Positions 1-64,000 of a DNA stretch of 64,000 nucleotides are shown piece by piece; position 1 is the first letter of the stretch; each line of letters starts with the position of its first letter. The DNA is taken from NCBI GenBank assembly GCA_041743715.1, contig JBGTMH010000080.1, positions 8,529 to 72,528 on the forward strand. Reading direction: 5' to 3'. The notes beneath the pieces were generated by a model. The model did not search any database and had not been told where the DNA came from. It saw only the letters and a program-made list of their open reading frames with translations. This stretch comes from Patescibacteria group bacterium. GTDB lineage: Bacteria > Patescibacteriota > Microgenomatia > Levybacterales > UBA12049. The position numbers were made by a program, and so were the translations under genes.

Positions 1-784
1 TCGCACTCGTATAATATCGCAATGCAAATTTCCAGAATCTCCGAGAAAAATAAAGTAATCCAAAGGCAACAATAATAATAAGTGACATGTCAAAAAATGT
101 CGCTTTCTGTAACAGTGCTTTTGTGGGGATACTCACAACCAAAGTAAATGGAAGGAGTACGTAAAAAATAAGTATCTTAAATTCATTCAGTATTTGCGGT
201 GGATAGCGTGTTAATGTATCTACTGCATAGAGTGTCTCAACTAAATTATTTAAATCCGGATGCCAGATAGTAATTGTTAAGACAATAAACCATAGCGAAT
301 ACAAAATAGTGAGACCTAAAAACCCTAAGGCTATGAATTGTAATAAAGTCAAAAATGTTAAGCCTATACCTGTTTGCTGTAACATATAAAATGTAAAAAT
401 AACAGCCGCAACAACACGTACAACCCCATAAAAACTTATATACCAAAAACTGAGAGAAAACTGACTATCAAGCGGCTTCAGAAGCAATCCGTCTAATTCT
501 CCTCTTTGGATAATTTGTGCAAACCGATCAAAATTTTTCGAAAAGTACATGCGAAATAATCCACCAATCATTATATTAAATACACCAATTAAAATAAAAA
601 GCTCTTCTCTGCTCCAGCCAAAAACTGATGAACTTTTTGAAGTCAAGGCATAAATTGTAATGATAGAAAAAGCTGCCCATAAAAGACTGGATATCAAACC
701 ATTAAGAAAATCTATACGATAAATGGTAAACCGTATATAATTTAACTTTAAAAGTGTTTTATAAATCCTTATATATCGTTTCAT
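1..784 (-). CDS. ABC-2 family transporter permease, A-type paralog (partial: last ~3 codons and stop lie before window start)
   Basis: The minus-strand frame starts with ATG at 784-782, in an ATGA overlap with the stop of the 781..1575 gene, and reads MKRYIRIYKTLLKLNYIRFTIY. At nt 2-58 the same frame reads ...LLYFSRRFWKFALRYYTSA, colinear with the C-termini of the A-type paralogs 1577..2374 and 3161..3949 (...FWKFALRYYTSASS). The frame was checked only at both ends. The ORF track misses it because the stop is outside the window; the listed 246..446 ORF is in a different frame. Confidence 0.55.
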   Translation of the reverse strand, partial: MKRYIRIYKTLLKLNYIRFTIYRIDFLNGLISSLLWAAFSIITIYALTSKSSSVFGWSREELFILIGVFNIMIGGLFRMYFSKNFDRFAQIIQRGELDGLLLKPLDSQFSLSFWYISFYGVVRVVAAVIFTFYMLQQTGIGLTFLTLLQFIALGFLGLTILYSLWFIVLTITIWHPDLNNLVETLYAVDTLTRYPPQILNEFKILIFYVLLPFTLVVSIPTKALLQKATFFDMSLIIIVAFGLLYFSRRFWKFALRYYTSA

Positions 785-1575
785 TGTCCAACTGAGGCAA
801 ATTGCCTTAACACACTTCGCCATACTATCTTGTAGACGAAAGCAAAGCCCACCAACCAAGCTATCTGAATACCAATAACCTGTAGCATCATTGGGACAGA
901 CAACTGACCTAATAATGCAACAATGGGATAGTAAATTATGTAAGCAAAAGGAAGAGCATATGCGATGCTTTCAAGAATACCAGGCAAAAGGTTAATAGGG
1001 AGAATATAACCTGCAAATATGATAATAAGAATCGTCAATAATTCATTGAGCCCCCTAATATCAGTTGTTATAAATGAGAGAATGCCGACTATCATCTTGA
1101 ACGTAAACGAAATAAAATAAGCAAGAAGAAAAATAAGACAACAAAGCCCAATTTGAAACATTGAGAGTGGGGAGAAAATGGTTACTCCAAACACCATAGA
1201 TAAACCAACGCACAGTAAAATTCCCAAAACTCCTTGAAAAAAGCGATAGGGAATTTCAAAATAAAAATTTTGCCAGTAATAAGAAAATGGCTTTAATAAC
1301 CGACCATCTATCTGTCCCAATTCTATATCATCATGTAAAATTTTAACCTCAATATGTGTCATGAGTGTTGCAGCTGTCGCTACCAGCAAAAAATAATATG
1401 CACTGACACTCGGTAATGTCCAGTGTGAAAGACTACTATGTTCTTGAAAAACGCCGCGAATAAAAGCAAGATAAATTAAGGCTTCAACTAATGCAATAAA
1501 AAGCCATACTATCGAACGGCCCCGATGAGCCAGTAAATTTTGGAAATGAAGTAAAAAAATTCTAAAATACCGCAT
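781..1575 (-). CDS. ABC-2 family transporter permease, B-type paralog
   Basis: Polytopic hydrophobic protein of ~265 aa beginning MRYFRIFLLHFQ and ending ...RQFASVGQ. The start is set at the conserved MRYFRIF Met, 1 nt after the stop of the upstream A-type gene; the track's longer ORF would overlap that gene by 60 nt. Paralogous to 2377..3159. Confidence 0.6.
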   Translation of the reverse strand: MRYFRIFLLHFQNLLAHRGRSIVWLFIALVEALIYLAFIRGVFQEHSSLSHWTLPSVSAYYFLLVATAATLMTHIEVKILHDDIELGQIDGRLLKPFSYYWQNFYFEIPYRFFQGVLGILLCVGLSMVFGVTIFSPLSMFQIGLCCLIFLLAYFISFTFKMIVGILSFITTDIRGLNELLTILIIIFAGYILPINLLPGILESIAYALPFAYIIYYPIVALLGQLSVPMMLQVIGIQIAWLVGFAFVYKIVWRSVLRQFASVGQ

Positions 1576-1576
1576 A

Positions 1577-2374
1577 TTAACTACTTGCACTCGTATAATA
1601 CCGTAATGCAAATTTCCAGAATTGACGAGAAACGACAAAGAGCATCATGGAACAAATAATTGGCCAAATAATGTCACCCAATAATATTTTTTGTAACAGA
1701 ACTTTTGCTGGAGAGATAATAACAAGTGTTAGAGGGAAAAGGGTTATGAAAAGAAAGATACTCGCCCCTTTATACATTTCTGGAGGAAATCTTGTAATAT
1801 GATTTATTTCATACAACAAATTGACAAGATTCTCCAAATTAGTAAACCATAATGTTAGTGTCATCACAAAAAACCAGAATGAATAGAGAATAATAAGTGA
1901 CAGTATAAATAGTACGATAAAACCACCAATTGTCAGAAAGCTTAGAGTGATATGCATTTGCGATAACATATATGAAACAAACAATAATCCAACTATTAAC
2001 CGTATCGCGCTACCATATCCTATAAGCAAGCATGTCATAATAAATTGAGAATCTATGGGTTTCATGAGTACTGCATCTAATTTGCCGTAGTGAATGTTTT
2101 CGGAAAATTCATTAAAATTATGAGAAAACAAAATAAAGAAAACACTAATGAAGACATTATACATACCCGCAAGAAGTAATAATTCATCTCGTGTCCAGCC
2201 GAAAACATTTGGAGCTTTTGATGTCAAGAGAAGCATGCTCGTTATAATAAAAAGACTCCAAGCGAGATTTGCTCCAAAACTACTATAAAAATTTGCTCGA
2301 TAAGCCAACATTGTTGCAAAATTAAGCTTAATCAACATGCGATAAATCTTAAAATACTTCTTAATATTTCTCAT
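1577..2374 (-). CDS. ABC-2 family transporter permease, A-type paralog
   Basis: Hydrophobic 266-aa protein ending ...WKFALRYYTSASS, paralogous to 3161..3949. The start is set at MRNIKKYFKIYRM, just after the stop of 2377..3159. Confidence 0.6.
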   Translation of the reverse strand: MRNIKKYFKIYRMLIKLNFATMLAYRANFYSSFGANLAWSLFIITSMLLLTSKAPNVFGWTRDELLLLAGMYNVFISVFFILFSHNFNEFSENIHYGKLDAVLMKPIDSQFIMTCLLIGYGSAIRLIVGLLFVSYMLSQMHITLSFLTIGGFIVLFILSLIILYSFWFFVMTLTLWFTNLENLVNLLYEINHITRFPPEMYKGASIFLFITLFPLTLVIISPAKVLLQKILLGDIIWPIICSMMLFVVSRQFWKFALRYYTSASS

Positions 2375-2376
2375 CT

Positions 2377-3159
2377 TTATTGTCCCACCGCTGAATATTT
2401 TTTTATACCTGCATTCCAAACAATTTTATAGAGGAAAAAGAGCAACCCTATCCAAAGTGCTTGCATACCCAACACATGGAGCAACTCCTCAATCTTTAAT
2501 TTACCTTCAAATGCAAGGACCGGAAAATAAAGCATATACGAAAATGGCAAGAGGTACGTTACATTCGCAAGCCAACTTGGAAATAGCGAGAGAGGCATCA
2601 GGTAACCTGCAAAAATCATTAAGAAGGCATTAATTACATCAAACAAACCTCTCGCCTCAGTCATCCAAAAAGCAAAAAGTCCAACGATCATCTTGAATAA
2701 AAATGCAATGAAAAATCCACCAACAACGACAAAAACTCCTAGCAAGAGCAGTAACGGAGATTCTGTCAGGGAAAACATATTCGGGAATAATAAAAAAAGT
2801 ATAAGAAAAAATAGAACTCCAAAAATTCCTTGAATCAATCTATTCGGAAGTGCATAAAAAAATTTCATTCCTATATAAGAAAACGGCTTAAGAAGAAACA
2901 TGGTTAATTGTCCTTCATGAATATCTTTTCTGCCAATTTCCTCTTCGATATGCGTCATAATAAAAGCTCCCAGAATAATGATCAGGAAATAGTAGGAGGT
3001 AATCTGCTGCATACTCCAGTCAGGAATTGCACTTGCACCTCGCCAAAATAAAATCATCACAAGCGGTCCGACAAAGGTAAGCAGTAGCCAAACAAGCGAC
3101 CGCCCCCGTTGTTCAAATACATCCTGAAAATGAAGGAGAAAAATTCTAAAATACCGCAT
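2377..3159 (-). CDS. ABC-2 family transporter permease, B-type paralog
   Basis: Begins MRYFRIFLLHFQDVFEQRGRS and ends ...KKYSAVGQ, with ~6 predicted TM segments. Roughly 45% identical by eye to 781..1575. Confidence 0.6.
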   Translation of the reverse strand: MRYFRIFLLHFQDVFEQRGRSLVWLLLTFVGPLVMILFWRGASAIPDWSMQQITSYYFLIIILGAFIMTHIEEEIGRKDIHEGQLTMFLLKPFSYIGMKFFYALPNRLIQGIFGVLFFLILFLLFPNMFSLTESPLLLLLGVFVVVGGFFIAFLFKMIVGLFAFWMTEARGLFDVINAFLMIFAGYLMPLSLFPSWLANVTYLLPFSYMLYFPVLAFEGKLKIEELLHVLGMQALWIGLLFFLYKIVWNAGIKKYSAVGQ

Positions 3160-3160
3160 A

Positions 3161-3949
3161 TTAACTACTTGCACTATTATAATGTTTTATACCGAAGTAG
3201 AAAAACTTGTGTGCTGCAAAGAATAACATACCTCCCACGACAAATGAGAGGATTATAAATTCCCATGACAGATTTTTCACTAAAAATTGCGCTGGGAAAG
3301 TGAACATAATTGCAAGAGGGATGATAAAAGTCAAAATAAACCGAAGAGGTTCTTTATAAAATCCGATTGGATATCGTGCTCCTTCTGTAAATATATCATA
3401 CAGTTCCCAAAATGCTTTGAGTTCTATAATCCAAAAAGCCAAAGTAACTGCAATAATCATAATACTGTAAAGCATAAGAATACTGTTCACAATGAGCAGG
3501 CCACCAATGAGCACTTGTAAAAAAGTACGCTGCACATCGGCCTGGTGTAGGTAATACCCTATAATTCCAAATGCAATAAACACATTTGGGACACTCACAA
3601 GAAGAAGCTCTTTCAGGGACACTAAAAATTGCGTCGAAACAGGTCGCAGAAGAATATAATCAAGCGTTCCTAATCGAATGTATTCCGAAATCATGTTTAA
3701 GTTTCTTGAAAATAAAGCAAACCAAATCTCGTCAATAAGCATATAGACACCGAATAATACGAACGCTTCATTTTTGTTCCATCCAACAATAGTTGTTGTC
3801 TGTTGAAAGATAACAAGAAATCCTATATATGCGACAATAACCCATACCACGTATCGTGCTACATTTGCCAGAAAATCAAAACGATATTCCATCTCATTAA
3901 TAATTGAGAATTTAACTAAGTGATAATATAACGAAAGATACCGTATCAT
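3161..3949 (-). CDS. ABC-2 family transporter permease, A-type paralog
   Basis: Hydrophobic protein ending ...KHYNSASS. The start is set at MIRYLSLYYHLVKF, which overlaps the stop of 3946..4740 by 2 nt. Confidence 0.55.
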   Translation of the reverse strand: MIRYLSLYYHLVKFSIINEMEYRFDFLANVARYVVWVIVAYIGFLVIFQQTTTIVGWNKNEAFVLFGVYMLIDEIWFALFSRNLNMISEYIRLGTLDYILLRPVSTQFLVSLKELLLVSVPNVFIAFGIIGYYLHQADVQRTFLQVLIGGLLIVNSILMLYSIMIIAVTLAFWIIELKAFWELYDIFTEGARYPIGFYKEPLRFILTFIIPLAIMFTFPAQFLVKNLSWEFIILSFVVGGMLFFAAHKFFYFGIKHYNSASS

Positions 3950-4740
3950 TGCCCGAACCCTCCATAACGCCGCAAGCCTTTTTTCCACAATAATATATGC
4001 AGTCCATATAATATGCCAACCCAAAAACACTGCACGCCAATTCCGAACCATAAGTCAGTCCCTGTAACATGACCAAGAATAACATTAACCGGAAAACCTA
4101 AGAAATAATAGTAGGGTAAAAAGGTAAAAAAAGCTTCGGGAATCACCTTGGTTGCGTACTGTATTGGAAATAATCTTCCTGAAAAAAGAAGTGAAAGTCC
4201 CTCATTATAATCCCGCAGAGCGTTCACACTATTCGTCCAAAAACCTGCAAGTCCGATCACTTGAGAGATAAAAAATTTTATCATCCCGGCCAAAAAAACC
4301 GATACGAACGCAACCGGAATCGTCTGCCATACTGGTATCGTTAAATATGACTGGTAGATAAAATACAGTGGGATCAATGCAACGAGAGAAAACAATATTT
4401 TCCAAACTTTTTCACTGACATTGTTGGCCGCCATATACCTGATATATTCATACGGTTTGAGCAAAAACATAAGAAGCTCTCCCGTCCTGATACGATCTGC
4501 CAAAATACGACCATGCCAAGAACTAACCAACACATTAACAATAATTTGCACATAATAATACTGCACCAGATAGGAGGTATCCAGCGCTTCCCCACCTTTT
4601 GCTTCTGCAACAGTAACCCATACGTTCAGAAGCACCCAAGGAAGTACAATTGCATTCATGGTGAAGATAAAAACATCTCCACGATACTCACCGAATTTTT
4701 GGAATTCCATAAGCAGAAGCATTTTAAATTTGTTAAACAT
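3946..4740 (-). CDS. ABC-2 family transporter permease, B-type paralog (most divergent copy)
   Basis: Hydrophobic protein ending ...RRYGGFGQ. The start is chosen at the ATG at 4740 (MFNKFKMLLLMEFQKF, analogous to MRYFRIFLLHFQ in the paralogs), 16 nt downstream of the ATPase stop. The track ORF start at 4851 would overlap the ATPase by 95 nt. Confidence 0.5.
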   Translation of the reverse strand: MFNKFKMLLLMEFQKFGEYRGDVFIFTMNAIVLPWVLLNVWVTVAEAKGGEALDTSYLVQYYYVQIIVNVLVSSWHGRILADRIRTGELLMFLLKPYEYIRYMAANNVSEKVWKILFSLVALIPLYFIYQSYLTIPVWQTIPVAFVSVFLAGMIKFFISQVIGLAGFWTNSVNALRDYNEGLSLLFSGRLFPIQYATKVIPEAFFTFLPYYYFLGFPVNVILGHVTGTDLWFGIGVQCFWVGILYGLHILLWKKGLRRYGGFGQ

Positions 4741-4756
4741 ACGTATTGAGGCAACG

Positions 4757-5743
4757 TTAGACACGAGACGCTTTATTTGAGAAGACGTCGCGGATGATTT
4801 CTTCAATATTTGCTTCTTCGATATTAAGATCTTCCACGGGAAATGACTCAAGTAATTTGGCTGCTACATGATTAGACTTCTCCCGGGGCATAGAAATGAC
4901 TGCTCGTCTGTCTTCAAATTCGACGACTTTGCCGAGCTTTTCTAACTTTTCTTTGGCAACTGGTTTTTCAAAAATTACAGTAATTGACTTGTGTTTGGCA
5001 TATTTTTTGACAATATTCGAAAGACTCCCATCATAAAGCAACTTGCCATGATCAATAATGATGACGCGCTCACACAGCTGTTCGACGTCCTTCATATAAT
5101 GACTTGTCAGGATGATCGTCGCCTTGTAACGCTGATTATATGCTTTGATAAAGTCACGAAGCTTTTGCTGCATGACAACATCAAGACCGATGGTCGGCTC
5201 ATCGAGAAAAAGGAGTTTTGGGGTATGAATCAATGCCGCGATTAATTCACATTTCATCCGTTGACCCAAAGATAACTTGCGAACTTGCACCTGCAGTATA
5301 TCTTTAACATCCAATAATTCTGAAAGCTCGTCCACTGTTTTTTTATATCGTGCCCCTGGTATTTCATAAATTTCCTTATTGAGCAGAAATGAATCAATAG
5401 CAGGGAGATCCCACCACAGCTGGTTTTTTTGTCCCATAACGAGAGAAATTTGCTTGAGATATGGATGTTTCCTTTCAAAAGGTGTATAACCAAGCACATC
5501 GACCTTGCCGCTTGTCGGATACAAGAGTCCTGTCAGACATTTGAGGGTTGTTGTTTTCCCAGCCCCGTTAGGACCGATAAAACCTATGAGCTCCCCCTCC
5601 TCAATTTCAAATGAAATATCATCTACTGCCTTGGCATCATAATATTTTCTATTAAATAATGACTTAAGAGATCCTGTAAATCCGGCCTCTTTTTGATGAA
5701 CTTGATAGTATTTGGTGAGGTGCGATACGGAAATGACTGACAT
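4757..5743 (-). CDS. ABC transporter ATP-binding protein (first gene of the permease operon)
   Basis: Walker A GPNGAGKTT, ABC signature LSLGQRMK, Walker B LLFLDEPT and the H-loop TSHYM are present. It is 328 aa with a C-terminal extension typical of ABC-2 exporter ATPases. Confidence 0.9.
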   Translation of the reverse strand: MSVISVSHLTKYYQVHQKEAGFTGSLKSLFNRKYYDAKAVDDISFEIEEGELIGFIGPNGAGKTTTLKCLTGLLYPTSGKVDVLGYTPFERKHPYLKQISLVMGQKNQLWWDLPAIDSFLLNKEIYEIPGARYKKTVDELSELLDVKDILQVQVRKLSLGQRMKCELIAALIHTPKLLFLDEPTIGLDVVMQQKLRDFIKAYNQRYKATIILTSHYMKDVEQLCERVIIIDHGKLLYDGSLSNIVKKYAKHKSITVIFEKPVAKEKLEKLGKVVEFEDRRAVISMPREKSNHVAAKLLESFPVEDLNIEEANIEEIIRDVFSNKASRV

Positions 5744-5833
5744 AAGTAAAAAGTCAAAAGACGTTAATCAAATTATAGCAAAACGAAGCCCCTCATGGTT
5801 GAGAAACTTCTTTGTCAGCGAGATACAAAACTC

Positions 5834-6106
5834 TTACCGTACTGCTTTCTTAAGTGTTTTACCCGCTGTAAAACCAGGAGCTTTTCGTGCGGAAAGCGTA
5901 ATGGCTGCACCTGTCTTGGGATTGCGTCCTGTACGCTGCTGTCTACTTCTGACGCTAAAGGTACCAAATCCAGTCAATACGACTTTTTCTCCGCGTTTGA
6001 GAGAATCACGAATGGTATTAAGCGAAGTTTGGACAGCATCACGGGCTGCTTTATTTGTAAGATTGGCCTTTTTGGCAACAACTTCAATGAGATCTTTTTT
6101 AGTCAA
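5834..6106 (-). CDS. hup: HU family DNA-binding protein
   Basis: 90 aa reading MTKKDLIEVVAKKANLTNKAARDAVQ...GFGTFSVRSRQQRTGRNPKTGAAITL, which matches the HU/IHF beta-arm consensus. Confidence 0.9.
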   Translation of the reverse strand: MTKKDLIEVVAKKANLTNKAARDAVQTSLNTIRDSLKRGEKVVLTGFGTFSVRSRQQRTGRNPKTGAAITLSARKAPGFTAGKTLKKAVR

Positions 6107-6335
6107 AGAAACTCACCCCCTCCCGTATAAATTCCAAGAGACAAAATCATGCGATTAGATTAACAATACAAGGAAAATGATGAGTTGTCAAGTATTTTAT
6201 GGTTCTGAAAAAATTGCTGTGGCAGGTACTGATTATCTACGGAAGAAGCCGCCAAAAATTTGAGATAAAAGTTGGTTTATATGATGGACCCAATAAACTA
6301 GACACTATCCGTAGACTAAGTTAGTATAGTTTGAT

Positions 6336-6551
6336 ATGGTTCAAAACATAAGGAGAATACACTCACCGGCATTTAAAGCAAAGGTAGCATTGGAAGCAAT
6401 CAAGGAGCAAAAGACAATAGCTAAGTTGGCAAGTCTGTATAGTGTTCATCCAACACAGATAACAAAATGGAAGAAGAAAGCACTTGAGATATTGTCACAG
6501 GGATTTTCAGAGGAAAAGCTTAGTCTAAATTTTGCCGATTTATTGTCTTGA
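6336..6551 (+). mobile_element. IS3-family-type transposase OrfA (HTH_Tnp_1) N-terminal fragment; IS remnant
   Basis: 71 aa reading ...HSPAFKAKVALEAIKEQKTIAKLASLYSVHPTQITKWKKKALEILSQGF, the typical N-terminus of IS3-type OrfA. It stops after ~70 aa with no leucine-zipper or OrfB continuation in any frame downstream. Confidence 0.5.
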
Positions 6552-6723
6552 CAATGGGGTCCACCTTAGAAACTCCTTTTTGTAAAAAGTCTAAGGGAAG
6601 AAGCCGCGTACTTAATTAGTTGTTTTCTGTCCATTGAATTTTTTTTATATTATAAAATTTTATTGTACTGTCAATCTATCAATAGCATGCGTAAGGACAA
6701 TACTGAATCGTTACGTTAATGAC

Positions 6724-9700
6724 TTATGGAGTTATTGTCCACGTTCCAAATGATTTGAAGGCACTACATGCTGCTCCACCCTGTACATCAGCTGACTTTT
6801 TCGGACCTGTCCCAACTGTCGTCCCGAGGAGAAAATTGTTTCTGAGATAATACATTTTTGCGTCTGTTCCGATAGTTGCACCAAATTGACTATTTGCCTG
6901 ACTGTCATTGTACCAAAGCCTCGCTGTCCCAAGTGGACTCAGAGAGCCAGTACAGGTGGTTCGTGCATATACTTTGATACTCAATTTTGATCCTTGTGGA
7001 AAATCAACTGGGGTGAATGTATTAAAAGGAATTGTCTGTAACTTTGCACTTGAAAATCCACCAAAGCCTACTAATCCTAGATTAACACTATTAATCTGTC
7101 CTGAACTGACTAACGTTGTATCTTTATACGCCTCAGCCTTCAGATCAAACTTTGCTCCTGCTCCGAAAATACCACCGAGTCCTACCCATACTTTTGTAGG
7201 ATTCAAAGACGTAAGTTTGTTTGGTTGATTCTCCTCAACGATAGCAAAGGGTGAAAGAGAGGAGGAAATGCCGACTATTTCATACGTAAATGTACCAGCG
7301 TCAATAAGCGTACTTGTTTGGGTTATATCTTCCCACCCAGAACCGTCATTGTGGAGAAGTCTCGGATCCTGGATTGCATCTTCACCTATATAATGCACGG
7401 TGACAGTGACCGGCCCCGTATATGTTGCTGTTGTTGTTATGTTATAAAACGTATTGAGTGTGCTATATCGTGGCGGTATGGGGCCGTCAGGATTGGAGTC
7501 TAACTCTTCGATCAGGACATAGCCAGGTGAAGTTACCTCACTGAATGAAACGGTGGTATTGCCGATCGTAACTGTCTCTTGCCCGGGTGAAACCTGTGCG
7601 GCATGCACGGTACTGCTGATAGTAAATGTTTGGGTCTTATGCGGTGTTTCTTCAAGTCCGGTATTGTCAACGGACCAGTAGATGATCGTATGTTCTCCTG
7701 CATCGGAGACGGTAAACGGCCCGGTATATGGTTGCTGAGCATTGCTGTCGATTTGATAGTAGGTGTCCTCAACACTAAAGCCTGATGCTGCTGATGCGGA
7801 AAGCGTTACCTGTACTGGATCAGGGTACTCGCCATTCTCAAGAGCGCTTGGGGCTATGTTTGCTGTGGTCGTTGGCTCGTCGTGTGGCGCGGGTGTCGGA
7901 GTTATAGTTGGAGTAGGCGTATTCGTAGGTGGAAATTTAGAATAAAGTTCTGCTGATGCAAGATTGGTACCATTGCTATTTCCTCCTACTGCTAATACTT
8001 GATCATCCGATAATAGTACAGTACTATGATAAACTCGTGCAACATTCATTGGTGTGGTTAGTGACCAAACACCACCGACAGGATCATATAGCTCCGAAGA
8101 AGCAAGTTGTGTCTGTGATATATCTGCAGTAGATCCTCCCGCAACAAGAACACGACCATCTGAAAGCAAGGTAGAGGTCGTATAACGTCGACCAGTATTT
8201 AAGTTTCCAGATGCTGTCCATATTCCAGTAGCTGGGTCATAGAGTTCTGTTAGTGAGGAGGGTGACATTGTTGAACCAACAACAAGCACTTTACCATTGT
8301 TAAGACGAGTCAATGTATGTTCTACTCGTCCTCTTTGCGTAGAACCGGTTTGTGTCCAAGTTCCTGTATTTGGATCATATAATTCTGCGGATAATGCTGT
8401 TGCGGAGGTAGGTCCTCCATTACCTCCGGAAACAAGCACTTTTCCATCTGCAAGGAGAACAGCCCGATGAAAGTAACGAGGTGAACTCATCGAGCCTGTT
8501 AGTGTCCAGGTTTCAGTAGTTGGATCATATATCTCAGATGAAGCGTGCTCAACGCTGATGTTATTAACAATATCATATCCTCCTGCTGCTAATACCCTTC
8601 CATCAGAAAGCAATGTTATTGTAGGTTGCGTACGAGGAACATTCATAGATCCCGTGTACGTCCATGCTCCAGTAGTAGGATTATATAACTCAGCAGCGGC
8701 AAGAACACCTCCATTATCATAACCATAACCTCCTGCAAGGAGCACTTTCCCATTAGCGAGAGTGACTGCTGTGGGAAAATCATTGCGTGCTATATTTACT
8801 GAACCCGTCGCATTCCATACACCAGTTGTTGAATCATAGAGGTCTGTAGTCGTAGTCGCCAGGACATTGCTACTTCCTGTAACAAGTACTTTGTCATTTT
8901 GTAATAAGGCTATTGCAAAACCAGCACGCGATTCATTCATAGAGCCTGTGTACGTCCAGGTTGGATTTGGCGTAAGTGCAGTATAAAGTTCTGCTGTTGC
9001 TAAATGGCGGCCAGAAGTATTTCCTCCGACTGCCAACACTCTATCGTTTGATAATAATATCGCTTCATGGTAAAATCGTGCATCACTAAGGGATGCCGTA
9101 TTTGTCCACGTATCGCTTACAGGATCATACAGCTCAGCAGAAGTGAGATAAAAAGGAGTACCACTATTGCCTGATCCTCCAGTAGCAAGAACACTACCGT
9201 CAGAAAGCAAGGTTGCAGTATGCAAACGTCGCTTATTATTTAAGTCTCCCGCGGCTGTCCATGTACCTGTCACGGGATCATACAATTCTGTTGATGCAAA
9301 GTCGTCACCACCTATATAGCCGCCAACAAGAAGTACTTTCCCATTTGCAAGCAGCGTCGATGTATGTTCGAAACGAGGTGATGTGATAGATCCGGTTGGT
9401 GACCAAGTGCCTGTCGCGGGATCATAAATCTCGGCTGAAGTACGATAGACAAAGGAAGAGCTAGGATTGTCTCTATACGCTCCTCCAACCACTAACACCT
9501 TCCCATCAGAAAGTACTGTCGCTGTGTGTCTGGAGCGTGATGCATTCATGGATCCAGTTGGTGACCATGTATCTGTACTCGGATCATATATCTCTGCTGT
9601 GGAATAGGATAGTTGGTTTGATCTCTCGCCTCCTGTTACTAATATCTTTCCACCAGCAAGGACTGTGGCAGTAGCATATATGCGAGGTTCTGGCATAGAT

Positions 9701-10185
9701 GCAGCGCTCGTCCATGTACCATTACTCGGATCATATAATTCTGACGAAGAAACATGTTCTCCTGAAGAAACCCCTCCGGTTATTAGCACCTTTCCATTAG
9801 GAAGTGTTACAGTTAGGAAGCTTTGGCGGGGAGCATTCATTGCCCCTGTGGTATTCCATGTGCCATTTGTTGGATCATATATTTCTGCTGAAGAAAGTAG
9901 AATTATATCGCCTTCCTCCGTGTGGCTTTGACCTCCAAATACAATTACTTTACCATTTTGTAATAGAGTCGACCCAAAGTTACTACGTCCTTCATTCATA
10001 GAACCCGTATTTGTCCAGTCAGAAGCAGTCTGTGCATATCCGCGGGAATTTATTATCGGTAAAACGAAAAGCATGACTACCAAACTTACCACGACACTGA
10101 GACCAAGGAAATAGGGGGATAACTTATTCTTTGCTATAAACTTAAAAGGAGAAACAGCGTGATTTACTAGTTGTTTTAACTGCAT
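6724..10185 (-). CDS. Giant secreted Kelch-repeat protein P1, with chitobiase-like domain and conserved C-terminal domain
   Basis: N-terminal signal anchor (LSVVVSLVVMLFVLPI). At least 14 Kelch-type blades with the recurring motif SAE(I/L)YDP(x)TGTW(x)xTGSMxxxRxxH(T/E)AxLLxxGKVLVxGG. A PT linker PTNTPTPTITPTPAP is followed by a chitobiase/beta-hexosaminidase-C-like domain (TYYQIDSNAQQPYTGPFTV...IIYWSVDNTG) and then the ~165-aa conserved CTD ending GGAACSAFKSFGTWTITP. Confidence 0.85.
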   Translation of the reverse strand: MQLKQLVNHAVSPFKFIAKNKLSPYFLGLSVVVSLVVMLFVLPIINSRGYAQTASDWTNTGSMNEGRSNFGSTLLQNGKVIVFGGQSHTEEGDIILLSSAEIYDPTNGTWNTTGAMNAPRQSFLTVTLPNGKVLITGGVSSGEHVSSSELYDPSNGTWTSAASMPEPRIYATATVLAGGKILVTGGERSNQLSYSTAEIYDPSTDTWSPTGSMNASRSRHTATVLSDGKVLVVGGAYRDNPSSSFVYRTSAEIYDPATGTWSPTGSITSPRFEHTSTLLANGKVLLVGGYIGGDDFASTELYDPVTGTWTAAGDLNNKRRLHTATLLSDGSVLATGGSGNSGTPFYLTSAELYDPVSDTWTNTASLSDARFYHEAILLSNDRVLAVGGNTSGRHLATAELYTALTPNPTWTYTGSMNESRAGFAIALLQNDKVLVTGSSNVLATTTTDLYDSTTGVWNATGSVNIARNDFPTAVTLANGKVLLAGGYGYDNGGVLAAAELYNPTTGAWTYTGSMNVPRTQPTITLLSDGRVLAAGGYDIVNNISVEHASSEIYDPTTETWTLTGSMSSPRYFHRAVLLADGKVLVSGGNGGPTSATALSAELYDPNTGTWTQTGSTQRGRVEHTLTRLNNGKVLVVGSTMSPSSLTELYDPATGIWTASGNLNTGRRYTTSTLLSDGRVLVAGGSTADISQTQLASSELYDPVGGVWSLTTPMNVARVYHSTVLLSDDQVLAVGGNSNGTNLASAELYSKFPPTNTPTPTITPTPAPHDEPTTTANIAPSALENGEYPDPVQVTLSASAASGFSVEDTYYQIDSNAQQPYTGPFTVSDAGEHTIIYWSVDNTGLEETPHKTQTFTISSTVHAAQVSPGQETVTIGNTTVSFSEVTSPGYVLIEELDSNPDGPIPPRYSTLNTFYNITTTATYTGPVTVTVHYIGEDAIQDPRLLHNDGSGWEDITQTSTLIDAGTFTYEIVGISSSLSPFAIVEENQPNKLTSLNPTKVWVGLGGIFGAGAKFDLKAEAYKDTTLVSSGQINSVNLGLVGFGGFSSAKLQTIPFNTFTPVDFPQGSKLSIKVYARTTCTGSLSPLGTARLWYNDSQANSQFGATIGTDAKMYYLRNNFLLGTTVGTGPKKSADVQGGAACSAFKSFGTWTITP

Positions 10186-10374
10186 GAGTTAGTCATATAC
10201 TATAGAAGTACTACTACCCTGTCAATATACCAATTACTCTCTCATCATGGACAATGTACATAGTGTGTTTTTGGTTATTGCCGAAGGCAAATTACTACAG
10301 TCATCTAAGATGCGTATACCAAGCCGGTATCTCATGCATATGAACAGCAAATCAAAAAAACTGAGAAATTGCCA

Positions 10375-11649
10375 CTATACAACTGTCGTCTCAGGATAGA
10401 CGGCGCGGAATTCGCGGATGGCGGTTACTTTTACTTCTCCAGGAACTGCGAGGGATCTACTGACTTCTTCTTGAATCTTGCGTGAGAGTAAAACAGTCTG
10501 GGCATCATCTAATTTACCGGGATTAATAATAACCCTGAGTTCTCGTCCAGCTTCGAATGCATATGCATCGACTACTCCTTCGTAATTTTTGGCGATTTGT
10601 TCCATTTCGGTCAAGCGCTGGCCGTATTTTTCCAGATCTTCATACCGAGCTCCAGGACGCGCAGCAGAGATAGCGTCAGCGATATGGACAATAACCGATT
10701 CGACCGAAGAGAATGGCTTGTCTTCGTGATGTTCTGCAACCGCATTCACAATCGGCTCAGGAATATTGTAACGTTTGAGTAGTTCAACTCCCAACTTTAC
10801 ATGACTCCCGTCCCCCTCAAGCACTTTTCCGATATCATGGAACAGACATCCGAGTCTGACGATATCGACATTGGCACCGATTTCATGTGCGATATGGACG
10901 CCGATTTTTGTTTCTTCAAGCGTGTGAACGAGCAAATTTTGTCCATATGACGTTCTAAATTTCATCCGACCCAACAATGGGTATAAATCAGTAGGCAGAC
11001 TATAGATGTTCACTTCATTGGCAAGATTTTCACCCTCTTGAAACATAATTTTCTCAAGCTCCTCCTTGGTTTGCTTGACTATTTCTTCAATTCTGAAAGG
11101 CTGGACCCGGGTGTCTTTTAATAATTTCTCAAGGGACCGGCGGGCAACTTCCCTACGGATTTGATCAAACGATGACAAACGGATGATTCCTTCTTCATCC
11201 AAATCGACATCAACGCCTGTTGACTGCTCAAACGCACGGATATTGCGTCCTTCTTTGCCTATTATCCGCCCTTTCATTTCTTCATCGGCAACTCTCACAA
11301 CAGAAACTGTATATTCAGGAACAAATTTTAACGCCCCATGCTTCAAGCTATCAAGAATTATTTCCTGCGCTTTATTATCGGCTGTAGCGCGGGCTTCTTC
11401 TTCTTTGTCTTTGATAATCTTCGCCATCATGGCTGCTGAATCATTTTCAGTTTCTGCCAAAAGCTGTTTTCTTGCTTCATCGACGCTAAAATCTGAAACT
11501 TTTTCGAGTTTTTTGACGTACTCTTGCCGTTTCTTTTCAAACTCTACTTTATCCTGCTCGAGATCGTCGCGTTTTACTTCCAGTTTTTCTTGAAGCTCTA
11601 GTAATTTTTTCTCAAGTTGAATGAGATCTTGTTGTGATGCTGTTGACAT
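10375..11649 (-). CDS. rny: Ribonuclease Y (KH + HD domains); no N-terminal TM helix evident
   Basis: KH region (GKEGRNIRAFEQSTGVDVDLD) and HD motif (LGCLFHDIGKV) are present, together with the conserved stretch FRTSYGQNLLVHTLEETKIGVHIA. The start is set at the ATG giving MSTASQQD; the track start at 11682 uses a TTG codon. Confidence 0.85.
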   Translation of the reverse strand: MSTASQQDLIQLEKKLLELQEKLEVKRDDLEQDKVEFEKKRQEYVKKLEKVSDFSVDEARKQLLAETENDSAAMMAKIIKDKEEEARATADNKAQEIILDSLKHGALKFVPEYTVSVVRVADEEMKGRIIGKEGRNIRAFEQSTGVDVDLDEEGIIRLSSFDQIRREVARRSLEKLLKDTRVQPFRIEEIVKQTKEELEKIMFQEGENLANEVNIYSLPTDLYPLLGRMKFRTSYGQNLLVHTLEETKIGVHIAHEIGANVDIVRLGCLFHDIGKVLEGDGSHVKLGVELLKRYNIPEPIVNAVAEHHEDKPFSSVESVIVHIADAISAARPGARYEDLEKYGQRLTEMEQIAKNYEGVVDAYAFEAGRELRVIINPGKLDDAQTVLLSRKIQEEVSRSLAVPGEVKVTAIREFRAVYPETTVV

Positions 11650-11786
11650 AGTATTTATACGTGGCAAAAGAAGAATACCCAAAGGGCATTTATGCTTGAA
11701 CTATGAAGGTGAGTTCTGTTCGCTTCATAAAAATTATCAATCCCGATAGAATCGAGACCACCCAACTTCTCTTGCTATAAGGTGTA

Positions 11787-12260
11787 TTATACTCTATTTT
11801 CTAAATAATCGTCAATTGCCTTTTTTATTATGTCCCATCCGAAGCCGCGTCGAGCTAAAAAAGCCCCGACTTTATTATATATCTCTTGCCTGGGATAGCC
11901 CTGCATTTTTTCCATGCGTTTGACAATAATTGATTTTGCCTGAGTTAATTCATCAGTAAGCTCTTCATTCTCTTCACCCAAAATCTCCTCAATCAACTCT
12001 TTTGCAATGCCTTTTTGTTGGAGTTCGATTTGCAAAAGTCGTTTGCCTATGGGACGTAGTCTTCCACGGTACTGAACCCATGAACGGGCAAAAGCTTCAT
12101 CATTAAGAAATTTTTGCTCAGTCAGCCGCGAAATAACCTGCTCAATCAATTCTGGCGTAGCATTTTTTTTGGTGAGGTAATCCCGAATTTCTTTTTTCGA
12201 CCGGTTACGGATTGCAAGATAGCGATAGACAAGATCCAAATATTTTCTTAATTGCTCCAT
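11787..12260 (-). CDS. recX: RecX family recombination regulator
   Basis: Three-helical-repeat RecX pattern (YRYLAIRNRSKKEIRDYLTKK...FLNDEAFARSWV...AFLARRGFGWDII). Start set at the ATG giving MEQLRKY; the track start is TTG. Confidence 0.8.
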   Translation of the reverse strand: MEQLRKYLDLVYRYLAIRNRSKKEIRDYLTKKNATPELIEQVISRLTEQKFLNDEAFARSWVQYRGRLRPIGKRLLQIELQQKGIAKELIEEILGEENEELTDELTQAKSIIVKRMEKMQGYPRQEIYNKVGAFLARRGFGWDIIKKAIDDYLENRV

Positions 12261-12314
12261 TTTAGAGAATCGCAATTTTCCTATGTGACAAAGCTGTGAA
12301 GAAATGAGTCTGCA

Positions 12315-15300
12315 TTATGGAGTAATCATCCATGTTCCAAAAGACTTGAAAGCACTACAAGCAGCTCCACCTTGGACATCAACTGTCTGTTTGGGACCAC
12401 TTCCTACTGTTGGTGAGAGGACAAAGTTATTAAGCAGATAGTAATTGCTTGTATTCGTTCCAATCGTTGCTCCAAACTGACTATTGACTTGATTATCATT
12501 GTACCAAAGCCTTGCAGTTCCAAGTGGATTTTGGGAACCTGTACAGGCTGTCCGTGCAGATACTTTGATACTGAGCTTTGATCCTTGAGGGAAATCAACA
12601 GGTGTAAAGGCACTAAAAGGAATTGTCTGTAGTTTTGCTCCACTAAATCCGCCAAACCCAAATCCTGGGTCTGCGCTGTTGAGTTGTCCCGTACTGACAA
12701 GCGTTGTGTCTTTATAAGCCTCAGCTTTCACGTCAAATTTTGCACCAAAACCAAAGAAGTTAGGTAATCCAATCCATACTTTTGCAGGACTCAGTACAGT
12801 GAGTTTATCTGGAGTTGGAGTAGGTGTCGGGGTATTTGTGGGGGTAGGAGCTGCGGTTGGAGTGGGTGTATTCGTTGGTGTAGGCGTTGGAGTACTGGTT
12901 GGTACAGGTGCAATACCAAAATTAACAGTGGTATCAGCAGTTAATGGTACTGAAACCGGATTTGTGGTCGTTGCTGTATATCCTGTTGGAACATTGAGAT
13001 CAACGGTATACGAACCAGTGGTGAGGGATGAGAACGCATAGTTACCTGTACTATTTGTAGTATCAGTGTTACTTACGTCTCCTGAGAGCGTTATTGTCGC
13101 TCCTTGATAGTCTGTTTCTCCTGAGTCTTTGACTCCATTTTGATTGGTGTCTGTATAGACGTTACCGTCAATGGTATATGTTGGTACCGGAGTTGGGGTT
13201 GGGGTATTGGTAGGTGTTGGTGTTTCTGTTGGTGACGGTGTCGCGGTAGGCGTAGGTGTCTCAGTTGGGGTCGGGGTTGGAGTACTTGTTGGCACAGGAG
13301 CGATACCGAAGTTTTGTGTTGTATCAGCACTGACAAAAACTATCGCAGGATTTGTCGTTGTTGCCATATACCCGGCAGGAATCGTTAATGTTTCGGTATA
13401 TGTTCCACTTTGCAAATTCGGGAACGCATAGTTGCCTTCTTGATCTGCTGTTGTTGTCTCTCCAGTATCAAGTGTTAGTGTGGCGTCATTGACGCCTGTT
13501 TCTGAGGAATCTTGCACACCATTTTGGTTGGCATCAATATACACGGTTCCTGAAAGAGTATGTGTTGGAATTGGCGTAGGTGTTGGGGTATCGGTTGGAG
13601 TTGGTGTCGGTGTCTCCGTGGGAGTTGGAGTATTTGTGGGAGTAGGTGTACTGGTTGGGGTAGGTGTAGGCATCTCGGTTGGTGTCGGGGTATTCGTAGG
13701 AACAGGAGCAATACCAAAATTTTGCGTGGTATCCTCAGTGAGTGGCACTGTTACTGGATTGGTGGTAGTTGCTATATACCCAGCTGGAACGGAAAGCGTT
13801 TCTGTGTACGAATCTGTTTGCAGATTTGGAAACGTGTAAATGCCATTTGCATCGGTTTCTGTTGACTGTCCTGAATCAAGTGTCAGTGTTGCTCCACTGT
13901 AGCCTGTCTCTCCTGCATCCTGTACACCGTTCTCGTTAGCATCGATATAGACTGTTCCTGTCAGGCTATAAGAAGCTATGGTAAATGGTTTGCTATTTTG
14001 TGATTCTGTTACGCCTGAGTTGTCAACCGACCAATAGACAATGGTATGATTACCATTTCCTGATACGGTAAATGGAGCAGTATATGTTTGCTGTGCTCCC
14101 CCATCTACTTTGTAATAGGTATTAGCAACTGTATATCCAGATGCTGCAGTTGCAGAAAGCGTGACGGTTACAGGATTGGAGTAAGCCCCATCAGAAAAGG
14201 GAGTTGGTGCGAGAGTCGCAGTAGTGACTGGTGGATTATGTGAGTATTGCAATGAAATCACTTCACTCTGATCTGAAGTTACAGTAATATTATTGAGAGT
14301 AAAGGTAGAATAAATGCTCCCACCTGGTGGGGTAGCTGTAAAACTATATGTACTATTTGCATTTGTCGGCAAAAGCCATAAAGTAGTATCGCCGTTTGAA
14401 TCAGTTGCTGGACCAGAAGCATTTGCGCCATAGGATGACCCACCAGATACGTTGGTTATTCCTCCCCCAATTGACAGTCCACCATTATTGATTATCCCAC
14501 TTGGCGGTGAGGTACTGATCACTACGTTGTCTATTGGGTTTCCTTGCATATCTTGTATATGAACACTGACCTTTTTCGCTGGAATTGTAATATCTAAATT
14601 GGTATTTTGAGTTAGAGAATATGGCGTAGCAATGACATTATATGTTTGTGGAGCATTAAGGGATAAATTATTTGCATTAGCGTTAATAGTCAAAGCATAG
14701 GTTCCAGTTGATGCTTGTAAGGAGTAATTGCCTAAAGAATCTGTATTTGTGGTTGCTTGGATTTGTCCTGAAGACTGTAAAGAAACTGTCTGGTTTGATA
14801 GTGGGTTACCAAGCGGATCAAATACATGACCGCTCAATGTAACTGGCTGATTCATAGTTACTGTCTTTTGAGTATTACCAGTAATTGAAATATTAGAAAG
14901 CGTAGTTGTAGTGAAAGTGCTTCCAGCAGGTGTTTTAGCAATTATGTTGTATTTACTTGTAGTATCCGTCGGCAATAACCATAATGTGACATTTCCATTT
15001 ATGTCTGTCTTGGGGCCAGGAGCATTATTGCCATAGATTGATCCACCTGATGCATTCGTTATTCCTTCACCAATAACGAGTGTTCCGTTATTAATGGTTC
15101 CATTTGGACTTGTATTAATTTCTGAATTACTAATGGGACTTCCTGCTGCGTCTTGTACATGAACGTCTACTTTAACAGCAGGAACCGTGAGATTTAAAGT
15201 TGTGTTTTGTGTAAACTCAGTAGCAGAAGAAAAATTAGTAATTTTGTATTCCTGGGGAGCATTCAATGAGAAACTATTATTATTTGCATTTATAATAAGG

Positions 15301-16409
15301 GTATACTTTCCAGATGAAACTTGCATTGAATAATTCCCTGAGTTGTCTGTTGTTGAAGTTGCTACTATCTGTGCAGAGGTTGCTTGTAAAGACACTGTTT
15401 GATTTGGAAGTGGATTACCCAAAGAATCATTTAAATGTCCATTTACAGTTACTGGCTGTGTTAAAGTAATCGTTTTCTGGGTATCAGTTGTAATAGCTAC
15501 ATTATTAAGAGTCGTTGTTGAATAAACACTCCCAAATGGAGGAACAGCAGTAAAGGTATACGTGCTATTTGCATTTGTCGGCAAAAGCCATAATGTTACA
15601 TTTCCTGCAGCATCTGTTTTTGGTCCTGGAGCATTACTTCCATATGAAGATCCTCCTGACCCAGTAGTGATACCACTTCCAAGTGAAAGTCCACCATTAT
15701 TGATAATACTTCCACCTGGTGGCGAAGTATTAAGTTCTACATTACTAATGGGATTTCCTGCAGCATCTTGAACATGTGTAGTAACTTTCTTCACTGGAAT
15801 CGTAATATCTAAAATGGCACTTTGACTAAACGATGTAAAAGGTGTTCTTATCCTGTATGTTTGAGGAGCGTTGAGAGATAAGCTATTATTATCAGCAGAG
15901 AAAAAAAGAGTATATGATGCAGCTGAGACTTGAAAAGAGTAACTCCCATTAGCATCTGTTGTAACATTTGTTTGTGTGGCATCCGAAGCTTGTAATGTCA
16001 CGGTCTGATTCTGGAGAGGATTACCCAATGGGTCAAATAGGTGTCCACTTATAATTATTGATCCTGCAGGGGCGAAAACAAAATTTATAACGGTGTTGGA
16101 GGAAATAGTCCTACTTGGAATATGAATTGGTGCAAAATTGCTTCCGGCAGGCGGAGTCACTTTTATAGAATAAGTTCCTCCTGGAACAATTAAACTATAA
16201 CTACCATCACTATCACTTGTGGTACTATCTACAAGTACATTTGAATTAGCATCATTTACATTTATTGTTGCACCGCTAACCGTACTTCCTGATGAATTTT
16301 TTACCGATCCTGATATAGTAACCGTGTCCGCATGAACACTATCAGCCAAAGATAATCCGAAAAAGCTTAGGATTAAAGTCAAAAATATGACGTTGATAAT
16401 TTTTATCAT
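12315..16409 (-). CDS. Giant secreted multi-module surface protein P2 (1364 aa)
   Basis: Signal peptide MIKIINVIFLTLILSFFGLSLADSVHA. Carboxypeptidase-regulatory-like/Cna-B-like modules, then three ~195-aa internal repeats (VTVNGHLNDSLGNPLPNQTVSLQ...HVQDAAGSPISNSEINTSP...WLLPTDTTSKY). A chitobiase-like domain follows, then three SdrD-B-like modules (GTVYIDANENGVQDAGETGY...) separated by PT-rich linkers, then the conserved ~165-aa CTD. Confidence 0.85.
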   Translation of the reverse strand: MIKIINVIFLTLILSFFGLSLADSVHADTVTISGSVKNSSGSTVSGATINVNDANSNVLVDSTTSDSDGSYSLIVPGGTYSIKVTPPAGSNFAPIHIPSRTISSNTVINFVFAPAGSIIISGHLFDPLGNPLQNQTVTLQASDATQTNVTTDANGSYSFQVSAASYTLFFSADNNSLSLNAPQTYRIRTPFTSFSQSAILDITIPVKKVTTHVQDAAGNPISNVELNTSPPGGSIINNGGLSLGSGITTGSGGSSYGSNAPGPKTDAAGNVTLWLLPTNANSTYTFTAVPPFGSVYSTTTLNNVAITTDTQKTITLTQPVTVNGHLNDSLGNPLPNQTVSLQATSAQIVATSTTDNSGNYSMQVSSGKYTLIINANNNSFSLNAPQEYKITNFSSATEFTQNTTLNLTVPAVKVDVHVQDAAGSPISNSEINTSPNGTINNGTLVIGEGITNASGGSIYGNNAPGPKTDINGNVTLWLLPTDTTSKYNIIAKTPAGSTFTTTTLSNISITGNTQKTVTMNQPVTLSGHVFDPLGNPLSNQTVSLQSSGQIQATTNTDSLGNYSLQASTGTYALTINANANNLSLNAPQTYNVIATPYSLTQNTNLDITIPAKKVSVHIQDMQGNPIDNVVISTSPPSGIINNGGLSIGGGITNVSGGSSYGANASGPATDSNGDTTLWLLPTNANSTYSFTATPPGGSIYSTFTLNNITVTSDQSEVISLQYSHNPPVTTATLAPTPFSDGAYSNPVTVTLSATAASGYTVANTYYKVDGGAQQTYTAPFTVSGNGNHTIVYWSVDNSGVTESQNSKPFTIASYSLTGTVYIDANENGVQDAGETGYSGATLTLDSGQSTETDANGIYTFPNLQTDSYTETLSVPAGYIATTTNPVTVPLTEDTTQNFGIAPVPTNTPTPTEMPTPTPTSTPTPTNTPTPTETPTPTPTDTPTPTPIPTHTLSGTVYIDANQNGVQDSSETGVNDATLTLDTGETTTADQEGNYAFPNLQSGTYTETLTIPAGYMATTTNPAIVFVSADTTQNFGIAPVPTSTPTPTPTETPTPTATPSPTETPTPTNTPTPTPVPTYTIDGNVYTDTNQNGVKDSGETDYQGATITLSGDVSNTDTTNSTGNYAFSSLTTGSYTVDLNVPTGYTATTTNPVSVPLTADTTVNFGIAPVPTSTPTPTPTNTPTPTAAPTPTNTPTPTPTPDKLTVLSPAKVWIGLPNFFGFGAKFDVKAEAYKDTTLVSTGQLNSADPGFGFGGFSGAKLQTIPFSAFTPVDFPQGSKLSIKVSARTACTGSQNPLGTARLWYNDNQVNSQFGATIGTNTSNYYLLNNFVLSPTVGSGPKQTVDVQGGAACSAFKSFGTWMITP

Positions 16410-16484
16410 TTAAGTTTATATGCTTTCATACAATCTACTAGGTCTACTTCATTATCAAATAAAACTATTCTCCTTGTCAATATA

Positions 16485-16752
16485 GATTCTTATAAACTTT
16501 CTATAAAAAGCAGGGATACCATATTCTCTATATTTTACTGCTTAAAAGATACTATTTCAGTCTGTATTTTCAATTTTCTATTAATGGAAGGTAAAAGTTT
16601 TGTCTTTTATCTTAACATCGAAAGGTTCTTTTTTTTGAATATGTATGTAGACATAGGAATATAATTCGTTAGGGTTTATCTTATATGCTTTCTCCAGCAC
16701 AACTAAAGCTCCTTGTTTATCATGCTGATTGTATTTCGCAATAGCTAAGCAG
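16485..16752. repeat. 268-bp direct repeat, copy 1 (3' end of GT gene 16581..18353 plus downstream sequence); copy 2 at 20505..20773
   Basis: About 93% nucleotide identity with 20505..20773, e.g. gattcttataaactttctat(a/g)aaaagcagggataccatattctctata...catgctgattgtatttcgcaat. Confidence 0.85.
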
Positions 16753-18353
16753 AACCATAACCCATCAGAAGTTGGATAATCTTCAAGTGCATTCATTATA
16801 AAGGGAACTGCTTGAGGGTCTTTATCATAAAAAACTAGTATTGTCGCGTAATCTATATAGGTATCAATCGCATGTTTATGCATGGGTGCTATTTTGTAGT
16901 CCTTCGCGTGAAGAGCCATTGATAGGTATTTTCTTGCTTTTTCTATATCTCCTAGATTTACCGCATAGACTACTCCTAGGTTATGTAGATTTCCCTCATA
17001 AGGTCTTAATAACACAGATCGTTTGTGATGTTCCAGAGCCTTTGCATGTTCTCCTCTATTGGTATACTCTATACCGAGATTTTGCTGGATGCTATAGTTG
17101 TCATTTATTTGAATATCATGGGTATACAAAGCGATAGCATCATGCCAATCATTATTTCTCAGTATTGTCCTATATGACAAAGAAAAGACAATGAGTACTG
17201 CAAGGATAATAGGTATTGCTTTGTGCTTTGGTAGGTTACCTAGAAGATCTTTGTAGATAATAGCAAGCATACCAAGTAATCCTATTATTGGAAAGTAAAA
17301 CCAGCGATCTGCCACCGTATAATCAAGTGGGTAAATCTGTGAGTGCAAGAAGAGTCCTAAGATAAACCATAGAGTGAAAAAAAGAAATATCTTGAAACTC
17401 TGTTTTCTATGCGCATAAAGATAGTAACCGCAGATTCCAATTAGCGTAAAAAAAGTGAAGTTAACAAGTAAAGGAAAATAAAAAGTAGAAAAATTCAAAG
17501 AGGGAATAGTCCATTGCTGATCAATAGCAAGTGATATCGGAAAGAAAAACGTCTTGATGTAGTAAAAAATAACTATTGGTATATGTGTCAATCGCTCCAA
17601 AAGAGTTAATCCTGCAACAGGAGCTAAAAGACGTGTTGAAAAATCAACTTGCCCTATGAAAAAACGGAAAAAGAGATATACAATAACAACAGATACGCTT
17701 ATAACAAAAAGCTTTACTTTGTTATCTTTGACAAAGAGAACACGATAAATAAACACTAAAGGAATAAACAAAACACCTGTTTCTTTTGTAAGTATTGAGA
17801 GTAGTAAGAACAAGAATATAGTAAACAGGTCACTCTTAGATAATCTCTTCCTTGTAGAAACAAGTAGCGCTACTAATCCAAATAGCAAAAATAAAGGACT
17901 TGTCGTCTGAGCAATATAAGACACTGACTCAACATTTATTGGATGGACGAGAAATAGTAAAGCGGAAAAAAATGCAATTCCACTGTGAAGAAATTTACGA
18001 AAAAATTTGAATATCAATATTGCACAGACGATGTGCAAAATAATTTGTAAAAAATGGTAAAAAAATGAAGCGTTACCGAAAAAGGTATAAAGAAAAGAAA
18101 AGTAAAATACAGGAATTGGACGATATTGTCCTCCAATGTTAAACAGATTCGGTCCGAATGAAAATGGCAAGTCTGCCTGATGGATTAATGGATAATTGAT
18201 AATATATGTTTTATCATCCCAAACAAACCCATTGAAAAGTGTATTGAAGTAAACAATAAAACCAACAATAAAAATAATATGAATTGCTTTAAGTGTAGTT
18301 AAAGGAATAAGTAAATTCTTAAGTGAAAATTCTTCTTGTTCTTTTTCTTGCAT
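16581..18353 (-). CDS. GT-C fold glycosyltransferase, PMT/TMTC-like (family 39-like), with C-terminal TPR repeats
   Basis: About 11 TM segments with loop-1 motif FNGFVWDD (PMT/TMTC DD/DE motif). The C-terminal ~170 aa is soluble and TPR-like (LGIEYTNRGEHAKALEHHKRSVLLRP..., YDKDPQAVPFIMNALEDYP). Confidence 0.65.
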   Translation of the reverse strand: MQEKEQEEFSLKNLLIPLTTLKAIHIIFIVGFIVYFNTLFNGFVWDDKTYIINYPLIHQADLPFSFGPNLFNIGGQYRPIPVFYFSFLYTFFGNASFFYHFLQIILHIVCAILIFKFFRKFLHSGIAFFSALLFLVHPINVESVSYIAQTTSPLFLLFGLVALLVSTRKRLSKSDLFTIFLFLLLSILTKETGVLFIPLVFIYRVLFVKDNKVKLFVISVSVVIVYLFFRFFIGQVDFSTRLLAPVAGLTLLERLTHIPIVIFYYIKTFFFPISLAIDQQWTIPSLNFSTFYFPLLVNFTFFTLIGICGYYLYAHRKQSFKIFLFFTLWFILGLFLHSQIYPLDYTVADRWFYFPIIGLLGMLAIIYKDLLGNLPKHKAIPIILAVLIVFSLSYRTILRNNDWHDAIALYTHDIQINDNYSIQQNLGIEYTNRGEHAKALEHHKRSVLLRPYEGNLHNLGVVYAVNLGDIEKARKYLSMALHAKDYKIAPMHKHAIDTYIDYATILVFYDKDPQAVPFIMNALEDYPTSDGLWFCLAIAKYNQHDKQGALVVLEKAYKINPNELYSYVYIHIQKKEPFDVKIKDKTFTFH

Positions 18354-18482
18354 AATCTCATCCTAACATGGTTATAAGGAGGATACAATAATAATTGATT
18401 AGGGATTCATTGCCATTGCATTCTAGCTAAATCAAACGCATAAGGATATTTTCATTTGTGGATGAACGTGTTGCACTTCGTT

Positions 18483-18870
18483 TTAGAGTCTTGATACTAA
18501 CGAATCATCTTTTCTTATAAGCATAAACAGACCTGCTGTTAAACCCAGAAACTGAAATAATTCTTCAGGGTCTTCGGCAAATTTACGCATGACTGATTTA
18601 AAATTTCTCACAATTCCTCGATGAAAAATGCTTGTAACAATATTCCTGAGTATTGCCATCGTTTGTGGAGCATGGCCGCGGCGTATAGTAGATTTATCTT
18701 CGTTGAAAACAACGTCTCTCTGTCTATGTAGCCTGTTCTCAATGCCCCAGTGTCCTCTGATATATCCGATAATCTGCTCTGTCAGTTTCTCCTCCTCCTG
18801 TATCTCGGCAGGAATTCGTGCAATGCCAACGCTTACTGTCGTTGTCGTTTTGTCAATTGTGGCTAGGGGT
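18483..18870 (-). mobile_element. ISAs1-family (IS4-like, DDE_Tnp_1) transposase C-terminal fragment; remnant
   Basis: My own minus-strand translation reads ...IARIPAEIQEEEKLTEQIIGYIRGHWGIENRLHRQRDVVFNEDKSTIRRGHAPQTMAILRNIVTSIFHRGIVRNFKSVMRKFAEDPEELFQFLGLTAGLFML. It has the GHWxIENxLH...R.GxAPxNMAxLRxI signature of ISAs1/H-repeat transposase C-termini. There is no N-terminal DDE region, and an upstream in-frame stop lies at 18871-18873. Confidence 0.6.
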
Positions 18871-19086
18871 TAGAATGCAATGGCAATGAGGCTACCCAAA
18901 CATTGGTTGTCCGAGAATATAGCAAATGCTACAATAATAAATAATAGGCTCAGATTTTAAAATCTATCGTAATAACATCTATAATTAGTATTGTTTAGTT
19001 TAAAAATAATATATAGTATTAATTATATTGTGATTATGGAAAATTTAATATAATACTTTTTCTATTTTCTTTTTTTAATAATAACA

Positions 19087-20447
19087 ATGATTTATATTTT
19101 ACTTTTAACTGTTGGCATCATCTTCTTCCTCATTCAGTTAGATATATCAAAATATTTTGTATTCACGGATAGCAACGTTTATCTCTACTATGCCGATCAG
19201 ATATCAAAAGGAGCAACGTTATATAAGGATCTCTATATGACGAATTTCCCCCTGGTCCCATACGTCTCCGTACTTTATAAATACATCACGTTTGGTTCCT
19301 TGCATGGGTATTACATGACTGGCTGTATCGAAGCCTTGTTATCGGCAGCAATTTTGTTTTTGTGTTTAAAAAAAACGCATAAAAATAATTTTTTTGGTTT
19401 CATTGGAGCAATCTTTTATTTATCGACGTTCCTAGTATTTTCATCTGCCAATCATCAGAATGGAATTTTGTTCGCTGTATTACTGTTTAACATTGCCTAT
19501 CTATGTTTTCTCTACAAGAGATATATCCTAACAGGAATTTTCCTGGGTTTGGCATTAAGTGCAAAAGCGTATATGCCACCAATAATTGCAGGTTTTCTGG
19601 TTTTTGTATTCATTAAAGAACGAAGGCTTACTCTACCTTTGTTGACTGGTATGACTGGTGCGATTGCAATTATTTTTCTCCCCACAGTGCTCTATGCCTA
19701 CAATGATTTTGTTAGTCAAGTATTCGGATACTCTCTTACTCGACCTGCTGGATTTGATAAATGGAATATGATCACCTCCTTTATTACACTAGATCCGATC
19801 GTGGTGGGTCTTTTGTTTTATTCACTTATTAGGTGGCGAAAACTTATGTTCCTGCCTTAGCTACAAGTTTCGGGATCGTCTTCTTAAGTTTTTATCAAGA
19901 TCTCTATCTTTTATATTTCAATATTTTTGTTCCTATTGCAGTAATTGCGTTAGGAGATTTACTTGTAACTATTGAAAAACACACTAAAAATTATGGTGGC
20001 ATAATAGTCTTATTAAGTATCATTATAGTTATAAATTTATTTAACGTAGGTCGCTATATAAACACTATTCACGGATTCATGGCAATTCCTAATATTACTG
20101 AATTTGTGAACATTGTGGAAAATACAAAACCAGATTACTTGTATGGTGAATTTGGCATTGTGCAGGGGATCAGTTATCTGTCTGGAATACCTATGCTCGA
20201 AGGAGTTTCAGATACGAATAGAACGATGTTTCTCGCAGGGGTTTTAGATAAAAATACCATTACCGAAAAAGTGAAGAAAACTAATACGGTAGTGATTGCA
20301 AATTCATCTGATAACAATCTTGATATTGGTACAGCATCCGCATATTTAAATTGGGGAGAATTAAAAAATCAATGCAAAATAATCCATTCCCAAGATTTTA
20401 AAACGGGATCTTCGGTAAATAAAATAAATATTGTGAAATGTTTCTGA
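19087..20447 (+). pseudogene. ArnT/PMT-like GT-C glycosyltransferase (family 39/83-like) split by a frameshift near 19835-19860
   Basis: ORFs 19087..19860 and 19833..20447 are consecutive on the same strand, in different frames, and overlap by 28 nt around a gaaaac run. The N-terminal part is polytopic with the motif YYADQISKGATLYKDLYMTNFPLVPYV (ArnT-like D/ExxYA...G.LY.D...PPL). The second ORF is a soluble C-terminal domain. Confidence 0.5.
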
Positions 20448-20504
20448 ATGACTCCCACCTCTGGCTTAAAAGGAGCACAGGCTAATCGCCACCCTCTCAG
20501 GGTG

Positions 20505-20773
20505 AGATTCTTATAAACTTTCTATGAAAAGCAGGGATACCATATTCTCTATATCTTACTGCTTAAAAGATACTATTTCAGTCTGTACTTTCAGCTTTCT
20601 ATCAATGGAGGGTAAAAGTTTTATCTTTTATCTTAACATCGAAAGATTCTTTTTTTTGAATACGTGTGTAGACATAGGAATATAATTCGTTAGGATTTAT
20701 CTCATATGCTTTCTCCAGTGCGATTAAAGCTCCCTGTTTATCATGCTGATTGTATTTCGCAATATTACTACTA
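20505..20773. repeat. 268-bp direct repeat, copy 2 (truncated duplicate of the 3' end of the 16581..18353 GT gene)
   Basis: See 16485..16752. It contains a degraded duplicate of the GT gene's last ~55 codons. Confidence 0.85.
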
Positions 20774-20796
20774 TTACTATTCATTCTAATAAGCAC
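20602..20796 (-). pseudogene. Remnant of GT-C/TPR glycosyltransferase C-terminus (64-aa ORF inside the direct repeat)
   Basis: AKYNQHDKQGALIALEKAYEINPNELYSYVYTRIQKKESFDVKIKDKTFTLH is ~85% identical to the C-terminus of 16581..18353 (AKYNQHDKQGALVVLEKAYKINPNELYSYVYIHIQKKEPFDVKIKDKTFTFH). Confidence 0.7.
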
Positions 20797-20834
20797 CTCT
20801 TTCAGGAGCCTCTTCGGCTCCTCTCGTCAAGGGG

Positions 20835-22616
20835 TCAATTATTAAAATAATTTCTAGATCTTTCTATTTTAACGTTTTTATTATTAGTTAAAGCATAATA
20901 AAAATCCGCAGTCTCTGGATCATTGGGATTCAATGCATAAGCATTTTTTATCGCTTCCAAAGCAGCACTATTATGACCAGATTGATATTCTAGGATTGCT
21001 AAATTAAACCAAATTTTATAATTTTTTGGGAACTTTTCTAGAGAACTGACTATAAAACTCTTGGCAATATCGGCATCATAATAATGGGCATACAAGTAAC
21101 TTAAGCTCTCGTAGGCAAAGGGACTACCTGGTTCATTCTTTATCGAAGTCTTTAACACAATCTCTGCTTTAGTAAGCAATACTCTATTTTTATGTTTCTC
21201 CGCCTCCAACATCAAAACTGTACCTAAGCCATACGAATTCATACCATAATAGGGAGCAAGCTTAATGGAACGTTCGAAATATCCTCGGGCTTTGTCATTT
21301 AATCCAGCAAGAGACAAAGCAAATCCACATGAGTTTTCTAAGGTGAAATTATCGTGTGATTGATCTGCATCGTGGCACATTAAGGCCATATTATCTTTAA
21401 AATTCATATTTCTCTCTATTGTTCGAATGGATAAAATTATTGCCAATAGGATAAATACTATCAATAAAACATTGGTTGCATTTTTGGAGTTAACGAAGTT
21501 TTGCAGTACAATTCCGATCATTCCCAAAAGCCCAACTATTGGTAAATAAAACCATCGAGTCGCAACAGTTCCATCTAAAGGAATAAGTTGCAAGTGAAGG
21601 CTCAATCCGGTAACAAACCACAATACAAAAAAAATAAACCAACGAAATTGGATAAAATTTCTCTGATAGAGTATTTTTCCGAGGAAAAAAACTACTGCTA
21701 TAAACAAAGAAATTATTGCAAGAGGTAAATAAAAATTTACAAAACTAATAGACGTTACAACCCAGTCGTAACTTACTGCAAGATTTTTGGGAAATATGAA
21801 TGTTTGCAAATAATAAAAAATTATTAGAGGTATGTTCATTAATCTTTCAAAAAGTGATAACCTACTAATATGAAATTCGTTAGGTCCAGGAAAACCGACC
21901 GCAAGAGTGTGAATAATACTATAAGAAATGATAAATGGTAAGGTATAGATGATTGTTTCTTTTAAACGGTCTTTTCTAAAAAGGAAGATATAGAATATAT
22001 TAATAAAGACGAAAGCAATGCCTGTTTCTTTAGACAAGACAGATAATAGTAATAAGGAAAATACTTTTAGCTCTACATATTTAGATTTTTTTCCACTTGA
22101 GATTAATAATGCCAACACGCCGAAAAAGAAAAACATAACATCTTGTAAATCGGAAATGTATGCTCCCACTTCCTGATTAATTGGATGGACAAGAAAGATC
22201 ACAGAAATGGCAAGTGCCCATTCTTTGCGCAGAAATTTTTTAAAGAGAATAAATACTAATATCGCATTTATAATGTATAAAATTATCTGGAGTAAATGGA
22301 AAAGAAATGCATTTTGACCACCAATGGAATGAATAAGGGTAAATGTCGTTAATAGTAAAGGTTTGTAATAGTCACCTGAAATACCATTACCTTGATTAAA
22401 CGTACTGGTAGTAAAGAAGGTCGGAATATTTGCTGCTGAATGAATACTATTGTTTGTAACTATTTGTCCAAAATCATCAGCTACAAATCCATTAAAAAGC
22501 ACATTGCCGAATACAATAAATCCAACAATAACAATAATGTGAATTGCTTTTAGTGTTGTGAGGGGAACGAAAAACTGTTTTAAAGAAAATTCCTCTTCTT
22601 GTTTATCCTGAAGCAT
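20835..22616 (-). CDS. GT-C fold glycosyltransferase, PMT/TMTC-like, with C-terminal TPR repeats (paralog of 16581..18353)
   Basis: The N-terminus is colinear with 16581..18353 (EEFSLKQFFVPLTTLKAIHIIVIVGFIVFGNVLFNGFVADD). About 11 TM segments. TPR-like C-terminus (YFERSIKLAPYYGMNSYGLGTV..., AALEAIKNAYALNPNDPETADFYYAL). Confidence 0.65.
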   Translation of the reverse strand: MLQDKQEEEFSLKQFFVPLTTLKAIHIIVIVGFIVFGNVLFNGFVADDFGQIVTNNSIHSAANIPTFFTTSTFNQGNGISGDYYKPLLLTTFTLIHSIGGQNAFLFHLLQIILYIINAILVFILFKKFLRKEWALAISVIFLVHPINQEVGAYISDLQDVMFFFFGVLALLISSGKKSKYVELKVFSLLLLSVLSKETGIAFVFINIFYIFLFRKDRLKETIIYTLPFIISYSIIHTLAVGFPGPNEFHISRLSLFERLMNIPLIIFYYLQTFIFPKNLAVSYDWVVTSISFVNFYLPLAIISLFIAVVFFLGKILYQRNFIQFRWFIFFVLWFVTGLSLHLQLIPLDGTVATRWFYLPIVGLLGMIGIVLQNFVNSKNATNVLLIVFILLAIILSIRTIERNMNFKDNMALMCHDADQSHDNFTLENSCGFALSLAGLNDKARGYFERSIKLAPYYGMNSYGLGTVLMLEAEKHKNRVLLTKAEIVLKTSIKNEPGSPFAYESLSYLYAHYYDADIAKSFIVSSLEKFPKNYKIWFNLAILEYQSGHNSAALEAIKNAYALNPNDPETADFYYALTNNKNVKIERSRNYFNN

Positions 22617-22662
22617 ACCTCATGGTATCATGGGGATAGGTGAGATTCAATAATCTTGGCTA

Positions 22663-23760
22663 TTATGATAGTTCTTCGTCTTCTTTATCCTCATCTCCGC
22701 CAACGATTAGAGGTGCCCTTCCGTCTTTGTTTTCAGCCATAATTTTTGCGACAATCTCTTTTTGCATTGCAGGGTCTGCCTTCAATGCTTCTATCGCCGC
22801 GACTTTCCCCTGTCCGAGCATCTGTTCATTGTACCGGTAGAACGCGCCTGATTTATTGATAACATTCATCTCAACCGCGACATCCAAAATTCCGCCTTCG
22901 CGTGAAATACCGGCATTGGTTATATCAAACTCAGCCATACGAAATGGTGCTGCAATTTTATTCTTCACCACTTTCACACGATGTCGTGAACCGATGACCC
23001 TATCCCCATCTTTCAGTGTCTCGATTTTCCGGATGTCCATCCGCACCGATGAATAAAACTTCAGCGCCATACCTCCGGTTGTCGTCTCTGGGTTACCAAA
23101 CATCACACCGATCTTCTGTCTAAGCTGATTGGTGAAAATAACAATCGTTCTTGATTTGGAAATAACAGCAGTCAGCTTACGCAAAGCTTGTGACATCAAT
23201 CGTGCTTGAAGCCCCATGGACGCGTCTCCCATCTCACCTTCAATTTCGGCCCGTGGTACCAGTGCCGCAACTGAATCAACGACCAATACATCCACACCAC
23301 CTGAACGAACCAAACTTTCAGTAATCTCAAGCGCCTGTTCACCGGTGTCGGGCTGGGAAATAAGCAGTTCTTCGAGCTTGACACCCAACTGCTGTGCTCG
23401 AAGCGGATCAAGCGCGTGCTCAGCATCGATAAAAGCTGCGATACCTCCATGCTTTTGGGCTTGTGCGATCGTTGAAAGACAGACAGTGGTTTTTCCTGAT
23501 GCTTCAGGTCCGTAGATCTCAACGATTCTTCCCCGCGGCAAACCGCCTGCGCCAAGCGCCAAATCAAGCGGCAAGCACCCCGTTGAGATAACTGAAATAT
23601 CAAATTTCTGCGCTGATTCTCCAAAACGCATAATCGATCCGCGGCCGTACTGTTTTTCAATCTGGTCCATGGCCATCCGAATGGATTCAAGTTTTTTACT
23701 TGCGTCATTCTGCTGCTCAACAGGGGTTGATTTTTGTGAATTCGAAGCTGATCGTGCCAT
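22663..23760 (-). CDS. recA: Recombinase RecA
   Basis: Walker [10 protein letters not shown], the canonical RecA core ([36 protein letters not shown]) and an acidic C-terminal tail. Start set at the ATG giving MARSASNSQ; the longer track ORF adds 25 N-terminal residues that are not RecA-like. Confidence 0.95.
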
Positions 23761-23870
23761 TATTAGGTTAAATTGTAACACTCTCAAAATAAAATACAAG
23801 GGGCAATTTCGATTATTTTTCATTAACACAAGCATGCCTCAATATGATAAAATTTTGTAGCTTACGTAAG

Positions 23871-23941
23871 CGGGGTGTAGTATAGTGGTAGTACGCCGGG
23901 CTGGGGGTCCGGTAGTCTGTGTCCGATTCACAGCACCCCGA
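23871..23941 (+). tRNA. tRNA-Pro (anticodon GGG)
   Basis: Manual cloverleaf. Acceptor cggggtg/caccccg (7 bp) plus discriminator A. D-arm gtat-agtggta-gtac with the GG motif. Anticodon stem ccggg/tccgg with loop c-t-GGG-g-g. T-arm ctgtg-tccgatt-cacag. No encoded CCA. Confidence 0.7.
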
Positions 23942-23969
23942 CTTAATCATTGATTTTACAGTGCGAGGA

Positions 23970-24572
23970 TTACTCTTTCTCTGTTTTTTTCTTCCTCGAA
24001 ACCCACCATTCATCTTCCTTATCAGAAAACCACCACTCATCAGAATCTGTCTTCAGAATACTCTTTGCCAGCTTTTTTGCACGCGGTGTCCGCAATCTTT
24101 TTTGTGTAATGTGAAGCCATTTTTCAGCGCGCGTATTACCTCTATCTAACTGTTCTTTGACCGATAGCAACCATTCGAGATTATCTGCATCTTTTGCCAG
24201 AATCGATTCTTTGCTTTTTCGTTCCTTATACTCTTGAAGAATGGCAGCAATATCATCACCAAAGGGAATTGTTTGGACCAAATCCGCAATCGCTTTTTGC
24301 TCATCCATCTTGAGATATTTTTGATGAACATAATTCGGATCACTTGTTCTCGCTTCGGAGATATCATGAAAAAGACACATCTTCATTACCTTTGTGACAT
24401 CAATATCTTTATCCACCATCGCAAGCATATATCCGATAAAAACAGTTCGATTGGTATGTTCTGCGACAGACTGCTTTCCGCTTCCTAAAAAATGAAACCC
24501 GCTTCGGGGCGTTTTGGAGAGAATCCCTACTTCAAATAAAAAATTTGCCAGTGACTGTTTGCTGTGCTTCAT
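23970..24572 (-). CDS. HD-domain phosphohydrolase (YfbR-like 5'-deoxynucleotidase family)
   Basis: Motifs H..HTNRTV, LFHDISE and DAD are present. Start set at the ATG giving MKHSKQSL; the track start is GTG. Confidence 0.7.
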   Translation of the reverse strand: MKHSKQSLANFLFEVGILSKTPRSGFHFLGSGKQSVAEHTNRTVFIGYMLAMVDKDIDVTKVMKMCLFHDISEARTSDPNYVHQKYLKMDEQKAIADLVQTIPFGDDIAAILQEYKERKSKESILAKDADNLEWLLSVKEQLDRGNTRAEKWLHITQKRLRTPRAKKLAKSILKTDSDEWWFSDKEDEWWVSRKKKTEKE

Positions 24573-24627
24573 GTGCCTATTTTGGAGAAACACGATTTAT
24601 TTGTCAAGTGAAGAAATGAAAGAGGAT

Positions 24628-25293
24628 TTAATAACTTGGACTTGTCGCTGGTTGTTTTTGCATCGCATCTCCGGTTGTTCCGCCTGTTGCTCCTGCAGTC
24701 CCTACTGTGACGACTGTACCCGTAGCGCTCTTCATAACTGATTCTGCAACTCCTCTTGCTGTGACAAGCGATGTAGGCAATAAGCCGAGTTGTGTTTCAG
24801 TACCGACTGCGCCAGCTTTTGTGGTAAAGGTAATTGTCGCAACTGATCCTGTACCCTTGATCGGTTGCGCATTTGGTGTTATCCCAAAGGCATAGGTATA
24901 TCTTCCTGCTGCTGGGTCATTTTTATCAATCAGTACTGCAGGATTCTGAATTAATGTGCCTGCTGTTACTTTGACATTACTCAACACATTCGGATCATAG
25001 CCGATCTCAAGTTGGACTGCTGTAACATCATTGTCTGAAGTATCAATTGTGACTTCAGCTGTTCCTTGTTGCCCAGGTCCAACGGTAAGAGGATTTGGTG
25101 CTAAAGCAAGGACTGTGTGAGCAGGCACAACGGGGGCCACGTTTTGCGCAGCAGCAGTCGGCTGTGGCGTTGCAGGCGGAGCTTTTTGCTCCTGTCCAGC
25201 TCGCAAAGCGATGACAAAAAGGATAACGGTTACTAAAACCAAACCAGAAATAAGGGCAAGTGTCTTTCTTGGCATATGTTCTGTATCCATCAT
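24628..25293 (-). CDS. Membrane-anchored secreted protein with cohesin-like/Ig-like beta domain (hypothetical)
   Basis: N-terminal TM anchor (LALISGLVLVTVILFVIAL) and an Ala/Pro-rich linker. Beta-rich region VTIDTSDNDVTAVQLEIGYDPNVLSNVKVTAGTL. Local GC is higher than in flanking genes. Confidence 0.45.
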   Translation of the reverse strand: MMDTEHMPRKTLALISGLVLVTVILFVIALRAGQEQKAPPATPQPTAAAQNVAPVVPAHTVLALAPNPLTVGPGQQGTAEVTIDTSDNDVTAVQLEIGYDPNVLSNVKVTAGTLIQNPAVLIDKNDPAAGRYTYAFGITPNAQPIKGTGSVATITFTTKAGAVGTETQLGLLPTSLVTARGVAESVMKSATGTVVTVGTAGATGGTTGDAMQKQPATSPSY

Positions 25294-25376
25294 AGAACAA
25301 TCTTTTTATATTTTGCAAGAGGCAAAATTGAAATGAGAGTTGAGAGTTGAGAGTTGAGAAATATATAATAAGATGT

Positions 25377-26042
25377 ATGCTTCTCTTTCTGCTGTTTCTT
25401 GTTGAGTTATTCGTGTTGTTTCTGCTTTCACGGACACTGACTCGGACACTCTCCTATTCTCTCTACCATATCACCCGGAGTAAAAAGTTGGCTGTTCATG
25501 TGATGGCGGCACTTTTTTTCCCAGGAACACTCATTCACGAATTATCACATGCTTTCATGGCTATGCTTCTCAGAGTACATGTCGGACACATGGAGTTTGT
25601 CCCCAAAATCGAGGGGGATAAAGTAAAATTGGGCAGTGTCCTCATTGCCCGGACTGATTTTCTGCGCCGGTTTCTCATAGGCGCGGCACCATTTTTAACG
25701 GGTACAGCAATCCTCCTGGGCGTATTATTTTATGCTGCCCACAATCAGTTATTTGGTAATTATCAAATAGTAATACTCCTCGGCTACATCGTATTCGAGA
25801 TCGGTAACACGATGTTCTCCAGTCATAAAGATATGGAAGGAACTGTGGAGCTATTGCTGACACTGCTTATCATTACACTTATTTTTTACTTTCTCGGTGT
25901 CCGCCTCCCAGCGTTCAGTCCTGACATTATATTTAACCAACCGCTTGTCAAAAATGTCCTAGAAAAAGGCTGCCTCTTTCTCCTCCTTCCCATTGCGATT
26001 GACATCGTCGTTATTGGTTTATTGAAATTCTTGAGGAAATAG
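25377..26042 (+). CDS. Membrane protein with HExxH motif (DUF3267-like putative zinc metallopeptidase)
   Basis: Polytopic membrane protein with GTLIHELSHAFMA (HExxH) next to a TM helix. Start set at the first in-frame ATG (MLLFLLFLV); the track start is TTG at 25347. Confidence 0.45.
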   Translation: MLLFLLFLVELFVLFLLSRTLTRTLSYSLYHITRSKKLAVHVMAALFFPGTLIHELSHAFMAMLLRVHVGHMEFVPKIEGDKVKLGSVLIARTDFLRRFLIGAAPFLTGTAILLGVLFYAAHNQLFGNYQIVILLGYIVFEIGNTMFSSHKDMEGTVELLLTLLIITLIFYFLGVRLPAFSPDIIFNQPLVKNVLEKGCLFLLLPIAIDIVVIGLLKFLRK

Positions 26043-26070
26043 CTGACTCAAGGTATAATTCAAAAATGTT

Positions 26071-26430
26071 ATGAAAAAAAAGCAGTATACCTTACAAGAG
26101 CTAACAGATTTTGTGATTGCATTCAGAAACGAGCGGGATTGGAAACAATTCCACAACCCTAAAGATACTGCTATAGCATTAAGCCTTGAAGCTTCAGAAG
26201 TCTTAGAACACTTTCGTTGGAAAAACGATGAAGAAATTAAAAAGCACGTCAAAGAAAAAAAGAGTGAGATCGCGGACGAGTTAACTGATGTCTTGTATTG
26301 GGTGTTACTCGTCTCGCATGATCTCGAAATCGATTTGGGCCAGGCTTTTTACAAAAAACGCGCAGAAGACGCCAAAAAATACCCTGTTGAAAAAGTCAAA
26401 GGCAAACATAAGAAATATAACGAGTACTGA
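26071..26430 (+). CDS. MazG-like nucleotide pyrophosphohydrolase (NTP-PPase, YpjD-like)
   Basis: 119 aa with FRNERDWKQFHNPKDTAIALSLEASEVLEHFRWK and EIADELTDVLYWVLLVSHDLEIDL, the MazG/all-alpha NTP-PPase signature. Confidence 0.75.
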   Translation: MKKKQYTLQELTDFVIAFRNERDWKQFHNPKDTAIALSLEASEVLEHFRWKNDEEIKKHVKEKKSEIADELTDVLYWVLLVSHDLEIDLGQAFYKKRAEDAKKYPVEKVKGKHKKYNEY

Positions 26431-26472
26431 TAAAAGTTTTTGTAAAAACGCGCAATATACGCTACAATAGAT

Positions 26473-26940
26473 ATGATGACGAGAAATTTTACGATCGCTG
26501 TTGTTCTGGGGATTGTCGTGCTAGGCATTTTTGCTTATATTATTTTCTTCTTAGATGGCGGTCCGTCTTCAAATACCATCACCTCCGATGCGCCCAAAAC
26601 GAATAACGCCCAAGCTCCTGAGAATGTAAAGATTGAAGATATCAAAGAAGGGACAGGCCAGGCAGTTAAAAGTGGCGATACAATAGCCATCCACTATGCA
26701 GGGACACTGACCGATGGCACAAAATTTGACTCATCCTATGATCGGGGTGAGCCATTTGAGACCCAAATCGGAACTGGCGAAGTTATTAAAGGCTGGGACG
26801 TAGGTGTCGTGGGTATGAAAGTTGGCGGCAAAAGAAAATTGACGATTCCACCTGAGCTAGGGTATGGAGATCAAGCAGCTGGAGATATCCCACCAAATTC
26901 AATCCTCATTTTTGAGGTAGAACTGATTGAGATAAAATAG
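26473..26940 (+). CDS. FKBP-type peptidyl-prolyl cis-trans isomerase, membrane-anchored
   Basis: N-terminal TM helix followed by the FKBP core (IHYAGTLTDGTKFDSSYDRGEPFETQIGTGEVIKGWDVGVVGMKVGGKRKLTIPPELGYG...ILIFEVELIEIK). Confidence 0.9.
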   Translation: MMTRNFTIAVVLGIVVLGIFAYIIFFLDGGPSSNTITSDAPKTNNAQAPENVKIEDIKEGTGQAVKSGDTIAIHYAGTLTDGTKFDSSYDRGEPFETQIGTGEVIKGWDVGVVGMKVGGKRKLTIPPELGYGDQAAGDIPPNSILIFEVELIEIK

Positions 26941-27038
26941 CACCTCTTCTCACACAAGAAAAAATCGTTACAAAAATCCTTACGTACAATTTCCCACAAC
27001 AAGAGACCTGTGTTTGTTATTAAGTGCGTTCTGGCTTT

Positions 27039-27299
27039 TTACTCTACTTTTGCTGATGCGCGACGTGTATCGCAGATTTTACAATCTTTTGTATGCGTAA
27101 TGAGCAGAGCGATACCTGACACACCGATCAAAGCATAAACAAGTTCAAGTATGTGTTTGTTGAAACCAAAAATTTGACCTATTAAATCAAACCCTTCGCC
27201 ATTAGCATCAACTGGGATGATACCAAACAATCCCAAATCGATCGCTCCAACGACGACTAAAATAAATGCTGCCATGTGAAAAAACTTTTTTGCTGTCAT
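27039..27299 (-). CDS. DUF378 family small membrane protein
   Basis: AAFILVVVGAIDLGLFGIIPVD...FDLIGQIFGFNKHILELVYALIGVSGIALL matches DUF378 (YuzA-like) architecture. Start set at MTAKKFF. Confidence 0.6.
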   Translation of the reverse strand: MTAKKFFHMAAFILVVVGAIDLGLFGIIPVDANGEGFDLIGQIFGFNKHILELVYALIGVSGIALLITHTKDCKICDTRRASAKVE

Positions 27300-27397
27300 A
27301 TCATCACCTCCTATCTGCTTGCGCATATCTAGTCTACAAGGATTTTGTTTTTCTCGTCAAGAGATCAATTCTGTAGGAGAAATAAATCCTTAAATTC

Positions 27398-27847
27398 TCA
27401 GGCTGTGGGCGTTATTCCAGGTGTTTGTTTGTGGTGCTCAATTTTTTTCTCTATTTCATGTTTCTCTGAAAGCAACACCAACCCTCCCGCAATCAGGACC
27501 AAATTTTTCAGCGCATTTTCTCCAGCCAGTGAAAGCACTGGAAATCGAGGCATAAACCCTTGTGTCACCAAAACCGCTGCACCCGTGATCAAGAGATGCA
27601 CGATCATCACAATTGCGACTACTTTGACAAACCGATTCGTCAAAAATGCAACCCCGATCAGAATTTCTATAAAAGCCAATATAAATAACAACACCTGCGA
27701 CTCCCCAAGCCCTGGAATAGCCTTACTTATAATATCCTGCACCGGACTGACATTAAAGAGTTTGAGAACCCCAAACCAAAAGAACGTAACCCCCAAAGCC
27801 CACCGCAAAAGTATCACCGAGCGGGTATGAAAGAATGTTAATGACAT
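27398..27847 (-). CDS. DoxX-like family membrane protein
   Basis: Four TM helices with a DoxX/YkgB-like pattern (WALGVTFFWFGVLKLF...LFILAFIEILIGVAFL...). Confidence 0.45.
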   Translation of the reverse strand: MSLTFFHTRSVILLRWALGVTFFWFGVLKLFNVSPVQDIISKAIPGLGESQVLLFILAFIEILIGVAFLTNRFVKVVAIVMIVHLLITGAAVLVTQGFMPRFPVLSLAGENALKNLVLIAGGLVLLSEKHEIEKKIEHHKQTPGITPTA

Positions 27848-27946
27848 AAAAATATTATACCACCTGGTGAATAAATAGTTTTCAAAAAATTAAATTAAGT
27901 CCCTAACCCCTAGCCCCTACCCCCTAAACCCTATATAATAGTAGTT

Positions 27947-28138
27947 ATGACACCTGGAGAATCATTCATCAGCATCATACTCGTCATCATCGCCTATTTC
28001 CTGTCCCAAATAGCCAAACAACTTAGCTACCTCACCGGAAAACGCCTCAAGTCCCCCTTCACGAACTGGCAATCCAACAAACCCATTATAAAACCCCACC
28101 CCAGACCAGACCCAAAAGAAGAAAAACTCCCCAACTAA
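27947..28138 (+). CDS. Small membrane protein (63 aa) with Pro-rich tail ending KLPN
   Basis: One TM helix (ISIILVIIAYFLSQI) and a C-terminus PHPRPDPKEEKLPN that resembles the C-terminus of 28368..28844 (PPPPPNPEQKLPN). Confidence 0.35.
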   Translation: MTPGESFISIILVIIAYFLSQIAKQLSYLTGKRLKSPFTNWQSNKPIIKPHPRPDPKEEKLPN

Positions 28139-28164
28139 CAATACTTCAGAATTTCCTGGAATAA

Positions 28165-28302
28165 TGAGAGCGTGGAATGCATTTTTTTTCGAGAACGAAT
28201 GCTACCGAAGCATGTATATAAAAATACGAGGCACTCATGAATTACCCCGAACGAGACCAACAACCAAAAGGCCCGGTGACGAAAAAAAGTGCATTCCACG
28301 CG
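28165..28302. repeat. ~140-bp palindromic intergenic repeat element, copy A (copy B at 57924..58060)
   Basis: About 85-90% identical to 57924..58060. Terminal inverted repeats agcgtggaatgcaTTTTTTTT ... AAAAAAAgtgcattccacgc flank a ~95-bp core (cgagaacgaatgctaccgaagcatgtatataaa...ttaccccgaac...ggtgacg). No conserved ORF runs through the two copies. Confidence 0.8.
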
Positions 28303-28367
28303 GCCAGCCTTCTGATAATTCCCCCTAGTCTTGACTTACATAACCCTGCACATCATACTCAAACTAT

Positions 28368-28844
28368 ATGCTTTTTCCATCAATGTTCAGAGGCCTCATA
28401 GATCTGGGCTATCAAAGGCGGGGCCTTGAGGTTATCGGATTCTATATGGCCTATGTCATCGGCTCAATCATGCTCGGTGCCGTCTTAGGGAATGGCGTCG
28501 CCGCCATCTTCGGAAGCAGCGCCGTCCGAGCAGAATGGAAAGTAGATTTCATCGCCATCAGCATCCTCTGTCTCGTCCTCTCTTTCTACTCCATAAAATT
28601 AAAAAACCTCGGCACCATAAAAATAATGTGGCTCCTCCCCATAGTCTCAGCCATCTTCGCCATCTACGGCGGCCCAGTCATGGGCCTCCTCATCCCCACA
28701 ATCCTCACCACCAGACCCAAAAACCACCCCTACACCCCCCTCCCCACAAGCAGCAATTTCGGAGCAGATGAGAAGTTAGTAAAAGAACAAGGCACCCAAC
28801 CCCCACCCCCTCCACCCAATCCAGAACAAAAACTCCCAAATTAA
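28368..28844 (+). CDS. Polytopic membrane protein with Pro-rich C-terminal tail (hypothetical)
   Basis: Four to five TM helices. Tail ...TTRPKNHPYTPLPTSSNFGADEKLVKEQGTQPPPPPPNPEQKLPN. Confidence 0.45.
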   Translation: MLFPSMFRGLIDLGYQRRGLEVIGFYMAYVIGSIMLGAVLGNGVAAIFGSSAVRAEWKVDFIAISILCLVLSFYSIKLKNLGTIKIMWLLPIVSAIFAIYGGPVMGLLIPTILTTRPKNHPYTPLPTSSNFGADEKLVKEQGTQPPPPPPNPEQKLPN

Positions 28845-29050
28845 ACCAGCGAAGAAACAAAAACACCGTGAATTTACCCAGCAAGACGCTACTGATTCAC
28901 GTTAAAATGGCAAATAAGCGTGATTCAACGAATTATTCACTCTTTGAAACTATTTCACCGTCTCACCCTAAAAAGTTACTATGATATTTCCCAGCAAACT
29001 TCCAAAGAACCAAGTAAAAGCGTATAATATAATTAGAATTATCGTCACAT

Positions 29051-29803
29051 ATGTTCAAGCCAAAAACTGAAAAAATAAAAACACTTGCAAGGATTTTCCC
29101 TTCAAGAATTAAAGAACTGGAAGAGATATTCAACAAACAGAGCATTGTCTATATTGATTATGCAAACGTCTATTTCTGGAGTAAGAAACTAAATTGGCAT
29201 ATTGATATTAAACGGCTAAAGCAACTGTTAGATTCATTTGATACAATTCGTACAGTACGATTGTATAATGGTACACTCAAAGGAGATCCCCAATCAAACA
29301 GCTTTATTAAAGACGCAAGAGCATTACATTATGCCGTATCTACCAAACCTGTCAAAATAATGCATCCTTCAATTGATGTATCAAGTATTCCAATCAACTC
29401 TCCTGCTATACTTGCAAATTTCATAGATAAATCACTGCTCAGGAGTCTTAACATCAAAACTATTGAATATCTAAATCTGCAATTAAAAGATTTAAATACT
29501 CAAGGGATAACATTTATTGAACGAAGAAAATGCAACTTTGATGTGGAGATAGGACGAGATATGCTCTTAGACTTTGCGAAAGATGATGTAGATAATTTTG
29601 TACTTTGGAGTGGAGATAGCGATTTTGCAGATCCTGTTACGCAGTTAATGAAAGATAAGAAAAAGGTAATTATCGTTGCTACTGCAAGAAGAGTATCGGT
29701 CGAACTTGCTGAAACCAAAGCTCCGATATTTGACATTCAGAAGATACGAAATTTCATCTGTAGAAATAATGAAATACAGGAAAAAATAAAAAAGACAATC
29801 TAA
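29051..29803 (+). CDS. NYN-domain (LabA-like/PIN-like) protein
   Basis: VYIDYANVYF...(N-terminal Asp region) and FVLWSGDSDFADPVTQLMKDKKKVIIVA (the NYN C-terminal motif) are present. Confidence 0.55.
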   Translation: MFKPKTEKIKTLARIFPSRIKELEEIFNKQSIVYIDYANVYFWSKKLNWHIDIKRLKQLLDSFDTIRTVRLYNGTLKGDPQSNSFIKDARALHYAVSTKPVKIMHPSIDVSSIPINSPAILANFIDKSLLRSLNIKTIEYLNLQLKDLNTQGITFIERRKCNFDVEIGRDMLLDFAKDDVDNFVLWSGDSDFADPVTQLMKDKKKVIIVATARRVSVELAETKAPIFDIQKIRNFICRNNEIQEKIKKTI

Positions 29804-30016
29804 AAAGCAAAAAGGACTCACAAGGAGCCCTTAAGCCAAAGAATGTGATCGTTTCCGATCTTGTTCATTATAAAAATAATAACCGTATTTGTCAATTAAC
29901 AAAAAGGCAATAACAATGTAACAATTTTGTAAATCAACCTCTCCACGAAATTACCTATAGTATTTGCATTTTCCCCATTTTCATGCTATACTCCCACTCA
30001 ACAATCTATCTTATAT

Positions 30017-30307
30017 ATGATCACCAAATACACTCTCATTCTCTGGATAATCGGAATAGTCGGCGCCCTCACCGTCCTAGAAAACGCGGCCAACTCCACC
30101 ACCCAACCCTTAAAAACCACAACAACTGTCGCCAACTCCACCCCCATCCCAACAATCATGCCAAGATCAACCGACCTCCACTTCCCCGTTAAAAACGAAA
30201 AATGCACAGGAGCCAAAGCCATCTGCAACGACAACACCTGCAGCTACGCCACCCAAAGAAAAAACACATGCACCAACAACGGCGGAGTCTCTGTCTGGTA
30301 CCCATAG
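30017..30307 (+). CDS. Small secreted Thr/Pro-rich protein with a 4-Cys C-terminal module (hypothetical)
   Basis: Signal peptide/anchor (LILWIIGIVGALTVLENAA). Cys pattern C-x6-C-x4-C-x9-C near the C-terminus (CTGAKAICNDNTCSYATQRKNTC). Confidence 0.3.
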   Translation: MITKYTLILWIIGIVGALTVLENAANSTTQPLKTTTTVANSTPIPTIMPRSTDLHFPVKNEKCTGAKAICNDNTCSYATQRKNTCTNNGGVSVWYP

Positions 30308-30369
30308 TTCTAGCTCCATAAACTATTAAACCCCACTTAAAAAAGGTATAATAGGGCCAGTCATATAGT

Positions 30370-33174
30370 ATGGATAAAAGCGAAGCAATCACACGACAAG
30401 AGATAATAGATAAACGCCTTGCAAAAGCTAACTGGGATGTAAAGAATCATTTTCAGGTAAAATCTGAACTTGATATATGGTTGGGTGTATCTGATGCTGA
30501 GAATATACAAGTTAACGAATATACTGGTCATCAGTTCGCAGATTATGCCTTACTTGGAGATGATGGCCACCCATTGGCAATTGTAGAAGCAAAAAAGACA
30601 TCAAAAGACGCCCGCATAGGACAAGAACAAGCTCGTCAGTATGCAGAAAATATTAAAAGGATTTCACAAAAAGATATGCCTTTTATTTTCTATACCAATG
30701 GTAATGATATTTACTTTTGGAATTCTGAAAAATACCCTCCTAGAAAGGTTTACGGATTCCCAACAAAAAAAGATTTAGAGAGAATGCTCTTTTTGAGGAA
30801 AAATGAAAAACCACTTTCTCAAGAACTAATAGACCGAGATATCTCAGGACGACCTTATCAGATAGAAGCAATCCGCTCTGTTTTTGAAAACATAGAGAAA
30901 GGGAAAAGAAAATCACTGCTCGTTATGGCAACCGGTACAGGAAAAACGAGAACGTGCGTATCAATGCTGGATGTTCTGATGCGAACAAACAGAGTACAGA
31001 AAGTTTTATTTCTGGTCGATAGAATTGCACTCAAAAATCAAGCACTCGATGCCTTTAGAGAATTTCTTCCTAATGCTCCAGTTTGGCCAAGATTTGGTGA
31101 AACTGAAATTGTAACGGATAGACGTATCTATGCCGCGACATACCCTACAATGCTTAATATTATTGAAAATAAAGACTGTCCTTTAAGTCCGCATTTCTTC
31201 GATATGATTGTTGCAGACGAAAGCCATCGGTCAATTTACAATGTCTATAAAAATATTTTTGATTACTTCGATGCCCTACAACTCGGACTTACCGCAACTC
31301 CAAAAGATGTCGTCGAACACAATACGTTTAGTCTATTCGAATGTGAAGAAGGCATACCGACCTATGCATACTCTTACGAGGAAGCAATAAACAATAAGCC
31401 TCCATACTTATGTGACTTCGAAGTCTTAAAAATTCGCACCAAATTTCAAAAAGAAGGTATTCGAAAAGATACTATTTCCAAAGCAGAACAATTAAAATTA
31501 CTTGCTGAGGGTAAAGAACCTGAAGAAATAAATTATGAAGGGAGTGATATTGAAAAGAAGGTTACGAATAGAGGAACAAACGCACTTATTGTCCAAGAGT
31601 TTATGGAAGAGTCGATAAAAGATGAGAGTGGCACTTTACCAGGAAAAACGATCTTCTTTGCAATGACCATGAAACATGCACGACGGTTGCAAGAAGTTTT
31701 TGACGATTTATATCCTGAGCATAAAGGAAATATAGCTAAAGTAATCGTGTCAGATGATCCTCGTGTCTATGGCAAAGGTGGTCTCTTAGACCAATTCGTT
31801 AATAGTGATTTTCCAAGAATTGCTATCAGTGTCGATATGCTTGATACGGGAATAGATGTTCGCGAACTTGTTAACTTAGTATTCGCCAAACCAGTTTTTT
31901 CATATACAAAATTCTGGCAAATGATTGGAAGAGGCACAAGACTTCTTGAGTCGAAAAAAATCAAACCCTGGTGTAAAGAAAAAGATAAATTCCTGATTAT
32001 GGATTGCTGGGAGAATTTTGATTATTTTGAAATGAACCCAACTGGAAAAACTGAAAAACCTACAAAGCCGCTCCCCGTTCGACTTTTTGAAAGTAAATTA
32101 GAAAAACTAAATATCGCACAGACGCAAAATAATAGTCTGTTAACGCAAAAAACGATTCTTAAACTAAAAGAAGATATTGAAAGGTTGCCACAAAATAATG
32201 TGGTTATATTAGATGCTAAAACAAAACTTGATAAGCTAAATGATACTTTTTGGCAAAATCTTAATGACGATAAGAAGCTTTATCTTCAAAAAGAAATTGC
32301 TCCGCTTATGCGTACACGAACGGGTGAAGATTATAAGGCGATGAGTTTTGAGTTAAAAGTCATAAAGTATTCCCTTACTAAACTGAAATCTGAAGATGAT
32401 AAAAAAGTAAAAACCCTTGAAGAGGTACTCATAGAAATGATTTCTGATCTACCACTAACTGTCAATATTGTCGCAAGAGAAAAAGAATTAATTGAAGACG
32501 TGCTTTATAATAACTACCTTAATAAAGCAACAGATGATGAGCTCGATATCTTAATAGAAAATATTGCTCCCTTAATGAAATTTCGAGAAGAAGGAATTAA
32601 GCCAGACCAAGATTCACTAGACTTACGAGACATTACACATGAAAAAGAATATATTAAATTCGGACCGCAACACGAAAGAATTACCACACATAAATATCGA
32701 GAAAAAGTCGAAGCATTGATCAAAAAACTTGAAAGGGAAAATGATATATTGGTAAAAATAAAAGAAGGAAAAAGCATTACTTCCGAAGAAATAGAAGAAC
32801 TTGCCACAACACTCGCTGAATACGACCCTTATCCTACAGAAGAGAACTTGCAAAAAGCATATGACGCAAGAACAGTAAGATTTATCGACCTTATAAAGTA
32901 TATAATGGGAATAGGCGGACTTGTTACTTTCTCCGAAAAAGTATCAGAAGCATTTGCAGAATTCATCGCTGAACATAATACACTCTCAGCAAAACAAATC
33001 CAGTTTTTACACACGCTACAAACATTCATTATCGAAAACGGCGAACTTTCAAAAAGAGACTTAGTTCGTGAACCATTTACGAAGATACATGCTGATGGAT
33101 TTCTGGGATTATTTGACCAACGCATGCAGTCTGAAATACTGGATCTAACGGAACAAATAACAAATTATGCTTAA
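30370..33174 (+). CDS. hsdR: Type I restriction enzyme R subunit (HsdR)
   Basis: HSDR_N-type N-terminus (ITRQEIIDKRLAKANWDV). SF2 helicase motifs: motif I LLVMATGTGKTRT and motif II VADESHRS (DEAH-like). 934 aa, overlapping hsdM by 8 nt. Confidence 0.85.
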   Translation: MDKSEAITRQEIIDKRLAKANWDVKNHFQVKSELDIWLGVSDAENIQVNEYTGHQFADYALLGDDGHPLAIVEAKKTSKDARIGQEQARQYAENIKRISQKDMPFIFYTNGNDIYFWNSEKYPPRKVYGFPTKKDLERMLFLRKNEKPLSQELIDRDISGRPYQIEAIRSVFENIEKGKRKSLLVMATGTGKTRTCVSMLDVLMRTNRVQKVLFLVDRIALKNQALDAFREFLPNAPVWPRFGETEIVTDRRIYAATYPTMLNIIENKDCPLSPHFFDMIVADESHRSIYNVYKNIFDYFDALQLGLTATPKDVVEHNTFSLFECEEGIPTYAYSYEEAINNKPPYLCDFEVLKIRTKFQKEGIRKDTISKAEQLKLLAEGKEPEEINYEGSDIEKKVTNRGTNALIVQEFMEESIKDESGTLPGKTIFFAMTMKHARRLQEVFDDLYPEHKGNIAKVIVSDDPRVYGKGGLLDQFVNSDFPRIAISVDMLDTGIDVRELVNLVFAKPVFSYTKFWQMIGRGTRLLESKKIKPWCKEKDKFLIMDCWENFDYFEMNPTGKTEKPTKPLPVRLFESKLEKLNIAQTQNNSLLTQKTILKLKEDIERLPQNNVVILDAKTKLDKLNDTFWQNLNDDKKLYLQKEIAPLMRTRTGEDYKAMSFELKVIKYSLTKLKSEDDKKVKTLEEVLIEMISDLPLTVNIVAREKELIEDVLYNNYLNKATDDELDILIENIAPLMKFREEGIKPDQDSLDLRDITHEKEYIKFGPQHERITTHKYREKVEALIKKLERENDILVKIKEGKSITSEEIEELATTLAEYDPYPTEENLQKAYDARTVRFIDLIKYIMGIGGLVTFSEKVSEAFAEFIAEHNTLSAKQIQFLHTLQTFIIENGELSKRDLVREPFTKIHADGFLGLFDQRMQSEILDLTEQITNYA

Positions 33175-34687
33175 TACGACAATAAAATCAGATATAAATC
33201 GCCTTTGGGATAAATTTTGGAGCGGTGGCATCTCTAATCCTTTAACTGCAATTGAACAAATCTCCTATCTCCTCTTCATGAAACGGCTCGATGAAATGGA
33301 TCTGAAAAAGAAACGCGATGCAGAATTTACTGGAGAAAGTTATCAATCAATTTTTGCAGGAAAAGAAAATCTTCGTTGGAGTCATTTCAGAGAAATGGAA
33401 GGCGGAGAAATGCTTACTCACATACAAACACAAGTCTTCCCTTTTCTAAAGTCGCTAGGCAAAGAAGAATCACCATTTGCAAAACATATGAGCAATGCCG
33501 TCTTCATTATTTCCAAGCCATCGCTCATAGTCGAAGCAGTAAGTATTATAGATACTCTCTTTACAGAAATTTCAAAACAATCATCCGAAGGCCAAGGATT
33601 CCAAGACACGCAAGGAGATGTCTACGAGCATTTACTCTCAGAAATAACAAGCGCCGGCAAACTCGGTCAATTTCGTACCCCAAGACATATTATTCAATTA
33701 ATCTGCGAGCTTGTTGATCCCAAACTAGGTGATACAATTTGCGACCCCGCATGCGGCACAGGAGGATTCCTGCTCGGAGCATACCAACACATTCTTACCC
33801 AACATACAAGTAAGGACCATCAACAAACAGATGAAAATGGCCTAACACGCGGACTTGTCGGAGACAACCTTACAGATGAGAGACAATGGAAACAGCTAAA
33901 GGAAAAAACATTCTATGGATACGATATGGACGACAGTATGGTACGAATCGGACTTATGAACCTCATGATGCATGGTATATCCATTCCAAATATTGAGCAA
34001 AAAGATACGTTATCTAAAAAGTACGATGAAGATAATTACTTCGACGTAATCATGGCCAATCCCCCCTTCAAAGGCAGTATCGATAAAGGTGATATCAACG
34101 AATCGTTATCTCTACCTACAACAAAAACAGAATTATTGTTTATCAATCGAATTATAAAATCTCTCAAAATTGGAGGCCGTGCTGGAGTAATCGTCCCAGA
34201 TGGAGTCCTTTTCGGGTCAAGTAATGCACACAAACAAGCCAGAAAAATGCTTCTCAACGACTGTGAACTACAAGGAATTATCTCTATGCCAAGCGGCGTC
34301 TTCAAACCATACGCTGGAGTAAGTACAGCAATTCTCATTTTTGTAAAAGGCGGAGAGACAGAAAAAGTTTGGTTCTATGATATGCAGGCAGATGGATATA
34401 GTCTAGATGATAAAAGAAGCAAAATTAAGGAAAACGATCTGCCAGACATTGTTGAGAAATGGAACTATAGAAAAGAATTAAAAGGAAACACTCGCTCTAG
34501 TATATTTTTCTCCGTAGATAAAAAAACAATTGAGGAAAACGATTTAGACCTGAGTATAAATAGATATAAAGTAACTAAATATAAAGAAGCAATCTATGAG
34601 GATAGCAAAATTATATTAAGTAAAATCAATAAACTTGAAGAAGAAATACAAAAAGGTATATCCGAATTATTAAATGTAAAATTATGA
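33167..34687 (+). CDS. hsdM: Type I R-M N6-adenine DNA methyltransferase subunit (HsdM)
   Basis: HsdM_N-like N-terminus (LWDKFWSGGISNPLTAIEQISYLLFMKRL). SAM motif DPACGTGGFL and catalytic NPPF (IMANPPFKGS). Confidence 0.9.
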   Translation: MLNTTIKSDINRLWDKFWSGGISNPLTAIEQISYLLFMKRLDEMDLKKKRDAEFTGESYQSIFAGKENLRWSHFREMEGGEMLTHIQTQVFPFLKSLGKEESPFAKHMSNAVFIISKPSLIVEAVSIIDTLFTEISKQSSEGQGFQDTQGDVYEHLLSEITSAGKLGQFRTPRHIIQLICELVDPKLGDTICDPACGTGGFLLGAYQHILTQHTSKDHQQTDENGLTRGLVGDNLTDERQWKQLKEKTFYGYDMDDSMVRIGLMNLMMHGISIPNIEQKDTLSKKYDEDNYFDVIMANPPFKGSIDKGDINESLSLPTTKTELLFINRIIKSLKIGGRAGVIVPDGVLFGSSNAHKQARKMLLNDCELQGIISMPSGVFKPYAGVSTAILIFVKGGETEKVWFYDMQADGYSLDDKRSKIKENDLPDIVEKWNYRKELKGNTRSSIFFSVDKKTIEENDLDLSINRYKVTKYKEAIYEDSKIILSKINKLEEEIQKGISELLNVKL

Positions 34688-35838
34688 CCAATGCCGTTAC
34701 CCTCGGGGAAGTATGTGAGTTTCTTGATTATCAAAGAAAACCTGTAACTGCAAAAGACCGAGTCTCAGGTAAATATCCATATTATGGTGCAAACGGGGTT
34801 CAGGATTATGTAGATAGCTATTTATTCGATGATGAACTAGTTTTACTGGCAGAAGATGGTGGACACTTTGATGATCCTTCTAGGGGAGTTGCTTATCGAG
34901 TAAGCGGAAAGTGTTGGGTTAATAATCATGCACATGTATTAAAGCCAAAGAATAATATAGACGTTGATTACCTTTATTATATATTAAGAGAGTATGACGT
35001 TAGGCCATTTATTACTGGTGCGATAATAAAGAAGCTTAATCAGAAAGATGCAAAGAGGATGACGCTATATCTTCCCTCCCTCGAAAAACAAAAAAGAATC
35101 GTAAAAGTTCTCGATCAAGCTGATTCTCTTCGTCAAAAACGCAAGCATTCACTCAAATTTTTAGATGAATATATCAAATCTGTTTTTCTTGAGATGTTTG
35201 GTGACCCAGTAAGTAACTTAAGAAAATGGGAGGTTGCAAAACTTGAAGACTTATTATCAAACATAGATAGTGGTTGGAGCCCTAAATGTTTAGAAGGAAA
35301 GGCTTCAAAGGAAAGCTGGGGAGTACTTAAGTTAAGTGCGATTACAAATTGTAATTATAATGAAGAACAAAATAAGGAACTCCCTAATTCTTTACATCCC
35401 AAACTAAGTATTGAAGTAAAAAGTGGCGATTTACTATTTTCAAGAAAAAATACCTATGAGTTAATTGCAGCGACCGCATTTGTGTTTAATACAAGACCTA
35501 AGTTAATGCTTTCAGATTTAATTTTTCGGTTAAAAACAAAAGATACTTCAGTAATTAGACCTCAATTTCTTTGGAAAACCTTAACACATTCAGGAAAAAG
35601 AAAAGAAATACAACGATTGGCAGGTGGTGCTTCAGGCTCGATGCCTAATATATCAAAAGCAAAGTTAAAAACCATTACCATACCTGTACCACCAATTGAT
35701 TTGCAACTGAAATTTACGCAAATTGTTAACGACACGGAAGTATTAAAAAGAAAAATGCTTAAACAAGCTTCTGATCTAGATTTACAATTTCAGTCACTGT
35801 TGCAAAAAGCTTTTAAAGAAGAATCACATGGAGAATGA
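34684..35838 (+). CDS. hsdS: Type I R-M specificity subunit (HsdS), two target-recognition domains
   Basis: Two TRDs separated by the conserved central region (LPSLEKQKRIVKVLDQADSLRQKRK) and a matching C-terminal conserved helix (IPVPPIDLQLKFTQIVNDTEVLKRKMLKQ). ATGA-type overlap with hsdM. Confidence 0.85.
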   Translation: MTNAVTLGEVCEFLDYQRKPVTAKDRVSGKYPYYGANGVQDYVDSYLFDDELVLLAEDGGHFDDPSRGVAYRVSGKCWVNNHAHVLKPKNNIDVDYLYYILREYDVRPFITGAIIKKLNQKDAKRMTLYLPSLEKQKRIVKVLDQADSLRQKRKHSLKFLDEYIKSVFLEMFGDPVSNLRKWEVAKLEDLLSNIDSGWSPKCLEGKASKESWGVLKLSAITNCNYNEEQNKELPNSLHPKLSIEVKSGDLLFSRKNTYELIAATAFVFNTRPKLMLSDLIFRLKTKDTSVIRPQFLWKTLTHSGKRKEIQRLAGGASGSMPNISKAKLKTITIPVPPIDLQLKFTQIVNDTEVLKRKMLKQASDLDLQFQSLLQKAFKEESHGE

Positions 35839-35994
35839 ACCCTTTTGACCAAATACATCAATATCATGAAGACTTGCCCCGCGCACAATATGGTTGTTGA
35901 AGTTTTAATTATGCCGTTCAACAGACGTGTAAACTTATAAATTTAGCCTCAATATGTATAAATTATCTCCTGTTATGTGTTGTTGAAATTTTAA

Positions 35995-37671
35995 TTATAC
36001 ATTTTCAACGGCAGGTATTACGAACCACTTCTTTTTAATCTTGTCATATTCAATTTTATTAGCCTGTTTTAACCTTCTTATTATGTTATAGCACATATCA
36101 TATGTATACCCTTTATCGTCAAAGATCTGAGTTATTCCTGCCATAGTAGCCCCACTCGTTCTATACTCTGTTAAATGGTTCATCACCTGATATTCTTCTT
36201 GCTCTTTTGTATACTTCTCCCATCTTGAACGTTTTCCAGTAGTTTGGGTTTTAGCAGCAAATTTTTTTGAGATATTACATCTACGAGTTCTGCCGGGACT
36301 TAAATCAATATAACCTAGCTTGGATAACCTTTCAGCATCATCTTTAGAAATTTGTGTAGGTGTTTTGTTAACACCTGATACAATTTTATCCAAGATTAAA
36401 AGATCTTCGAATTCTATATTACTTTTTTGTAAGACCAACTTAGCAAAATCTTCGTTATCTACTTTACCTAATAGCGTGAAATGAACAAAAGGAGGATTTA
36501 AGCTATCAAAAAAGTCATTTATGATTCTGGTTCCTTTTCGTAACTGTCTATCATACACTTTTCTCAATCCTCCTCCTTCTTGCTCCATTAAATTTACACT
36601 TCTAAACAAAAACGTCATCCTCGCATTTAAATATTCAGGCCTAATATTATTCTTAATTGCAGCCTCTAAATCTGCACGGAATCTACCAGGATTTCTAAAT
36701 GATACGCTTGTCGGTGTCTGAACAACATCAACCCATAACGATATTGTCCAGTCTCTATGAGCAAGGCTATTGACTAATAACTCTTCTATAGCCTCATCGT
36801 CATATTGTTTAATATCCTGCCTAAATAAATCTAAATCTCTCAAGTATGTATTAAATCGATGTATAGTAGTTTCAAGCTCATAAAGACTTAATAATAAAGG
36901 ACTATAAAAGTCCATTCTCTCAACCACTCCGTTCTTCTCATCCTCATACTTCCAGTGGATTTTTGCTATCTCGCCTAATAATCGCTCTGATGAATCTTTT
37001 TTTCCAAGATATAAAATACATGTGTTATTTGGGACATTATTTGTAAGTAATCGTTGAGAATTTAATAATTGCGTTAAGGACATATCAACATACTTTTTAT
37101 CACTGTGAATACTTGCAAGTTTTTCTCTAAGAAATATGATAGCCTTATCATCTAAATCATTGGGTGATGCTCCTATGCATGCGTTTGCTGACCAGTCAGT
37201 ACTTACTTTTTTATTCCAAATTTTTCTTGCCTTTTCAGGATAATCTTTTAATAGTTTCTTATATGACCCAACCCGAATATATTCTATTCCTTTAAACTTA
37301 ACTGGCATATCTTTTGTGGCATCAATTTTTAATATAACAATTGCCTTTCCAATATAATTGAATTCGTATACTTCAAAATCAATACGTGGACTAAGTAAAG
37401 ATGCAAGCCAATTTTCGAGTTCCTCATTACCTACTTTTTCATCCTTTGGTCTAAACTTTGTACCTACTATTTCATGAGTTATATCCTCAACACCAAAAAC
37501 AAGATAAGAGAAGTCTTCGTTATGCAGGCAGGCAGAATTAGACAGTGCGGATATATACTCTCCAATATCATGAGGCGAATAATTATTTATTTTAAACTCA
37601 ACCCATTCGGTTTCGCGGGGTAATCTAATTATTTCCTCAAATTTAGCTGTGATTACTTCTATAGAGAGCAT
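35995..37671 (-). CDS. AlbA_2 (Schlafen-like) DNA-binding domain + HATPase_c_4 domain protein (putative regulator/defense-associated ATPase)
   Basis: N-terminus AKFEEIIRLPRETEWVEFKINNYSPHDIGEYISALSNS (AlbA_2 divergent-AAA pattern). C-terminal part with an HATPase_c_4-like region and a wHTH. Start set at MLSIEVITAKF. Confidence 0.5.
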   Translation of the reverse strand: MLSIEVITAKFEEIIRLPRETEWVEFKINNYSPHDIGEYISALSNSACLHNEDFSYLVFGVEDITHEIVGTKFRPKDEKVGNEELENWLASLLSPRIDFEVYEFNYIGKAIVILKIDATKDMPVKFKGIEYIRVGSYKKLLKDYPEKARKIWNKKVSTDWSANACIGASPNDLDDKAIIFLREKLASIHSDKKYVDMSLTQLLNSQRLLTNNVPNNTCILYLGKKDSSERLLGEIAKIHWKYEDEKNGVVERMDFYSPLLLSLYELETTIHRFNTYLRDLDLFRQDIKQYDDEAIEELLVNSLAHRDWTISLWVDVVQTPTSVSFRNPGRFRADLEAAIKNNIRPEYLNARMTFLFRSVNLMEQEGGGLRKVYDRQLRKGTRIINDFFDSLNPPFVHFTLLGKVDNEDFAKLVLQKSNIEFEDLLILDKIVSGVNKTPTQISKDDAERLSKLGYIDLSPGRTRRCNISKKFAAKTQTTGKRSRWEKYTKEQEEYQVMNHLTEYRTSGATMAGITQIFDDKGYTYDMCYNIIRRLKQANKIEYDKIKKKWFVIPAVENV

Positions 37672-37945
37672 GAAAAAACTGTAATATAAAACACGTTCAT
37701 TATACACGACCTTTATCTTGCAAACAATTAACGGCATTGTACAATGCTCAATAATATATAGATAATTTTACTTTATTGATCTATAATTTCTGAAAAGCTC
37801 TTTGAAAAGCTGACGGAGAAAACCTCCGGCCCTTATTAGTGGGGTTAGTTTATCTCACGCCTCCTCCTAAGATCATAAATTTTTGTGATTTTAGGGGGAG
37901 CAGCAGATTAGCTTCCCTGCTATTTGGAAAGGGGGTGATTCAAAA

Positions 37946-38122
37946 ATGGTAAGATTCATCATCTACCAGGATAATGCTAAAGGATATCGATGGCGACTTG
38001 TCGCAGCAAACAACGAAATCGTTGCTTGGGACGAAAGTTATACAACTAAACAAGGGGCCATCAATTCTGCGCAATGGATTCAAGCTCATGCGCATTCAGC
38101 TCCTATCCACGATTTAACTTAA
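37946..38122 (+). CDS. DUF1508 (YegP-like) small protein, 58 aa
   Basis: My own translation reads MVRFIIYQDNAKGYRWRLVAANNEIVAWDESYTTKQGAINSAQWIQAHAHSAPIHDLT, which matches the YegP/DUF1508 repeat (F.IY.D..G.YRWRL.A.NGEI.A.SE.Y..K..A...I). A strong RBS aagGGGGTGAttcaaaaATG precedes it. It is below the ORF-track size cutoff. Confidence 0.65.
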   Translation: MVRFIIYQDNAKGYRWRLVAANNEIVAWDESYTTKQGAINSAQWIQAHAHSAPIHDLT

Positions 38123-38215
38123 AAGGTTAAATCAAACCTCCTCGTCAGCTTTTTGAAGAGCTTAAATAAGTTTGTATATTGGGGAGAAATTAAACAAAAT
38201 GAGATTAAATAACAT

Positions 38216-39220
38216 ATGAAAAAGATACAGGACAACCAAATTGCGTTCTATCAATCACTGGATGGATCGGTGAATATTGAAGTGTTGTATGCTGAAGAAA
38301 ATATCTGGCTCACACAAAAGAAAATGGCAGAACTTTTTGACACCACTCCTCAAAACATCACGCAACACTTAAAAAATATATATGCAGCAAATGAAATTGA
38401 GGATTCAACTTGTAAGGATTTCTTACAAGTTCAACAAGAAGGAAGCCGGGAAATTAAAAGAAATACCACAATGTATTCGTTGGAAGCTATAATTGCTGTT
38501 GGGTATCGAGTTAATTCGGAAAGAGGTACTCAGTTTCGTCAATGGGCAACGGGGATATTGAAAAATTACATTCACAAAGGTTATGCACTGGATAGTAATC
38601 GCATGAAATATGGCTCCCGATTTAGCACTCGGTATTTTGATGAGCTTTATGAAGAGATCAAAGACATTCGTACGAGCGAACGGATGATTTATCAGAAGAT
38701 TACAGACATCTATGCAACTGCTATAGATTATTCGCCAATTGCATATGCGAGCAAAAAATTTTTCGCGACAGTACAGAACAAACTTCATTTTGCGATCACT
38801 GGAGAAACGGCAGCCGAAATAATTACCAATCGCGTAAGCAGTAAAAAAGACAAAATGGGACTCACTTCATGGCGCAAATCACCACAAGGTAAAATCATGC
38901 CTAGCGATGTGACAATTGCCAAAAATTATTTGGATAAAAAAGAACTTGCTCATCTTAATCGTATCGGCAATATGTATTTGGACTATGCAGAAATGCAGGC
39001 AGCCAGAGGAAAGGCAATGACGATGAAAGATTGGATAGAAAAACTGAATGCTTTTCTAAAATTCAGCGAATATGAAATTTTAACCAATGCCGGTAAGATC
39101 AGTCATGAAGTCGCAGAATCCCTAGCTTTAGGGGAATATGAAAAATATAAAAAAATACAAGACAAAAACTATATTTCTGATTTTGATCGGGAAGTGAAGA
39201 AGTTGTTGAAGAAAAAATAA
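38216..39220 (+). CDS. RhuM-family protein (Virulence_RhuM)
   Basis: The core EGSREIKRNTTMYSLEAIIAVGYRVNSERGTQFRQWATGILKNYIHKGYALDSNR matches the RhuM family signature. Confidence 0.75.
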   Translation: MKKIQDNQIAFYQSLDGSVNIEVLYAEENIWLTQKKMAELFDTTPQNITQHLKNIYAANEIEDSTCKDFLQVQQEGSREIKRNTTMYSLEAIIAVGYRVNSERGTQFRQWATGILKNYIHKGYALDSNRMKYGSRFSTRYFDELYEEIKDIRTSERMIYQKITDIYATAIDYSPIAYASKKFFATVQNKLHFAITGETAAEIITNRVSSKKDKMGLTSWRKSPQGKIMPSDVTIAKNYLDKKELAHLNRIGNMYLDYAEMQAARGKAMTMKDWIEKLNAFLKFSEYEILTNAGKISHEVAESLALGEYEKYKKIQDKNYISDFDREVKKLLKKK

Positions 39221-39452
39221 CTAAGCAGCTACAGGGGTGAACTTCCAGGGGTTCTTTTTGTCGTTTGTTTCTACTGCTTTAATTGCCTTCCTGCCTTCTT
39301 CTAAAAGTACTTTCCGAAACAGTTGCAATTATGGAACAATTGGATAACGTTGATTAATAAATACTTAAGATTTGGTTTATGAAACTGATTTCAAACTGAT
39401 ATAAGTATACTAGACAATCAGATGCATCTTATGGTATAAAACTTCTGCAATT

Positions 39453-40310
39453 ATGAACCATTACGTTTTTCAAGTTTCAGACCAGTCAAATTATAGCACT
39501 CATCGCACAGCTGCGGAAACATTTGACCAGCTTGTAAGACAACACTCTGTATGGGGTTTTGGTAAAAATACCCCTAACAGAAAAGCAATACAACCAGGTG
39601 ATAAAGTTCTCTTTTATTTAACTGGAGCAGATAATCAAACTTTTGTAGGTTCAGCTACGTTAAAAACTGGTTCTTACGTAGATGCAACTGGAGAATCAAA
39701 AGATTGGTTCTTAGACCCAGAAACGTTAAGAATTGACCTTCAAGATGTAGCAATTTTCCCTCAACCTAAACCTCGACATCAGTTCAAAAGCCTTGAATGG
39801 CAACCCCGACAAGGTGGCTCCAGCACAATTTCCGAAAGGGACTACTTATTGATACTGGGGCTAAAACCGGATACCACAATCAAAGAAGAAATAGCTGAAG
39901 AATCTATGGATATAGTTCTTGAAGAATATCTTGAAAATATGATCATCCAAAATTGGGAAAAAATAAATTTTGGAGAAAAATTAACAATTTTTGAGGATGA
40001 AAACGGTAATTTAGGTAAGCAATATTATACAAAAGAAGTTGGCTATATTGATATATTAGCAAAAGATAGTAAGGGTAATTTTGTTGTAGTCGAACTTAAG
40101 GTTGGAAGGAAAAATGATGAAGTAGTCGGTCAAATCCTCAGATATATGGGATGGGTCCGTAAAAACTTAGCAGGAGGAAAAGAAAATGTACGTGGTTTAA
40201 TTATTGTAGGGGAACAAGACACAAAACTTGATTATGCTTTAAGCGAAATATCAGATAAGGTGGAAGTAAAAAAATATAATGTTTCTCTTACTTTAAATAA
40301 ATATGAATAG
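39453..40310 (+). CDS. EVE/PUA-like domain fused to a PD-(D/E)xK nuclease (DUF91/NucS-like); candidate modification-dependent (type IV) restriction endonuclease
   Basis: N-terminal ~130 aa has an EVE/ASCH-like beta-barrel pattern (YVFQVSDQSNY...VWGFGKNTPNRKAIQPGDKVLFYLTG). The C-terminus has VGYIDILAKDSKGNFVVVELKVGRKNDEVVGQILRYMGWV, i.e. D-x(n)-E-x-K, the restriction-endonuclease-fold catalytic motif. Confidence 0.55.
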   Translation: MNHYVFQVSDQSNYSTHRTAAETFDQLVRQHSVWGFGKNTPNRKAIQPGDKVLFYLTGADNQTFVGSATLKTGSYVDATGESKDWFLDPETLRIDLQDVAIFPQPKPRHQFKSLEWQPRQGGSSTISERDYLLILGLKPDTTIKEEIAEESMDIVLEEYLENMIIQNWEKINFGEKLTIFEDENGNLGKQYYTKEVGYIDILAKDSKGNFVVVELKVGRKNDEVVGQILRYMGWVRKNLAGGKENVRGLIIVGEQDTKLDYALSEISDKVEVKKYNVSLTLNKYE

Positions 40311-40387
40311 TTATTATTGCTATATCGGGAGTGGAATAGGTTTGCATGTTTGGAGAAAAGTGAAGGAGGGTGGTAAGTATCCTTTAT

Positions 40388-40903
40388 TTAGTTCATTCCT
40401 AAAGGTCGTACGCTGATAGTAAAAGGATCTCCTGTTAATTTATATCCGGGGAGAGGACTGTATACGCCGGCATTATGGAGGTGCATTAAATTTCGTTCCT
40501 GATTGTAGGCAAGCCCGTGGCCTCGTGCGGCGGATTGAACTCCCTGTAAGCCTGTATATCTAACTGCGACAAAAGGCTTGAGAGTAACCTTCTTATTTAT
40601 GACCATATCATACATATCCACAACCTGAATATAAGGATTTGATATCTCCACCATTCGCGCAGGAACCGCTAAAAAATGCGTGCTGAAATTATTATCACGA
40701 AAGACTGTTTCAAGTACAGCAAAATTTACAGGACCAAACTCTTTGAGATACTTATGAAGCGCACGAGTGAAAGCATATGAATCACCTTTACGCCTCTGCT
40801 CGTCCGGCCGCCTGAAAAGACCTGCAATAGCAGCTGCTTTTCTTGCATCAATCCCAAATTCACTTTCTAAATTCATAAATGAAATAATACCATCCTCCCC
40901 CAA
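40388..40903 (-). CDS. Hypothetical protein (171 aa; possibly a gene fragment)
   Basis: ORF with a locally higher-GC codon pattern and no recognisable motifs. Its N-terminal region overlaps the upstream extension of the P3 long ORF, which is not used here. Confidence 0.3.
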   Translation of the reverse strand: MGEDGIISFMNLESEFGIDARKAAAIAGLFRRPDEQRRKGDSYAFTRALHKYLKEFGPVNFAVLETVFRDNNFSTHFLAVPARMVEISNPYIQVVDMYDMVINKKVTLKPFVAVRYTGLQGVQSAARGHGLAYNQERNLMHLHNAGVYSPLPGYKLTGDPFTISVRPLGMN

Positions 40904-40985
40904 AGATTACAAAAAAAAATTATTTGATACCAATATTGGGACATTGACAGTGTCGTTTGAATACTCTAATATACGGAGACACGAC

Positions 40986-43211
40986 ATGCAGATAAAAGAA
41001 CTAATTGACCGGAAAGCTTCTTTTTCAAAAAGAGTTATACAAAATAGCTTCTCTTCACTTTTTCTGGGCCTCAGTGTTATAGTAGGGTTTTTTATAATGC
41101 TCTTTGTTTTACCAGTACTTACTTCCCCAGGATACGCACAGACTTTTCCAAACTGGACAAATACAGGTTCGATGGCTGATGCACGTTATAATTTTGGTAC
41201 GGCATTATTACCAAATGGTAAAGTACTGGCAGTAGCAGGTCGTGCTCAAGGTGTTAATAATAATCTTCATTCAGCAGAACTATATGACCCAACAAATGGT
41301 ACATGGAATACAACGGGTTCAATGAATTCGTTCCGTCACGACTTCCCAAAGCCAATCACCCTCTCAAATGGAAAAGTACTTGTAACTGGAGGGAGTAACA
41401 GTACTTCTCTTTCCTCTACTGATTTATATGATTCAAATACAGGGACATGGACATTCACGGGATCTATGAATGATAGTCGTACATTTCCTACTGCTACATT
41501 ACTTCCTGATGGCAAGGTATTAGTAACTGGAGGATATGATGCAGATTTCAGTACCGTTGTCTACCATTCCTCAGCTGAGATATATGATCCTACATCAGGC
41601 ACGTGGACGCCAACAGGATCTATGAGTACTGCTCGTTACCATCACACCGCTACACTTCTTAATAACGGAAAAGTACTTATCTCTGGAGGTAGTGATGCTA
41701 CTGATAGTCTTGCTTCAACAGAACTCTATGATCCTACAACAGGTACTTGGACATCAACAGGAAATTTGAATGAAGCTCGCTCTGAACACACTGCCACCTT
41801 ACTCTCAAACGGCAAAATACTTGTTGCTGCAGGATCAGGACCTGCTCCTCTTGCGTCAACAGAACTCTATGATCCAGTTACCGGTAATTGGACTGCTACA
41901 GGAAATTTGAATGAAGCTCGATCAGTACATACTGCAACATTACTCTCAAGTGATAACGTCCTTATTGCCGGTGGTATAGTAGGTGGTAGCACTACCTCAT
42001 CTGCTGAACTATATGATCCTATTAGCGGCATATGGTCACTGACCGCACCCTTGAATCAAGCACGTGGGTTTCATGAAGCTGAGTTATTACTAAATAATAA
42101 AGTGTTAGCAGTTGGTGGTTTTGGTTTAAATTCTAGTGATGCACTAGCATCAGCAGAGCTTTATACGCTCATTGAACCAACACCTACAGCCACCCCCACA
42201 GCAACGCCGACACCGACGCCTACAGAAACGCCCACCCCAACTCCAACCGAAACCCCTACTCCTACTCCCACAGATACCCCCTCTCCGACACCAACCCCAG
42301 TTCCAACGTATACCATTGACGGCAACGTTTATACAGATAGCAATCAAAACGGTGTCAAAGATTCCGGTGAAACAGATTACCAAGGAGCGACTATAACGCT
42401 TTCTGGAGATGCAAGTGACACAACGACAACAAATAATTCAGGCAACTATACATTTTCATCCCTCAATACCGGCTCATATACAGTGAATCTCAGTGTGCCA
42501 GCAGGATACACTGCAACAACCACCAATCCAGTCTCAGTACCCTTGACTGCTGATACAACAGTTAACTTCGGAATAGCACCTGTGCCAACCAGTACCCCAA
42601 CTCCCATACCTACAAATACGCCAACACCAACTGCGACACCTACCCCTACAGATACACCGACTCCAACCGCAACACCAACACCTACGAGTACACCAACTCC
42701 TACTCCAACACCAAAGATACTCTCATCTTTGAGTCCTGCAAAAGTGTGGATCGGGTTACCTAATTTCTTTAGCGCGGGTGCAAAGTTTGATGTGAAAGTC
42801 GAAGCATTTAAAGATGCAACCCTGGTCAGCTCGGGACAGAAAAATAGTGTTGATCCAGGACTTGGGTTTGGTGGATTTACGAGTGCAAAGCTACAAACAA
42901 TTCCATTCGGTGCCTTCACTCCTGTTAATTTTCCACAAGGATCAAAATTGAGCATCAAAGTGTCTGCAAGAACTGCTTGCACCGGATCACAAAGTCCGAT
43001 CGGCACCGCGAGACTGTGGTACAATGATAGTCAAGCAAATAGCAGCTTTGATGCCACCATCGGGATAACGAACAGCGACTATTACCTCCGTTCCGGCTCA
43101 ATCCTCACCACAACAGTCGGGAGCGGACCAAAACTAACATCTGATGTCCTAGGTGGAGCAGCATGTAGCGCATTCAAACCATTCGGCACATGGGTCACGA
43201 CTCCTTTATAA
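40986..43211 (+). CDS. Secreted Kelch-repeat surface protein P3 with SdrD-B-like module and conserved C-terminal domain
   Basis: Start at ATG 40986 (MQIKELIDRKASFSKRVIQNSFSSLFLGLSVIVGFFIMLFVLPV), colinear with the P1 N-terminus. About 8 Kelch blades (AELYDPTNGTWNTTGSMNSFRHDF...). PT linkers. An SdrD-B/Cna-B-like module (VPTYTIDGNVYTDSNQNGVKDSGETDYQGATITLSGD...). CTD ending GGAACSAFKPFGTWVTTPL. Confidence 0.85.
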   Translation: MQIKELIDRKASFSKRVIQNSFSSLFLGLSVIVGFFIMLFVLPVLTSPGYAQTFPNWTNTGSMADARYNFGTALLPNGKVLAVAGRAQGVNNNLHSAELYDPTNGTWNTTGSMNSFRHDFPKPITLSNGKVLVTGGSNSTSLSSTDLYDSNTGTWTFTGSMNDSRTFPTATLLPDGKVLVTGGYDADFSTVVYHSSAEIYDPTSGTWTPTGSMSTARYHHTATLLNNGKVLISGGSDATDSLASTELYDPTTGTWTSTGNLNEARSEHTATLLSNGKILVAAGSGPAPLASTELYDPVTGNWTATGNLNEARSVHTATLLSSDNVLIAGGIVGGSTTSSAELYDPISGIWSLTAPLNQARGFHEAELLLNNKVLAVGGFGLNSSDALASAELYTLIEPTPTATPTATPTPTPTETPTPTPTETPTPTPTDTPSPTPTPVPTYTIDGNVYTDSNQNGVKDSGETDYQGATITLSGDASDTTTTNNSGNYTFSSLNTGSYTVNLSVPAGYTATTTNPVSVPLTADTTVNFGIAPVPTSTPTPIPTNTPTPTATPTPTDTPTPTATPTPTSTPTPTPTPKILSSLSPAKVWIGLPNFFSAGAKFDVKVEAFKDATLVSSGQKNSVDPGLGFGGFTSAKLQTIPFGAFTPVNFPQGSKLSIKVSARTACTGSQSPIGTARLWYNDSQANSSFDATIGITNSDYYLRSGSILTTTVGSGPKLTSDVLGGAACSAFKPFGTWVTTPL

Positions 43212-43357
43212 AGCTGCAAATCACTGAATGGTTGACTTCCTCGGATTGATATTTTATTAACTACTCTCTCTCAGTCGTTGAACTCTTTCTTTTAAAAAAT
43301 TCTTATTTACCTCTATTTTGTCATATTGCATCATATTCCTATTTATGCAAAAATGGC

Positions 43358-45382
43358 ATGAGAATTGCTCGTAATGTTTCTATACCTTTTATGAAATTAT
43401 TCAAACGCTGTTTTGTTATTCTTACAAGTATTCTATTTCTTACGTGTCTCCCCCTTGTACCTGGTCAGACTTTTGCAGAATTTGAGATCACAGAGTATGC
43501 TATTCCTACGGATGACAGTTTACCCATCGGCATAACTTCCGGACCTGACGGCAATATCTGGTTTGTTGAGCAAAGTGGCAATAAGATTGGAAAAATTACC
43601 ACAAGTGGCGTAATCACCGAGTTCACTGTTCCTACAAGTTCGAGCCAGCCTAATGATATCGTCACTGGGTCTGACGGTAATCTGTGGTTCACGGAATTCA
43701 ACGGAAATAAGATTGGAAAAATTACTCCCGATGGGGTATTCACGGAGTATCCTCTTCCCACCAGTAGCAGTTATCCATTAGGTATAACCTTAGGCCCTGA
43801 CGGTAACCTTTGGTTTACTGAATTCCATGGGAATAAAATAGGAAGAATTACAACAAGTGGCGTAATTACCGAGTTTACTATTCCTACAAATGGCAGTCAG
43901 CCGTACTATATTACCTCTGGCCCTGACGGCAATCTTTGGTTTACAGAACAAAGTGCAAATAAAATCGGACGAATTTCTACGAATGGTACATTTACTGAAT
44001 ATACTATCCCCTCCTTTAATTCCGTGCCAGAAGGCATAACTTCTGGTCCTGATGGTAACCTTTGGTTTACTGAATTTCGTGTTGGGAAAATAGGAAAAAT
44101 CACCCCAAGTGGTGTAATCACCGAGTATGCAACTCCCACGAGTAATAGCCAGCTGATTGACATTACTTCCGGCTCTGATGGTAATCTATGGTTTACTGAA
44201 TACAATTGGGGAAAGATAGGAAAAATCACCCCAAGTGGCATAATCACCGAGTATGACATACTCGCTAGTAGTAGTGCGCCTTTCACTAGTGGGAGTCAGC
44301 CGTTCGGTATTACCTCTGGCCCTGACGGAAATATCTGGTTCACTGATTATGGCGCCGACGGCACAAACAGTATCGGACGTGTTACCCTTCCCAGCGTGAC
44401 CACCACGCCAACTCCTACTGAGACACCTATACCTACCGCCACACCAACTCCTACTGCAACTCCAACCGAAACGCCTCCCACACCCACAGATACCCCGACT
44501 CCAACACCTACTCCAGTACCTACGTATACCATAAACGGCAATGTCTATACCGATAGCAATCAGAATGGTGTGAAAGACACTGGAGAAACAGACTATGAGG
44601 GAGCAACTATAACACTTTCTGGAGATGCTAATGATACAACGACAACAAATAACTCAGGCAACTACTCGTTCTCATCCCTTAACACCGGCTCGTACACAGT
44701 CACTCTCCGTGTTCCAGCAGGACATACAGCAACGACCACCAATCCCATCTCAGTACCATTAACAGCTGATACCACAGTTAATTTCGGTATTGCGCCTGCA
44801 CCGACAAACACCCCAACTCCAACTGCAACGACTACCCCAACAGCTACACCCACTCCTACCAGCGCCCCGACACCTACTCCAGAGCCAAATAAAATCACCT
44901 CTTTGAGTTCTGCAAAAGTATGGGTGGGACTCTCGAGTGTTATTGGTGCGGGGGCTAAATTTGATTTGAAGGCAGAGGCGTATAAAGATGCGACACTTAT
45001 CAGTTCCGGACAAATCAATAATGTTTATCCTGGACTGGGATTAGGATTTTTGACAGCAAAACAACATACCATTCCCTTTAACACATTTACACCCGTTGAT
45101 TTCCCCGAGGGATCAAAATTAAGCATCAAAGTCTCTGCACGAACAGCTTGTACTGGCTCTCTGAATCCTCTAGGATCAGCAAGACTCTGGTACAACGACA
45201 GTCAAGCCAACAGCCAATTTAGGGCAACCATAGGCGCGGACACACACAACTATCATCTACTGAATAACTATGTCCTCTCAACAACAGTCGGCACTGGACC
45301 AAAACAAACCGCTGATGTCCTAGGTGGAGCAGCATGCAGCGCATTCAAACCATTCGGCACATGGGTCACCACTCCTTTATAA
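43358..45382 (+). CDS. Secreted beta-propeller surface protein P4 (Vgb-lyase-like repeats) with SdrD-B-like module and conserved C-terminal domain
   Basis: Signal peptide. About 8 repeats of ~47 aa (ITSGPDGN(I/L)WFTExxGNKIGKITxSGVITE(F/Y)x(I/V)PT), a streptogramin-lyase-type six-bladed-propeller pattern. PT linkers, an SdrD-B-like module ~90% identical to that of P3, then the CTD. Confidence 0.85.
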   Translation: MRIARNVSIPFMKLFKRCFVILTSILFLTCLPLVPGQTFAEFEITEYAIPTDDSLPIGITSGPDGNIWFVEQSGNKIGKITTSGVITEFTVPTSSSQPNDIVTGSDGNLWFTEFNGNKIGKITPDGVFTEYPLPTSSSYPLGITLGPDGNLWFTEFHGNKIGRITTSGVITEFTIPTNGSQPYYITSGPDGNLWFTEQSANKIGRISTNGTFTEYTIPSFNSVPEGITSGPDGNLWFTEFRVGKIGKITPSGVITEYATPTSNSQLIDITSGSDGNLWFTEYNWGKIGKITPSGIITEYDILASSSAPFTSGSQPFGITSGPDGNIWFTDYGADGTNSIGRVTLPSVTTTPTPTETPIPTATPTPTATPTETPPTPTDTPTPTPTPVPTYTINGNVYTDSNQNGVKDTGETDYEGATITLSGDANDTTTTNNSGNYSFSSLNTGSYTVTLRVPAGHTATTTNPISVPLTADTTVNFGIAPAPTNTPTPTATTTPTATPTPTSAPTPTPEPNKITSLSSAKVWVGLSSVIGAGAKFDLKAEAYKDATLISSGQINNVYPGLGLGFLTAKQHTIPFNTFTPVDFPEGSKLSIKVSARTACTGSLNPLGSARLWYNDSQANSQFRATIGADTHNYHLLNNYVLSTTVGTGPKQTADVLGGAACSAFKPFGTWVTTPL

Positions 45383-45402
45383 AGCTGTCTTTACACACTT
45401 TT

Positions 45403-46128
45403 TTATTTTCCAATCAATTCTCGCACGTCCCTTATACACCTCTCTAGATCATCTCGTATCTCAAAATTCCAAAACCTCATCACACACCAGCCATTCTCGA
45501 TCAGCCAAATATTCCTCGTAATATCATGCGGCCACAGGAGTTCTTCGTGGTAACGGATGCACCAGGAGATATTATTGGCACACCATTTGTAGACTATCTT
45601 ATTGTCTATTCGTTTGAAATCGACATATGATCTTTCATGATCCATCCAATCAATATCTATCTCACACTTCTCGCCTTTTTTCTCAATCTGTCGCTGCATA
45701 CTATCCATCGCATCAGCCCGCATGTGTTCATACCCATCTATTTCGATATTATATTTTTGCTCAGGCGTAACAACTGCGATATCCAAATGATAGACTTTTC
45801 TTTTCCGCGGATGTTCTATCGCCAAATCAAGCTGTGAATTTTCTTGGGTAATAATCTTTCTTTTCAGAAGCTCAGTATAAAATTTAACCTCCAAACCTTT
45901 TGCCGCTTCAAAGGAGTTGCCTTTTAACCGCCACGTCTGACAGCCATTCTCATCCTTATCCCGAATTACCAAGGAACGAAGTTCGCCATATAACAAACTA
46001 TTTATCTTTTCCCGATCTTTTGGATCTTTAGGATCAAGTGATAACTGCTCCAGCAGCTGACGTATGGTCACAGGACCTTTTTCTTTAAATACCTTAACTA
46101 CTTTATCGACCAACGGAATACCAAACAT
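45403..46128 (-). CDS. DUF559/Vsr-like endonuclease-fold protein with N-terminal winged-helix region
   Basis: C-terminal pattern HLDIAVVTPEQKYNIEIDGYEHMR...D..R..WLIENGWCVMRFWNFEI fits DUF559 (restriction-endonuclease-like; ...IEvDG..H...GW.VlRFwn.ev). There is a long insertion between the motifs. Confidence 0.5.
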   Translation of the reverse strand: MFGIPLVDKVVKVFKEKGPVTIRQLLEQLSLDPKDPKDREKINSLLYGELRSLVIRDKDENGCQTWRLKGNSFEAAKGLEVKFYTELLKRKIITQENSQLDLAIEHPRKRKVYHLDIAVVTPEQKYNIEIDGYEHMRADAMDSMQRQIEKKGEKCEIDIDWMDHERSYVDFKRIDNKIVYKWCANNISWCIRYHEELLWPHDITRNIWLIENGWCVMRFWNFEIRDDLERCIRDVRELIGK

Positions 46129-46180
46129 ACCAGTATTCTACCATTATCTGTAAACTAAGAAGAAAGAGGGTATGGAGTGA

Positions 46181-49100
46181 TTACGGAGTAATTGTCCACG
46201 TTCCAAATGATTTGAATGGACTACATGCAGCTCCTCCTTGGACGTCAGCAGTCTTTTTTGGCCCTGTGCCGACTGTTGTCCCAAGAACAAGGTTGTCTTT
46301 GAGGTAGTATGTTTTCTCGTTAGTGTCGATAGTTGCTCCAAATTGGCTATTTGCTTGGCTATCGTTATACCAAAGTCTCGCAGTGCCAAGCGGACTCAAG
46401 GAGCCTGTACAGGCTGTCCGTGCTGAGAGTTTCATACGCAATTGTGATCCTTCCGAAAAATCAACTGGGGTGAATGTGTTAAAGGGAATAGTTGCCAATT
46501 TGGCGCTCCCAAACCCGCCGAACAAGTTTATCAAACCGGGATCAAAACGATTAAGTTGTCCTGAACTGATAAGCGTTGTATCTTTATAGACTTCAGCTTT
46601 CAAATCAAACTTAGCTCCTGACCCTAAAAGACCACCCAGTCCGACCCATACTTTTGCCGGCTTCAAGATATTCAGTTTGGGCGGCTGGATCTGCTCAACG
46701 ATCGCAAAAGGAGACAGAGTGGAAGTGGTGCCTGTTATCACATACGTATTGGTATCCGGATCAGTGACTGTACTTGACTCTGTAATATCCTCCCAAGCGG
46801 TGCCGTTATAATGGAGAAGCTTGAGATTTTGATTGGGATTTTGGCCAGTATACGTAATCGATATGGTAACTAGACCTGTATATGTTGCCGTTGTTGAAAT
46901 GTCATAAAAGGTATTCAATATCTTGTATTTTGAAAGTATAGGACCGCCTGAATTATTGCTTGAAGGCGTTATATAGACATACCCCCCTTCTGTCAGATTA
47001 CTGAAAGAAATGGTTGCATTGCCTATGGTTACTGGCCCCTGCCCCGGCTCAACAGGTGCATTACTTACAGTACTGCTGATGGTAAAGGTCTGGGTTTTAT
47101 GTGGTGTTTCTTCAAGTCCGGTATTATCAACTGACCAGTAGGTAATTGTATGTAGTCCTGCCCCGGGTACTTCAAACGGTCCTGAATAGGTTTGTTGGGT
47201 GTTTCCATCAATTTGATAATAGGTATTGGCAATGGTAAAACCAGGTGACGCTGATGCTGAGAGTGTAACATGCACAGGATCAGAATACTCGCCATTATCA
47301 AGTGCATTAGGTGCCAAGTTAGCTGTTGTCGTCGGTTGGTTATGTGGTGTAATGCCAAAATTTTGAGTTGTATCTGCACTTAGTGGAATTGTTGCAGGGT
47401 TTGTTGTTGTTGCTGCATATCCAGTGGGTATTATGAGTGTTTCTGTATATGAATCTGACTGTAAATTTGGGAAGGAATAATTACCATTTCCATCTGTTGT
47501 TGCCGTTTGGCCAGTGTTTAAGTTGAGTGTTGCATCTTCATAACCTGTTTCACCAGAATCTTTGACACCGTTTTGATTGCTATCTGTATACACATTGCCG
47601 TCAATGGTATATGTTGGGACTGGGGTTGGTGTCGGAGTGGGGGTATCTGTGGGTGTGGGAGTTGGTGTGTCGGTTGGAGTAGCTGTTGGCGTAGGGGTAG
47701 GAGTTTCTGTTGGCGCTACTGTTGGAGTTGGTGACGATGTCGGAGTTGGCGTTGCTACACCATAAAGCTCCGCTGATGACGCACCATTAGAAGAACCCCA
47801 AGCTGCTAGTACATTACCATTTGACAATAACACTGCTTCATGGAAACTGCGTCGTGAGTTCATAGAGGCTGTTGCAGTCCATGTATTACCTGAAGGATTA
47901 TATATTTCCGCAGAGGATAAAAGGTTGGAGCTATCGGAATCACGTCCTCCAGCTAAAAGAACAAGACCATTGGAAAGCAGTGTTTGGGTATGTAAGAACC
48001 GTACAGTGCTCATATTTCCTGCTGATGACCATGTGTTTGTACTCGGATCATATAGTTCAGCCGATGATAGCCTAGTGCCAGCCTGGAAATCAGTCCCACC
48101 CGCTATAAGTACTTTATCATTAGCAAGAAGAGTAGCTGTATGTTGCGTGCGTTGCGTAGCTAAAAAAGCAACTTGCGTCCATGCTCCAGTTGCTGGATCA
48201 TATATCTCGGGAGAAAATCCTCCTCCCACGACAAGCACTTTTCCATTTGCAAGAAGAGTAGCTGTAGGATTAGGATGAAATTTATTCATGGATCCCGTGG
48301 GAGACCATGTGGCTGTTGCAGGATCATATAACTCTGCTGAGGTGAAATTTGTTGCGCCATTATTTCCTCCCGTGACTAGTACCTTACCGGTGGCAAGTAA
48401 TGTAACAATAGGGTTATCACGTCCAGCACTCATAGATCCAGTGGGAGACCATATGCCAGTTGCTGGGTCATATAACTCTGCTGAAGCTAGCGCACTATTT
48501 GTTTGCGCGTCCTGACCACCAGCCACGAGTACTTTTCCATTAGCAAGTGTTACTATTTCCAAATTAAAACGCGCTCTATTCAATGAGCCTGTATTTGTCC
48601 ATGCTCCAGTTGCTGGATCATATATCTCTGCTGTTGAATTTCCTGCACCAAGTACTTTTCCGCTCTGTAATAATGCCATACCAATATGTTGATTATTCGA
48701 AGACCCTGTATACGTCCATGTAGGGGCGGCAGGAGTTGGGGTGGGTATTATTGTGGGTGATTCGGTAGGTGTTGGGGTCGTTTCAACTATTTTTGCGATG
48801 TAAGCATCAGAGCCACCATTGTCGGAGTACAAAGCATTAGCAATTGGGAAATCAGTGGAATGTGTAAATCCACCTACGTATACCTTACCGGCAGTGTCAC
48901 GCGCAATTGCTTCCCCATAATCATCTCCCCCGCCTCCAAGGTATGTAGAAAAGATAAGAGCACTTCCTGTGGGATTTAATTTGGTAACAAAAGCATCCTG
49001 GGTCGTTTCAGGTCCACCATTGGTTGCCTGGATTGCGTCCTGGACCGGAAAGTCTGTCGAATTCGTGGTTCCGACGACATAGGCGTTTCCAGAAGAATCA

Positions 49101-50893
49101 ATAATTATCTCATTCGCTATTACACCACCATTACCACCCAGAAAAGTTGAATAGGCAAGCGTAGATCCGCTTGCATCCAGTTTGGTGACATAGGCACCTC
49201 CCTGTGAAGACTGGAAAGCATTTGCTGTCACAGGAAAGTCAGATGAACCTGTAAATCCTGTAATAAATGCGTTGCCTGCGTTATTAACAGCTATATCGCG
49301 TGCACCTTCACTGCCGGAACCTCCAAGATACGTTGAGTAGGCTAAAGCTGACCCTGTTGTATTGAGTTTGAAGACAAACGCATTCGTGTTAAAAAAGGAG
49401 CCAGAACCTGTGTTCTCAGATTGGTACGCTGCTTCTAAAGGAAAATTTGTAGAGACTGTATCCCCGACAACATACACGTTCCCATTTGGATCTACTGCAT
49501 TGCTAAAGCTCCTATCTTGGCTATTACCACCCAGATATGTTGAATAGACGAGGGATGTGCCGGTGTTATCAAACTTCGTCACAAATACGTCAGACTCTTC
49601 CTTAATAGTTGCTTGATATGGATTCACTGTTGGAAAATTTGTAGAAAAGGTCTCGCCGCTAACGTAAACATTATTATCATTATCAACAGAGAGACCACCG
49701 CCATTTTCATTACCATTCCCTCCAAGATAGGTTGAATAAATAAGAGCAGATCCGCTCGCATTTAGCTTGGTCAGGAAAACATCTCCTGAACCACCTCCAT
49801 GGCTTGTTTGATACGCGTTGACGATCGGATAATTGGTAGAATAAGTCGTTCCGGAAATATATACATTTTCGTCCTCATCAAGCGCGATACCGTCGGCTGA
49901 ATCAAGGCTGGAACCTCCAAGATAGGTTGAATAAATAAGAGCAGATCCGTTTGCATTCAGTTTCGTTATAAATACTTCTTGTTGGCCATTATATGATTGT
50001 TGATAGGCAGATACTTTAGGGAAATCTGGAGAAGTTGTAAATCCTGTCATGTATACGTTTCCTTGGGAATCTGCGGTAATAGCAGTGCTAACATCACTCT
50101 GGTTTCCTCCAAGATAGGTAGAATACTCAAGAACAGGATCGATTACTAACGGTTGGGTTTTGTCATAGTTGCCAATTTCGAATGCTATGTGATTGTCTTT
50201 GACTGCATAGGCGCTTGCAATTTCTTTTTTGGTGCCATTTTTTTCTTGATAGGTGAACGGTTTGTGAAACTTCATTTCGCCTTTCCCGATCTGTATCACC
50301 AGCTCTCCTTTGTCATTAACCGTAATATCTTTTGCTCCTTGTAGGTCGAGTTGTACTTTCTTTGGATCGGCACCTGCGGCGACAATAAAGTCATATTCGA
50401 TTTGTCGCTGGTTGCCATAATAGACAAGATCGATTCCTGGATAGACATTGTTGTATTTTACTTTTGCGAAATGGGAGACATTTTCTTTCCACGCACTTTC
50501 ATCATTGCCGACAAAATAATTGCTTTTACCGGGAAGTTGCTCAAGCCCTTGAGCATCAGAGTCATTCGCTCCCAGGAGATTCATGCGAAGCACGTTTGGT
50601 TCTTTCTTCTCCGGATTATAAAACGAGAGAACAGCTCCTTGTGCGGTTAAGAAAAAACCATAGCCACTGCCGCGTGCGAGAAAATCAACCTGTGCGTCTG
50701 TTTGTCCAACATTTTTTTCAAAACTCAAAGGCAGCTTACCATAGGATTTATCAACTTGTGCTTTCACTTGTCCTGTCGTCTGTATGGGAGATGAAGAAAA
50801 TCCGAGGAACGCTGTGAGTAATAACACGACAGATACCATGAGGACAACTAGCGTCTTTCTTGAAAAAAAATGATCGAACTTCGATAACAGCAT
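46181..50893 (-). CDS. Giant secreted surface protein P5 (1570 aa): SBBP propeller + Kelch propeller + SdrD-B-like + chitobiase-like + conserved CTD
   Basis: Signal anchor followed by a ~250-aa N-terminal domain. At least 8 SBBP repeats (YSTYLGG....D.A.GIAVD..GN.YVTG.T.S.DFP). PT linker, then ~9 Kelch blades. A second PT linker (PTPTPTATPTDTPTPTPTDTPTPTPTPVPT), then an SdrD-B-like module. A chitobiase-like domain ~70% identical to that of P1. Finally the CTD. Confidence 0.85.
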   Translation of the reverse strand: MLLSKFDHFFSRKTLVVLMVSVVLLLTAFLGFSSSPIQTTGQVKAQVDKSYGKLPLSFEKNVGQTDAQVDFLARGSGYGFFLTAQGAVLSFYNPEKKEPNVLRMNLLGANDSDAQGLEQLPGKSNYFVGNDESAWKENVSHFAKVKYNNVYPGIDLVYYGNQRQIEYDFIVAAGADPKKVQLDLQGAKDITVNDKGELVIQIGKGEMKFHKPFTYQEKNGTKKEIASAYAVKDNHIAFEIGNYDKTQPLVIDPVLEYSTYLGGNQSDVSTAITADSQGNVYMTGFTTSPDFPKVSAYQQSYNGQQEVFITKLNANGSALIYSTYLGGSSLDSADGIALDEDENVYISGTTYSTNYPIVNAYQTSHGGGSGDVFLTKLNASGSALIYSTYLGGNGNENGGGLSVDNDNNVYVSGETFSTNFPTVNPYQATIKEESDVFVTKFDNTGTSLVYSTYLGGNSQDRSFSNAVDPNGNVYVVGDTVSTNFPLEAAYQSENTGSGSFFNTNAFVFKLNTTGSALAYSTYLGGSGSEGARDIAVNNAGNAFITGFTGSSDFPVTANAFQSSQGGAYVTKLDASGSTLAYSTFLGGNGGVIANEIIIDSSGNAYVVGTTNSTDFPVQDAIQATNGGPETTQDAFVTKLNPTGSALIFSTYLGGGGDDYGEAIARDTAGKVYVGGFTHSTDFPIANALYSDNGGSDAYIAKIVETTPTPTESPTIIPTPTPAAPTWTYTGSSNNQHIGMALLQSGKVLGAGNSTAEIYDPATGAWTNTGSLNRARFNLEIVTLANGKVLVAGGQDAQTNSALASAELYDPATGIWSPTGSMSAGRDNPIVTLLATGKVLVTGGNNGATNFTSAELYDPATATWSPTGSMNKFHPNPTATLLANGKVLVVGGGFSPEIYDPATGAWTQVAFLATQRTQHTATLLANDKVLIAGGTDFQAGTRLSSAELYDPSTNTWSSAGNMSTVRFLHTQTLLSNGLVLLAGGRDSDSSNLLSSAEIYNPSGNTWTATASMNSRRSFHEAVLLSNGNVLAAWGSSNGASSAELYGVATPTPTSSPTPTVAPTETPTPTPTATPTDTPTPTPTDTPTPTPTPVPTYTIDGNVYTDSNQNGVKDSGETGYEDATLNLNTGQTATTDGNGNYSFPNLQSDSYTETLIIPTGYAATTTNPATIPLSADTTQNFGITPHNQPTTTANLAPNALDNGEYSDPVHVTLSASASPGFTIANTYYQIDGNTQQTYSGPFEVPGAGLHTITYWSVDNTGLEETPHKTQTFTISSTVSNAPVEPGQGPVTIGNATISFSNLTEGGYVYITPSSNNSGGPILSKYKILNTFYDISTTATYTGLVTISITYTGQNPNQNLKLLHYNGTAWEDITESSTVTDPDTNTYVITGTTSTLSPFAIVEQIQPPKLNILKPAKVWVGLGGLLGSGAKFDLKAEVYKDTTLISSGQLNRFDPGLINLFGGFGSAKLATIPFNTFTPVDFSEGSQLRMKLSARTACTGSLSPLGTARLWYNDSQANSQFGATIDTNEKTYYLKDNLVLGTTVGTGPKKTADVQGGAACSPFKSFGTWTITP

Positions 50894-51001
50894 ATCTGTA
50901 GGAGTGATAATAGCACTAATAATTTCCTTGTCAATATATCAATTTTGGCCTCTTGCATTGCCAATCTCCTCAATTGTCCGCTTACTCACATCTGATAACT
51001 C

Positions 51002-51490
51002 TTAGTCGTTTGCATCGTAGTCTTTTTTGACAAACTCGTCATTGTGTTTGATCAGAAGCCACGAGTCTTTGGGTCCCCAGCCTTTGGTTTTTACCAAGGC
51101 AAATGATCCTTTCATTTTTTTCCCATGCAGCATGAATTTTATCTCTCCTTTTTTCATCCCCTCCTGCATCACCTTTTCTCCCTCTTTCCGATCGGTAATT
51201 TCTTTTCTGACACCTTTTGAAACTTCAATTTCCGGGATGTAATATCCCGCGTCCCAAATCATAACCGGTCCAGCACCATAGGAGCCTTCCGGGATAACGC
51301 CCTCGAAATGGCGGTAGTCCATGCTATGGTCGGTTGTCGGCATCGCAAGACGCTTGAGCGTATTATCTAGTGTCGGACCTTTTGCAATTGCCCAAGAAGC
51401 CATGACACCGTCTATTTGTAGCCGAAAATCATAATGCAAACTTGTAGCTTTATGTTTATGGATAACAAAAACGAGAGAATCCCGACTCAT
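51002..51490 (-). CDS. DNA ligase D 3'-phosphoesterase (PE) domain protein, standalone
   Basis: FVIHKHKATSLHYDFRLQIDGVMASWAIAKGPTLD...KRLAMPTTDHSMDYRHFEGVIPEGSYGAGPVMIWDAGYY matches the LigD-PE signature (VIQ.H.A..LHYDFRLE.dGvL.SWAvPKGPS...KRLAv..EDHP..Y..FEG.IP). Confidence 0.85.
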   Translation of the reverse strand: MSRDSLVFVIHKHKATSLHYDFRLQIDGVMASWAIAKGPTLDNTLKRLAMPTTDHSMDYRHFEGVIPEGSYGAGPVMIWDAGYYIPEIEVSKGVRKEITDRKEGEKVMQEGMKKGEIKFMLHGKKMKGSFALVKTKGWGPKDSWLLIKHNDEFVKKDYDAND

Positions 51491-51749
51491 ATACTTCTTT
51501 TACTACATTTGCCAACAAGTTGCAATCCATTTTAGCCATATCATTATGGGCTTGCATTATTATAAGTCTTATAGTATAATCGCCTTTATGCTTGATTACG
51601 AAGAATTATCAGATCAGGAAAAACACGTTGATTACCCTGAGGAATTCGTTGCAGAACTGCGAAAGGCATTTCATTCTGGCAATGAAGAAGATGCACTCAG
51701 CCGCGCTGAAGAGCAAGGGATAGACATCCGTGAAATCATCAACTAAACC

Positions 51750-52040
51750 CTAATGTTTCATCCCGATGTGATCAATCAGAGGAAAATGCACTTTTACTTC
51801 TGTTCGAAATTTATCAGCCAGGTTACTTGAGAATTTGCCGTATTTGCCTGACTCTGATTTGGAGCATAAACTATTTTCCCAGCGTTGAACAATGGGGATA
51901 ATTTCGAGACCTTTTTCATTAAATACCGCTTGCCATTTTTTAGGATCTTTCTCGTATTCATCATGAATTTTCTTGAAATTTTTGAAGAGTTCTTCATGGA
52001 CCGCGAGCATATCCTGGACTTGTTGTTTGTATTTGATCAT
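51750..52040 (-). CDS. Hypothetical protein (96 aa)
   Basis: Compact ORF filling the gap between flanking genes. Lys/Glu-rich with no recognisable motif. Confidence 0.35.
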   Translation of the reverse strand: MIKYKQQVQDMLAVHEELFKNFKKIHDEYEKDPKKWQAVFNEKGLEIIPIVQRWENSLCSKSESGKYGKFSSNLADKFRTEVKVHFPLIDHIGMKH

Positions 52041-52043
52041 ACC

Positions 52044-52400
52044 TTATTTAATTTTGAGGAGTTCTACATCAAAAATGAGTGTTGCAAAACCCGGGATATC
52101 GGGTTCGACACCATATTTACCATATCCCAACTCATGTGAAATTATCAAACGCCTCTTGCCGCCAACTTTCATACCGACAACTCCCATGTCCCAACCTTTG
52201 ATAACATATCCGACACCAATTGGCGTTTCAAAAGGCTGATCCCGGTCAACAGAACTATCAAACTTCTTACCAGTTTTTCCTGATCCCGGAGGTTCTTCAA
52301 GCCAACCGGTATAATGCATCACCACATGATCCCCGTCTTTCACAGCAGCACCTTCTCCAACTGCAATATCTTCAATTTTGATCTTCTTTGCGGCAGCCAT
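52044..52400 (-). CDS. FKBP-type peptidyl-prolyl cis-trans isomerase (cytoplasmic, 118 aa)
   Basis: FKBP core HYTGWLEEPPGSGKTGKKFDSSVDRDQPFETPIGVGYVIKGWDMGVVGMKVGGKRRLIISHELGYG...LIFDVELLKIK. Start set at the ATG giving MAAAKKIKIE; the track's 75-aa N-terminal extension is not FKBP-like. Confidence 0.85.
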   Translation of the reverse strand: MAAAKKIKIEDIAVGEGAAVKDGDHVVMHYTGWLEEPPGSGKTGKKFDSSVDRDQPFETPIGVGYVIKGWDMGVVGMKVGGKRRLIISHELGYGKYGVEPDIPGFATLIFDVELLKIK

Positions 52401-52625
52401 AAAATCTATTATAACAGGAAAATAGCTGAGATTTGTAAAAGATTGGTATGTTCTTTTTCGCAGCGACGAATGCCACCTTGAGTATATGTAACAGAAAGTG
52501 GCGCTAGTGCAATATCGAGTCTGTACTTTAACCAAACAACGGTGGGTCGCAAGAAAAAGGACATACCAATCTTTAGGGAACGCTAGAATTTTTAAACAGA
52601 ACCAACTATAATAGTATCTCAGCAT

Positions 52626-53453
52626 ATGCCACAGGATAAATACTCAGCTGTTTGGGTTTCAAACTCTTCCATAAGTGATTTCCTCCAATGTCCCCGCCTT
52701 TACTATCTACGAAACGTTTATAAAGATCCTCTGACCGGACATAAAGTAAATATCATAAGTCCCGCGCTTGCGCTTGGACAGACAGTCCATGAAGTTCTTG
52801 AAGCATTGTCGGTTCTGCCAGCAGAACAACGATTCGAAAAGTCGCTGCTTGATGCATATGAGCTCGCGTGGGAAAAAGTGAGCGGCAAACTCGGCGGCTT
52901 CAGTAATGACGAGCAAGAACAATCTGTCAAAGAACGCGGACGAACTATGCTCAAGCGAGTTATGGACAATCCTGGACCGCTCAGTAATAAAGCAATTAAA
53001 ATTAAAAAAGACCTGCCGAATTATTACCTCTCCGTTGAGGACAACATCATCCTCTGCGGAAAAATTGACTGGCTCGAATATCTGCCTGAGGATGATAGCC
53101 TCCATATCATTGATTTTAAAACAGGCAAAAATGACGAATCCGCTGCTTCATTGCAGCTACCGATCTATTGTCTCCTTGTCGCGAACTGTCAATCGAGAAA
53201 AGCGAGTCGTAGCAGTTACTGGTATCTGGAACGTGATAACACACCTCTGCAAATGACTCTCCCACCACTTGATGAAGCGTTTGAGATGGTGTTGGAAACT
53301 GCGAAAAAAGTCAAAAAAGCGAGACTCAAAGGTGAATATCTCTGCCGCAAAGGCGGCTGCTTTTCTTGCAAGCCTTTTGAGATGATTATCCAAGGAAATG
53401 CAGAATTTGTCGGAGTGGGAGGATATAAACAGGATTTGTATATTTTGAAATAG
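52626..53453 (+). CDS. Cas4-like / RecB-family PD-(D/E)xK nuclease with 4-Cys cluster (standalone)
   Basis: N-terminal Cys in SISDFLQCPRLYYL (a Cas4/DUF83 hallmark). Nuclease motif IIDFKTGK. C-terminal Cys triad CRKGGCFSCKP (C-x5-C-x2-C). No cas genes or CRISPR array in the window. Confidence 0.55.
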   Translation: MPQDKYSAVWVSNSSISDFLQCPRLYYLRNVYKDPLTGHKVNIISPALALGQTVHEVLEALSVLPAEQRFEKSLLDAYELAWEKVSGKLGGFSNDEQEQSVKERGRTMLKRVMDNPGPLSNKAIKIKKDLPNYYLSVEDNIILCGKIDWLEYLPEDDSLHIIDFKTGKNDESAASLQLPIYCLLVANCQSRKASRSSYWYLERDNTPLQMTLPPLDEAFEMVLETAKKVKKARLKGEYLCRKGGCFSCKPFEMIIQGNAEFVGVGGYKQDLYILK

Positions 53454-53564
53454 TGGTTAGTGGTTAGTGACTAGGAAAAATAAACGCAGTGGGTGGCGGG
53501 CGAAGGGGGAAGAGCCCGACAGGACCCACGTCAGGAATAATATCCAGGTTCTTAAAAACTTAAC

Positions 53565-54131
53565 TTAAGAAAAGAGGTTATTGAGGAGTTTTTGAAAGGA
53601 TTGCAGTTCTGTTTTTAGGAATGATGATAAAAATGCATCGTTATTTTTTAACCGTAGTTTTACTTCTTTTCGTACCTCCTGCGCTTTCTTTTTTACTTCC
53701 TCGGCTTTTTTCTGAGCATCTTCTACCTTTACAGCAATCGTTGGAGTAGGGGTAATCGTTGGTGTCACTTCATTTTCTTCTGCTTCAGCCTCCTTTGTGG
53801 GCTCAGGGATTATTGTCGTTGTACTCTCCGAGTTATTGATGCGAACCCGTGTGTTTCCGTCATCTGATTGCATATCGATATTCTCTTCCTTATCAGAATC
53901 GTAACACTCTTTCTTCCCATTACTTTCGATACAAACATGATTTTTAACCGTTGTTTTTGAGGTGCTTTCGGAATTGGAATTAACACTATTATTAATATTC
54001 ACTGAGGAAGATGAACCGCTGCCATTGCTTTCCACAATGACTTCATTTGTTACTTGCGCATAGGCTGACTGCGCAACGAACAAACCGAAGGAGAGGGCTA
54101 AAAGGACTGATAATTTGGCAGTGTGTTTCAT
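53565..54131 (-). CDS. Secreted Ser/Asn/Thr-rich protein with C-terminal coiled-coil (hypothetical)
   Basis: Signal peptide MKHTAKLSVLLALSFGLFVAQSAYA. Low-complexity S/N-rich region. C-terminal charged helical segment (AQKKAEEVKKKAQEVRKEVKLRLK). Confidence 0.45.
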   Translation of the reverse strand: MKHTAKLSVLLALSFGLFVAQSAYAQVTNEVIVESNGSGSSSSVNINNSVNSNSESTSKTTVKNHVCIESNGKKECYDSDKEENIDMQSDDGNTRVRINNSESTTTIIPEPTKEAEAEENEVTPTITPTPTIAVKVEDAQKKAEEVKKKAQEVRKEVKLRLKNNDAFLSSFLKTELQSFQKLLNNLFS

Positions 54132-54217
54132 AGAAACAGTGTCTTCCTACTATAGCAGAAAAATAAAATTTTGCAAATTTTCTGGTCTTTGCTATATAAT
54201 CAAAGTACCAACACGCT

Positions 54218-54409
54218 TTGACCATGAGTAATCATCCAAAACTATCCAACAGCAATCACTACTCAACAGAAAAATTTCCCGAGGTCATTGGATTTTGTGA
54301 TCGCGATGACAGTACGCATATCACCAACCAAGTAGAAGAAAGTTACGAATATACCCTCAATGGCAAAACTATCTATATCTTAAAAAAAATGCAGCTCAAT
54401 GGGAAATGA
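54218..54409 (+). CDS. Hypothetical small protein (63 aa)
   Basis: ORF only. Overlaps the next ORF by 4 nt (ATGA), suggesting translational coupling with 54406..54786. Confidence 0.25.
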   Translation: MTMSNHPKLSNSNHYSTEKFPEVIGFCDRDDSTHITNQVEESYEYTLNGKTIYILKKMQLNGK

Positions 54410-54786
54410 TGGAGATGGAAGAGAAAAAAGTGATCAGAGTCAGCACAGGACGCGGTTTGGGACTCGTATTGCTCCAGGGTCTTCGTTTCTCGCATGCAGA
54501 CCGGGACAAACAAGAGAATCGCGTCAACATTCTCTTCCCCGTGGTAACAGCTGATGCTGAAAAAGCACTCGCTCTCATGTATTACTATGGTGGCTATCCG
54601 GGAAACTTTTTGGAAATGACTCCTGAGCTTGCGCTTATCATCGAACGATTCGTTGATCCCAATACAACATTCCTTTCCTACTCCTATGTACCAGTAGGCT
54701 ATCTGGAATGGCTCAGAGATCAATTAAAAAATGCCGACCTCATCCAACAAGGTTCAACCAGAACGTTGTGGGTTTATAAGAAATAA
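54406..54786 (+). CDS. Hypothetical protein (126 aa)
   Basis: ORF with plausible codon usage and no recognisable motif. Confidence 0.35.
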   Translation: MMEMEEKKVIRVSTGRGLGLVLLQGLRFSHADRDKQENRVNILFPVVTADAEKALALMYYYGGYPGNFLEMTPELALIIERFVDPNTTFLSYSYVPVGYLEWLRDQLKNADLIQQGSTRTLWVYKK

Positions 54787-54883
54787 CACTCTGTATGTAA
54801 AATGAGAAGAGGAAATTTCACATAGTACTTCTGTAATAGAATTCATACTTCGAATTTCGAATTTAATAGGGTATAATACCTGA

Positions 54884-55489
54884 ATGGCACAAAGCACTCT
54901 CGATACAACATCAGGCCTCGAAGACCAAGCGCTACTGATTGCTGGTGAAATTTTCAATCTCATTAACCAATATACCAACGACAGTAACGTCTCAAAATTT
55001 TTCTTAATGGATGAAGTCGCCTCTGCCTGTTACAGCCTGGCAGCAGGATTTGCATCTGTCGTGTACACACCTGTACTTGAGCCGGAAGAAACGATTGACG
55101 CCCCACTGCTGTCTTTTCTGTACGCGCTTATGACGTATGGTTTTAACATTTATCTTAAAGAGCGATCATTCAGAACCAATGCCGCGCCATACTATATGCC
55201 AACTGATAAGAAAGAAATCAAAAAAGCGCAAAAAATTACCCTTGAACGCACAGGAAATGGGGATTTATTCTCAACGCGGCTTGCGGATAAAATTATCCAC
55301 ATTATCGTCGATAACATAGAACATCAGATGGATATGAAAGAATTCGCAACACCAAAGCACCGCTTCAACAAACGCAAATTTTGGGATTACACAAAGCTTT
55401 CCCTTTACTGGGGATATAATTTTGCAGGAACATTACTCGAACCGGTACCTCTCGTAAAGCCAATCAAAAAAGGGAAAACACTCCATTAA
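54884..55489 (+). CDS. Hypothetical protein (201 aa)
   Basis: ORF with no recognisable motif. Preceded by an AT-rich promoter-like region (gggtataatacctgaATG). Confidence 0.4.
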   Translation: MAQSTLDTTSGLEDQALLIAGEIFNLINQYTNDSNVSKFFLMDEVASACYSLAAGFASVVYTPVLEPEETIDAPLLSFLYALMTYGFNIYLKERSFRTNAAPYYMPTDKKEIKKAQKITLERTGNGDLFSTRLADKIIHIIVDNIEHQMDMKEFATPKHRFNKRKFWDYTKLSLYWGYNFAGTLLEPVPLVKPIKKGKTLH

Positions 55490-55549
55490 TCTAATTTCTA
55501 ATAAATAAATTTAAATACACAAAGATACTGGAAATGCTTACGGGGCTTA

Positions 55550-56668
55550 TTAAATATTCTTGACGACCTTCTCCCAGGGAAAACCTTCTCTTCCGAAATG
55601 CCCATACGCAGCAGTCTTGACGTAGATTGGACGCGCGAGATCAAGTGTTTCAATGATACTTCGCACTGAAGTGTCGATAAGTTTATCTTTAAAATCATGG
55701 AGTGCTTGTTCGCTGACTGTTGCAGTCCCAAATGTTTCAATCGTCTGCATAAGGGGGCGTGGTTGACCAATGACATAGGCAAGTCCTACTTCACATTTTT
55801 CGGCCAGTCCGGCTGCTACAATATTTTTCGCGATGTAGCGCGCAGCATACGCACCTGATCTATCAACTTTGCTTGGATCTTTCCCACTGAAACAACCACC
55901 ACCGACACGCGCATAGCCACCATATGTATCAACGACGATTTTGCGTCCAGTCAACCCCGCGTCTGATTCAGGTCCCGGAATATGCCACAATCCTGTACCA
56001 TTCACTGTAATATCTGTGTCGCTTGGGAGATCAAAATTGTACTGCTTGAGGACTGGAGCAAAGATAGCTCGAATGACATCAGCGCGTACTTTTTCCGCGT
56101 TTACTTTTTCATCATGCGCCACAGCTGCGACAAGCTTTTCTATACCCACAGGCTTACCATCTTCGTATCGTACTGTTACTTGTGTTTTTCCATCGGGTCT
56201 CAGCCACTTCAATTCCTGCTTTTCTCGTACTTCGTCAATCCGCTGCACAAGCGCGTGAGCCAGTCTAATCGGTAACGGCATCAACTCCGGCGTTTCAGTA
56301 CACGCGTAACCAAACATCATACCTTGATCACCAGCACCGTCCTGGTCAACACCCATTGCTATTTCAGGGGATTGCTCATGGACATCATTATTAAAAGAAG
56401 ATTCCTGACTAAAACCCCATGCAGGTTCGGTGTATCCCAATCGCTCGACAATATCACGTGCAACTTTTTCGTAATCAATTTTGGCTCTCGTCTTGATTTC
56501 ACCGAACAAACAAATCTGATTTGCGCCAGCTACTGTCTCGATTGCAGTACGTGAATGGGGTTCTTGCGCAAAAACAGCGTCAACAATAGCATCGCTGATC
56601 TGGTCAGCAATTTTATCAGGATGACCCGCGCAAACTGATTCTGATGTAAAAAGTGTTGTTTTGCTCAT
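55550..56668 (-). CDS. metK: S-adenosylmethionine synthetase
   Basis: FTSESVCAGHPDKIADQISDA, GAGDQGMMFGYA and GGGCFSGKDPSKVDRSGAYAARY are hallmark MetK motifs. 372 aa. Confidence 0.95.
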   Translation of the reverse strand: MSKTTLFTSESVCAGHPDKIADQISDAIVDAVFAQEPHSRTAIETVAGANQICLFGEIKTRAKIDYEKVARDIVERLGYTEPAWGFSQESSFNNDVHEQSPEIAMGVDQDGAGDQGMMFGYACTETPELMPLPIRLAHALVQRIDEVREKQELKWLRPDGKTQVTVRYEDGKPVGIEKLVAAVAHDEKVNAEKVRADVIRAIFAPVLKQYNFDLPSDTDITVNGTGLWHIPGPESDAGLTGRKIVVDTYGGYARVGGGCFSGKDPSKVDRSGAYAARYIAKNIVAAGLAEKCEVGLAYVIGQPRPLMQTIETFGTATVSEQALHDFKDKLIDTSVRSIIETLDLARPIYVKTAAYGHFGREGFPWEKVVKNI

Positions 56669-56696
56669 AAAAAAACTCTCACAAATGAGGAGAGTC
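56669..56696 (-). terminator. Intrinsic terminator hairpin of the metK leader (riboswitch expression platform), immediately 5' of the metK start codon
   Basis: The minus strand reads gaCTCTCctcatttgtGAGAGtUUUUUUU-ATG: a 5-6-bp stem with a 9-nt loop, followed by a 7-U tract, ending 1 nt before the metK ATG. Confidence 0.55.
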
Positions 56697-56858
56697 GTAA
56701 TGTTTTTTGTTCCCGCATATGGAGAACCACATCACTTATCTCATCGATAAGTCTGGCACCCGACCCGAGAAACTAATGAGGGCTATAGCCCTGAGCCTGT
56801 CGAAGGGTTGCCGGCCCCCGCTGAGCAGGGACACTCTTGATATAATGTTATTAAAACA
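56697..56858 (-). promoter_or_regulatory. Putative SAM-binding riboswitch (SAM-I/SAM-IV clan-like) in the metK 5' leader, with candidate sigma70-type promoter
   Basis: Minus-strand leader: TTGCAA-N17-TTTAAT ... cattatATCAAGAGtgtccctgctcagcgggggccGGCAACCcttcgacaggctcAGGGCTATAGCCCTcattagtttctcgggtcGGGTGCCAgacttatcgatgagataag. It shares the AUCAAGAG, GGCAACC and GGUGCC landmarks of SAM-I/IV aptamers, plus a P1-like UAUC/GAUA(AG) closing pair and a perfect internal hairpin AGGGCUAUAGCCCU. The class assignment is uncertain. Confidence 0.45.
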
Positions 56859-56861
56859 TAT

Positions 56862-57887
56862 TTAGGTATAATTTGCAAGAGCAGTATTCGAAGCTTTTCT
56901 TTTTTCTCCTTCCCGTACCCGGGCATAATTAATCACAAATAATATAAAGACATTGGCGAGTAAACCGAATATTTCATACCATTGCAGCCGCATCAATGCA
57001 AAAAATTCTGTCAGTAGAATAGTAATGAGCATCGCAATATGAAAATAGCGATATCCTTCAACTTTTGAAAATTTGAGCGCAAAAAGTCCTATCAGTACAA
57101 ACGCTCCTGCCAATATAGAAGCATACAATTGTCCAGCTTCGCTAAACGGAAGCTCAGGCCGGATAACAAAAAGGTATGCAGACTGAGCAAATGTCCAAAA
57201 AGTCTGGAGTACTAGAAAGATAATAACAACATTCAAAATAACCCCTGATCGGGCAACTGCATAATACTGCTTACGCAACATCAACCGAAATCGCGTCAGA
57301 ATCCCAGGACGAGGACTTGGGACAACTTCCAAACGAACAAGTAACCGTTTTAATGCTTGCACAATAGGATTTTTGGGGTCACACTTCTTTAAATACTCCC
57401 CTGCCCGTTTTTCCTCTTCGGTATCGAAATCATTGATCGCTGATTCCTTGATCATCTCAATAGCATTGACTAAATATTCTCGTTGCGAAATCTCCTGATA
57501 CCGTGGAATAAAACGAGAGATAAGAAAAAGCAGGACAAAAATAATATAGATGAAGGCAATAGTGGGTTCAAAAAAATAATCATTTGTACTCGTGACAAAT
57601 TTCCCCAGCTCATCAATGAAAGCGCCAAAGCCGATACCCCCCAGAATGGACGCAATTCTTGCTGATCTTTGACTGAGAAAAGACAAAAGAATGATCAGCG
57701 CAGCAAGCATAAAAAAGCCGCCCCAGAGCATATGAGCAATATGAATCCCTCCGCCACCCAGTTGCGGATAATCGGTTACTTGCAAGAAGATTCGTATCAA
57801 AAAGACACTCACCACAGCAGAGACCAAAAAATTTTCCCGGTAAGAACCAGCGTCAATATTTCGAATAAAAAGATCTTGGGAGCTCAT
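56862..57887 (-). CDS. Polytopic membrane protein (hypothetical)
   Basis: Eight or more hydrophobic helices and a Gly-rich segment QLGGGGIHIAHMLWGG. Start set at MSSQDLF. Confidence 0.45.
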   Translation of the reverse strand: MSSQDLFIRNIDAGSYRENFLVSAVVSVFLIRIFLQVTDYPQLGGGGIHIAHMLWGGFFMLAALIILLSFLSQRSARIASILGGIGFGAFIDELGKFVTSTNDYFFEPTIAFIYIIFVLLFLISRFIPRYQEISQREYLVNAIEMIKESAINDFDTEEEKRAGEYLKKCDPKNPIVQALKRLLVRLEVVPSPRPGILTRFRLMLRKQYYAVARSGVILNVVIIFLVLQTFWTFAQSAYLFVIRPELPFSEAGQLYASILAGAFVLIGLFALKFSKVEGYRYFHIAMLITILLTEFFALMRLQWYEIFGLLANVFILFVINYARVREGEKRKASNTALANYT

Positions 57888-57923
57888 CCGCTTATTATAG
57901 CATCTACAATTTGCCCGCATTGT

Positions 57924-58060
57924 GAGAGCGCGGAATGCACTTTTTTTCGAGAACGAATGCTACCGAAGCATGTATATAAACATATGCGGTACTCATGAGT
58001 TACCCCGAACAATGGTAACAAACGTAGGTACGGTGACGAAAAAAAGTGCATTCCACGCTC
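57924..58060. repeat. ~140-bp palindromic intergenic repeat element, copy B (copy A at 28165..28302)
   Basis: See 28165..28302. It lies in the divergent intergenic region between 56862..57887 (-) and 58149..58634 (+). Confidence 0.8.
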
Positions 58061-58148
58061 GTCATCTCAGAAGCTTCAACAATCATAGAATAACAACATC
58101 ATATTTGTGGACATTATATGAGTACTCAAGGTATACTGAAGATGGAGT

Positions 58149-58634
58149 ATGCATCAGAGTGAATTGAAAAAATGGATAATTATTATGGTAGCTGCGCTCC
58201 TTGTGATGATTGGCTTGGCACTCTCTGTACAAAAACCCGATTCCCTTTCACGTATTCCCTTATTTGCGCCAACGCCTACGCCCACACCACTTGCCTCAGC
58301 AAATATCACCGTGCTGATGCCTCTTGCAACATCTCTGGTCAGTCAAGAATTTGAAATAACAGGCAAGGCTCGTGTCCTAGAAAACATCGTTACCATACGA
58401 CTCAAAGACAAAATCTCAGGACAAATCTACTCACAAGTGCAAGCACTCACGACAGCAACAGAACCGGGGACCTATGGAGATTTTAGTGCCGTCATACAAC
58501 TTGAAGACGCCGATGATGCAGAACTCCTCCCTGGAGCAATACTCATCCTTGAAGTATTCCAAATCTCACCAACAGACGGAAGGGAAATCGACAAAGTCAT
58601 AGTCCCCCTCAAATTCCAACCAATTGCAGGTTAG
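58149..58634 (+). CDS. Membrane-anchored protein with Gmad2-like immunoglobulin-like domain (hypothetical)
   Basis: N-terminal TM helix, a PTPTPTP linker and a beta-rich domain (EFEITGKARVLENIVTIRLKD...ILILEVFQISPTDGRE) resembling Gmad2-type Ig-like domains. Confidence 0.4.
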   Translation: MHQSELKKWIIIMVAALLVMIGLALSVQKPDSLSRIPLFAPTPTPTPLASANITVLMPLATSLVSQEFEITGKARVLENIVTIRLKDKISGQIYSQVQALTTATEPGTYGDFSAVIQLEDADDAELLPGAILILEVFQISPTDGREIDKVIVPLKFQPIAG

Positions 58635-58635
58635 G

Positions 58636-58793
58636 AGCTGTCCCAAAATAAGTTATATAAAATCACTTAGGATTTTTGAGTGGAATTCAAGGCGCTAATC
58701 AGCGATAGTATACAATGTATACTTGAGTTGATTAGCAACGAAGAATTCCGCCAAAAAGACAAGTCAGTTTGTGTAAGTTATTTTGGGACAGCT
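58636..58793. repeat. Inverted-repeat element exactly filling the gap between convergent genes (16/16-bp perfect terminal IRs, nested internal palindromes)
   Basis: agctgtcccaaaataa (58636-58651) and ttattttgggacagct (58778-58793) are perfect reverse complements, with adjacent bases extending to ~20/22 matches. Inside are gctaatca...tgattagc and tatacaatgtata palindromes. Confidence 0.7.
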
Positions 58794-58795
58794 GC

Positions 58796-61042
58796 TTATG
58801 TAGGGACTTTTTTCATATAGCGCATCCGTGAATTTTTAATCACCTTTTCCCGGTTTTGCGTCTCATGGGGAGGCAAAGGTAAGGTATAGCACAAAAATGG
58901 TGATTGCGTGATGCTATCAATTGCCAGCTTAATAATTGCTTGATAATTTCCAAGCGCCAACAAATCTTCCTCCTTAAAGCGTTCACTAAATTCTTTGGCC
59001 ATGTACGGCGAATCTTGGGCACCGATAAGAAACGAGAACATGGTTCCCGCATTCCCAAAGATCGCTCCCCGTACGTCTTCTGGAATTTGCGAAATGTATT
59101 GATTGGCCAGGATTAAATTGAGACGGTATTTCCGCGCCTCGGACAGAATTTTGACAAAACTCGTCGTCGCAAAATTCTGGAACTCATCAACATAGAGATA
59201 AAAGTCCTTCCTGTCTTTCTCGGCCATGGTGACTCTATTCATCGCTGCCAACTGAATTTTTGTGATAATCATCGCTCCCAGAAGTGCCGAGTTATCTTCT
59301 CCCAACTTCCCCTGCGAAAGATTAAGTAATACTATTTTTTCTTCATTCATGATTTTTTCAAGATCTATCGTCGACTTAGGATTTTGGAGAATATTACGGA
59401 TAAAACGAGAAGAGAGGAACTGTCCGACTTTATTTAAAATCGGCGAGATTGCCTCACTTTTGAGCCGAGCAGGCATTTGGGCAAATTCTCCTTCCCAAAA
59501 ATTCCGAAGCACAGGGTCATCAATACTTGCCATAGCCTTTTGCCTGAAATTATCATCAGTGAGAATAGCCGGTATCATCAGCATCGTAGGTTGGGGCAAT
59601 TTGGTCACTGTCATGAGCGTATTGCGGAGAATATACTCAAGCCGCGGCCCCCATGAGTTCCCATAGAGTTTATTAAATATAGCGATTATCCCGGAGACTA
59701 CTAATTCCCGCTGATAATCATTGGTCACTTCAAGTGGATTGAGCAAAAAGGCATGGCCGAGATCTGATGGATCTAGATAAATCACATCATTGACCCGGTA
59801 AGACGGCACATAATCAAGGAGTGTATCGCACAAATCTCCATGTGGATCAATCACACATACCCCTTTTCTATTACGCATGTCACTGATGGCCAAATTCGCA
59901 ATGAGTGTTGATTTTCCGGTACCGGTTTTTCCAATGATATACATGTGCCGCCTGCGATCCTCTACTTTTATGCCAAACGTCATCATACGGTTTTTATATT
60001 CGGCCCTGCCAAAAAAATTAATGCCCGCTTTTTCTGCACTACTTTTCCTTTCAGCAATTGGAAGGCTTTCAGGTGGTTCTGAGAGGATTGTCTTATGCCA
60101 AGCAATGTTGTGAATGGTTGCGAGCTTCATCGTCGGGAAATGATAGAGTGTCGCGAGTTCTTGTACGTTGAGAATTTGCTGTGGAACAAATCTTCTTGAG
60201 CGGGTCAGCATACTGTGCAATAACCTCTTTTTTTGCCAGAAATAGACGTTTCGGAAAACCATACTATTTCCTGATGGATTATTAAACGTTGCAAAACTAT
60301 TAGCAATTTCGCGGATCAGGCTCTGACTTCGTTCTGATGATTCTGTATTGACGGCAATACGGATCGCTGTTTTAAATCCATTCACGCTAATTTTCTGCTG
60401 GATTACTTTACTATACGGATTAGGATGCTCGACCCCGGACGAGTCTTTTGATTTCCCGGCAGCTGCCCGTTCTCCCCGGCGCTGCCAACCAGTTCCGACG
60501 GGAATGATGAGGAATTGGATAGCGATTCGGTCTTGAGGCTGTGATTTGGATAAAAACCCCAAAAGTGACGCCAATGGATCGACATCTTTAAATTCACTAT
60601 AGATACGGATTGGATAGAATTCGCCATGGGTGAGTTTGATTTGACCGAGCGCAAGCGTGTGTGGCTCTGATGTCAGATTTGGTAAATAGTCTTCTCCCCT
60701 GGTGATTAATACCTTGGGATAGTGCGCGATAACTTGGCTCTCTATAAAACCTTGATACCGAAGGGGCAGCGAGAGAAAAAAGTGGACACCTTGTTCAATG
60801 ACCGCGATTTCCAGACTCAGTGGGACACCACCCCAGAACACATATGGGATCATATGCTTTTTGAGATTGGTCAAACTCGCCAAAAACTGCACCATAGCCT
60901 CAGGCGTTTCTTCACCAGTACGGGAAGTCCGAATCTCAAGCAGAATATGATCAGAAACTCCAAGCTCAGATAGGTTGGCTTGGGAACCTATAAATGGTAT
61001 TTTGTCAAACATAATTTTTATATTGAGACTATGTTTTATCAT
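58796..61042 (-). CDS. DUF87/HerA-FtsK-VirD4-like P-loop ATPase (TraG-D_C-like C-terminal region)
   Basis: Walker A YIIGKTGTGKST, Walker B-like FYLYVDEFQNF and the arginine-finger region RKYRLNLILANQ. 748 aa. Confidence 0.55.
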   Translation of the reverse strand: MIKHSLNIKIMFDKIPFIGSQANLSELGVSDHILLEIRTSRTGEETPEAMVQFLASLTNLKKHMIPYVFWGGVPLSLEIAVIEQGVHFFLSLPLRYQGFIESQVIAHYPKVLITRGEDYLPNLTSEPHTLALGQIKLTHGEFYPIRIYSEFKDVDPLASLLGFLSKSQPQDRIAIQFLIIPVGTGWQRRGERAAAGKSKDSSGVEHPNPYSKVIQQKISVNGFKTAIRIAVNTESSERSQSLIREIANSFATFNNPSGNSMVFRNVYFWQKKRLLHSMLTRSRRFVPQQILNVQELATLYHFPTMKLATIHNIAWHKTILSEPPESLPIAERKSSAEKAGINFFGRAEYKNRMMTFGIKVEDRRRHMYIIGKTGTGKSTLIANLAISDMRNRKGVCVIDPHGDLCDTLLDYVPSYRVNDVIYLDPSDLGHAFLLNPLEVTNDYQRELVVSGIIAIFNKLYGNSWGPRLEYILRNTLMTVTKLPQPTMLMIPAILTDDNFRQKAMASIDDPVLRNFWEGEFAQMPARLKSEAISPILNKVGQFLSSRFIRNILQNPKSTIDLEKIMNEEKIVLLNLSQGKLGEDNSALLGAMIITKIQLAAMNRVTMAEKDRKDFYLYVDEFQNFATTSFVKILSEARKYRLNLILANQYISQIPEDVRGAIFGNAGTMFSFLIGAQDSPYMAKEFSERFKEEDLLALGNYQAIIKLAIDSITQSPFLCYTLPLPPHETQNREKVIKNSRMRYMKKVPT

Positions 61043-61110
61043 AGCAAAACTACGCTCATTCTCAAAGATACGCTTGACTTATTTCTGACCTCTTTATATA
61101 CTCTCCTTGT

Positions 61111-61392
61111 ATGAATACGACAACCATTACTATTAAAACAACTTCCGAGACCAAAACCAAAGCACAAAAGCGAGCGGAAGCGCTTGGTGTCAACCTCAGC
61201 ACAGTTATCAATGAGTATCTCAAACAATTTATTAAGACAAAGACCACAACTGCTGGGCGATCTGAAGAGGAACCAAGTGACTATCTTATTCAGTTAATGA
61301 AGGATGGAAAAGTTGCTCGAAAAAAAGGAAAAGCATCTCCCGTGTTTGATAACGCAAAGGGTGCGATAGACTGGCTTCATAGAGAAGAATGA
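61111..61392 (+). CDS. Ribbon-helix-helix antitoxin-like protein (orphan paralog of the 61779..62084 antitoxin)
   Basis: N-terminal RHH-like region (TITIKTTSETKTKAQKRAEALGVNLSTVINEYLKQFI). The C-terminal motif KGKASPVFDNAKGAIDWL parallels EGKGSPLFKNAKESIEWL in 61779..62084. Confidence 0.5.
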   Translation: MNTTTITIKTTSETKTKAQKRAEALGVNLSTVINEYLKQFIKTKTTTAGRSEEEPSDYLIQLMKDGKVARKKGKASPVFDNAKGAIDWLHREE

Positions 61393-61485
61393 AAATGTGG
61401 TTTGCAGAAGATTCCTTGCCGACTTTACACTTACACGCCCCCTAATCATATCTCTCATCTTGACTTTTTTTTACCAGAGAACGTT

Positions 61486-61782
61486 TTATTTTATTTCTAT
61501 AATTTCTATTTTCCCCGTATAGAGCTCTTTATGCGTCCCCAGTAAGAAAAATTCTATAATGATATCCTCTCCCTCTTTAAACTCTCTATAAATTGCCCTG
61601 TAATCACTGGTTATATCTATACTTTTTAGTCCTTTATACTCTCTCTGTAATTCATGATTATTGAGTTTTCCATCGTGGGGATTCTTTTCAAAAACAATTA
61701 TTTTTTCTTTGAAGCTTTTACGAATTCTGACGTTTACTTTTTTTAACTTATCAATAAGATCTGGACTATAGCGTATTATCAT
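61486..61782 (-). CDS. Type II toxin-antitoxin system RelE/ParE-family toxin
   Basis: NNHELQREYKGLKSIDITSDYRAIYREFKEGEDIIIEFFLLGTHKELY is the RelE/StbE pattern. 4-nt ATGA overlap with the upstream antitoxin gene. Confidence 0.7.
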   Translation of the reverse strand: MIIRYSPDLIDKLKKVNVRIRKSFKEKIIVFEKNPHDGKLNNHELQREYKGLKSIDITSDYRAIYREFKEGEDIIIEFFLLGTHKELYTGKIEIIEIK

Positions 61783-62084
61783 ATCCCCTGTTTTTCAAGC
61801 CATTCTATAGATTCTTTCGCATTCTTAAACAAAGGAGATCCTTTTCCTTCCTTTCTATCCTTATCAGCTTTTTTAATTGCCTTCTTAAAGTATTCACTCG
61901 GTTCTTCAGTGAGACGGATATGAATATCTGTTCCGATAGTTTTTTTTCCTATAAAGTCTTTCAAAACTTTATCCAATACCGATTCAACAAAATACTCCAA
62001 ACTGACTCCATCTTTTTCAGCTTTTTCTTCTGCTTTTCTTTTCACGACTGGATCAATAGGAACAGACAATATTACGTGATTCAT
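61779..62084 (-). CDS. Type II TA system antitoxin (RHH/DinJ-RelB-like) cognate to the RelE toxin
   Basis: MNHVILSVPIDPVVKRKAEEKAEKDGVSLEYFVESVLDKVL (RHH fold pattern). Upstream of and overlapping the toxin gene. Confidence 0.65.
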   Translation of the reverse strand: MNHVILSVPIDPVVKRKAEEKAEKDGVSLEYFVESVLDKVLKDFIGKKTIGTDIHIRLTEEPSEYFKKAIKKADKDRKEGKGSPLFKNAKESIEWLEKQGI

Positions 62085-62546
62085 AGTAACTTCATCCTAC
62101 ACCACTTTGCTCATATTTTCAAGCAGGCTTTGAAGACTCTCAGACATATACTTTCCAAACCCTGCTCCTCCCAACCCAGCAAACACATACCCCATTTAAT
62201 TTTGAGTTATGATTTTACATTCTGTCTTTGACCTAATTTCACACTTCCAGACCCCATAGATTGAGACAAGATATCACTATTTTCGCCTGAGGAAAACTTG
62301 ACAATTAGCTTTATTTAGTATATTATAGGTCTATTCTTTCGCGAGAAAGAATAGTTCTTTAACAAAGGGGTATAAGATTTGTTAAGAAGAAGCACACTTC
62401 ATGCAAAGAGGTGCGATTGCTTTCGCAGAACCATTGAGAGGATCAGGCAAATTACTGGTCCTATGGATGGTTCTTGCGAAGGCCTTCGTACAAAACCCTC
62501 TTAGGCAAACGCCTAAGCGACCCTCCTAGCTAGGAAGTAAGTACCC

Positions 62547-63035
62547 ATGGTATCACGTACCGTTGGGTCAGAACATTCACCTCCATCAACAGGAAGTACA
62601 ACACCCCCTGGCACAACCCCGCCAGTAGTCACACCACCCGCACCAAGAGGAGACGCCATGAAAACAGCAGGCATTGTCGCCGGTATCGTCATCGGAGCGC
62701 TGATTCTTGCTCTCACTGGTTTCATTGCAGCCAATAGCATTCGCATACCGGCAGCAGTACAACCGAGTGAGACAACTCAGCGAGTCGACACAACCATCAG
62801 GCACATCACGGAAGCACCTGCACGCCCATGCGACCCGGTGAAGGATTTTACAGGCACCAAACCTCGCAACTGGGATCAGATAAGCGGCATGTACCAGTGG
62901 ACTTTCTACGGCGACCCAACTCGGGTTACTGTTCCGAAAGGCTGGTTTGTCTCAATCTTGGATCACGAGATTCACGCAGGTGGCACAATTACTCTCAGGC
63001 AGGGCGACATCGTTTCATGCTTCATTGACCCGTGA
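62547..63035 (+). CDS. Membrane-anchored hypothetical protein inside a GC-rich islet
   Basis: Pro/Thr-rich N-terminus, a TM helix (AGIVAGIVIGALILALTGFIAA) and a C-terminal beta-rich domain. The true start may be the internal MKTAGIV Met. The coding GC is well above the window average. Confidence 0.4.
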   Translation: MVSRTVGSEHSPPSTGSTTPPGTTPPVVTPPAPRGDAMKTAGIVAGIVIGALILALTGFIAANSIRIPAAVQPSETTQRVDTTIRHITEAPARPCDPVKDFTGTKPRNWDQISGMYQWTFYGDPTRVTVPKGWFVSILDHEIHAGGTITLRQGDIVSCFIDP

Positions 63036-63539
63036 CCCGCAAGGTTCATGACTGATACGACAACCATCGCATCAGAGGCATCCGACGAAAGGAGGACGTA
63101 CAGAGTACAATGATTGACCCTCGGGACGAGGAGCGTGTACGGCGAGTCGTTATACACAACTTCGCGCAAGCGATTGTATACGGCAAACCGTCACGCTCCT
63201 CCCTGGGGAAGTTTCTTCAAAACAAATAACAGACTGAACGCATATCTAATCGACTTGTCGCTTTGAGACATACCCGACGAGGATTTTCGTTTTACCTGTT
63301 CGTATGTATTTTTGATTTTTTTCTTTTGCTGAGACCTTTTTATTTTTTATCCGTCATTTTGACGATCTTTTGCAGAGATTTTTTTCATGCTACTATTACC
63401 TTATACCCTTTTTTCCTATATAGCTAATCCAGGAGATTGACTCGATAGGAGAAAATTTTTACTAACAATTTTGTGAGGGGAATCATTTAGGTTCTCACGA
63501 AGTCGGTGATCTCCAAGACAGTAAAATTATCGCGACTGA

Positions 63540-63995
63540 TTACGCTGCGGCACGGAATTTATTAACACTATACAAAGCTCCTCCACCAACAGCAGCTCCT
63601 ATACCCACTTTTGTTGCGGCTCCAACAACTGCAGCACCTGGAAGTCCGAGAAGCATGAGAAGAATAGCAAGCATACCTCCTGCTGCGGCTGCTGGACCTG
63701 CGGCTTTGATTTTATCCCAGACATCTTTATCAATATATCCATTTGCCTGCGCGTCAGCCAGGAGATTCTTAAAGCCTTCGTGTTGCTCGAAAATATCGCG
63801 GATCTTATCAATACGATTTCCCTGTGTATCACCCAGCCACTTCGCATCTACCAACCGTCCCAAATCATCTTTTTTGAGAACACCTACCCGCATCCGTTTT
63901 AAGAGAAGTGATTCGCCTATTTGCGCTTCAAACTGTTTTTTGACATCAGGATTATTATTGAGATACTGCTTCTCTTCGGCAGTGAGTGTGGTCAT
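63540..63995 (-). CDS. Hypothetical protein with C-terminal Gly/Ala-rich TM segment
   Basis: ORF of 151 aa with an N-terminal soluble region and a C-terminus AAAGGMLAILLMLLGLPGAAVVGAATKVGIGAAVGGGALY. Confidence 0.35.
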   Translation of the reverse strand: MTTLTAEEKQYLNNNPDVKKQFEAQIGESLLLKRMRVGVLKKDDLGRLVDAKWLGDTQGNRIDKIRDIFEQHEGFKNLLADAQANGYIDKDVWDKIKAAGPAAAAGGMLAILLMLLGLPGAAVVGAATKVGIGAAVGGGALYSVNKFRAAA

Positions 63996-64000
63996 GGCAT

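Follow-up and report, generated by a model that had tools for sequence, protein, structure and literature searches.

The beginning of the window, by which we mean the whole 64,000-nucleotide stretch of DNA analysed here, taken from an uncultivated bacterium of very small size (Microgenomates/Levyibacteria type), holds an operon on the minus strand that consists of one ABC ATPase gene and then six close-packed permease genes in the order B-A-B-A-B-A. The initial annotation had described this arrangement, and we can confirm it: all six permeases match the Pfam family PF06182. The genes of the operon and the features just upstream are as follows.

4757..5743, minus strand: ATPase (nucleotide-binding subunit), 328 aa, the sole ATPase gene of the operon (PF00005, E 2.5e-27)
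3946..4740, minus strand: B1, B-type permease of lineage t1, 264 aa (PF06182, E 2e-13)
3161..3949, minus strand: A1, A-type permease of lineage t1, 262 aa (PF06182, E 1e-49)
2377..3159, minus strand: B2, B-type permease of lineage t2, 260 aa (PF06182, E 8e-21)
1577..2374, minus strand: A2, A-type permease of lineage t2, 265 aa (PF06182, E 9e-39)
781..1575, minus strand: B3, B-type permease of lineage t3, 264 aa (PF06182, E 1.5e-14)
<1..784, minus strand: A3, A-type permease of lineage t3 (PF06182, E 5e-37)
5772..5780, minus strand: extended -10 promoter-like motif TGCTATAAT, a consensus match only, about 28 nt upstream of the ATPase start codon
5785-5810: terminator-like hairpin after the HU gene
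5834..6106, minus strand: gene for an HU-type DNA-binding protein, a conserved upstream neighbour (PF00216, E 2e-31)

The ATPase gene and B1 are separated by a gap of 16 nt, B1/A1 and B3/A3 share a start/stop overlap (ATGA), and the remaining spacings are 1 nt (A1/B2 and A2/B3) or 2 nt (B2/A2). The hairpin listing has no terminator-like sites between the operon genes. All six permease ORFs are intact, and A3 can be followed to ...RYYTSA, where the window edge cuts off its 3' end about two codons and the stop short. Nowhere else in the 64-kb window is there a further PF06182 gene or a similar ATPase gene. An artefact of assembly was ruled out, considering that the copies are at most 45% identical and that an independent locus with three pairs exists (L168).

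The HU gene and the ATPase operon are probably separate transcription units. The TGCTATAAT motif lies just past the hairpin, and its resemblance to the consensus suggests that it may act as a promoter. In Firmicutes, operons with COG3694/COG4587 and natA-like genes are under the control of a ppGpp riboswitch (PMC6003355). These operons resemble the window locus in their permease COGs and ABC-2 ATPase, and their function is likewise unassigned, but they carry a single pair. Positions 1-7000 of the window gave no Rfam match at E<=1, either to any riboswitch or RNA leader or, upstream of the ATPase gene, to the ykkC subtype 2a riboswitch.

What kind of permeases are these? The initial annotation took them for ABC-2-type permeases, and a profile search against Pfam bears this out: all six match ABC2_membrane_6 (PF06182, formerly DUF990) at 51-170 bits, against a gathering cutoff of 22, with E-values from 1e-13 to 1e-49. 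PF06182 is an uncharacterised family, which TCDB groups with the Synechocystis viologen exporter EvrABC. To our knowledge, EvrABC is the only characterised member, and it is known only for the export of synthetic viologens. The TCDB name for exporters of this type (3.A.1.141, EVE family) is quoted in PMC5417439, and homologues of evrABC have been described as specific, among Patescibacteria, to Microgenomatia (PMC10469934).

Both permease types are predicted to adopt the type V ABC exporter fold. One copy of each type was modelled with AF2; the model of B3 (pLDDT 88) matches Wzm, KpsM, TarG and ABCG2, and that of A1 (pLDDT 89.9) matches Wzm, TarG and KpsM. The best PDB matches of the two models are Wzm, KpsM, TarG, PmtD and ABCG2, with a probability of 1.00 and TM scores of 0.54-0.65, at Foldseek E-values of only about 1e-2. 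In both types the predicted fold starts with an N-terminal interface helix and has six TM helices, the last two of which, TM5 and TM6, are separated by re-entrant helices. A search of the PDB by sequence returned no match for A1 and, for B2, a single irrelevant and non-significant match to a BAHD acyltransferase (E 1.9).

The ATPase is an NBD of the DrrA/ABC-2 type, and its translation contains GPNGAGKT (Walker A), LSLGQRM (signature) and LLFLDEPT (Walker B). Its best NCBIfam match is drrA (TIGR01188) at 217 bits, under the subfamily cutoff of 312. The protein is 74-86% identical to the ATPases of related loci, whereas orthologous permeases reach just 48-60%; this contrast would fit a docking surface that is shared and a substrate path that has diverged, but it is weak evidence, since NBDs are generally better conserved than TMDs in any ABC system.

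The six permeases differ considerably from one another. The A and B types are paralogous, with a mutual identity of only about 20-27%, and the figure of roughly 45% initially given for identity within a type holds for pair 2 against pair 3 (A2/A3 45%, B2/B3 41%) but not for pair 1, which is just 21-29% identical to the other two. The termini that had been put forward as common to each type also need qualification: B2 and B3 start with MRYFRIFLLHFQ but B1 with MFNKFKMLLLMEFQKF, and A1 ends in HYNSASS rather than YYTSASS. Thirteen family-invariant residues are kept in B1, B2 and B3. The best conserved segment among these three copies is the cytoplasmic coupling-helix region (34-59% identity), and TM2, TM3 and the outer loops are 11-31% identical, a pattern consistent with a shared docking surface and a diverged substrate path.

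The phylogeny of the copies resolves the three pairs into the lineages t1, t2 and t3. All trees are neighbour-joining trees on about 520 columns, with deep nodes unresolved; in the concatenated tree the clades have bootstraps of 100 (t1), 98 (t2), 100 (t3) and 100 (t4, the divergent second pair of relatives), and the B and A trees agree. The t1 pair forms its own clade with pair 2 of L165 and the pair of L164, sister to Deinococcales/Chloroflexota-type pairs with a bootstrap of 78. B1 shares 52% identity with the B of the second L165 pair and 35% with the B of L164, and A1 has orthologue-like matches at 48-54%. The idea that B1/A1 are a displaced t4 pair was rejected: their profile scores are lowest against t4 (109 and 121 bits, compared with 174-202 and 147-152 for the others), and their membership of the t1 clade counters it as well. 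The t2 clade includes L035, L052, L094, L165, L168 and L171, and the first-pair A of the first five of these matches A2 at 50-56% identity. In L001, L003, L005, L007 and L062 the first-pair B is the orthologue of B3 (bootstrap 100), and A3 is 53-61% identical to the t3 A-type proteins of L003, L001, L005, L094 and L168. Each window pair has its nearest counterparts in other genomes (50-61%), whereas identity among the window pairs themselves is 21-45%. Judged by these comparisons, they are three old pair lineages with separate orthologues in other Patescibacteria.

The number of pairs in related genomes varies from one to three. Among 92 complete related loci, 44 carry one pair, 47 carry two, and one (L168) carries three. 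The expectation that such a system has one or two permease genes, from which the initial annotation started, fails in this clade, with four in about half of the loci and six in L168; four permease genes are normal here, and six are rare but not unique. The distribution of the pairs is modular. In relatives, the RecX-RNase Y-HU-ATPase locus carries t3, t3-t4, t2-t4, t2-t3, t2-t1 or t2-t3-t4, always with one ATPase. The order HU-then-ATPase, which shows the window locus to be syntenic with those of relatives, occurs in L001, L003, L165, L168, L169 and L171. The gene order ATPase-B-A is universal in at least 92 related loci; B and A are always adjacent, B first, and either overlap by ATGA or stand 1-2 nt apart; barring frameshifted or contig-end cases, neither member of a lineage occurs in a related locus without the other. 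A t4 pair follows t3 in six of eight related loci. In L164, the t1 pair stands at another locus with an ATPase of its own, which suggests an entry of t1 into the main locus, where it would now depend on the resident ATPase.

How might one ATPase serve six permeases? The reading that we favour, with fair but not high confidence, is that the locus encodes an EvrABC-like exporter of the DUF990/PF06182 family in which three heterodimeric B/A translocators of different specificity share one ATPase motor. Each B would combine with the adjacent, translationally coupled A into a pseudo-symmetric heterodimeric type V transmembrane unit, and the three heterodimers would take turns in docking on the single ATPase, itself a homodimer in this model. 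The outcome would be three machines that presumably work in the export direction, with a common motor and with distinct substrate or product specificity, the latter suggested by the divergence of the pairs. Across relatives the pairs behave like modules: they are gained, lost or placed in another order, and the ATPase in front of them stays the same. Alternative translocators sharing one ATPase, the first of the two possibilities raised in the initial annotation, thus still provide the best reading.

EvrABC (Synechocystis sp. PCC 6803; KEGG 'viologen exporter family transport system') is related to the window locus by family membership. The two have in common the permease family, PF06182, and the pattern of one ATPase with two different permease subunits per transporter (EvrA with EvrB/EvrC), but EvrABC has one permease pair, whereas three pairs of different lineages stand behind one ATPase here. 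The window locus is a modest variant of an already known permease family, and there is nothing in support of a viologen function for the evrABC-type loci of Microgenomates. Wzm-Wzt (O-antigen), KpsMT (capsule), TarGH (wall teichoic acid), PmtCD and ABCG2 resemble the A and B types in predicted fold, but their sequences are just 10-18% identical to those of the window permeases, and their TMDs are homodimers from one gene rather than several heterodimer-type pairs. Substrate-specific accessory domains or genes, for instance KpsE or a carbohydrate-binding domain attached to the ATPase, were not seen at the window locus.

A shared motor would have analogues among importers. Several S components share one EcfAA'T module in group II ECF transporters, and MsiK and MsmK are multitask importer ATPases; by analogy, one energising module would serve several alternative membrane modules in the window locus as well. 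However, these systems differ in fold class, the genes for their membrane modules usually lie dispersed in the genome instead of side by side in an operon, and the sharing of the ATPase has been shown experimentally there, whereas we infer it here.

More tentatively, and with less than even confidence, we suggest that the Microgenomates DUF990 locus is a modular cassette system, in which at least four ancient heterodimeric pair lineages (t1-t4) have been mixed, reordered and exchanged behind one ATPase that evolves very slowly; one or more of these lineages may have been captured from an operon with its own ATPase. The ATPase would then be the hub for up to three exporters, or four if t4 adjoins beyond the window edge. 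If true, the cassette system would be an exporter counterpart of ECF-type module sharing in minimal-genome organisms, and its exporters might each handle other molecules, for the envelope or for interaction with a host. Although the genomes of Patescibacteria are tiny and a dependence on host cells is presumed, the position of the locus is fixed beside RNase Y and HU, the high identity of its ATPase extends across many Microgenomates, and the retention of two or three permease pairs by lineages suggests an important, diversifying export function. If one NBD dimer does serve several heterodimeric type V TMD pairs, the locus would be a plain example from nature of ABC exporters that share a module, and a tractable system for studying how TMD-NBD interfaces remain compatible as substrate paths diverge. 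For annotation, 'evrABC' matches in such genomes represent multi-pair arrays of distinct lineages, not simple duplicates.

Perhaps only one of the pairs works with the operon ATPase. It could be t3, whose orthologue in the closest relatives is the sole or the first pair; the others would then be redundant, on the way out, or powered by an ATPase encoded elsewhere. Indeed, a single pair suffices in the 44 one-pair loci, pair content is fluid among relatives, the t1 pair of L164 has its own ATPase, and an ATPase encoded elsewhere in the genome, outside the 64 kb, could serve one or more pairs. Considering, however, that none of the six ORFs is broken, that the family-invariant residues are kept, that the conservation of each lineage across many genomes at 48-60% identity indicates purifying selection, that reduced genomes usually purge dead genes, and that a second ATPase is absent from the 64-kb window, we regard this explanation as unlikely.

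Another possibility, to which we give slightly less credence, is that on the ATPase dimer any of the three B subunits can combine with any of the three A subunits, or that subunits homodimerise, which would yield up to nine or more species. The six permeases are co-transcribed and have common coupling-region motifs and conserved termini, so that cross-pairing would be permitted by sequence. Nevertheless, the B and A of each lineage are always co-inherited and adjacent, with congruent phylogenies and, apart from the exceptional cases mentioned above, no orphans, and the ATGA overlaps within pairs suggest coupled synthesis of cognate partners.

The second possibility raised in the initial annotation, a giant hetero-oligomeric channel of six permeases around the ATPase, is very improbable; the one point for it is that a single ATPase gene and six permease genes are transcribed together. 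All of the structural matches are machines of two TMDs and two NBDs (Wzm2Wzt2, TarG2H2, KpsM2T2), as is the rule in the ABC family. Moreover, pairs are gained and lost independently, and because pair number (1 to 3) and pair identity vary between close relatives with 80-86% identical ATPases, an obligate six-subunit complex is incompatible with the comparison. Least probable of all, and refuted by the phylogeny unless convergence on a massive scale is assumed, is the idea that one ancestral B-A pair was recently triplicated in tandem within this lineage and that the copies then diverged, as the description of the pair as 'triplicated' had implied: the tandem array and the repeats at the A|B junctions speak for it, but the pairs have nearer kin in other genomes than in the window, in clades with bootstraps of 98-100, one lineage has its own ATPase in L164, and the repeats encode termini conserved family-wide.

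One of these junction repeats is exact over 37 nt (1555-1591 and 3139-3175), and another spans 113 nt with 78% identity. The conserved junction sequences reported initially therefore exist, but they are coding: they are the 3' ends of A genes and the 5' ends of B genes, and the termini that they encode are ALRxYTSAS[SG]* and MRYxRIFLLHFQ. A role as a recombination or switching element was set aside for this reason, and the array is flanked by neither inverted repeats nor recombinase genes. The 37-nt match exceeds the expectation from codon identity (background 0.43; about ten consecutive identical degenerate codons), and it is possibly the footprint of homologous exchange.

The permease array lies at the position-1 edge of the window, with B1/A1, B2/A2 and B3/A3 denoting the B-type and A-type permeases of pairs 1, 2 and 3. 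The features below come from a reading of positions 1-6400.

5834-6106, minus strand: HU gene
5785-5810: terminator-like hairpin after the HU gene
5772-5780, minus strand: extended -10-like TGCTATAAT (by motif likeness), between hairpin and ATPase gene
4757-5743, minus strand: ATPase, 328 aa
3946-4740, minus strand: B1, 264 aa
3161-3949, minus strand: A1, 262 aa
2377-3159, minus strand: B2, 260 aa
1577-2374, minus strand: A2, 265 aa
781-1575, minus strand: B3, 264 aa
<1-784, minus strand: A3, cut by the window edge after '...RYYTSA'

The minus-strand reading shows one ATPase gene followed by alternating B and A genes, and no further PF06182 permease or similar ATPase gene occurs elsewhere in the 64-kb window, so the basic observation of the initial annotation is correct. 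The ATPase ORF and the six permease ORFs are all intact (A3 up to the edge), with a 16-nt gap from ATPase to B1, ATGA overlaps at B1/A1 and B3/A3, 1-nt gaps at A1/B2 and A2/B3, and a 2-nt gap at B2/A2. There is no convincing terminator within the permease array and no Rfam element upstream of it. Several details proposed for all copies apply to some only: the start MRYFRIFLLHFQ is found in B2 and B3 but not B1, the C-terminal ending YYTSASS is replaced in A1 by HYNSASS, and identity of about 45% within a type describes pair 2 versus pair 3 (A2/A3 45%, B2/B3 41%) but not pair 1 (21-29%).

All six permeases score above the Pfam threshold for PF06182 (ABC2_membrane_6), which corresponds to COG3694/COG4587 and the former DUF990; no NCBIfam model covers them. 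The ATPase is a standard ABC nucleotide-binding domain (NBD) whose nearest NCBIfam subfamily is DrrA, with a score under that cutoff. A sequence search with A1 and B2 detected no solved structures. AlphaFold2 models of B3 (pLDDT 88, pTM 0.86) and A1 (pLDDT 90, pTM 0.87) have as their top PDB matches the membrane domains of Wzm, KpsM, TarG, PmtD and ABCG2/ABCG25, with probability ~1.0 and TM 0.54-0.65, yet Foldseek E-values of only ~1e-2. Both permease types are predicted to adopt the type V ABC exporter fold, and this fold together with PF06182 upholds their identity as transporter permeases, so that the possibility that they are something else, raised earlier, falls away. Export would be the direction of transport, judging from fold class only.

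Although known, the family has hardly been characterised. In a wastewater MAG study, homologues of evrABC, which encodes the Synechocystis viologen exporter, occurred among Patescibacteria in Microgenomatia only (PMC10469934), and some ppGpp riboswitches are followed by COG3694/COG4587 operons of unassigned function (PMC6003355). Viologens are synthetic compounds, and the EvrABC phenotype should not be carried over to the window locus.

How did three pairs come to lie behind one ATPase? Neighbour-joining trees were built for A and B separately and for concatenated B+A (112 pairs, 520 columns, 100 bootstraps). The A and B trees are congruent, and separate and concatenated trees resolve four well-supported pair lineages (L numbers are related loci from other genomes or contigs).

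t1, bootstrap 100: window pair 1; second pair of L165; L164
t2, bootstrap 98: window pair 2; first pair of L035, L052, L094, L165, L168, L171
t3, bootstrap 100: window pair 3; first pair of L001, L003, L005, L007, L062, L169; second pair of L094, L168
t4, bootstrap 100: last, divergent pair in most relatives with two pairs; third pair in L168

The same locus carries these lineages in varied orders.

Window: t1-t2-t3-(edge)
L168: t2-t3-t4
L001, L005, L007, L062, L169: t3-t4
L035, L171: t2-t4
L094: t2-t3, where the array ends
L165: t2-t1
L003: t3

The window pairs are 50-61% identical to their orthologues elsewhere, against 21-45% to their neighbours in the window. With three lineages that have orthologues in varied orders in other genomes, the array is not a local triplication, as had been supposed, and the pair phylogeny refutes a recent one. 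Instead, these relationships indicate an assembly of old modules that were gained, lost and reordered independently. Among the three-pair loci seen, only that of the window has t1 in first position. The sister of t1 is the single pairs of Deinococcales/Roseiflexaceae (bootstrap 78), and L164 (8236-10789 of a Logan SRR22387922 contig) carries a t1 B-A pair in a different neighbourhood (giant GT2 glycosyltransferase, sortase, Exo_endo_phos gene), accompanied by an ATPase of its own that has 65% identity to that of the window. This points to the t1 module as a former operon in its own right, or one that can still stand alone. Profile scoring ruled out membership of window pair 1 in t4; the window shows no t4 pair up to its edge, which cuts the array after A3.

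The nearest loci are on MAG contigs labelled Candidatus Levyibacteriota, Levybacteria, other Microgenomates or Patescibacteria, and share with the window the order RecA ... RecX - RNase Y - HU - ATPase, which makes a Levyibacteria-type CPR bacterium the most likely source. Profiles built on the window copies served to type every PF06182 and ATPase ORF in 172 loci. Among Patescibacteria loci with a complete downstream end, 44 carry one pair (N-B-A, N being the ATPase gene), 47 carry two (N-B-A-B-A, with a split ORF in 5/47) and one, L168, carries three (N-B-A-B-A-B-A); the outgroup loci from Deinococcales and Chloroflexota have one pair each. One or two permease genes had been considered ordinary, but the 47 two-pair loci make four permeases per ATPase the norm in half of the clade. 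The six-permease array is rare but recurs (window, L168).

Other arrangements also occur. In L074 (1775-6088) and L080 (8265-13085), from Moraniibacteriota / Parcubacteria MAGs, four PF06182 genes lie upstream of the ATPase and are typed B-A-B-B, although the window-derived profiles may misassign the fourth. L039 (1671-5564 of CAZLAJ010000067.1, labelled uncultured Gammaproteobacteria) has two tandem clade-I-type pairs before the contig end, ~34% identical to one another and neither t2 nor t3; it looks like an independent first-pair duplication. Such Gammaproteobacteria labels look unreliable, since many of these contigs carry Patescibacteria-type loci.

The array also contains direct repeats at its A-stop/B-start junctions. 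The A1|B2 (3139-3175) and A2|B3 (1555-1591) junctions share an exact 37-nt match within a 113-nt repeat of 78% identity (1487-1599 / 3071-3183), and A2 and A3 resemble each other over 46 nt at their 3' ends (89%; 3-48 / 1587-1632); remaining exact matches between paralogous pairs are <=14 nt. The junction nucleotides encode the family's two most conserved termini, the B N-terminus MRYxRIFLLHFQ and the A C-terminus ALRxYTSAS[SG]*, the latter found with varied codons in ~20 other genomes. Considering that codon identity at conserved residues has a background of ~0.43, ~10 identical degenerate codons in a row exceed expectation. The repeat probably reflects mainly protein-level constraint plus genome codon bias, and homologous exchange between permease modules may use it as a substrate or have left it as a footprint. 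Around the array there were neither inverted repeats nor recombinase genes that would hint at a switching device.

The locus has a single NBD gene and a co-linear series of three B-A units. Each unit would most likely form a heterodimeric translocator, and all three would draw on a homodimer of this one ATPase. The 13 family-invariant B residues are kept in B1, B2 and B3, whose best-conserved region is the cytoplasmic TM2-TM3 'coupling' segment (34-59%, against 11-31% for TM2, TM3 and external loops), with the motif HIExxIxxDIxxGxLxxxLLKPxxY in B and IxxGxLDxxLxKPxxxQF in A; B2 and B3 have 86% identity in the N-terminal interface helix. The conserved segment is consistent with a common docking surface. 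Across many Microgenomates the ATPase is 74-86% identical, against 48-60% for orthologous permeases. It matches >6000 database proteins at E<=1e-100; the best 120 of these come from many Microgenomates lineages and show 73-86% identity to it, whereas the adjoining permeases are only 40-60% identical. It is an unusually slow-evolving NBD for such a transporter, which would fit a hub constrained by several partners. In ABC systems the NBD is generally more conserved than the membrane domain (TMD), and the argument is a weak one for that reason.

The strict co-inheritance of cognate pairs speaks against free mixing of B and A subunits. A single active pair, or a distant ATPase powering the other pairs, is less likely in view of the conservation of all lineages in reduced genomes. 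The large hetero-oligomeric channel of six permeases put forward initially is incompatible with pair numbers that vary among close relatives and with structural matches that all have two-TMD architecture.

The searchable literature yielded no account of multi-pair arrays or of the modular lineage structure. The window locus, alongside L168, belongs to a rare three-pair class; its architecture is new within a known transporter family but does not make it a new category of system. It is a candidate natural case of several heterodimeric TMD modules on one ABC exporter ATPase in minimal-genome bacteria.

The neighbouring genes of the window are as follows.

6336-6551, plus strand: 71-aa ORF matching PF01527 (E 8e-6), only the N-terminal HTH of IS3-type transposases
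6724-10185, minus strand: gene for a 1153-aa secreted-looking protein with many Kelch/galactose-oxidase-type beta-propeller repeats
12315-16409, minus strand: gene for a 1364-aa protein with repeated CarboxypepD_reg, SdrD_B, Big_1 and SpaA-like Ig-fold domains

The 71-aa ORF is apparently a transposase remnant between the HU and Kelch-repeat genes, at a place where RNase Y directly adjoins HU in relatives. Compared with L001, L003, L165, L169 and L171, the Kelch-repeat gene is an insertion that separates RNase Y (10375-11682) from HU; the C-terminal region of its product has no Pfam match. The Ig-fold protein is of adhesin or surface-fibre type by its domains, and its gene adjoins RecX (11787-12275). 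Two paralogous TPR + PMT_2-like proteins of ~590 aa each are encoded at 16581-18353 and 20835-22616.

Follow-up and report, generated by a model that had tools for sequence, protein, structure and literature searches.

In signals of the LPXTG, PEP-CTERM and PGF-CTERM type, a short motif is succeeded by a hydrophobic helix and then by a basic tail (PMC4617865). They resemble the ~165-aa C-terminal module of five large secreted proteins (A–E) analysed here, which is termed CTD, in being C-terminal, in belonging to diverse surface proteins and in often following Pro/Thr-rich regions; they differ in that the CTD is a globular domain of 165 aa. The T9SS is found in Bacteroidota and relatives and removes its own C-terminal domain, and pre-peptidase C-terminal domains are likewise removed. 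The T9SS domain (Por_Secre_tail, e.g., the RgpB CTD) is, like the present module, a folded beta-sandwich that ends many unrelated secreted proteins in one genome. However, it is a 7-stranded Ig-like sandwich of ~70–100 aa, whereas 12 strands were predicted for the 165-aa CTD. PLAT/LH2 domains (PF01477), which occur in lipoxygenase, pancreatic lipase and clostridial alpha-toxin, are defined as eight-stranded beta-sandwiches and bind a lipid or membrane surface via loops at one end. C2 domains (PF00168) are essentially cytoplasmic and eukaryotic, whereas the CTD appeared to be extracellular and disulfide-bonded.

The window, that is, the whole stretch of 64,000 nucleotides under analysis, was scanned in six frames with a five-copy profile. 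Exactly five CTD copies were found (E from 4e-99 to 2e-96), which lay where the sequence-only reading had placed them, and no further copy appeared in the window at E ≤ 10. A stop codon stood directly 3' of the CTD in all five. Copy A (6727–7221, minus strand; profile E 4e-99) was the last 165 aa of protein A, whose gene (6724–10185, minus strand; 1153 aa) has its stop codon at 6724–6726 and encodes a product identical to the database protein P0121. This product begins with a hydrophobic N-terminal segment (signal or anchor), after which come two Kelch propeller arrays, an unannotated region of 217 aa and the CTD. Copy B (12318–12812, minus strand; E 7e-99) formed the last ~165 aa of protein B (gene 12315–16409, minus strand; 1364 aa; identical to P0122), in which a signal peptide, CarboxypepD_reg-like repeats and three SdrD_B modules with Pro/Thr (PT) linkers came before it. 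Copy C (42714–43208, plus strand; E 2e-96) was the last 165 aa of protein C, which is encoded by an ORF from GTG 40767 (40767–43211, plus strand) with the likely start at ATG 40986 (~741 aa); it followed a signal or anchor, a Kelch propeller, a PT linker, SdrD_B and a second PT linker. Protein D (gene 43358–45382, plus strand; 674 aa) contained a signal peptide, a Vgb-lyase-type propeller, a PT linker, SdrD_B, another PT linker and, as its last ~165 aa, copy D (44885–45379, plus strand; E 5e-97). Copy E (46184–46681, minus strand; E 1e-96) comprised the last 166 aa of protein E (gene 46181–50893, minus strand; 1570 aa; identical to P0126), behind a signal peptide, DUF7948, an SBBP propeller, a Kelch propeller, SdrD_B and a 217-aa unannotated region. 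In A and C, the hydrophobic segment at the N-terminus measured ~21 residues.

With sizes of 674–1570 aa the proteins were large rather than giant, and they were mosaics rather than otherwise different proteins, with SdrD_B modules common to several of them. The 217-aa region was common to A and E, and B, C and D had in common an SdrD_B–PT–CTD cassette (72–78% identity over ~340 aa), the SdrD_B modules of which were 81–90% identical and thus closer than the CTDs. A PT linker directly preceded the CTD in B, C and D, as had been claimed for every copy, but a non-PT beta domain ending ...SPFAIVE took its place in A and E. In the alignment of the five window CTDs, 87 columns were invariant, and the two invariant Cys and the lack of a hydrophobic tail noted earlier were both confirmed; the pairwise identity was 64–78%, lower than the 75–85% first given. 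The dS values were 1.2–3.0 (saturated) and the dN/dS values were 0.06–0.16, which ruled out recent duplication as the source of the similarity. Moreover, an exhaustive protein database search gave 1,195 clusters at 50% identity for the family. Hence, homologues do exist beyond this genome, and a recent duplication confined to it was rejected on both grounds. The best match of the window CTDs was 76–79% identical within the genome, as against at most 65% for any foreign copy. Concerted evolution within genomes was nevertheless rejected as a general rule, since 20 of the 38 copies tested had their nearest neighbour within their own genome; in Acidobacteriota, a copy from another genome was often a closer relative than a paralogue.

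The family extended across many bacterial phyla and some archaea. For the window itself, the nearest CTD relatives, a GC content of 39.9% and the genes present suggested a Levybacteria/Patescibacteria-like organism. Genomes were scanned with alignment A3, the broader alignment A2 being too diverse, and the 75 loci with a CTD belonged to Patescibacteria, Acidobacteriota, Actinomycetota, Chloroflexota, Methylomirabilota, Nitrospirota, Verrucomicrobiota, Gemmatimonadota, archaea, and MAGs labelled Clostridia and delta-proteobacterium; none of the 75 was from Bacteroidota. The carriers included CPR bacteria, an actinomycete (Nonomuraea), diderm Acidobacteriota and Methanosarcinales. The cargo was diverse and mostly non-enzymatic, with N-terminal signal peptides and propeller, PKD, Ig-like or transthyretin-like arrays. 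The CTD was terminal in nearly all large ORFs at these loci, and 0–1 residues followed it in 233 of 252 homologues (~92%). Across divergent cargo the position was thus nearly always C-terminal, but the CTD was N-terminal in P0229, a 1,921-aa protein in which it directly follows the signal peptide, and internal in L032. No relatives were found in viral structures or viral contigs, which argues against a phage receptor-binding origin.

No Pfam-A match, including one to PLAT/LH2 (PF01477), was obtained at E ≤ 10 for 11 CTD sequences, and the sorting-domain models of NCBIfam release 20 gave no relevant match at E ≤ 10 for three window and eight canonical CTDs. The Por_Secre_tail models of Pfam and TIGRFAM likewise gave none at E ≤ 10. 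No annotated family covered the CTD in 82 full-length members, no solved structural relative was detectable by sequence, and no published description was found in the literature, even by motif strings. With neither a Pfam nor an NCBIfam model, the CTD was rightly not recognised as a described family in the sequence-only reading. SLH, LysM, CWB2 and GW had no Pfam match on the CTD or on the full-length window proteins, and CBM or lectin HMMs of Pfam had none on the CTD. The five copies ended ...CSAFK(S/P)FGTW(T/V/M)(I/T)TP(L), with no hydrophobic stretch and no basic cluster; the tripartite arrangement of LPXTG, PEP-CTERM, PGF-CTERM, GlyGly-CTERM and MYXO-CTERM was absent. The HMM searches and the C-terminal sequence both upheld the stated dissimilarity to LPXTG, PEP-CTERM, the T9SS CTD and SLH. 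For C2, neither a profile match nor the C2 fold with Ca-binding loops was found, and the TM-scores were ~0.3.

The structure prediction that had been recommended was carried out with AF2, and a confident all-beta sandwich of 12 strands was obtained (copy A as first sequence; pLDDT 96, pTM 0.90). The CTD is proposed to be an autonomously folding, non-catalytic, extracellular beta-sandwich of ~12 strands, for which PLAT/C2-type sandwiches appeared to be the nearest structural likeness. Both Cys were present in 193 of 227 CTD sequences, neither in 33 and one in 1. This co-variation points to a disulfide and therefore to an extracytoplasmic location, indicating that a single disulfide probably staples the domain in most members. 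The conserved Trp were W12, W103 and W161. The strongest conservation in the family was in three polar, acidic loops, (G)LKNSDDVG, (G)GSSGFNNA and GSGHxSG, which were near-identical in Nonomuraea, Acidobacteriota and Methanosarcinales, and also among all paralogues of a genome. The motifs listed earlier were present in the window, yet they were partly lineage-specific, and the hallmarks KNSDDVG, GSSGFNNA and GSGHxSG were absent from the window copies. At the position of the near-invariant GLKNSDDVG loop, copy A had GLGGIFGAGAK (7150–7182, minus strand), and this loop, which lay at 12738–12770 in B, 42753–42785 in C, 44927–44959 in D and 46610–46642 in E, was Gly/Phe/Leu-rich in the window copies. 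All three loops were jointly switched to hydrophobic sequence in the five window copies and in P0123–P0129; the Methylomirabilota loops were intermediate between the two types. Such joint switching would be expected if the loops made up one site. In the model, loops 16–23, 48–59, 89–98 and 148–155 would lie at the same end of the sandwich, from alternating strand directions.

The CTD is tentatively read as a common attachment foot that binds one ligand, probably on the envelope of the producer, a reading to which somewhat less than an even chance is given. Many different Sec-exported proteins would carry the CTD at the extreme C-terminus, and it would bind the same ligand non-covalently via the loop cluster at one end of the sandwich. 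The ligand would most probably be on the producer's own envelope, i.e., the head-group of a membrane lipid or some ubiquitous component of the envelope, and the head domains would be displayed on a PT-linker/SdrD_B stalk. The polar, acidic loops of most lineages suggest a metal-assisted site, and the Gly/Phe/Leu-rich loops of the Levybacteria-like genome suggest a hydrophobic insertion or contact. The near-identity of the loops across phyla and paralogues implies one common ligand for all cargo, and the low dN/dS was counted in favour of the foot. In B, C, D and E, SdrD_B/PT stalk elements adjoined the CTD, and propellers or other head arrays directly followed the signal peptide. This order matches the head–stalk–anchor order that is typical of Gram-positive MSCRAMMs such as SdrD. 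Against the foot, it is hard to think of a single ligand that monoderm, diderm, CPR and archaeal envelopes would all offer, and a Sec-exported protein in diderms must still cross the outer membrane. The N-terminal and internal positions in P0229 and L032 also count against it, as do apparently stand-alone copies without a signal peptide (e.g., L077, with just 9 in-frame nucleotides upstream). Furthermore, the hydrophobic N-terminal segments of A and C could be uncleaved anchors, in which case the CTD would be the distal tip.

In a bolder version of the foot, considered unlikely, the CTD would serve as the address tag for a new, envelope-type-independent surface display. The tag would be a metal-assisted PLAT/C2-like peripheral anchor on the membrane or envelope, with a change from acidic loops to Phe-rich insertion in the Levybacteria-like lineage. 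The mechanism would be common to CPR bacteria, Acidobacteriota, actinomycetes, Chloroflexota and archaea and would hold their propeller and Ig-repeat repertoires.

Instead of a foot, the CTD could be an adhesin- or lectin/CBM-like distal module of proteins that are held by the N-terminus or released, which would bind a host-cell surface, polysaccharide, mineral or particle; this was judged possible but not probable. Secreted glycoside hydrolases of actinobacteria carry CBMs behind PT linkers, and cargo, PT linker and a terminal beta-sandwich with a disulfide and the three Trp may recall such CBM2-type layouts. However, the CTD differs from the CBM2 of these glycanases in that its cargo is rarely enzymatic, so the logic of an enzyme plus a CBM is inapplicable. 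Metal-assisted glycan sites typically have polar Asn/Asp/Ser/His loops, but the loops of the CTD were near-invariant over phyla, habitats and paralogues, whereas those of CBMs are substrate-specific, and diversification is the usual course for CBMs and for adhesin tips that bind a target. The lifestyle presumed for CPR bacteria, attachment to other cells, would suit a distal binder, as would the possible signal anchors in A and C and the N-terminal CTD of P0229. The stalk elements adjoined the CTD and not the N-terminus, and the absence of CBM or lectin matches also speaks against this reading.

The sequence-only reading had named sorting, anchoring, secretion recognition or ligand binding as the role of the CTD. 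Anchoring or a shared ligand-binding domain fits better, and a sorting or secretion domain, which dedicated machinery would recognise so as to export the cargo or attach it, perhaps with removal of the CTD, appeared improbable. The strict terminal position, the many paralogues on unrelated cargo (five in the window, at least nine in one Acidobacteriota MAG) and the strong conservation of the CTD relative to most cargo would agree with sorting. The sorting signal was unsupported because the CTD was a folded 165-aa beta-sandwich with a disulfide and without a TM segment or basic tail, lacked matches to Por_Secre_tail and other sorting-domain HMMs, occurred on many envelope types (CPR bacteria, Nonomuraea, Chloroflexota, Acidobacteriota, Nitrospirota and archaea), and was occasionally N-terminal or internal. 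To our knowledge, the known sorting systems are each limited to one envelope type, and we know of no sorting signal that approaches this size. Moreover, no gene family recurred within ±10 kb of CTD genes across taxa. The best neighbour family was present in 9 of ~50 assemblies and was generic (ABC transporter, TPR or response regulator). A neighbour family seemingly found in 24 assemblies was rejected, as it consisted of ORFs inside CTD-bearing genes, including antisense ORFs over the CTD; after within-gene ORFs were removed, generic families and one syntenic block in Acidobacteriota/Thermoanaerobaculia remained.

Equally doubtful was docking or oligomerisation, in which the CTD would plug into a scaffold in the dockerin–cohesin style or, in the manner of C-terminal TNF/C1q-like domains, form trimers that bundle the cargo. 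A terminal module, often behind a PT linker and conserved within a genome on divergent cargo, may recall the cellulosome pattern, and the window copies were closer to each other than to foreign copies. Dockerins, however, are small (~70 aa), helical, duplicated Ca-binding modules, whereas the CTD model was all-beta and had no Pfam match. No cohesin-like partner or receptor-like repeated gene was seen near CTD genes, the Acidobacteriota paralogues argue against general co-evolution with a genome-specific partner, and the upstream regions were neither collagen-like nor coiled coil, so nothing calls for trimers. Very improbable was a stable capping or folding domain without specific function that was spread, along with SdrD_B and PT linkers, by the shuffling of 3' cassettes, which would suit the mosaic proteins, the cassette of B, C and D and the greater likeness of the SdrD_B modules, but the near-invariant polar loops and a dN/dS of ~0.1 at saturated dS mark a selected site, and the family is found in both bacteria and archaea.

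Large surface or secreted proteins of uncultured groups (CPR/Patescibacteria, Acidobacteriota) are mostly annotated by generic repeats alone, and here a well-folded domain with at least ~1,200 clusters (50% identity) was without a Pfam or NCBIfam model. Its definition would improve annotation; Nonomuraea WP_184959794.1, for instance, is now named only for its SdrD_B domain. If the CTD is an anchor, it would explain the retention of such proteins on very different envelopes, including those of CPR bacteria, and could yield a compact display tag. The question is experimentally accessible in a cultured carrier, Nonomuraea endophytica DSM 45385.

Word-index matches shorter than 300 aa had suggested many stand-alone CTD copies. 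This was rejected, because most proved to be fragments of large ORFs in the exhaustive search and at the genome loci. At L076, which like L077 was inspected in its genomic context, vestigial Ig-like sequence without a start codon lay upstream of the CTD, and this copy looks like a truncated remnant.

Forty-six ORFs of at least 150 aa were found in the window, and five of them ended in the shared C-terminal module of ~165 aa (CTD), with the stop codon directly after it: gene A (6724–10185, minus strand, 1153 aa), gene B (12315–16409, minus, 1364 aa), gene C (40767–43211, plus), gene D (43358–45382, plus, 674 aa) and gene E (46181–50893, minus, 1570 aa). The sequence-only reading that five proteins end in one common module was confirmed, but the proteins are large (674–1570 aa) rather than giant, and the pairwise identity of the CTDs was 64–78% instead of ~75–85%. 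Across the five copies, 87 columns were invariant, including two cysteines (C90 and C152, copy A numbering). In a six-frame scan of the window, a profile built from the five CTDs recovered exactly those five (E-values of 4e-99 to 2e-96), and no further copy was found at E ≤ 10. The copies were 66–77% identical as DNA, with dN/dS values of 0.06–0.16 and dS values of 1.2–3.0, which denote saturated synonymous sites. Hence, the window CTDs are old paralogues under purifying selection and not recent duplicates. Antisense ORFs over the CTD coding regions, at 6908–7228 (plus) and 42446–43024 (minus), were rejected as artefacts because their counterparts inside the CTD genes of other genomes clustered only through CTD conservation.

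The status of the CTD was explored with three window copies and eight canonical copies (those from other phyla, with polar and acidic loops), for which neither Pfam-A (2025 copy) nor NCBIfam release 20 (June 2026) gave a relevant match at E ≤ 10. None of 82 full-length homologues had a Pfam family covering the common C-terminus, profile searches against all PDB sequences gave only noise (E ≥ 0.27), and no description of the CTD was found in the full-text literature, motif strings included. The RefSeq name of the Nonomuraea endophytica homologue WP_184959794.1 reflects only its SdrD_B domain. Within the reach of these tools, the CTD is an undescribed family in every library queried, in keeping with the sequence-only reading. 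When 1.84 billion cluster representatives were searched exhaustively with an HMM, 1,195 clusters matched at E ≤ 1e-3 (722 at ≤ 1e-10 and 306 at ≤ 1e-30); with this spread and the saturated dS, the similarity is not a recent duplication confined to one genome. With each GTDB species represented by one genome, a pattern-seeded scan gave 75 loci, distributed over Patescibacteria (Levy-, Gottesman- and Saccharibacteria), Methylomirabilota/Rokubacteria, Chloroflexota, the cultured actinomycete N. endophytica DSM 45385, many Acidobacteriota and Thermoanaerobaculia, Nitrospirota, Verrucomicrobiota, Gemmatimonadota, one MAG labelled delta-proteobacterium, one labelled Clostridia and two archaeal MAGs. 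The Methanosarcinales locus is plausibly archaeal because it adjoins a Cbf5-type pseudouridine synthase (DKCLD, TruB and PUA domains). The CTDs of the MAG labelled Clostridia (CAZJQQ; loci L028, L032 and L070) were 74–79% identical to Blastocatellia copies, and this MAG may therefore be misclassified or contaminated. The nearest relatives of the window CTDs were in Patescibacteria and Levybacteria MAGs (58–62% identity), which, with the GC and gene content of the window, points to a Levybacteria-like CPR bacterium. Several genomes held many copies, with at least nine in one Acidobacteriota MAG, and no CTD was found in the viral contigs and viral structures searched. The CTD is a real, strongly selected and widespread domain family, well suited to being defined as a new family, with a cultured carrier open to experiments.

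The regions upstream of the CTD, according to Pfam, were Kelch propellers in A, CarboxypepD_reg-like and SdrD_B repeats in B, Kelch and SdrD_B in C, a Vgb-lyase-type propeller and SdrD_B in D, and DUF7948, SBBP, Kelch and SdrD_B in E. All five proteins had a hydrophobic signal-like segment at the N-terminus. The ORF of gene C opens at GTG 40767, but ATG 40986 is the probable start, leaving the first 73 codons (40767–40985) untranslated, because a GGAGA motif lies 8 nt upstream of it and the resulting N-terminus parallels that of A, MQ(L/I)K(Q/E)L. The Pro/Thr linker described as always preceding the CTD was present in B, C and D only; in A and E its place was taken by a beta domain ending in SPFAIVE. 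Nor are the proteins otherwise different, since they are mosaics with common modules. SdrD_B modules were located at 12906–13178 (minus), 42309–42581 (plus), 44525–44797 (plus) and 47345–47611 (minus); those of B (third copy), C and D were 81–90% identical, above the adjacent CTDs (71–76%), which points to a more recent exchange of the module, or of an SdrD_B–linker cassette, among these genes. A and E had a second common region of ~217 aa, directly preceding the CTD (7222–7869, minus, residues 773–988 of A; residues 1189–1404 of E), the first ~85 aa of which (YYxxDG...HTIxYWSVDNxG) recurred in B at residues 729–813. For this region, Pfam gave no match at E ≤ 1 in A, and the matches in E and B were no more than noise.

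The AlphaFold2 model of the CTD (88-sequence alignment) had a pLDDT of 96, a pTM of 0.90 and 12 beta strands. Foldseek against the PDB gave nothing at E ≤ 1e-3, and the weak top matches were PI3K C2 domains, lipoxygenase PLAT and synaptotagmin C2. On the basis of these strands and matches, the predicted fold is a beta-sandwich with at most distant PLAT/C2-like character. Among 227 sequences, both cysteines were present in 193, neither in 33 and only one in 1; this co-occurrence is typical of a disulfide, as proposed earlier, and fits an extracytoplasmic location. The most conserved parts across phyla, archaeal copies included, were three loops: GLKNSDDVG after strand 2, GGSSGFNNA after strand 4 and (C)xGSGH(N/R)SG leading into TARLW(Y/F)ND. 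These canonical loops were kept by all paralogues of a genome. In the window, all five copies had all three replaced, as did the related database proteins P0123–P0129, by GL(P/G)(N/G)FFG(F/A)G, PG(F/L)GFGGF(S/T)(S/G)A and CTGS(L/Q)(S/N)P(L/I)G, respectively, and two Methylomirabilota copies had intermediate loops. Since the modelled strands alternate in direction, the three loops and the disulfide-linked loop 148–155 should share one end of the sandwich, and the joint change seen in the three loops is what would be expected if they form one site.

Of the alternatives raised at the outset, a binding module that acts autonomously outside the cell is favoured by the data over a classical sorting signal. 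The CTD is globular without a transmembrane segment or basic tail, occurs in every envelope type, has no neighbouring machinery and is occasionally found elsewhere in the protein. In the 252 homologues covering the profile end, 181 had no residue after the CTD and 52 had one, and at the genome loci the CTD ended ORFs of 400–2,300 aa nearly without exception, most complete proteins starting with a signal peptide. The exceptions were P0229 (1,921 aa, CTD straight after the signal peptide), L032 (internal CTD, then a 196-aa tail) and P0013 (55-aa Cys-rich tail). When all ORFs up to 10 kb on either side of the 75 loci were clustered together with those of the window, no cross-taxon neighbour family emerged beyond generic ones, the most recurrent occurring in 9 of ~50 assemblies. 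A sorting or secretion tag is accordingly improbable. Partner domains included PKD, CarboxypepD_reg, Kelch, Big_1, SdrD_B, PD40, Sortilin-Vps10 and YNCE/lactonase propellers.

Within the binding reading, a common non-covalent foot at the producer's envelope is tentatively preferred. The putative binding loops are alike whatever the cargo or phylum, which would mean a single ligand and not many targets. The heads come directly after the signal peptide and the stalk-like SdrD_B and Pro/Thr elements next to the CTD, the same order as in MSCRAMMs, and the closest analogues in structure serve to dock proteins on lipid surfaces. PLAT/C2 domains bind membranes in two known modes, which the contrast of acidic and Phe-rich CTD loops may mirror, a lead by analogy. 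The main competitor, in which the CTD would form a distal tip of adhesin or lectin-like type, is somewhat less likely. A docking or oligomerisation module has as small a chance as a sorting tag, and a mere cap spread through cassette shuffling is very improbable.

Two CTD genes, L077 (5001–5483) and L076 (5001–5507), apparently stand alone and lack a signal peptide; upstream of each was a gene in divergent orientation. L077 had only 9 in-frame nt upstream, whereas the vestigial Ig-like sequence ahead of L076 had no start codon, so that L076 resembles a truncated remnant.

The surroundings of the five genes were ordinary chromosome (39.9% GC) with recA, recX, RNase Y, metK, an ABC transporter, one tRNA-Pro and defence genes, among them a type I R-M system. 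A defence-type island lay between the surface-protein genes (30370–40310), with hsdR/M/S (30370–35838), a Schlafen/AlbA_2 protein (35995–37737, minus), RhuM (38216–39220) and an EVE plus NucS/PDDEXK-like nuclease (39453–40310); a DUF559/MTES_1575-type endonuclease-like gene (45403–46128, minus) was between D and E. The HerA/TrwB/TraG-like coupling-protein ATPase gene (58796–61042, minus) and the LigD 3'-phosphoesterase-domain gene (51002–51490, minus) may be mobile-element remnants. Two membrane proteins with C-terminal TPR repeats (16581–18353 and 20835–22616, both minus) adjoin Pro/Thr-linker proteins; one matched PMT_2-type glycosyltransferases, and they might O-glycosylate the linkers.

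Follow-up and report, generated by a model that had tools for sequence, protein, structure and literature searches.

The 64-kb window, the whole stretch of DNA that was analysed, contains two genes for membrane glycosyltransferases (GT1 and GT2) in a region dense in surface-protein genes (5 in 64 kb), raising the question of whether these enzymes glycosylate the neighbouring proteins and, if so, at which sites. The sequence-only reading of the region had proposed a protein O-glycosylation locus of three GT-C genes, directed at the Pro/Thr (PT) linkers of the adjacent surface proteins.

Organisation of the locus

GT1 and GT2 are full-length, intact ORFs at exactly the positions first read for them (Table 1), encoding paralogues (37% identity) with 11 transmembrane helices each, a first outer loop carrying the FNGFV(W/A)DD motif, and TPR repeats that Pfam identifies at the C-terminus. 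The gene between them was also correctly read as a frameshifted GT-C gene: its product shows a GT-C fold and falls in a small family whose members, of 453-455 aa, have a small C-terminal alpha/beta domain, the ArnT-like (GT83, lipid-directed) affinity first proposed for it being tentative, but the window copy carries a 1-nt deletion and is probably inactivated. An intact homologue of this middle gene stands alone, with rpoBC on one side and alaS on the other, which rules out a conserved three-GT cassette. The idea of a three-GT locus was therefore abandoned, the window itself showing an insertion-sequence remnant and a recombination scar in addition to the frameshift. The transposase fragment of the insertion-sequence remnant matched Pfam DDE_Tnp_1 with an E-value of 0.005 (positions 143-197 of 200). 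The 260-nt remnant downstream of GT2 duplicates the 163 nt at the end of GT1 and the 97 nt that follow, and is the scar of a tandem paralogue that was lost or recombined.

The protein encoded by 12315-16409 has a signal peptide, CarboxypepD_reg-type beta-sandwich repeats and three SdrD_B domains separated by PT linkers, followed by an unannotated C-terminal domain. The PT linkers described earlier are real, with three in this protein and other long linkers in the four remaining surface proteins of the window. The placing of the GTs beside such proteins held for GT1, which adjoins 12315-16409, but not for GT2, which abuts recA, and the four other PT-linker proteins are scattered across the 64 kb, adjoining no GT. 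A promoter-like site lies between GT1 and the surface-protein gene, so the two may not be strictly co-transcribed.

Table 1. Positions of the features of the GT region in the window.
Feature	Position	Strand	Remarks
Candidate substrate: secreted surface protein, 1364 aa	12315..16409	-	171 bp downstream of GT1
PT-linker region of GT1-adjacent protein	12798..13700	-	13551-13700, 13170-13304, 12798-12914
Sigma-70-like promoter, near-consensus	16451..16480	-	TTGACA-18-GATAAT; between GT1 and surface-protein gene
GT1: TMTC-like GT-C glycosyltransferase, 590 aa	16581..18353	-	ORF
GT1 TPR domain, aa 403-590	16584-17147	-	predicted extracytoplasmic
GT1 membrane domain, aa 1-402	17148-18353	-	11 transmembrane helices
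FNGFVWDD motif, GT1 first outer loop, aa 40-47	18213..18236	-	D46/D47: putative catalytic/metal-site pair
Insertion-sequence remnant	18407..18889	.	transposase C-terminus fragment (minus strand) between perfect 19-nt inverted repeats
Third GT-C gene, frameshifted	19087..20447	+	1-nt deletion near 19852-19856
Remnant just downstream of GT2	20505..20764	-	93% identity to 16484-16743
GT2: divergent TMTC-like paralogue, 593 aa	20835..22616	-	ORF
GT2 motif FNGFVADD, aa 41-48	22473-22496	-

Relationship to TMTC and other GT-C enzymes

The membrane domain was compared with the TMTC proteins (GT105) with hhalign, by aligning a 17-sequence family profile with 12 animal TMTC1-4 sequences. The match had a probability of 99.5 and an E-value of 7.7e-23 over 370 columns, whereas another GT-C family gave an E-value of 2.4e-4 over 136 columns and the reversed TMTC sequences one of 0.54. 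Sequence homology places GT1 and GT2, as bacterial members, in the TMTC-like branch of the GT-C glycosyltransferases, in agreement with their first assignment to a TMTC/PMT-like type. The homology runs along the entire membrane domain, and the two families have in common 11 transmembrane helices, a cytoplasmic N-terminus, a TPR domain on the catalytic side (the orientation here being predicted), multiple paralogues per genome and the motifs GFVxDD, YRP, (L)LFxVHPIxxE, KET, (D/E)RxxY and a C-terminal K/RTxxRN. Of the motifs M1-M7 described for TMTCs (DD, SHKSYRP, RxD, KE(T/Q)xxT, DW, PxxP and ERxxY; PMC7801869), M1, M4 (KET) and M7 (DRWFY) are present in the GT family, M2 is limited to YRP, SHKS not being conserved, M5 retains the W with a variable D, and M3 and M6 are absent from the family alignment. 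The FNGFVWDD motif of GT1 aligns with the M1 motif "GFVFDD" of TMTC, and its conservation at the sequence level identifies it as a family signature rather than a chance occurrence, because F43, D46 and D47 are retained in 181, 183 and 187 of 191 relatives, respectively.

The TPR domain is far shorter here (about 170 aa) than in TMTCs. The host is a bacterium of the Patescibacteria type, and a dolichol-P-mannose donor therefore cannot be assumed. The Pfam model TMTC_DUF1736 (PF08409) essentially failed to match the family (1/17 members, E 0.019), PMT_2 (PF13231) matched 13/17 members and gave an E-value of 7.7e-7 for GT1, over the gathering score, and an NCBIfam search yielded sub-threshold TPR matches only. 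The literature search retrieved neither a characterised TMTC-like enzyme from bacteria nor a study of glycosylation in Patescibacteria.

In the predicted topology, D46 and D47 come straight after the first transmembrane helix of GT1, the loops on the inner side are short and rich in K/R, and the TPR domain and all conserved acidic/basic motifs (DD, YRP, HP..E, KET and DRWFY) would lie on the outer side, the motifs in loops of which the longest has just 54 aa. Searches of the PDB with the sequence and profile of the membrane domain gave no match, and thus no close relative with a solved structure. The AF2 model is confident and has, as had been anticipated, a GT-C fold with the DD motif placed on the outer side. 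Its best match among solved structures is Pmt4, followed by ALG12, AglB, Pmt2 and ArnT, with scores (18.6 for Pmt4, 17.1 for ALG12 and 15.6 for ArnT) leaving Pmt4 a small margin over the lipid- or glycan-directed GT-C enzymes. The polytopic GT-C-like fold and the conserved acidic motif in the first extracytoplasmic loop are those of the GT-C superfamily (GT-C_A fold).

Three other systems invite comparison. TfpW, the pilin D-arabinofuranosyl transferase of Pseudomonas aeruginosa, is a bacterial GT-C enzyme encoded beside its pilin substrate, with 11 predicted transmembrane helices and a periplasmic TPR domain (bioRxiv 10.1101/2020.04.19.049825). The likeness is one of architecture and extends to the cytoplasmic N-terminus, the essential DDx motif in periplasmic loop 1 and the C-terminal position of the TPR domain. 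TfpW differs in having a small substrate encoded upstream and in transferring an Araf oligomer, whereas the partner gene of GT1 lies downstream and encodes a large multidomain surface protein; no pilin gene adjoins the GTs in the window. The PMT/POMT enzymes (GT39, including actinobacterial Pmt and Caldicellulosiruptor Cbes_1864), which use a lipid-phosphate sugar donor, also have an acidic pair in loop 1. GT1 and GT2 have TPR repeats in place of the MIR (beta-trefoil) domain, neither MIR nor PMT (PF02366) being matched in Pfam, where only the generic PMT_2 model was, and their profile homology favours TMTC. Finally, in streptococci the Pgf genes form a cluster with those for their Cnm adhesin substrates (PMC11092751). 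The Pgf and GtrB/PgtC2 systems differ in that their GT-C enzymes come from another family (YfhO) and lack a TPR domain, and in including a linked GT-A synthase, which is absent here.

Gene pairing in related genomes

The GT family is large, often with several copies per genome in Microgenomates, and its members come mostly from Levybacteria, Microgenomates and Patescibacteria MAGs. Neighbouring ORFs were compared in two independent sets, one of 78 loci from genomes and the other of 79 loci from metagenomes. In the genome set, 14/150 adjacent ORFs resembled the surface proteins of the window, versus 0/564 at gene rank 4 or higher (p 2e-10), and each of the 14 was a same-strand downstream neighbour, 23-345 bp from the GT gene. 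The metagenome set gave 14/116 adjacent ORFs versus 0/391 at gene rank 3 or higher (p 6e-10). In both sets, homologues of the surface proteins were almost confined to the GT-adjacent position, most of them downstream and on the same strand, and large predicted-secreted proteins accounted for 23% of same-strand downstream neighbours versus 9% elsewhere. The commonest class of partner downstream of GT1 relatives consisted of homologues of the N-terminal repeat region of 12315-16409 (16/30). This recurrent, directional pair supports, at the level of gene order, a functional enzyme-substrate link and dedicated protein glycosylation, and the suggested relationship between GT1 and its neighbouring surface protein is strengthened accordingly.

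The partner class follows the GT subclade (18/30, permutation p 0.0004), a pattern that vertically inherited synteny could by itself produce. The pairing was seen in only about 18% of related loci. The closest GT1 relatives (55-57% identity) are flanked by unrelated housekeeping genes, and in the case of the nearest GT2 relative (54% identity) the next gene is a tandem paralogue. No enrichment in GT2-type polyprenyl-P-sugar synthases was detected near family members, and a 99-aa ORF with a weak match to T4SS_pilin lies after one relative (L001/L006).

The PT linkers are not what this pairing tracks. Such linkers occur in 3/18 partner proteins of at least 400 aa, leaving them unsupported as the target, and PT-linker ORFs are barely commoner next to GT relatives (5/156) than farther off (13/830). 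The expected conservation of the neighbourhood was thus observed for the GT/surface-protein pair and its direction, but not clearly for PT-linker proteins.

Candidate acceptors and significance

The best overall explanation, which we favour with moderate confidence, is that these TMTC-like enzymes O-glycosylate secreted proteins and that GT1 serves the product of 12315-16409. TfpW with its pilin, Cbes_1864 with PT-linker cellulases and the Pgf cluster with Cnm adhesins are experimental precedents for a GT-C gene lying next to that of its protein substrate. The enzyme would use a polyprenyl-phosphate-sugar donor, probably made elsewhere in the genome, as the source of a single sugar, no synthase for such a donor having been found within the 64-kb window. 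The TPR domain may hold the secreted protein, while the sugar would be passed, on the outer side of the membrane, to hydroxyls of Ser/Thr residues. GT1 would most likely act on the surface protein encoded downstream, either on its PT linkers or on its folded beta-sandwich modules, and GT2 would be its diverged paralogue, left without the downstream neighbour it once had.

More tentatively, the TPR domain of each paralogue may recognise the class of folded beta-sandwich or beta-propeller module encoded downstream (CarboxypepD_reg repeats, Kelch, Vgb/NHL and others), which the enzyme would then O-glycosylate extracellularly. The known TMTC substrates are cadherin EC domains, whereas the candidates here are CarboxypepD_reg, SdrD_B, Kelch and similar domains encoded next door. 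If true, such matching would give prokaryotes an equivalent of the domain-specific O-mannosylation that cadherins and plexins undergo in animals, and the animal process may possibly have its evolutionary root there. Ready enzyme-substrate pairs would also become available for studying target choice by TMTC-type enzymes, simplified systems with recombinant domains and TPR repeats having been called for in work on folded-domain selection by TMTC/TMEM260 (PMC11292533).

It is unlikely that the GTs behave like PMT or Cbes_1864 and decorate the (P-T)n linkers of all PT-linker surface proteins in the genome, shielding them from proteolysis. All five surface proteins of the window do have long PT linkers, Pmt4 is the nearest solved fold, Cbes_1864, a GT39 enzyme, is needed for the glycosylation of PT-linker cellulases encoded nearby in Caldicellulosiruptor (PMC6151902), and streptococcal GT-C enzymes modify Ser/Thr-rich disordered regions (PMC11092751). 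The scarcity of linkers among the conserved partners and the lack of clear PT-linker enrichment beside the GTs argue against this possibility, as do the absence of a MIR domain and the location of four of the five PT-linker proteins away from any GT. The homology to TMTCs also counts against it: the sequence-only reading had taken linkers to be TMTC targets in animals, but these enzymes modify folded, Ig-like cadherin EC domains, disordered regions being handled by POMT1/2 (PMC11292533).

Less probable still is that the sugar goes to something other than a protein (for instance a lipid, a cell-wall glycopolymer or a polysaccharide anchoring the surface layer), as for ArnT-, YfhO- or EpsG-type enzymes, with the TPR repeats serving assembly or localisation and the adjacent surface proteins perhaps simply binding the glycan; the region would then be an ordinary cell-envelope glycosyltransferase island. 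A weak Pfam match to EpsG (0.0009, below threshold), the YfhO-type or GT2-type glycosylation genes adjoining some relatives and the lack of a surface-protein partner at most loci are consistent with this view. Against it stand the specific, full-length homology to TMTC protein O-mannosyltransferases, the nature of the TPR as a protein-binding module common to TMTC, TMEM260 and TfpW, the replication of short-gap directional pairing with secreted proteins in two data sets, and the absence of linkage to polysaccharide-synthesis genes within the window.

Least likely, and in our opinion very doubtful, is an incidental adjacency, with the GT genes decaying as passengers of a variable, GC-poor island inserted between recA and recX: the GC content (33-34% across the GT region versus 42-45% in the flanks), the insertion-sequence remnant, the 260-nt scar, the frameshifted gene, the density of surface-protein genes and the unusual Thr of GT2 at D/E349, a position 97% acidic in the family, fit such decay, but GT1 and GT2 keep nearly all the invariant residues, membrane proteins rich in Phe, Ile, Lys and Asn would also be expected to be low in GC, and the GT-then-partner order recurs across many species.

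Protein O-glycosylation by these TMTC-like enzymes, if true, would mean that Patescibacteria, despite their small genomes, spend several paralogues on the decoration of surface proteins, on which their attachment-dependent way of life probably hinges, and the TMTC branch would then have an earlier origin, within bacteria.

TMTC-like glycosyltransferases of the recA locus

The locus bounded by recA and by recX/rny contains two paralogous GT-C genes, GT1 and GT2 (590 and 593 aa). The motifs FNGFVWDD (GT1) and FNGFVADD (GT2) lie about 40 residues from the N-terminus, TPR repeats occupy the C-terminal part of both proteins, and GT1 passed the Pfam PMT_2 threshold. Identity was 37% overall and 43% across the membrane domain, indicating that the TPR part is more diverged. 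The predicted cytoplasmic loops are short and Lys/Arg-rich, and the DD, YRP, HP..E, KET, W281 and DRWFY motifs and the TPR domain all lie opposite the predicted cytoplasmic side, the topology also proposed for TMTCs (PMC7801869). At the position aligned to D349 of GT1 (the acidic residue of an ERxxY-like motif, Asp or Glu in 185 of 191 family members), GT2 has Thr, which could reflect relaxed constraint or altered function.

The N-terminal domains of 12 animal TMTC1-4 proteins, transcribed from Additional file 1 of PMC7801869, were compared with the family profile with hhalign. The match covered the whole domain (370 columns; probability 99.5%, E 7.7e-23). Control comparisons gave E values of 2.4e-4 (136 columns) for the family profile against the family of the third GT-C gene, located between GT1 and GT2, 0.13 for TMTC against this latter family, and 0.54 for the family profile against reversed TMTC. 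The similarity to TMTC is thus specific rather than a general GT-C resemblance. The family retains M1, M4 and M7 of the seven TMTC motifs, has partial M2 and M5, and lacks M3 and M6; as the Pfam TMTC_DUF1736 model also had essentially no match in the family, the label “TMTC-like” is preferred to TMTC orthologues. We consider GT1 and GT2 to be TMTC-like, protein-type GT-C enzymes. Prokaryotic TMTC homologues have been noted, but no more than that (PMC7801869), and no characterised bacterial TMTC-like enzyme was found in the literature searched. Among characterised bacterial enzymes, TfpW of Pseudomonas aeruginosa is the nearest counterpart in both architecture and gene arrangement: it has 11 TM helices, a DDx loop and a TPR domain in the periplasm, and its gene adjoins pilA.

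This is a large family that already has loose annotation: at least 829 relatives came from a word-based search, some labelled “protein O-mannosyl-transferase” by JGI. When the membrane domain alone was searched exhaustively, 801, 9,185 and 40,847 representatives of 50%-identity clusters were obtained at E ≤1e-30, ≤1e-10 and ≤1e-3, respectively. Named relatives came chiefly from MAGs of Levybacteria, Microgenomates and other Patescibacteria. Multiple copies per genome were frequent, and 18 of 81 loci had between two and five copies no more than 10 kb from the match. In one Levybacteria genome (L001/L006, 8139-11785 and 11885-18642), a broken copy (180-aa and 366-aa ORFs) lies directly 5' of an intact TMTC-like gene, which is followed 3' by a 99-aa T4SS_pilin-like ORF and a 2147-aa protein without a Pfam domain. 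In other genomes (L065, 4055-6064; L063, 1414-3627), the TMTC-like gene precedes a TMEM260-like GT-C/TPR or YfhO-type GT-C protein, so that different protein-glycosylating GT-C families cluster in Microgenomates.

Pairing with surface-protein genes

ORFs were called in a non-redundant set of 78 loci taken from species-representative genomes, and those similar to the five surface proteins of the window were placed relative to the GT gene. Fourteen of the 18 surface-like ORFs were adjacent to it, three were at rank 2, one was at rank 3, and none was found among the 564 ORFs at rank ≥4 (Fisher p 2e-10). Each of the 14 adjacent ORFs followed the GT gene in the same orientation, separated from it by 23-345 bp (in most cases 44-90 bp). 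An independent metagenome set (79 loci) gave 14 surface-like ORFs among 116 adjacent ORFs versus 0 of 391 at rank ≥3 (p 6e-10), 11 of them downstream on the same strand. Large predicted-secreted proteins made up 23% of same-strand downstream neighbours versus 9% elsewhere (odds ratio 3, p 0.002); other downstream neighbours included PKD-domain, TMEM260-like GT-C/TPR and YfhO-type GT-C proteins and a GT2-methyltransferase fusion.

GT1 followed by a surface-protein gene is one case of this recurrent pair, which is present in only about one fifth of the loci and is lacking in the closest relatives of GT1. CarboxypepD_reg-repeat proteins, the class of the GT1 partner, were the partners in 16 of 30 pairs, and the nearest paired GT had an identical partner class in 18 of 30 (permutation p 0.0004). 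Such agreement is expected of matched enzyme-substrate pairs, but also of plain vertical inheritance of the pair. A near-consensus promoter-like site separates GT1 from the surface-protein gene, so co-transcription is not assured. A functional link between GT1 and the adjacent surface protein is credible and has support from the comparison of related loci.

Surface proteins and their linkers

The 1364-aa partner of GT1 combines a signal peptide, repeats of the CarboxypepD_reg type and three SdrD_B domains; three Pro/Thr-rich (PT) linkers, each 39-50 residues long, separate the SdrD_B domains. Linkers of this kind occur in each of the five surface proteins, and all five end in a domain of about 163 aa (GGAACSxFKSFGTWxITP at its end) with no Pfam match. 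A protein encoded next to a GT gene in another genome (L051) has this domain too, at 65% identity; it could serve in lineage-specific anchoring or sorting. The sequence-only reading placed these proteins beside the GT genes; this is true of GT1 and one protein, but none adjoins GT2 and the other four genes are scattered.

That reading correctly described the DD motifs, TPR repeats, frameshifted middle gene and linkers, and its interpretation is supported in part, for the protein-type assignment and for a credible link to the adjacent surface protein. Its choice of the linkers as target is not supported by the comparative evidence: PT-linker ORFs were 5 of 156 adjacent ORFs versus 13 of 830 farther away, and PT/PS-rich linkers occurred in only 3 of 18 partners of ≥400 aa, although partners are Ser/Thr-rich overall (23% versus 12%). 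The premise that animal TMTCs act on such linkers was incorrect, as TMTC1-4 modify folded cadherin EC domains, disordered mucin-like regions being substrates of POMT1/2 (PMC11292533). Linker glycosylation by GT-C enzymes encoded near their substrates has bacterial precedents in Cbes_1864 (PMC6151902) and in Pgf and PgtC2 (PMC11092751), and is therefore possible in this genome, in which all five proteins have linkers.

Rearrangement of the locus and a possible mechanism

The locus was recently rearranged. A 260-nt direct repeat (93% identity) comprises the final 163 nt of GT1 and 97 nt 3' of it, with a second copy just past GT2; the GT1 copy stops 4 nt short of the -35 box of the promoter-like site. 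As a tandem paralogue stands 3' of the nearest relative of GT2, this second copy points to the break-up of an earlier tandem of GT2 and a paralogue. The insertion-sequence remnant is MITE-like, with perfect 19-nt inverted repeats around a transposase C-terminus fragment (HWGIENRLH...; DDE_Tnp_1, E 0.005). The middle gene is split over two frames, the junction implying one missing base near 19852-19856, and its conceptual fusion aligned end to end with intact homologues of 453-455 aa. A three-gene glycosylation locus, as originally proposed, is not supported. The GC content of the GT genes (33-34% versus 42-45% in the flanks) may indicate foreign origin or merely membrane-protein composition.

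Features of the window
Feature	Position	Strand	Remark
Single ABC ATPase, then five paralogous ABC-2 (ABC2_membrane_6) permeases	781-5743		starts/stops overlap
PT-linker protein	6724-10185		C-terminal domain (3' gene end) 6724-7215
rny	10375-11682	-	
recX	11787-12275	-	
Secreted protein	12315-16409	-	171 bp past GT1; C-terminal domain 12315-12806
Repeat copy	16484-16743		
GT1	16581-18353	-	
Insertion-sequence remnant	18407-18889		between middle gene and GT1
Middle GT-C gene	19087-20447	+	frameshifted, convergent
Repeat remnant	20505-20764		between GT2 and middle gene
GT2	20835-22616	-	first after recA
recA	22663-23835	-	
Cohesin-domain protein	24628-25293		near recA
Defence/mobile cluster	30370-40310		
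Type I restriction-modification	R 30370-33174, M 33167-34687, S 34684-35838		complete
Schlafen/AlbA_2 protein	35995-37737		
RhuM	38216-39220		
EVE/PD-(D/E)XK nuclease-like protein	39453-40310		
PT-linker protein	40767-43211		C-terminal domain ~42720-43211
PT-linker protein	43358-45382		C-terminal domain ~44890-45382
PT-linker protein	46181-50893		C-terminal domain 46181-46670
TraG/VirD4-like coupling ATPase	58796-61042		close to window end

Beyond the established fold, homology, motif conservation, predicted outward-facing active site and TPR domain, and conserved directional pairing, we propose that the TPR domain would capture the exported partner protein, and that a sugar would be passed to its Ser/Thr residues from a polyprenyl-phosphate monosaccharide. 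This donor would be made by a GT2-type enzyme encoded elsewhere; none was found in the window, and such enzymes were not enriched near relatives. With enzyme-partner gene pairs of this kind, substrate recognition by TMTCs could become accessible to experiment.

Follow-up and report, generated by a model that had tools for sequence, protein, structure and literature searches.

RhuM proteins have been proposed to act as toxins in restriction-modification (R-M) neighbourhoods (PMC3710099). A representative of the RhuM family PDC-S05 lowered the plating efficiency of T7 and T5 about 1000-fold, and validation of one family member covers T4 in addition to T7 and T5; the tested representative of PDC-S02 did not block T4, T5 or T7 (10.1101/2024.09.26.614923). 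The GHKL ATPase is present in 58.6% of 103,533 prokaryotic Schlafen proteins, and in RzAgo, which carries the same supradomain as a protein described below, ATP-driven tetramerisation is required for tRNA cleavage and for protection against phage (10.64898/2026.05.29.728809). Schlafen-ATPase clusters were reported to be "tightly associated" with R-M (PMC13462974); ATP-dependent oligomerisation together with tRNA cleavage has so far been described for RzAgo and Cash only. EVE-PD(D/E)XK proteins have been described as a class that is predicted to act as type IV enzymes (PMC7641849).

We analysed a window of 64 kb (64,000 nucleotides) in which a low-GC stretch of about 10-12 kb was found to hold an intact type I R-M operon with three stand-alone immune-type genes adjoining it. 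This locus is likely to be a chromosomal defence island of an uncultivated host, probably a member of the Patescibacteria/CPR, in which an intact type I R-M system is accompanied by three single-gene immune modules, each autonomous and of a kind regularly found travelling with type I R-M. The first-pass annotation had read the region as a composite defence island and every gene it listed was present where it had been placed, with each domain call borne out in Pfam, HATPase_c_4 at a score under the cutoff. The core of its reading stands, as the PADLOC matches, intact motifs, homologue contexts and literature associations all describe an island built round type I R-M, but its readings of a cysteine-rich peptide, a DUF1508 "cassette" and the hypotheticals are not supported. 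What was observed directly is that the genes are there, which domains they encode, that their catalytic motifs are intact and that homologues lie in defence operons, whereas activity, triggers and cooperation are what we infer.

The type I operon and the extent of the probable island

30370-33174, plus strand: hsdR, type I restriction subunit, EcoAI/EcoEI-like (Pfam ResIII 7e-39, EcoEI_R_C 2e-25 and HSDR_N; PADLOC REase_I 2.6e-163)
33167-34687, plus strand: hsdM, N6-adenine methyltransferase subunit (Pfam N6_Mtase 4e-65 and HsdM_N; PADLOC MTase_I 6e-177)
34684-35838, plus strand: hsdS, specificity subunit with two target-recognition domains (Pfam Methylase_S 5.8e-30 in two stretches; PADLOC Specificity_I 1e-72)

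The R, M and S genes are adjacent (30370-35838) and overlap by 8 nt (hsdR/hsdM) and 4 nt (hsdM/hsdS), which corresponds to a coupled-operon pattern. HsdR contains D58...E73-x-K75 of a PD-(D/E)xK nuclease as well as the SF2 helicase motifs ATGTGKT, DESH, TAT and QMIGRGTR, while HsdM contains SAM-binding motif I (DPACGTGGF) and the catalytic NPPF. Judged from sequence, this is a complete and intact EcoAI/EcoEI-like type I R-M operon. HsdR matched the NCBIfam EcoAI model at 5e-80 with 269.8 bits, under the equivalog cutoff of 550, and is classed accordingly by its score as EcoAI-like rather than as an EcoAI (type IB) equivalog.

PADLOC, which had been suggested as a check on the island reading, matched R, M and S at 1e-72 to 6e-177, RhuM as PDC-S05 and half of the EVE nuclease as PDC-S02. 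Strong defence matches were limited to 30.3-40.3 kb of the window. GC is about 0.33-0.37 in the island as against 0.42-0.47 in the flanks, and GC3 of the island genes is 0.23-0.35. The window has other such drops, GC being equally low at 1-4 kb and 16-22 kb. Among relatives in the collections scanned, the best RecA was only 60% identical and synteny was absent across the 174 fetched loci. Each module of the island is transcribed as a unit of its own, with both strands in use, and therefore cooperation between them is purely conjectural.

Three immune-type genes beside the operon

35995-37671 (open reading frame to 37737), minus strand: Schlafen (AlbA_2) nuclease with a probable GHKL ATPase ("Schlatpase") and a C-terminal extension (Pfam AlbA_2 5.7e-20, 72.5 bits, cutoff 25.3)
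38216-39220, plus strand: RhuM-family protein, full length, PADLOC PDC-S05 (Pfam 1.2e-104, 349.6 bits, cutoff 33.7)
39453-40310, plus strand: EVE (PUA-like modified-base reader) with NucS-like PD-(D/E)xK nuclease, 285 aa (Pfam EVE 34.3 bits, cutoff 23; NucS_C and YhcG_C)

On annotated plasmids, homologues of RhuM, the NucS-like nuclease domain and the Schlafen-ATPase protein were found within type I R-M or DISARM-like operons. The Schlafen gene is convergent with hsdS. It had been annotated as an AlbA_2/HATPase_c_4 gene at 35995-37737; the AlbA_2 domain is confirmed, but the start probably lies at 37671 since homologues begin at Met23, and HATPase_c_4 (PF13749) scores only 22.4 bits against a cutoff of 26. 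Yet E319, N323, N349/G351 and the GGG box of this domain are invariant or nearly so, and most of the 1681 homologues carry PF13749. An alignment of 25 homologues showed conservation of E42-x4-E47-x-K49, which is the E(x)4(D/E)xK motif, of the Schlafen box SALSN (S63/A64/N67) and of the GHKL residues E319 and N323. The protein also matches PDB 3lmm (1.5e-6). One homologue lies inside a DISARM-like operon, one between an SNF2 helicase and an Eco57I-type methylase and one beside Fic; two of the five inspected have housekeeping neighbours. Database names for these homologues read "RNA-binding/DNA-binding domain protein".

The rhuM gene lies 2.4 kb downstream of hsdS. Its product matches PDC-S05 (PDLC04851) at 2.5e-141 over residues 5-332 of 334, and in each of the three plasmid loci examined a homologue sits within a type I R-M operon. 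No solved structure was detectable by sequence for the RhuM family.

The EVE nuclease matches PDC-S02 (9e-37) in its nuclease half only, residues 138-283 aligning to 163-307 of the 308 model positions; full-length membership of PDC-S02 was rejected as the N-terminal half differs from the model. Residues D200, E214, K216 and Q227 are invariant in 25 sequences and the triad aligns with the NucS catalytic residues. The AF2 model (pLDDT 87.5) matches EVE proteins, THYN1 bound to 5mC DNA, VcaM4I and NucS/EndoMS; 1wmm, 2eve, 5j3e and 6yex are fold matches for the N-terminal reader domain. The whole fold aligns with NucS/EndoMS over 223-236 columns, and the TM-score of the N-terminal domain (normalised to the target) is 0.54-0.63 for EVE proteins as against 0.37-0.39 for NucS. 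Assignment as a NucS/EndoMS equivalog was ruled out by the NCBIfam models (43.4 bits against a cutoff of 216, and 23.1 against 252). The architecture is one predicted for modification-dependent (type IV) restriction enzymes.

The family of this nuclease is highly conserved, with 579 full-length homologues at 55-68% identity, 65 invariant columns and a mean column identity of 68%, where fast evolution would be expected of defence EVE domains. Its context is defence here but housekeeping-like in three other genomes, where it neighbours genes for ribosomal proteins, NUDIX genes or recA-recX-rny-HU. Two of those three genomes also have a toxin-antitoxin pair or an AAA_15 ATPase close by, and elsewhere a type I R-M operon was found to contain, beside an Abi gene, a homologue of the nuclease domain. 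Given this conservation and these housekeeping neighbours, a defence role in the present locus is something that we infer.

The DUF1508 unit and the genes at the edges

29051-29803, plus strand: NYN-domain (PIN-like) predicted RNase, 250 aa (Pfam NYN 2.4e-17)
30017-30307, plus strand: DUF3761-type small membrane-anchored cysteine-rich protein, 96 aa (Pfam DUF3761 6e-6, 27.1 bits, cutoff 29)
37795-37818: left arm of an inverted repeat, between promoter consensus matches of the Schlafen gene and DUF1508
37816-37945, plus strand: DUF1508 leader, long hairpin (predicted RNA fold -57.5 kcal/mol, z = -5.9)
37946-38122, plus strand: DUF1508/UPF0339 (YegP, HVO_2922-like) single-domain protein, 58 aa (Pfam 2.7e-13, 50 bits, cutoff 22)
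38137-38163: right arm of the inverted repeat, just past the DUF1508 stop and overlapping a -35-like hexamer upstream of rhuM
40388-40876, minus strand: conserved hypothetical, 162 aa, with the start taken from homologues; convergent with the EVE nuclease gene

The DUF1508 protein matches PDB 3bid (1e-8) and 6q2z (3e-4), and NCBIfam HVO_2922 at 5e-11, under the cutoff. Inverted repeats had been reported to bracket this gene and we recovered them at 37795-37815 and 38143-38163, where 19 of 21 nt are complementary; the repeat, 21-24 nt in length, brackets the gene exactly. The arm sequence occurs only twice in the window, and two matches arose in none of 100 shuffles. Promoter-like sites, which are consensus matches only, were observed at 37759-37787 (plus), 37794-37765 (minus) and 38153-38180. 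The stability of the leader fold was reached by none of 200 shuffles, and at the base of the predicted hairpin a Shine-Dalgarno-like GGGGG pairs with an upstream CCUCC. No Rfam match was found for the leader. With its ends closed by the inverted repeat, the DUF1508 mRNA has an exceptionally stable predicted fold (z = -9.3). The GC of the unit is 0.42, above that of its neighbours. DUF1508 is possibly an accessory of the island.

The NYN gene, the cysteine-rich peptide and the hypothetical had been placed in the same region as the operon; they exist, but all three fall outside 30370-40310. The NYN protein shows IDxxN and SGDSDF motifs together with partial PADLOC matches to NYN/LabA (2.4e-10) and HEC-09 (6.6e-10), and its gene is the left-most low-GC gene (GC3 0.275). 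This predicted RNase is possibly an accessory, although its membership of the island is uncertain. The supposed small cysteine-rich secreted peptide is the DUF3761 protein, whose gene (GC 0.51, GC3 0.66) resembles the neighbouring p63 and p158 genes and not the island genes. Since such GC3 is that of native flank genes, it is probably not island cargo but a native bystander without a part in defence.

The hypothetical had been annotated at 40388-40903. The gene is real, but because homologues begin at Met10 it starts at 40876 and encodes 162 aa, clear of the Kelch gene (likely start 40986). Its GC is 0.425 and its family is small (28 representative clusters in 1.84 billion proteins), with D25, E56, R60, N129 and G137 invariant. 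The AF2 model is confident (pLDDT 90) and found no fold match in the PDB, and weak matches were seen to three giant-virus proteins without assigned function. Hypotheticals had been put forward as prime anti-phage candidates; this is the only true one here, it is tied to defence by adjacency alone, and it is probably a bystander.

Competing readings and comparison with known systems

If the locus is a defence island, HsdM2S would methylate host sites while HsdR would translocate along and cut unmethylated incoming DNA. Hypermodified phage DNA escaping R-M might then be cut by the EVE-NucS-like nuclease, with the EVE pocket reading modified bases in a type IV-like restriction. The Schlafen-GHKL protein may be kept inactive until an infection cue, whereupon ATP-driven oligomerisation would assemble the Schlafen nuclease, tRNA would be cleaved and infection aborted. 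RhuM could serve as a further toxin-type effector.

Defence might instead be confined to the type I operon, with unrelated neighbours adjacent by accident: the EVE-NucS-like nuclease would then do housekeeping work across the lineage (for example NucS/EndoMS-style repair or modified-base surveillance in CPR) and the Schlafen protein would be a DNA/RNA-binding regulator. The strong conservation of the EVE nuclease family, its neighbours in three genomes, its alignment with the NucS/EndoMS fold and the lack of phage protection by the tested PDC-S02 representative agree with this proposal, as do the database names and occasional housekeeping neighbours of the Schlafen homologues. We nevertheless consider it unlikely. 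The nuclease reaches only 43 and 23 bits where the NucS equivalog models ask for 216 and 252, its N-terminal domain is nearer to EVE readers than to NucS, homologues of its nuclease domain occur inside type I R-M, and a toxin-antitoxin pair or AAA_15 ATPase lies near the EVE nuclease in two of the three genomes. Furthermore, four defence-type families were found inside 10 kb and nothing comparable in the rest of the window, which makes chance adjacency hard to credit.

Two other readings involve mobility. The stretch could be what is left of a mobile element, either an integrative element or a plasmid, that had integrated here and whose R-M and addiction or abortive modules served its own maintenance and not host immunity. 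Its GC and GC3 are below those of the immediate flanks, homologues of RhuM, the NucS domain and Schlafen are common on plasmids, a tRNA-Pro lies 5 kb to the left and a TraG/VirD4-like ATPase is encoded at 58.8-61 kb. However, genes for an integrase, a relaxase or replication are absent from 24 to 46 kb, the locus has no transposase and no direct repeats at its flanks, and neither att-like direct repeats nor a tRNA fragment were detected; the low-GC run is also broken by the DUF3761 gene of native composition. Such an origin is therefore judged highly improbable. Even less credence is given to mobility of the DUF1508 unit, which the word "cassette" had implied; on this reading a small MITE-like or integron-cassette-like element would have entered the gap that separates the Schlafen gene from rhuM. 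The exact bracketing and the raised GC of the unit would suit a cassette, but the arms have just two copies in 64 kb, no target-site duplication or attC-type site was seen, related DNA was not found in plasmids and the protein had no relative in the scanned viral contigs or phage records. The arms fall on promoter-like sites, and in the predicted RNA they pair with each other to close a single, very stable fold at its 5' and 3' ends; regulation or RNA processing fits this better than transposition.

We regard the locus, read as a defence island, as a good but ordinary example of its kind with two small unexplained extras, the DUF1508 RNA fold and the 162-aa hypothetical. The EVE nuclease shares an N-terminal EVE reader and a C-terminal nuclease with the EVE-HNH enzymes VcaM4I and TspA15I and with predicted EVE-PD(D/E)XK enzymes (Bell et al. 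2020), but its nuclease is of the NucS/RecB-like PD-(D/E)xK type where VcaM4I and TspA15I have HNH. Its family is unusually conserved and in other genomes lies outside defence contexts, and its modification dependence is only predicted. The NucS/EndoMS mismatch endonuclease has the same C-terminal catalytic domain (D...ExK and Q motifs) and the same two-domain layout, whereas here the N-terminal domain is EVE-like and the equivalog thresholds are not reached.

The Schlafen protein has what are probably the same two domains in the same order as the Runella zeae SLFN-pAgo Schlatpase and the R-M-associated Schlafen-ATPase clusters of the Cash study, including the E(x)4(D/E)xK motif, the Schlafen box and the GHKL Mg/ATP residues, and it shares with those clusters a defence island adjoining type I R-M. 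Unlike SLFN-pAgo it has no Argonaute core, so its trigger cannot be guide-target pairing. Its C-terminal extension is about 180 aa, where small Schlatpases have an HTH-type one according to the preprint, and it is a stand-alone form, which the Schlatpases characterised so far do not include. RhuM matches both the full-length PDC-S05 model and Pfam RhuM, a likeness to this single-gene defence candidate at the family level. Finally, the R, M and S domains, including EcoEI_R_C, are those of EcoAI/EcoEI (IB-like) type I R-M loci on plasmids (NZ_CP099557, NZ_CP034088, NC_017070 and NZ_CP087717), where RhuM, NucS-domain nuclease, Abi, Shedu or KAP genes accompany the operon much as comparable passengers do here. 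In those plasmid loci the passengers lie between hsdM, hsdS and hsdR, whereas here the R-M-S operon is uninterrupted and the passengers come after it, encoded on either strand and with promoter-like sites of their own.

The type I operon and the genes around it

The region between 30370 and 40310 had been read as a composite defence island, and all the domains named in the first-pass annotation were recovered at their claimed coordinates by an ORF map and a Pfam scan of the window. The most fitting description of the locus is an intact type I restriction-modification (R-M) operon accompanied by three passenger immune genes, each transcribed independently and of a known family, which encode a Schlafen protein, a RhuM protein and an EVE nuclease. 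The island reading is largely right in this respect, but two of the neighbours it included are probably unrelated to defence, and the role of the NYN RNase and the DUF1508 gene in the island is uncertain. A layered defence may be inferred from the integrity of the motifs, the contexts of homologues and experiments carried out on relatives rather than on this locus.

Genes of the region with their Pfam assignments
29051-29803, plus strand: NYN gene (NYN), upstream of the R-M operon
30370-33174, plus strand: hsdR (ResIII, EcoEI_R_C, HSDR_N)
33167-34687, plus strand: hsdM (N6_Mtase, HsdM_N)
34684-35838, plus strand: hsdS (Methylase_S in two stretches)
35995-37737, minus strand: ORF of the AlbA_2 (Schlafen) protein (AlbA_2; HATPase_c_4 match below threshold)
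37946-38122, plus strand: DUF1508 gene (DUF1508)
38216-39220, plus strand: rhuM (RhuM)
39453-40310, plus strand: EVE nuclease gene (EVE and NucS_C/YhcG_C)

The PADLOC search that had been proposed for the region strongly matched the three operon proteins (REase_I, 2.6e-163; MTase_I, 6e-177; Specificity_I, 1e-72) and RhuM (PDC-S05, 2.5e-141). The C-terminal half of the EVE nuclease matched PDC-S02 (9e-37), and the AlbA_2 protein gave only weak matches. The operon looks functional from its sequence. In HsdR we found a nuclease motif, D58...E73xK75, together with the helicase motifs I, II, III and VI; HsdM has DPACGTGGF and NPPF, HsdS has two recognition domains, and successive genes overlap by 8 nt and 4 nt. 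The system is EcoAI/EcoEI-like, yet it falls under the NCBIfam equivalog cutoff.

Proposed passenger effectors

The Schlafen protein is one of a very large family whose members are about 555 aa long (1681 scored hits). Homologues start at Met23 of the ORF and therefore the gene probably extends from 35995 to 37671. In 25 members, E42-x4-E47-x-K49 and the SALSN 'Schlafen box' were found to be invariant or nearly so, as were the GHKL residues E319, N323 and N349/G351 together with the GGG box. This arrangement corresponds to the 'Schlatpase' supradomain of a 2026 preprint, in which a Schlafen and ATPase pairing was observed in 58.6% of 103,533 prokaryotic Schlafen proteins, most of the Schlafen-ATPase proteins being small and stand-alone and some having a C-terminal HTH (10.64898/2026.05.29.728809). 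The Schlatpase nuclease in RzAgo cleaves tRNA and protects against phage (10.64898/2026.05.29.728809). A CRISPR-linked Schlafen also cleaves tRNA, and the same study reports a tight association of Schlafen-ATPase clusters with R-M, BREX and type I CRISPR systems (2026 Nature Communications, PMC13462974). A tRNase-type effector mechanism may be proposed here by analogy only, and guide-target pairing cannot be the trigger because there is no Argonaute. Among the homologues, one was observed within a DISARM-like operon, one between an SNF2 helicase and an Eco57I-type methylase, one beside Fic and two among housekeeping genes. We also noticed a 20-nt direct repeat, GTTGTTGAARTTTTAATTAT, in the intergenic stretch where hsdS and the Schlafen gene converge; its two copies (35894-35916 and 35980-36002) are 86 bp apart and the second overlaps the Schlafen stop codon.

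RhuM matches both the Pfam RhuM family and PDC-S05 over its full length, and no solved structure was detectable by sequence search. The family has been proposed as a toxin that takes the position of DOC in R-M neighbourhoods (Anantharaman et al. 2013, PMC3710099). In E. coli B, a PDC-S05 representative lowered the plating of T7 and T5 about 1000-fold and that of T4 about 10-fold (10.1101/2024.09.26.614923).

The EVE nuclease (285 aa) aligns to Pyrococcus NucS so that D200 and E214-L-K216 fall on the catalytic residues, and D200, E214 and K216 along with Q227/R230/Y231 are invariant in 25 homologues. Its AlphaFold model (pLDDT 87.5) matches the EVE proteins PH1033 and PSPTO5229, THYN1 bound to 5mC DNA, the EVE-HNH restriction enzyme VcaM4I, and YTH and ASCH readers; NucS/EndoMS was also matched over the whole length. 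EVE-PD(D/E)XK is a core architecture among predicted type IV enzymes (Bell et al. 2020, PMC7641849), and a homologue of the nuclease half sits within an Acinetobacter type I R-M operon with an adjoining Abi gene.

Nevertheless, this protein may be a housekeeping, lineage-wide nuclease instead of a sporadic defence gene. The full-length family (579 hits, 55-68% identical over full length) is unusually conserved, and the EVE-NucS-like family looks too conserved for a typical defence gene. In three other genomes (L081, L083 and L085) its neighbours were ribosomal-protein genes, NUDIX genes or recA-recX-rny-HU, and the one PDC-S02 protein tested gave no protection against T4, T5 or T7 (10.1101/2024.09.26.614923). 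These three observations together keep the housekeeping explanation a live rival. However, two of the same three genomes have a toxin-antitoxin pair or an AAA_15 ATPase nearby. As an example, the L085 homologue (8001-8855 of JGI Ga0209542_10000663) lies about 5 kb downstream of recA-recX-rny-HU and adjoins a DUF433/DUF5615 toxin-antitoxin pair.

The DUF1508 unit and the 162-aa gene

The inverted repeat reported around the DUF1508 gene is real (37795-37815 / 38143-38163, 19/21 complementary). It was found nowhere else in the window, no shuffle produced two matches, and each arm contains the near-palindrome AGCTYTTTGAARAGCT. The RNA from 37780 to 38180 has a predicted folding energy of -146 kcal/mol (z = -9.3), and the arms of the inverted repeat close the fold. 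The leader alone (135 nt) gave z = -5.9, with the GGGGG before the start codon pairing with an upstream CCUCC, and the coding part gave z = -4.5. Three promoter-like elements were observed as consensus matches in a scan that was not enriched overall: a site ending at 37787, from which the predicted RNA would start at the left arm; a -35-like hexamer before rhuM, overlapped by the right arm; and a minus-strand site for the Schlafen gene, abutted by the left arm. The repeat fits an mRNA panhandle with a role in processing, stability or translational control, and it also fits paired operators for a shared regulator. The reading of the unit as a mobile cassette found no support. No Rfam family matched it, no similar DNA was found in plasmids and no relatives were found in viral contigs or phages.

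The encoded protein (58 aa) is a bona fide UPF0339 domain and was absent from a 15-billion-protein collection. Single DUF1508 domains form homodimers, tandem copies have been likened to the sPC4/Whirly single-stranded nucleic-acid-binding fold, and tandem DUF1508 has been proposed as sensors in Menshen NsnA.

On the other side of the EVE nuclease gene, the hypothetical gene placed at 40388..40903 is present on the minus strand, but its extent had to be shortened. Homologues start at Met10 and the gene is therefore 40388-40876 (162 aa). The Kelch gene, whose start is most likely 40986, is therefore clear of it. In an exhaustive HMMER search, 28 proteins, mostly of 150-170 aa, were recovered from 1.84 billion representatives, and D25, E56, R60, N129 and G137 are invariant in the family; metagenome, viral, phage and plasmid scans gave no matches, and the available family contigs are <1 kb. 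The protein had zero Pfam, NCBIfam, PHROG and PADLOC matches. Its model is confident (pLDDT 90) and found no match in the PDB with Foldseek (best E-value 2.1). Three uncharacterised giant-virus proteins, from Yasminevirus, Marseillevirus LCMAC101 and Catovirus, were borderline Foldseek matches (E 1.5e-3 to 9e-3, query-normalised TM-score 0.48-0.57). The GC content of the gene (0.425) resembles its flanks, it is transcribed from the Kelch-side intergenic region, and it is a doubtful member of the island.

We consider it unlikely that the DUF1508 unit, the 162-aa protein or both are working parts of the island. If they were, the DUF1508 homodimer would sense for, or regulate, the effectors on either side of it, Schlafen or RhuM, and by analogy it would have an sPC4/Whirly-like topology and sense single-stranded nucleic acid in the manner proposed for Menshen NsnA. 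Its expression would be gated by the paired 5' and 3' ends of the mRNA and by a leader hairpin masking the ribosome-binding site. The 162-aa family, which amounts to about 27 clusters, would then represent a new kind of protein in defence or anti-defence.

Setting of the island and comparison with known systems

The window is chromosomal, with recA, tRNA-Pro, RNase Y, metK, ABC transporters and very large Kelch/SdrD-type surface proteins. GC falls from 0.47 at 28-29 kb to 0.33-0.37 over 29-41 kb, and GC3 is 0.23-0.35 in the island genes versus 0.41-0.61 in the genes immediately to the left. This composition suggests acquisition of the island and hints at two separate insertions, one of the NYN gene and one at 30.35-40.3 kb. 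Acquisition is short of proven because the window is equally AT-rich at 1-4 kb and 16-22 kb and because a native-like DUF3761 gene lies amid the low-GC run. That gene (30017-30307) had been taken for an island-encoded, Cys-rich secreted factor, a candidate we rejected: it matches DUF3761 (6e-6), and its GC3 of 0.66 is not that of the island and resembles the native-looking neighbours p63 and p158. These two small, high-GC3 genes encode membrane proteins of 63 aa (27947-28138) and 158 aa (28368-28844), each with a Pro-rich tail and then an identical C-terminal ...KLPN, and the two are separated by a 22-nt hairpin of 95% complementarity (28170-28191 / 28280-28301). The search for hallmarks of mobile elements turned up neither an integrase nor any att-like or tRNA-derived direct repeats.

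PADLOC matches to ten further window proteins were generic ATPase or Cas4-like partial ones, and strong defence assignments are therefore limited to 30.3-40.3 kb. A 241-aa protein 5 kb to the right (45403-46128, minus strand) ends in a DUF559 domain (Vsr-like endonuclease fold), and its N-terminal part weakly matches the REase-like MTES_1575; it has no PADLOC match and may be another nuclease that acts alone. A stand-alone LigD 3'-phosphoesterase domain protein (51002-51490, minus strand) lies close to a Cas4-like PDDEXK_1 nuclease (52626-53453, plus strand). The window has neither a CRISPR nor a ligase gene, and the pair may be a repair module. In an otherwise chromosomal context, a TraG/VirD4/HerA-like coupling ATPase (58796-61042, minus strand; DUF87, TrwB_AAD_bind, TraG-D_C) is encoded some 18 kb away from the island and may point to the remnant of a conjugative or type IV secretion system. 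A C-terminal module of about 950 bp is common to the Kelch-repeat protein and the adjoining Vgb-lyase-like beta-propeller protein (42259-43216 and 44475-45387; 72-91% DNA identity; repeat families D4, D6 and D8), preceded in both by similar Thr/Pro-rich linkers and an SdrD_B domain. It looks like a recently duplicated or exchanged surface-protein cassette.

Among the loci reached by scans with DoxX, RecA, FKBP and the 162-aa family, none was close or syntenic. DoxX had zero matches among GTDB species representatives, RecA compared with 185,579 species representatives found its best relative in a Candidatus Daviesbacteria MAG (60% identity), and the best FKBP match in JGI metagenomes was also 60%, on tiny contigs. 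When 26 window proteins were compared by tblastn with all fetched loci, none had at least three genes in common. The closest taxon-labelled homologues of the EVE nuclease and Schlafen protein belong to Saccharimonadales and Paceibacterota. The source is thus probably a member of the CPR/Patescibacteria that lacks closely related sequenced genomes. Those island proteins found in the 15-billion-protein collection were singletons at 90% identity clustering, except RhuM, whose cluster has one additional member (246 aa).

Even a small-genome, probably episymbiotic CPR-type bacterium appears to layer its immunity, combining R-M with a nuclease for modified DNA, a Schlafen effector of the tRNase type and RhuM. 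The locus provides compact, natural examples of three effectors that are mechanistically uncharacterised as stand-alone proteins. Conceptually the gain is small, since all the component families, and their association with type I R-M, have been described before. Three leads add modestly to its value: the conserved EVE-NucS-like family, the unusually structured DUF1508 transcript and the orphan 162-aa family with its unmatched fold. In all three annotated plasmid loci inspected, rhuM lies within a type I R-M operon in which stop and start codons overlap, and KAP NTPase or Shedu genes adjoin it. Two plasmid operons, L176 (NZ_CP034088.1) and L175 (NZ_CP099557.1), carry rhuM between hsdM and hsdS, and their hsdS-hsdR interval holds a Shedu nuclease and a HAD hydrolase, or a KAP NTPase and an ATP-binding protein. 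Both are good comparators for the passenger-gene content of type I systems.
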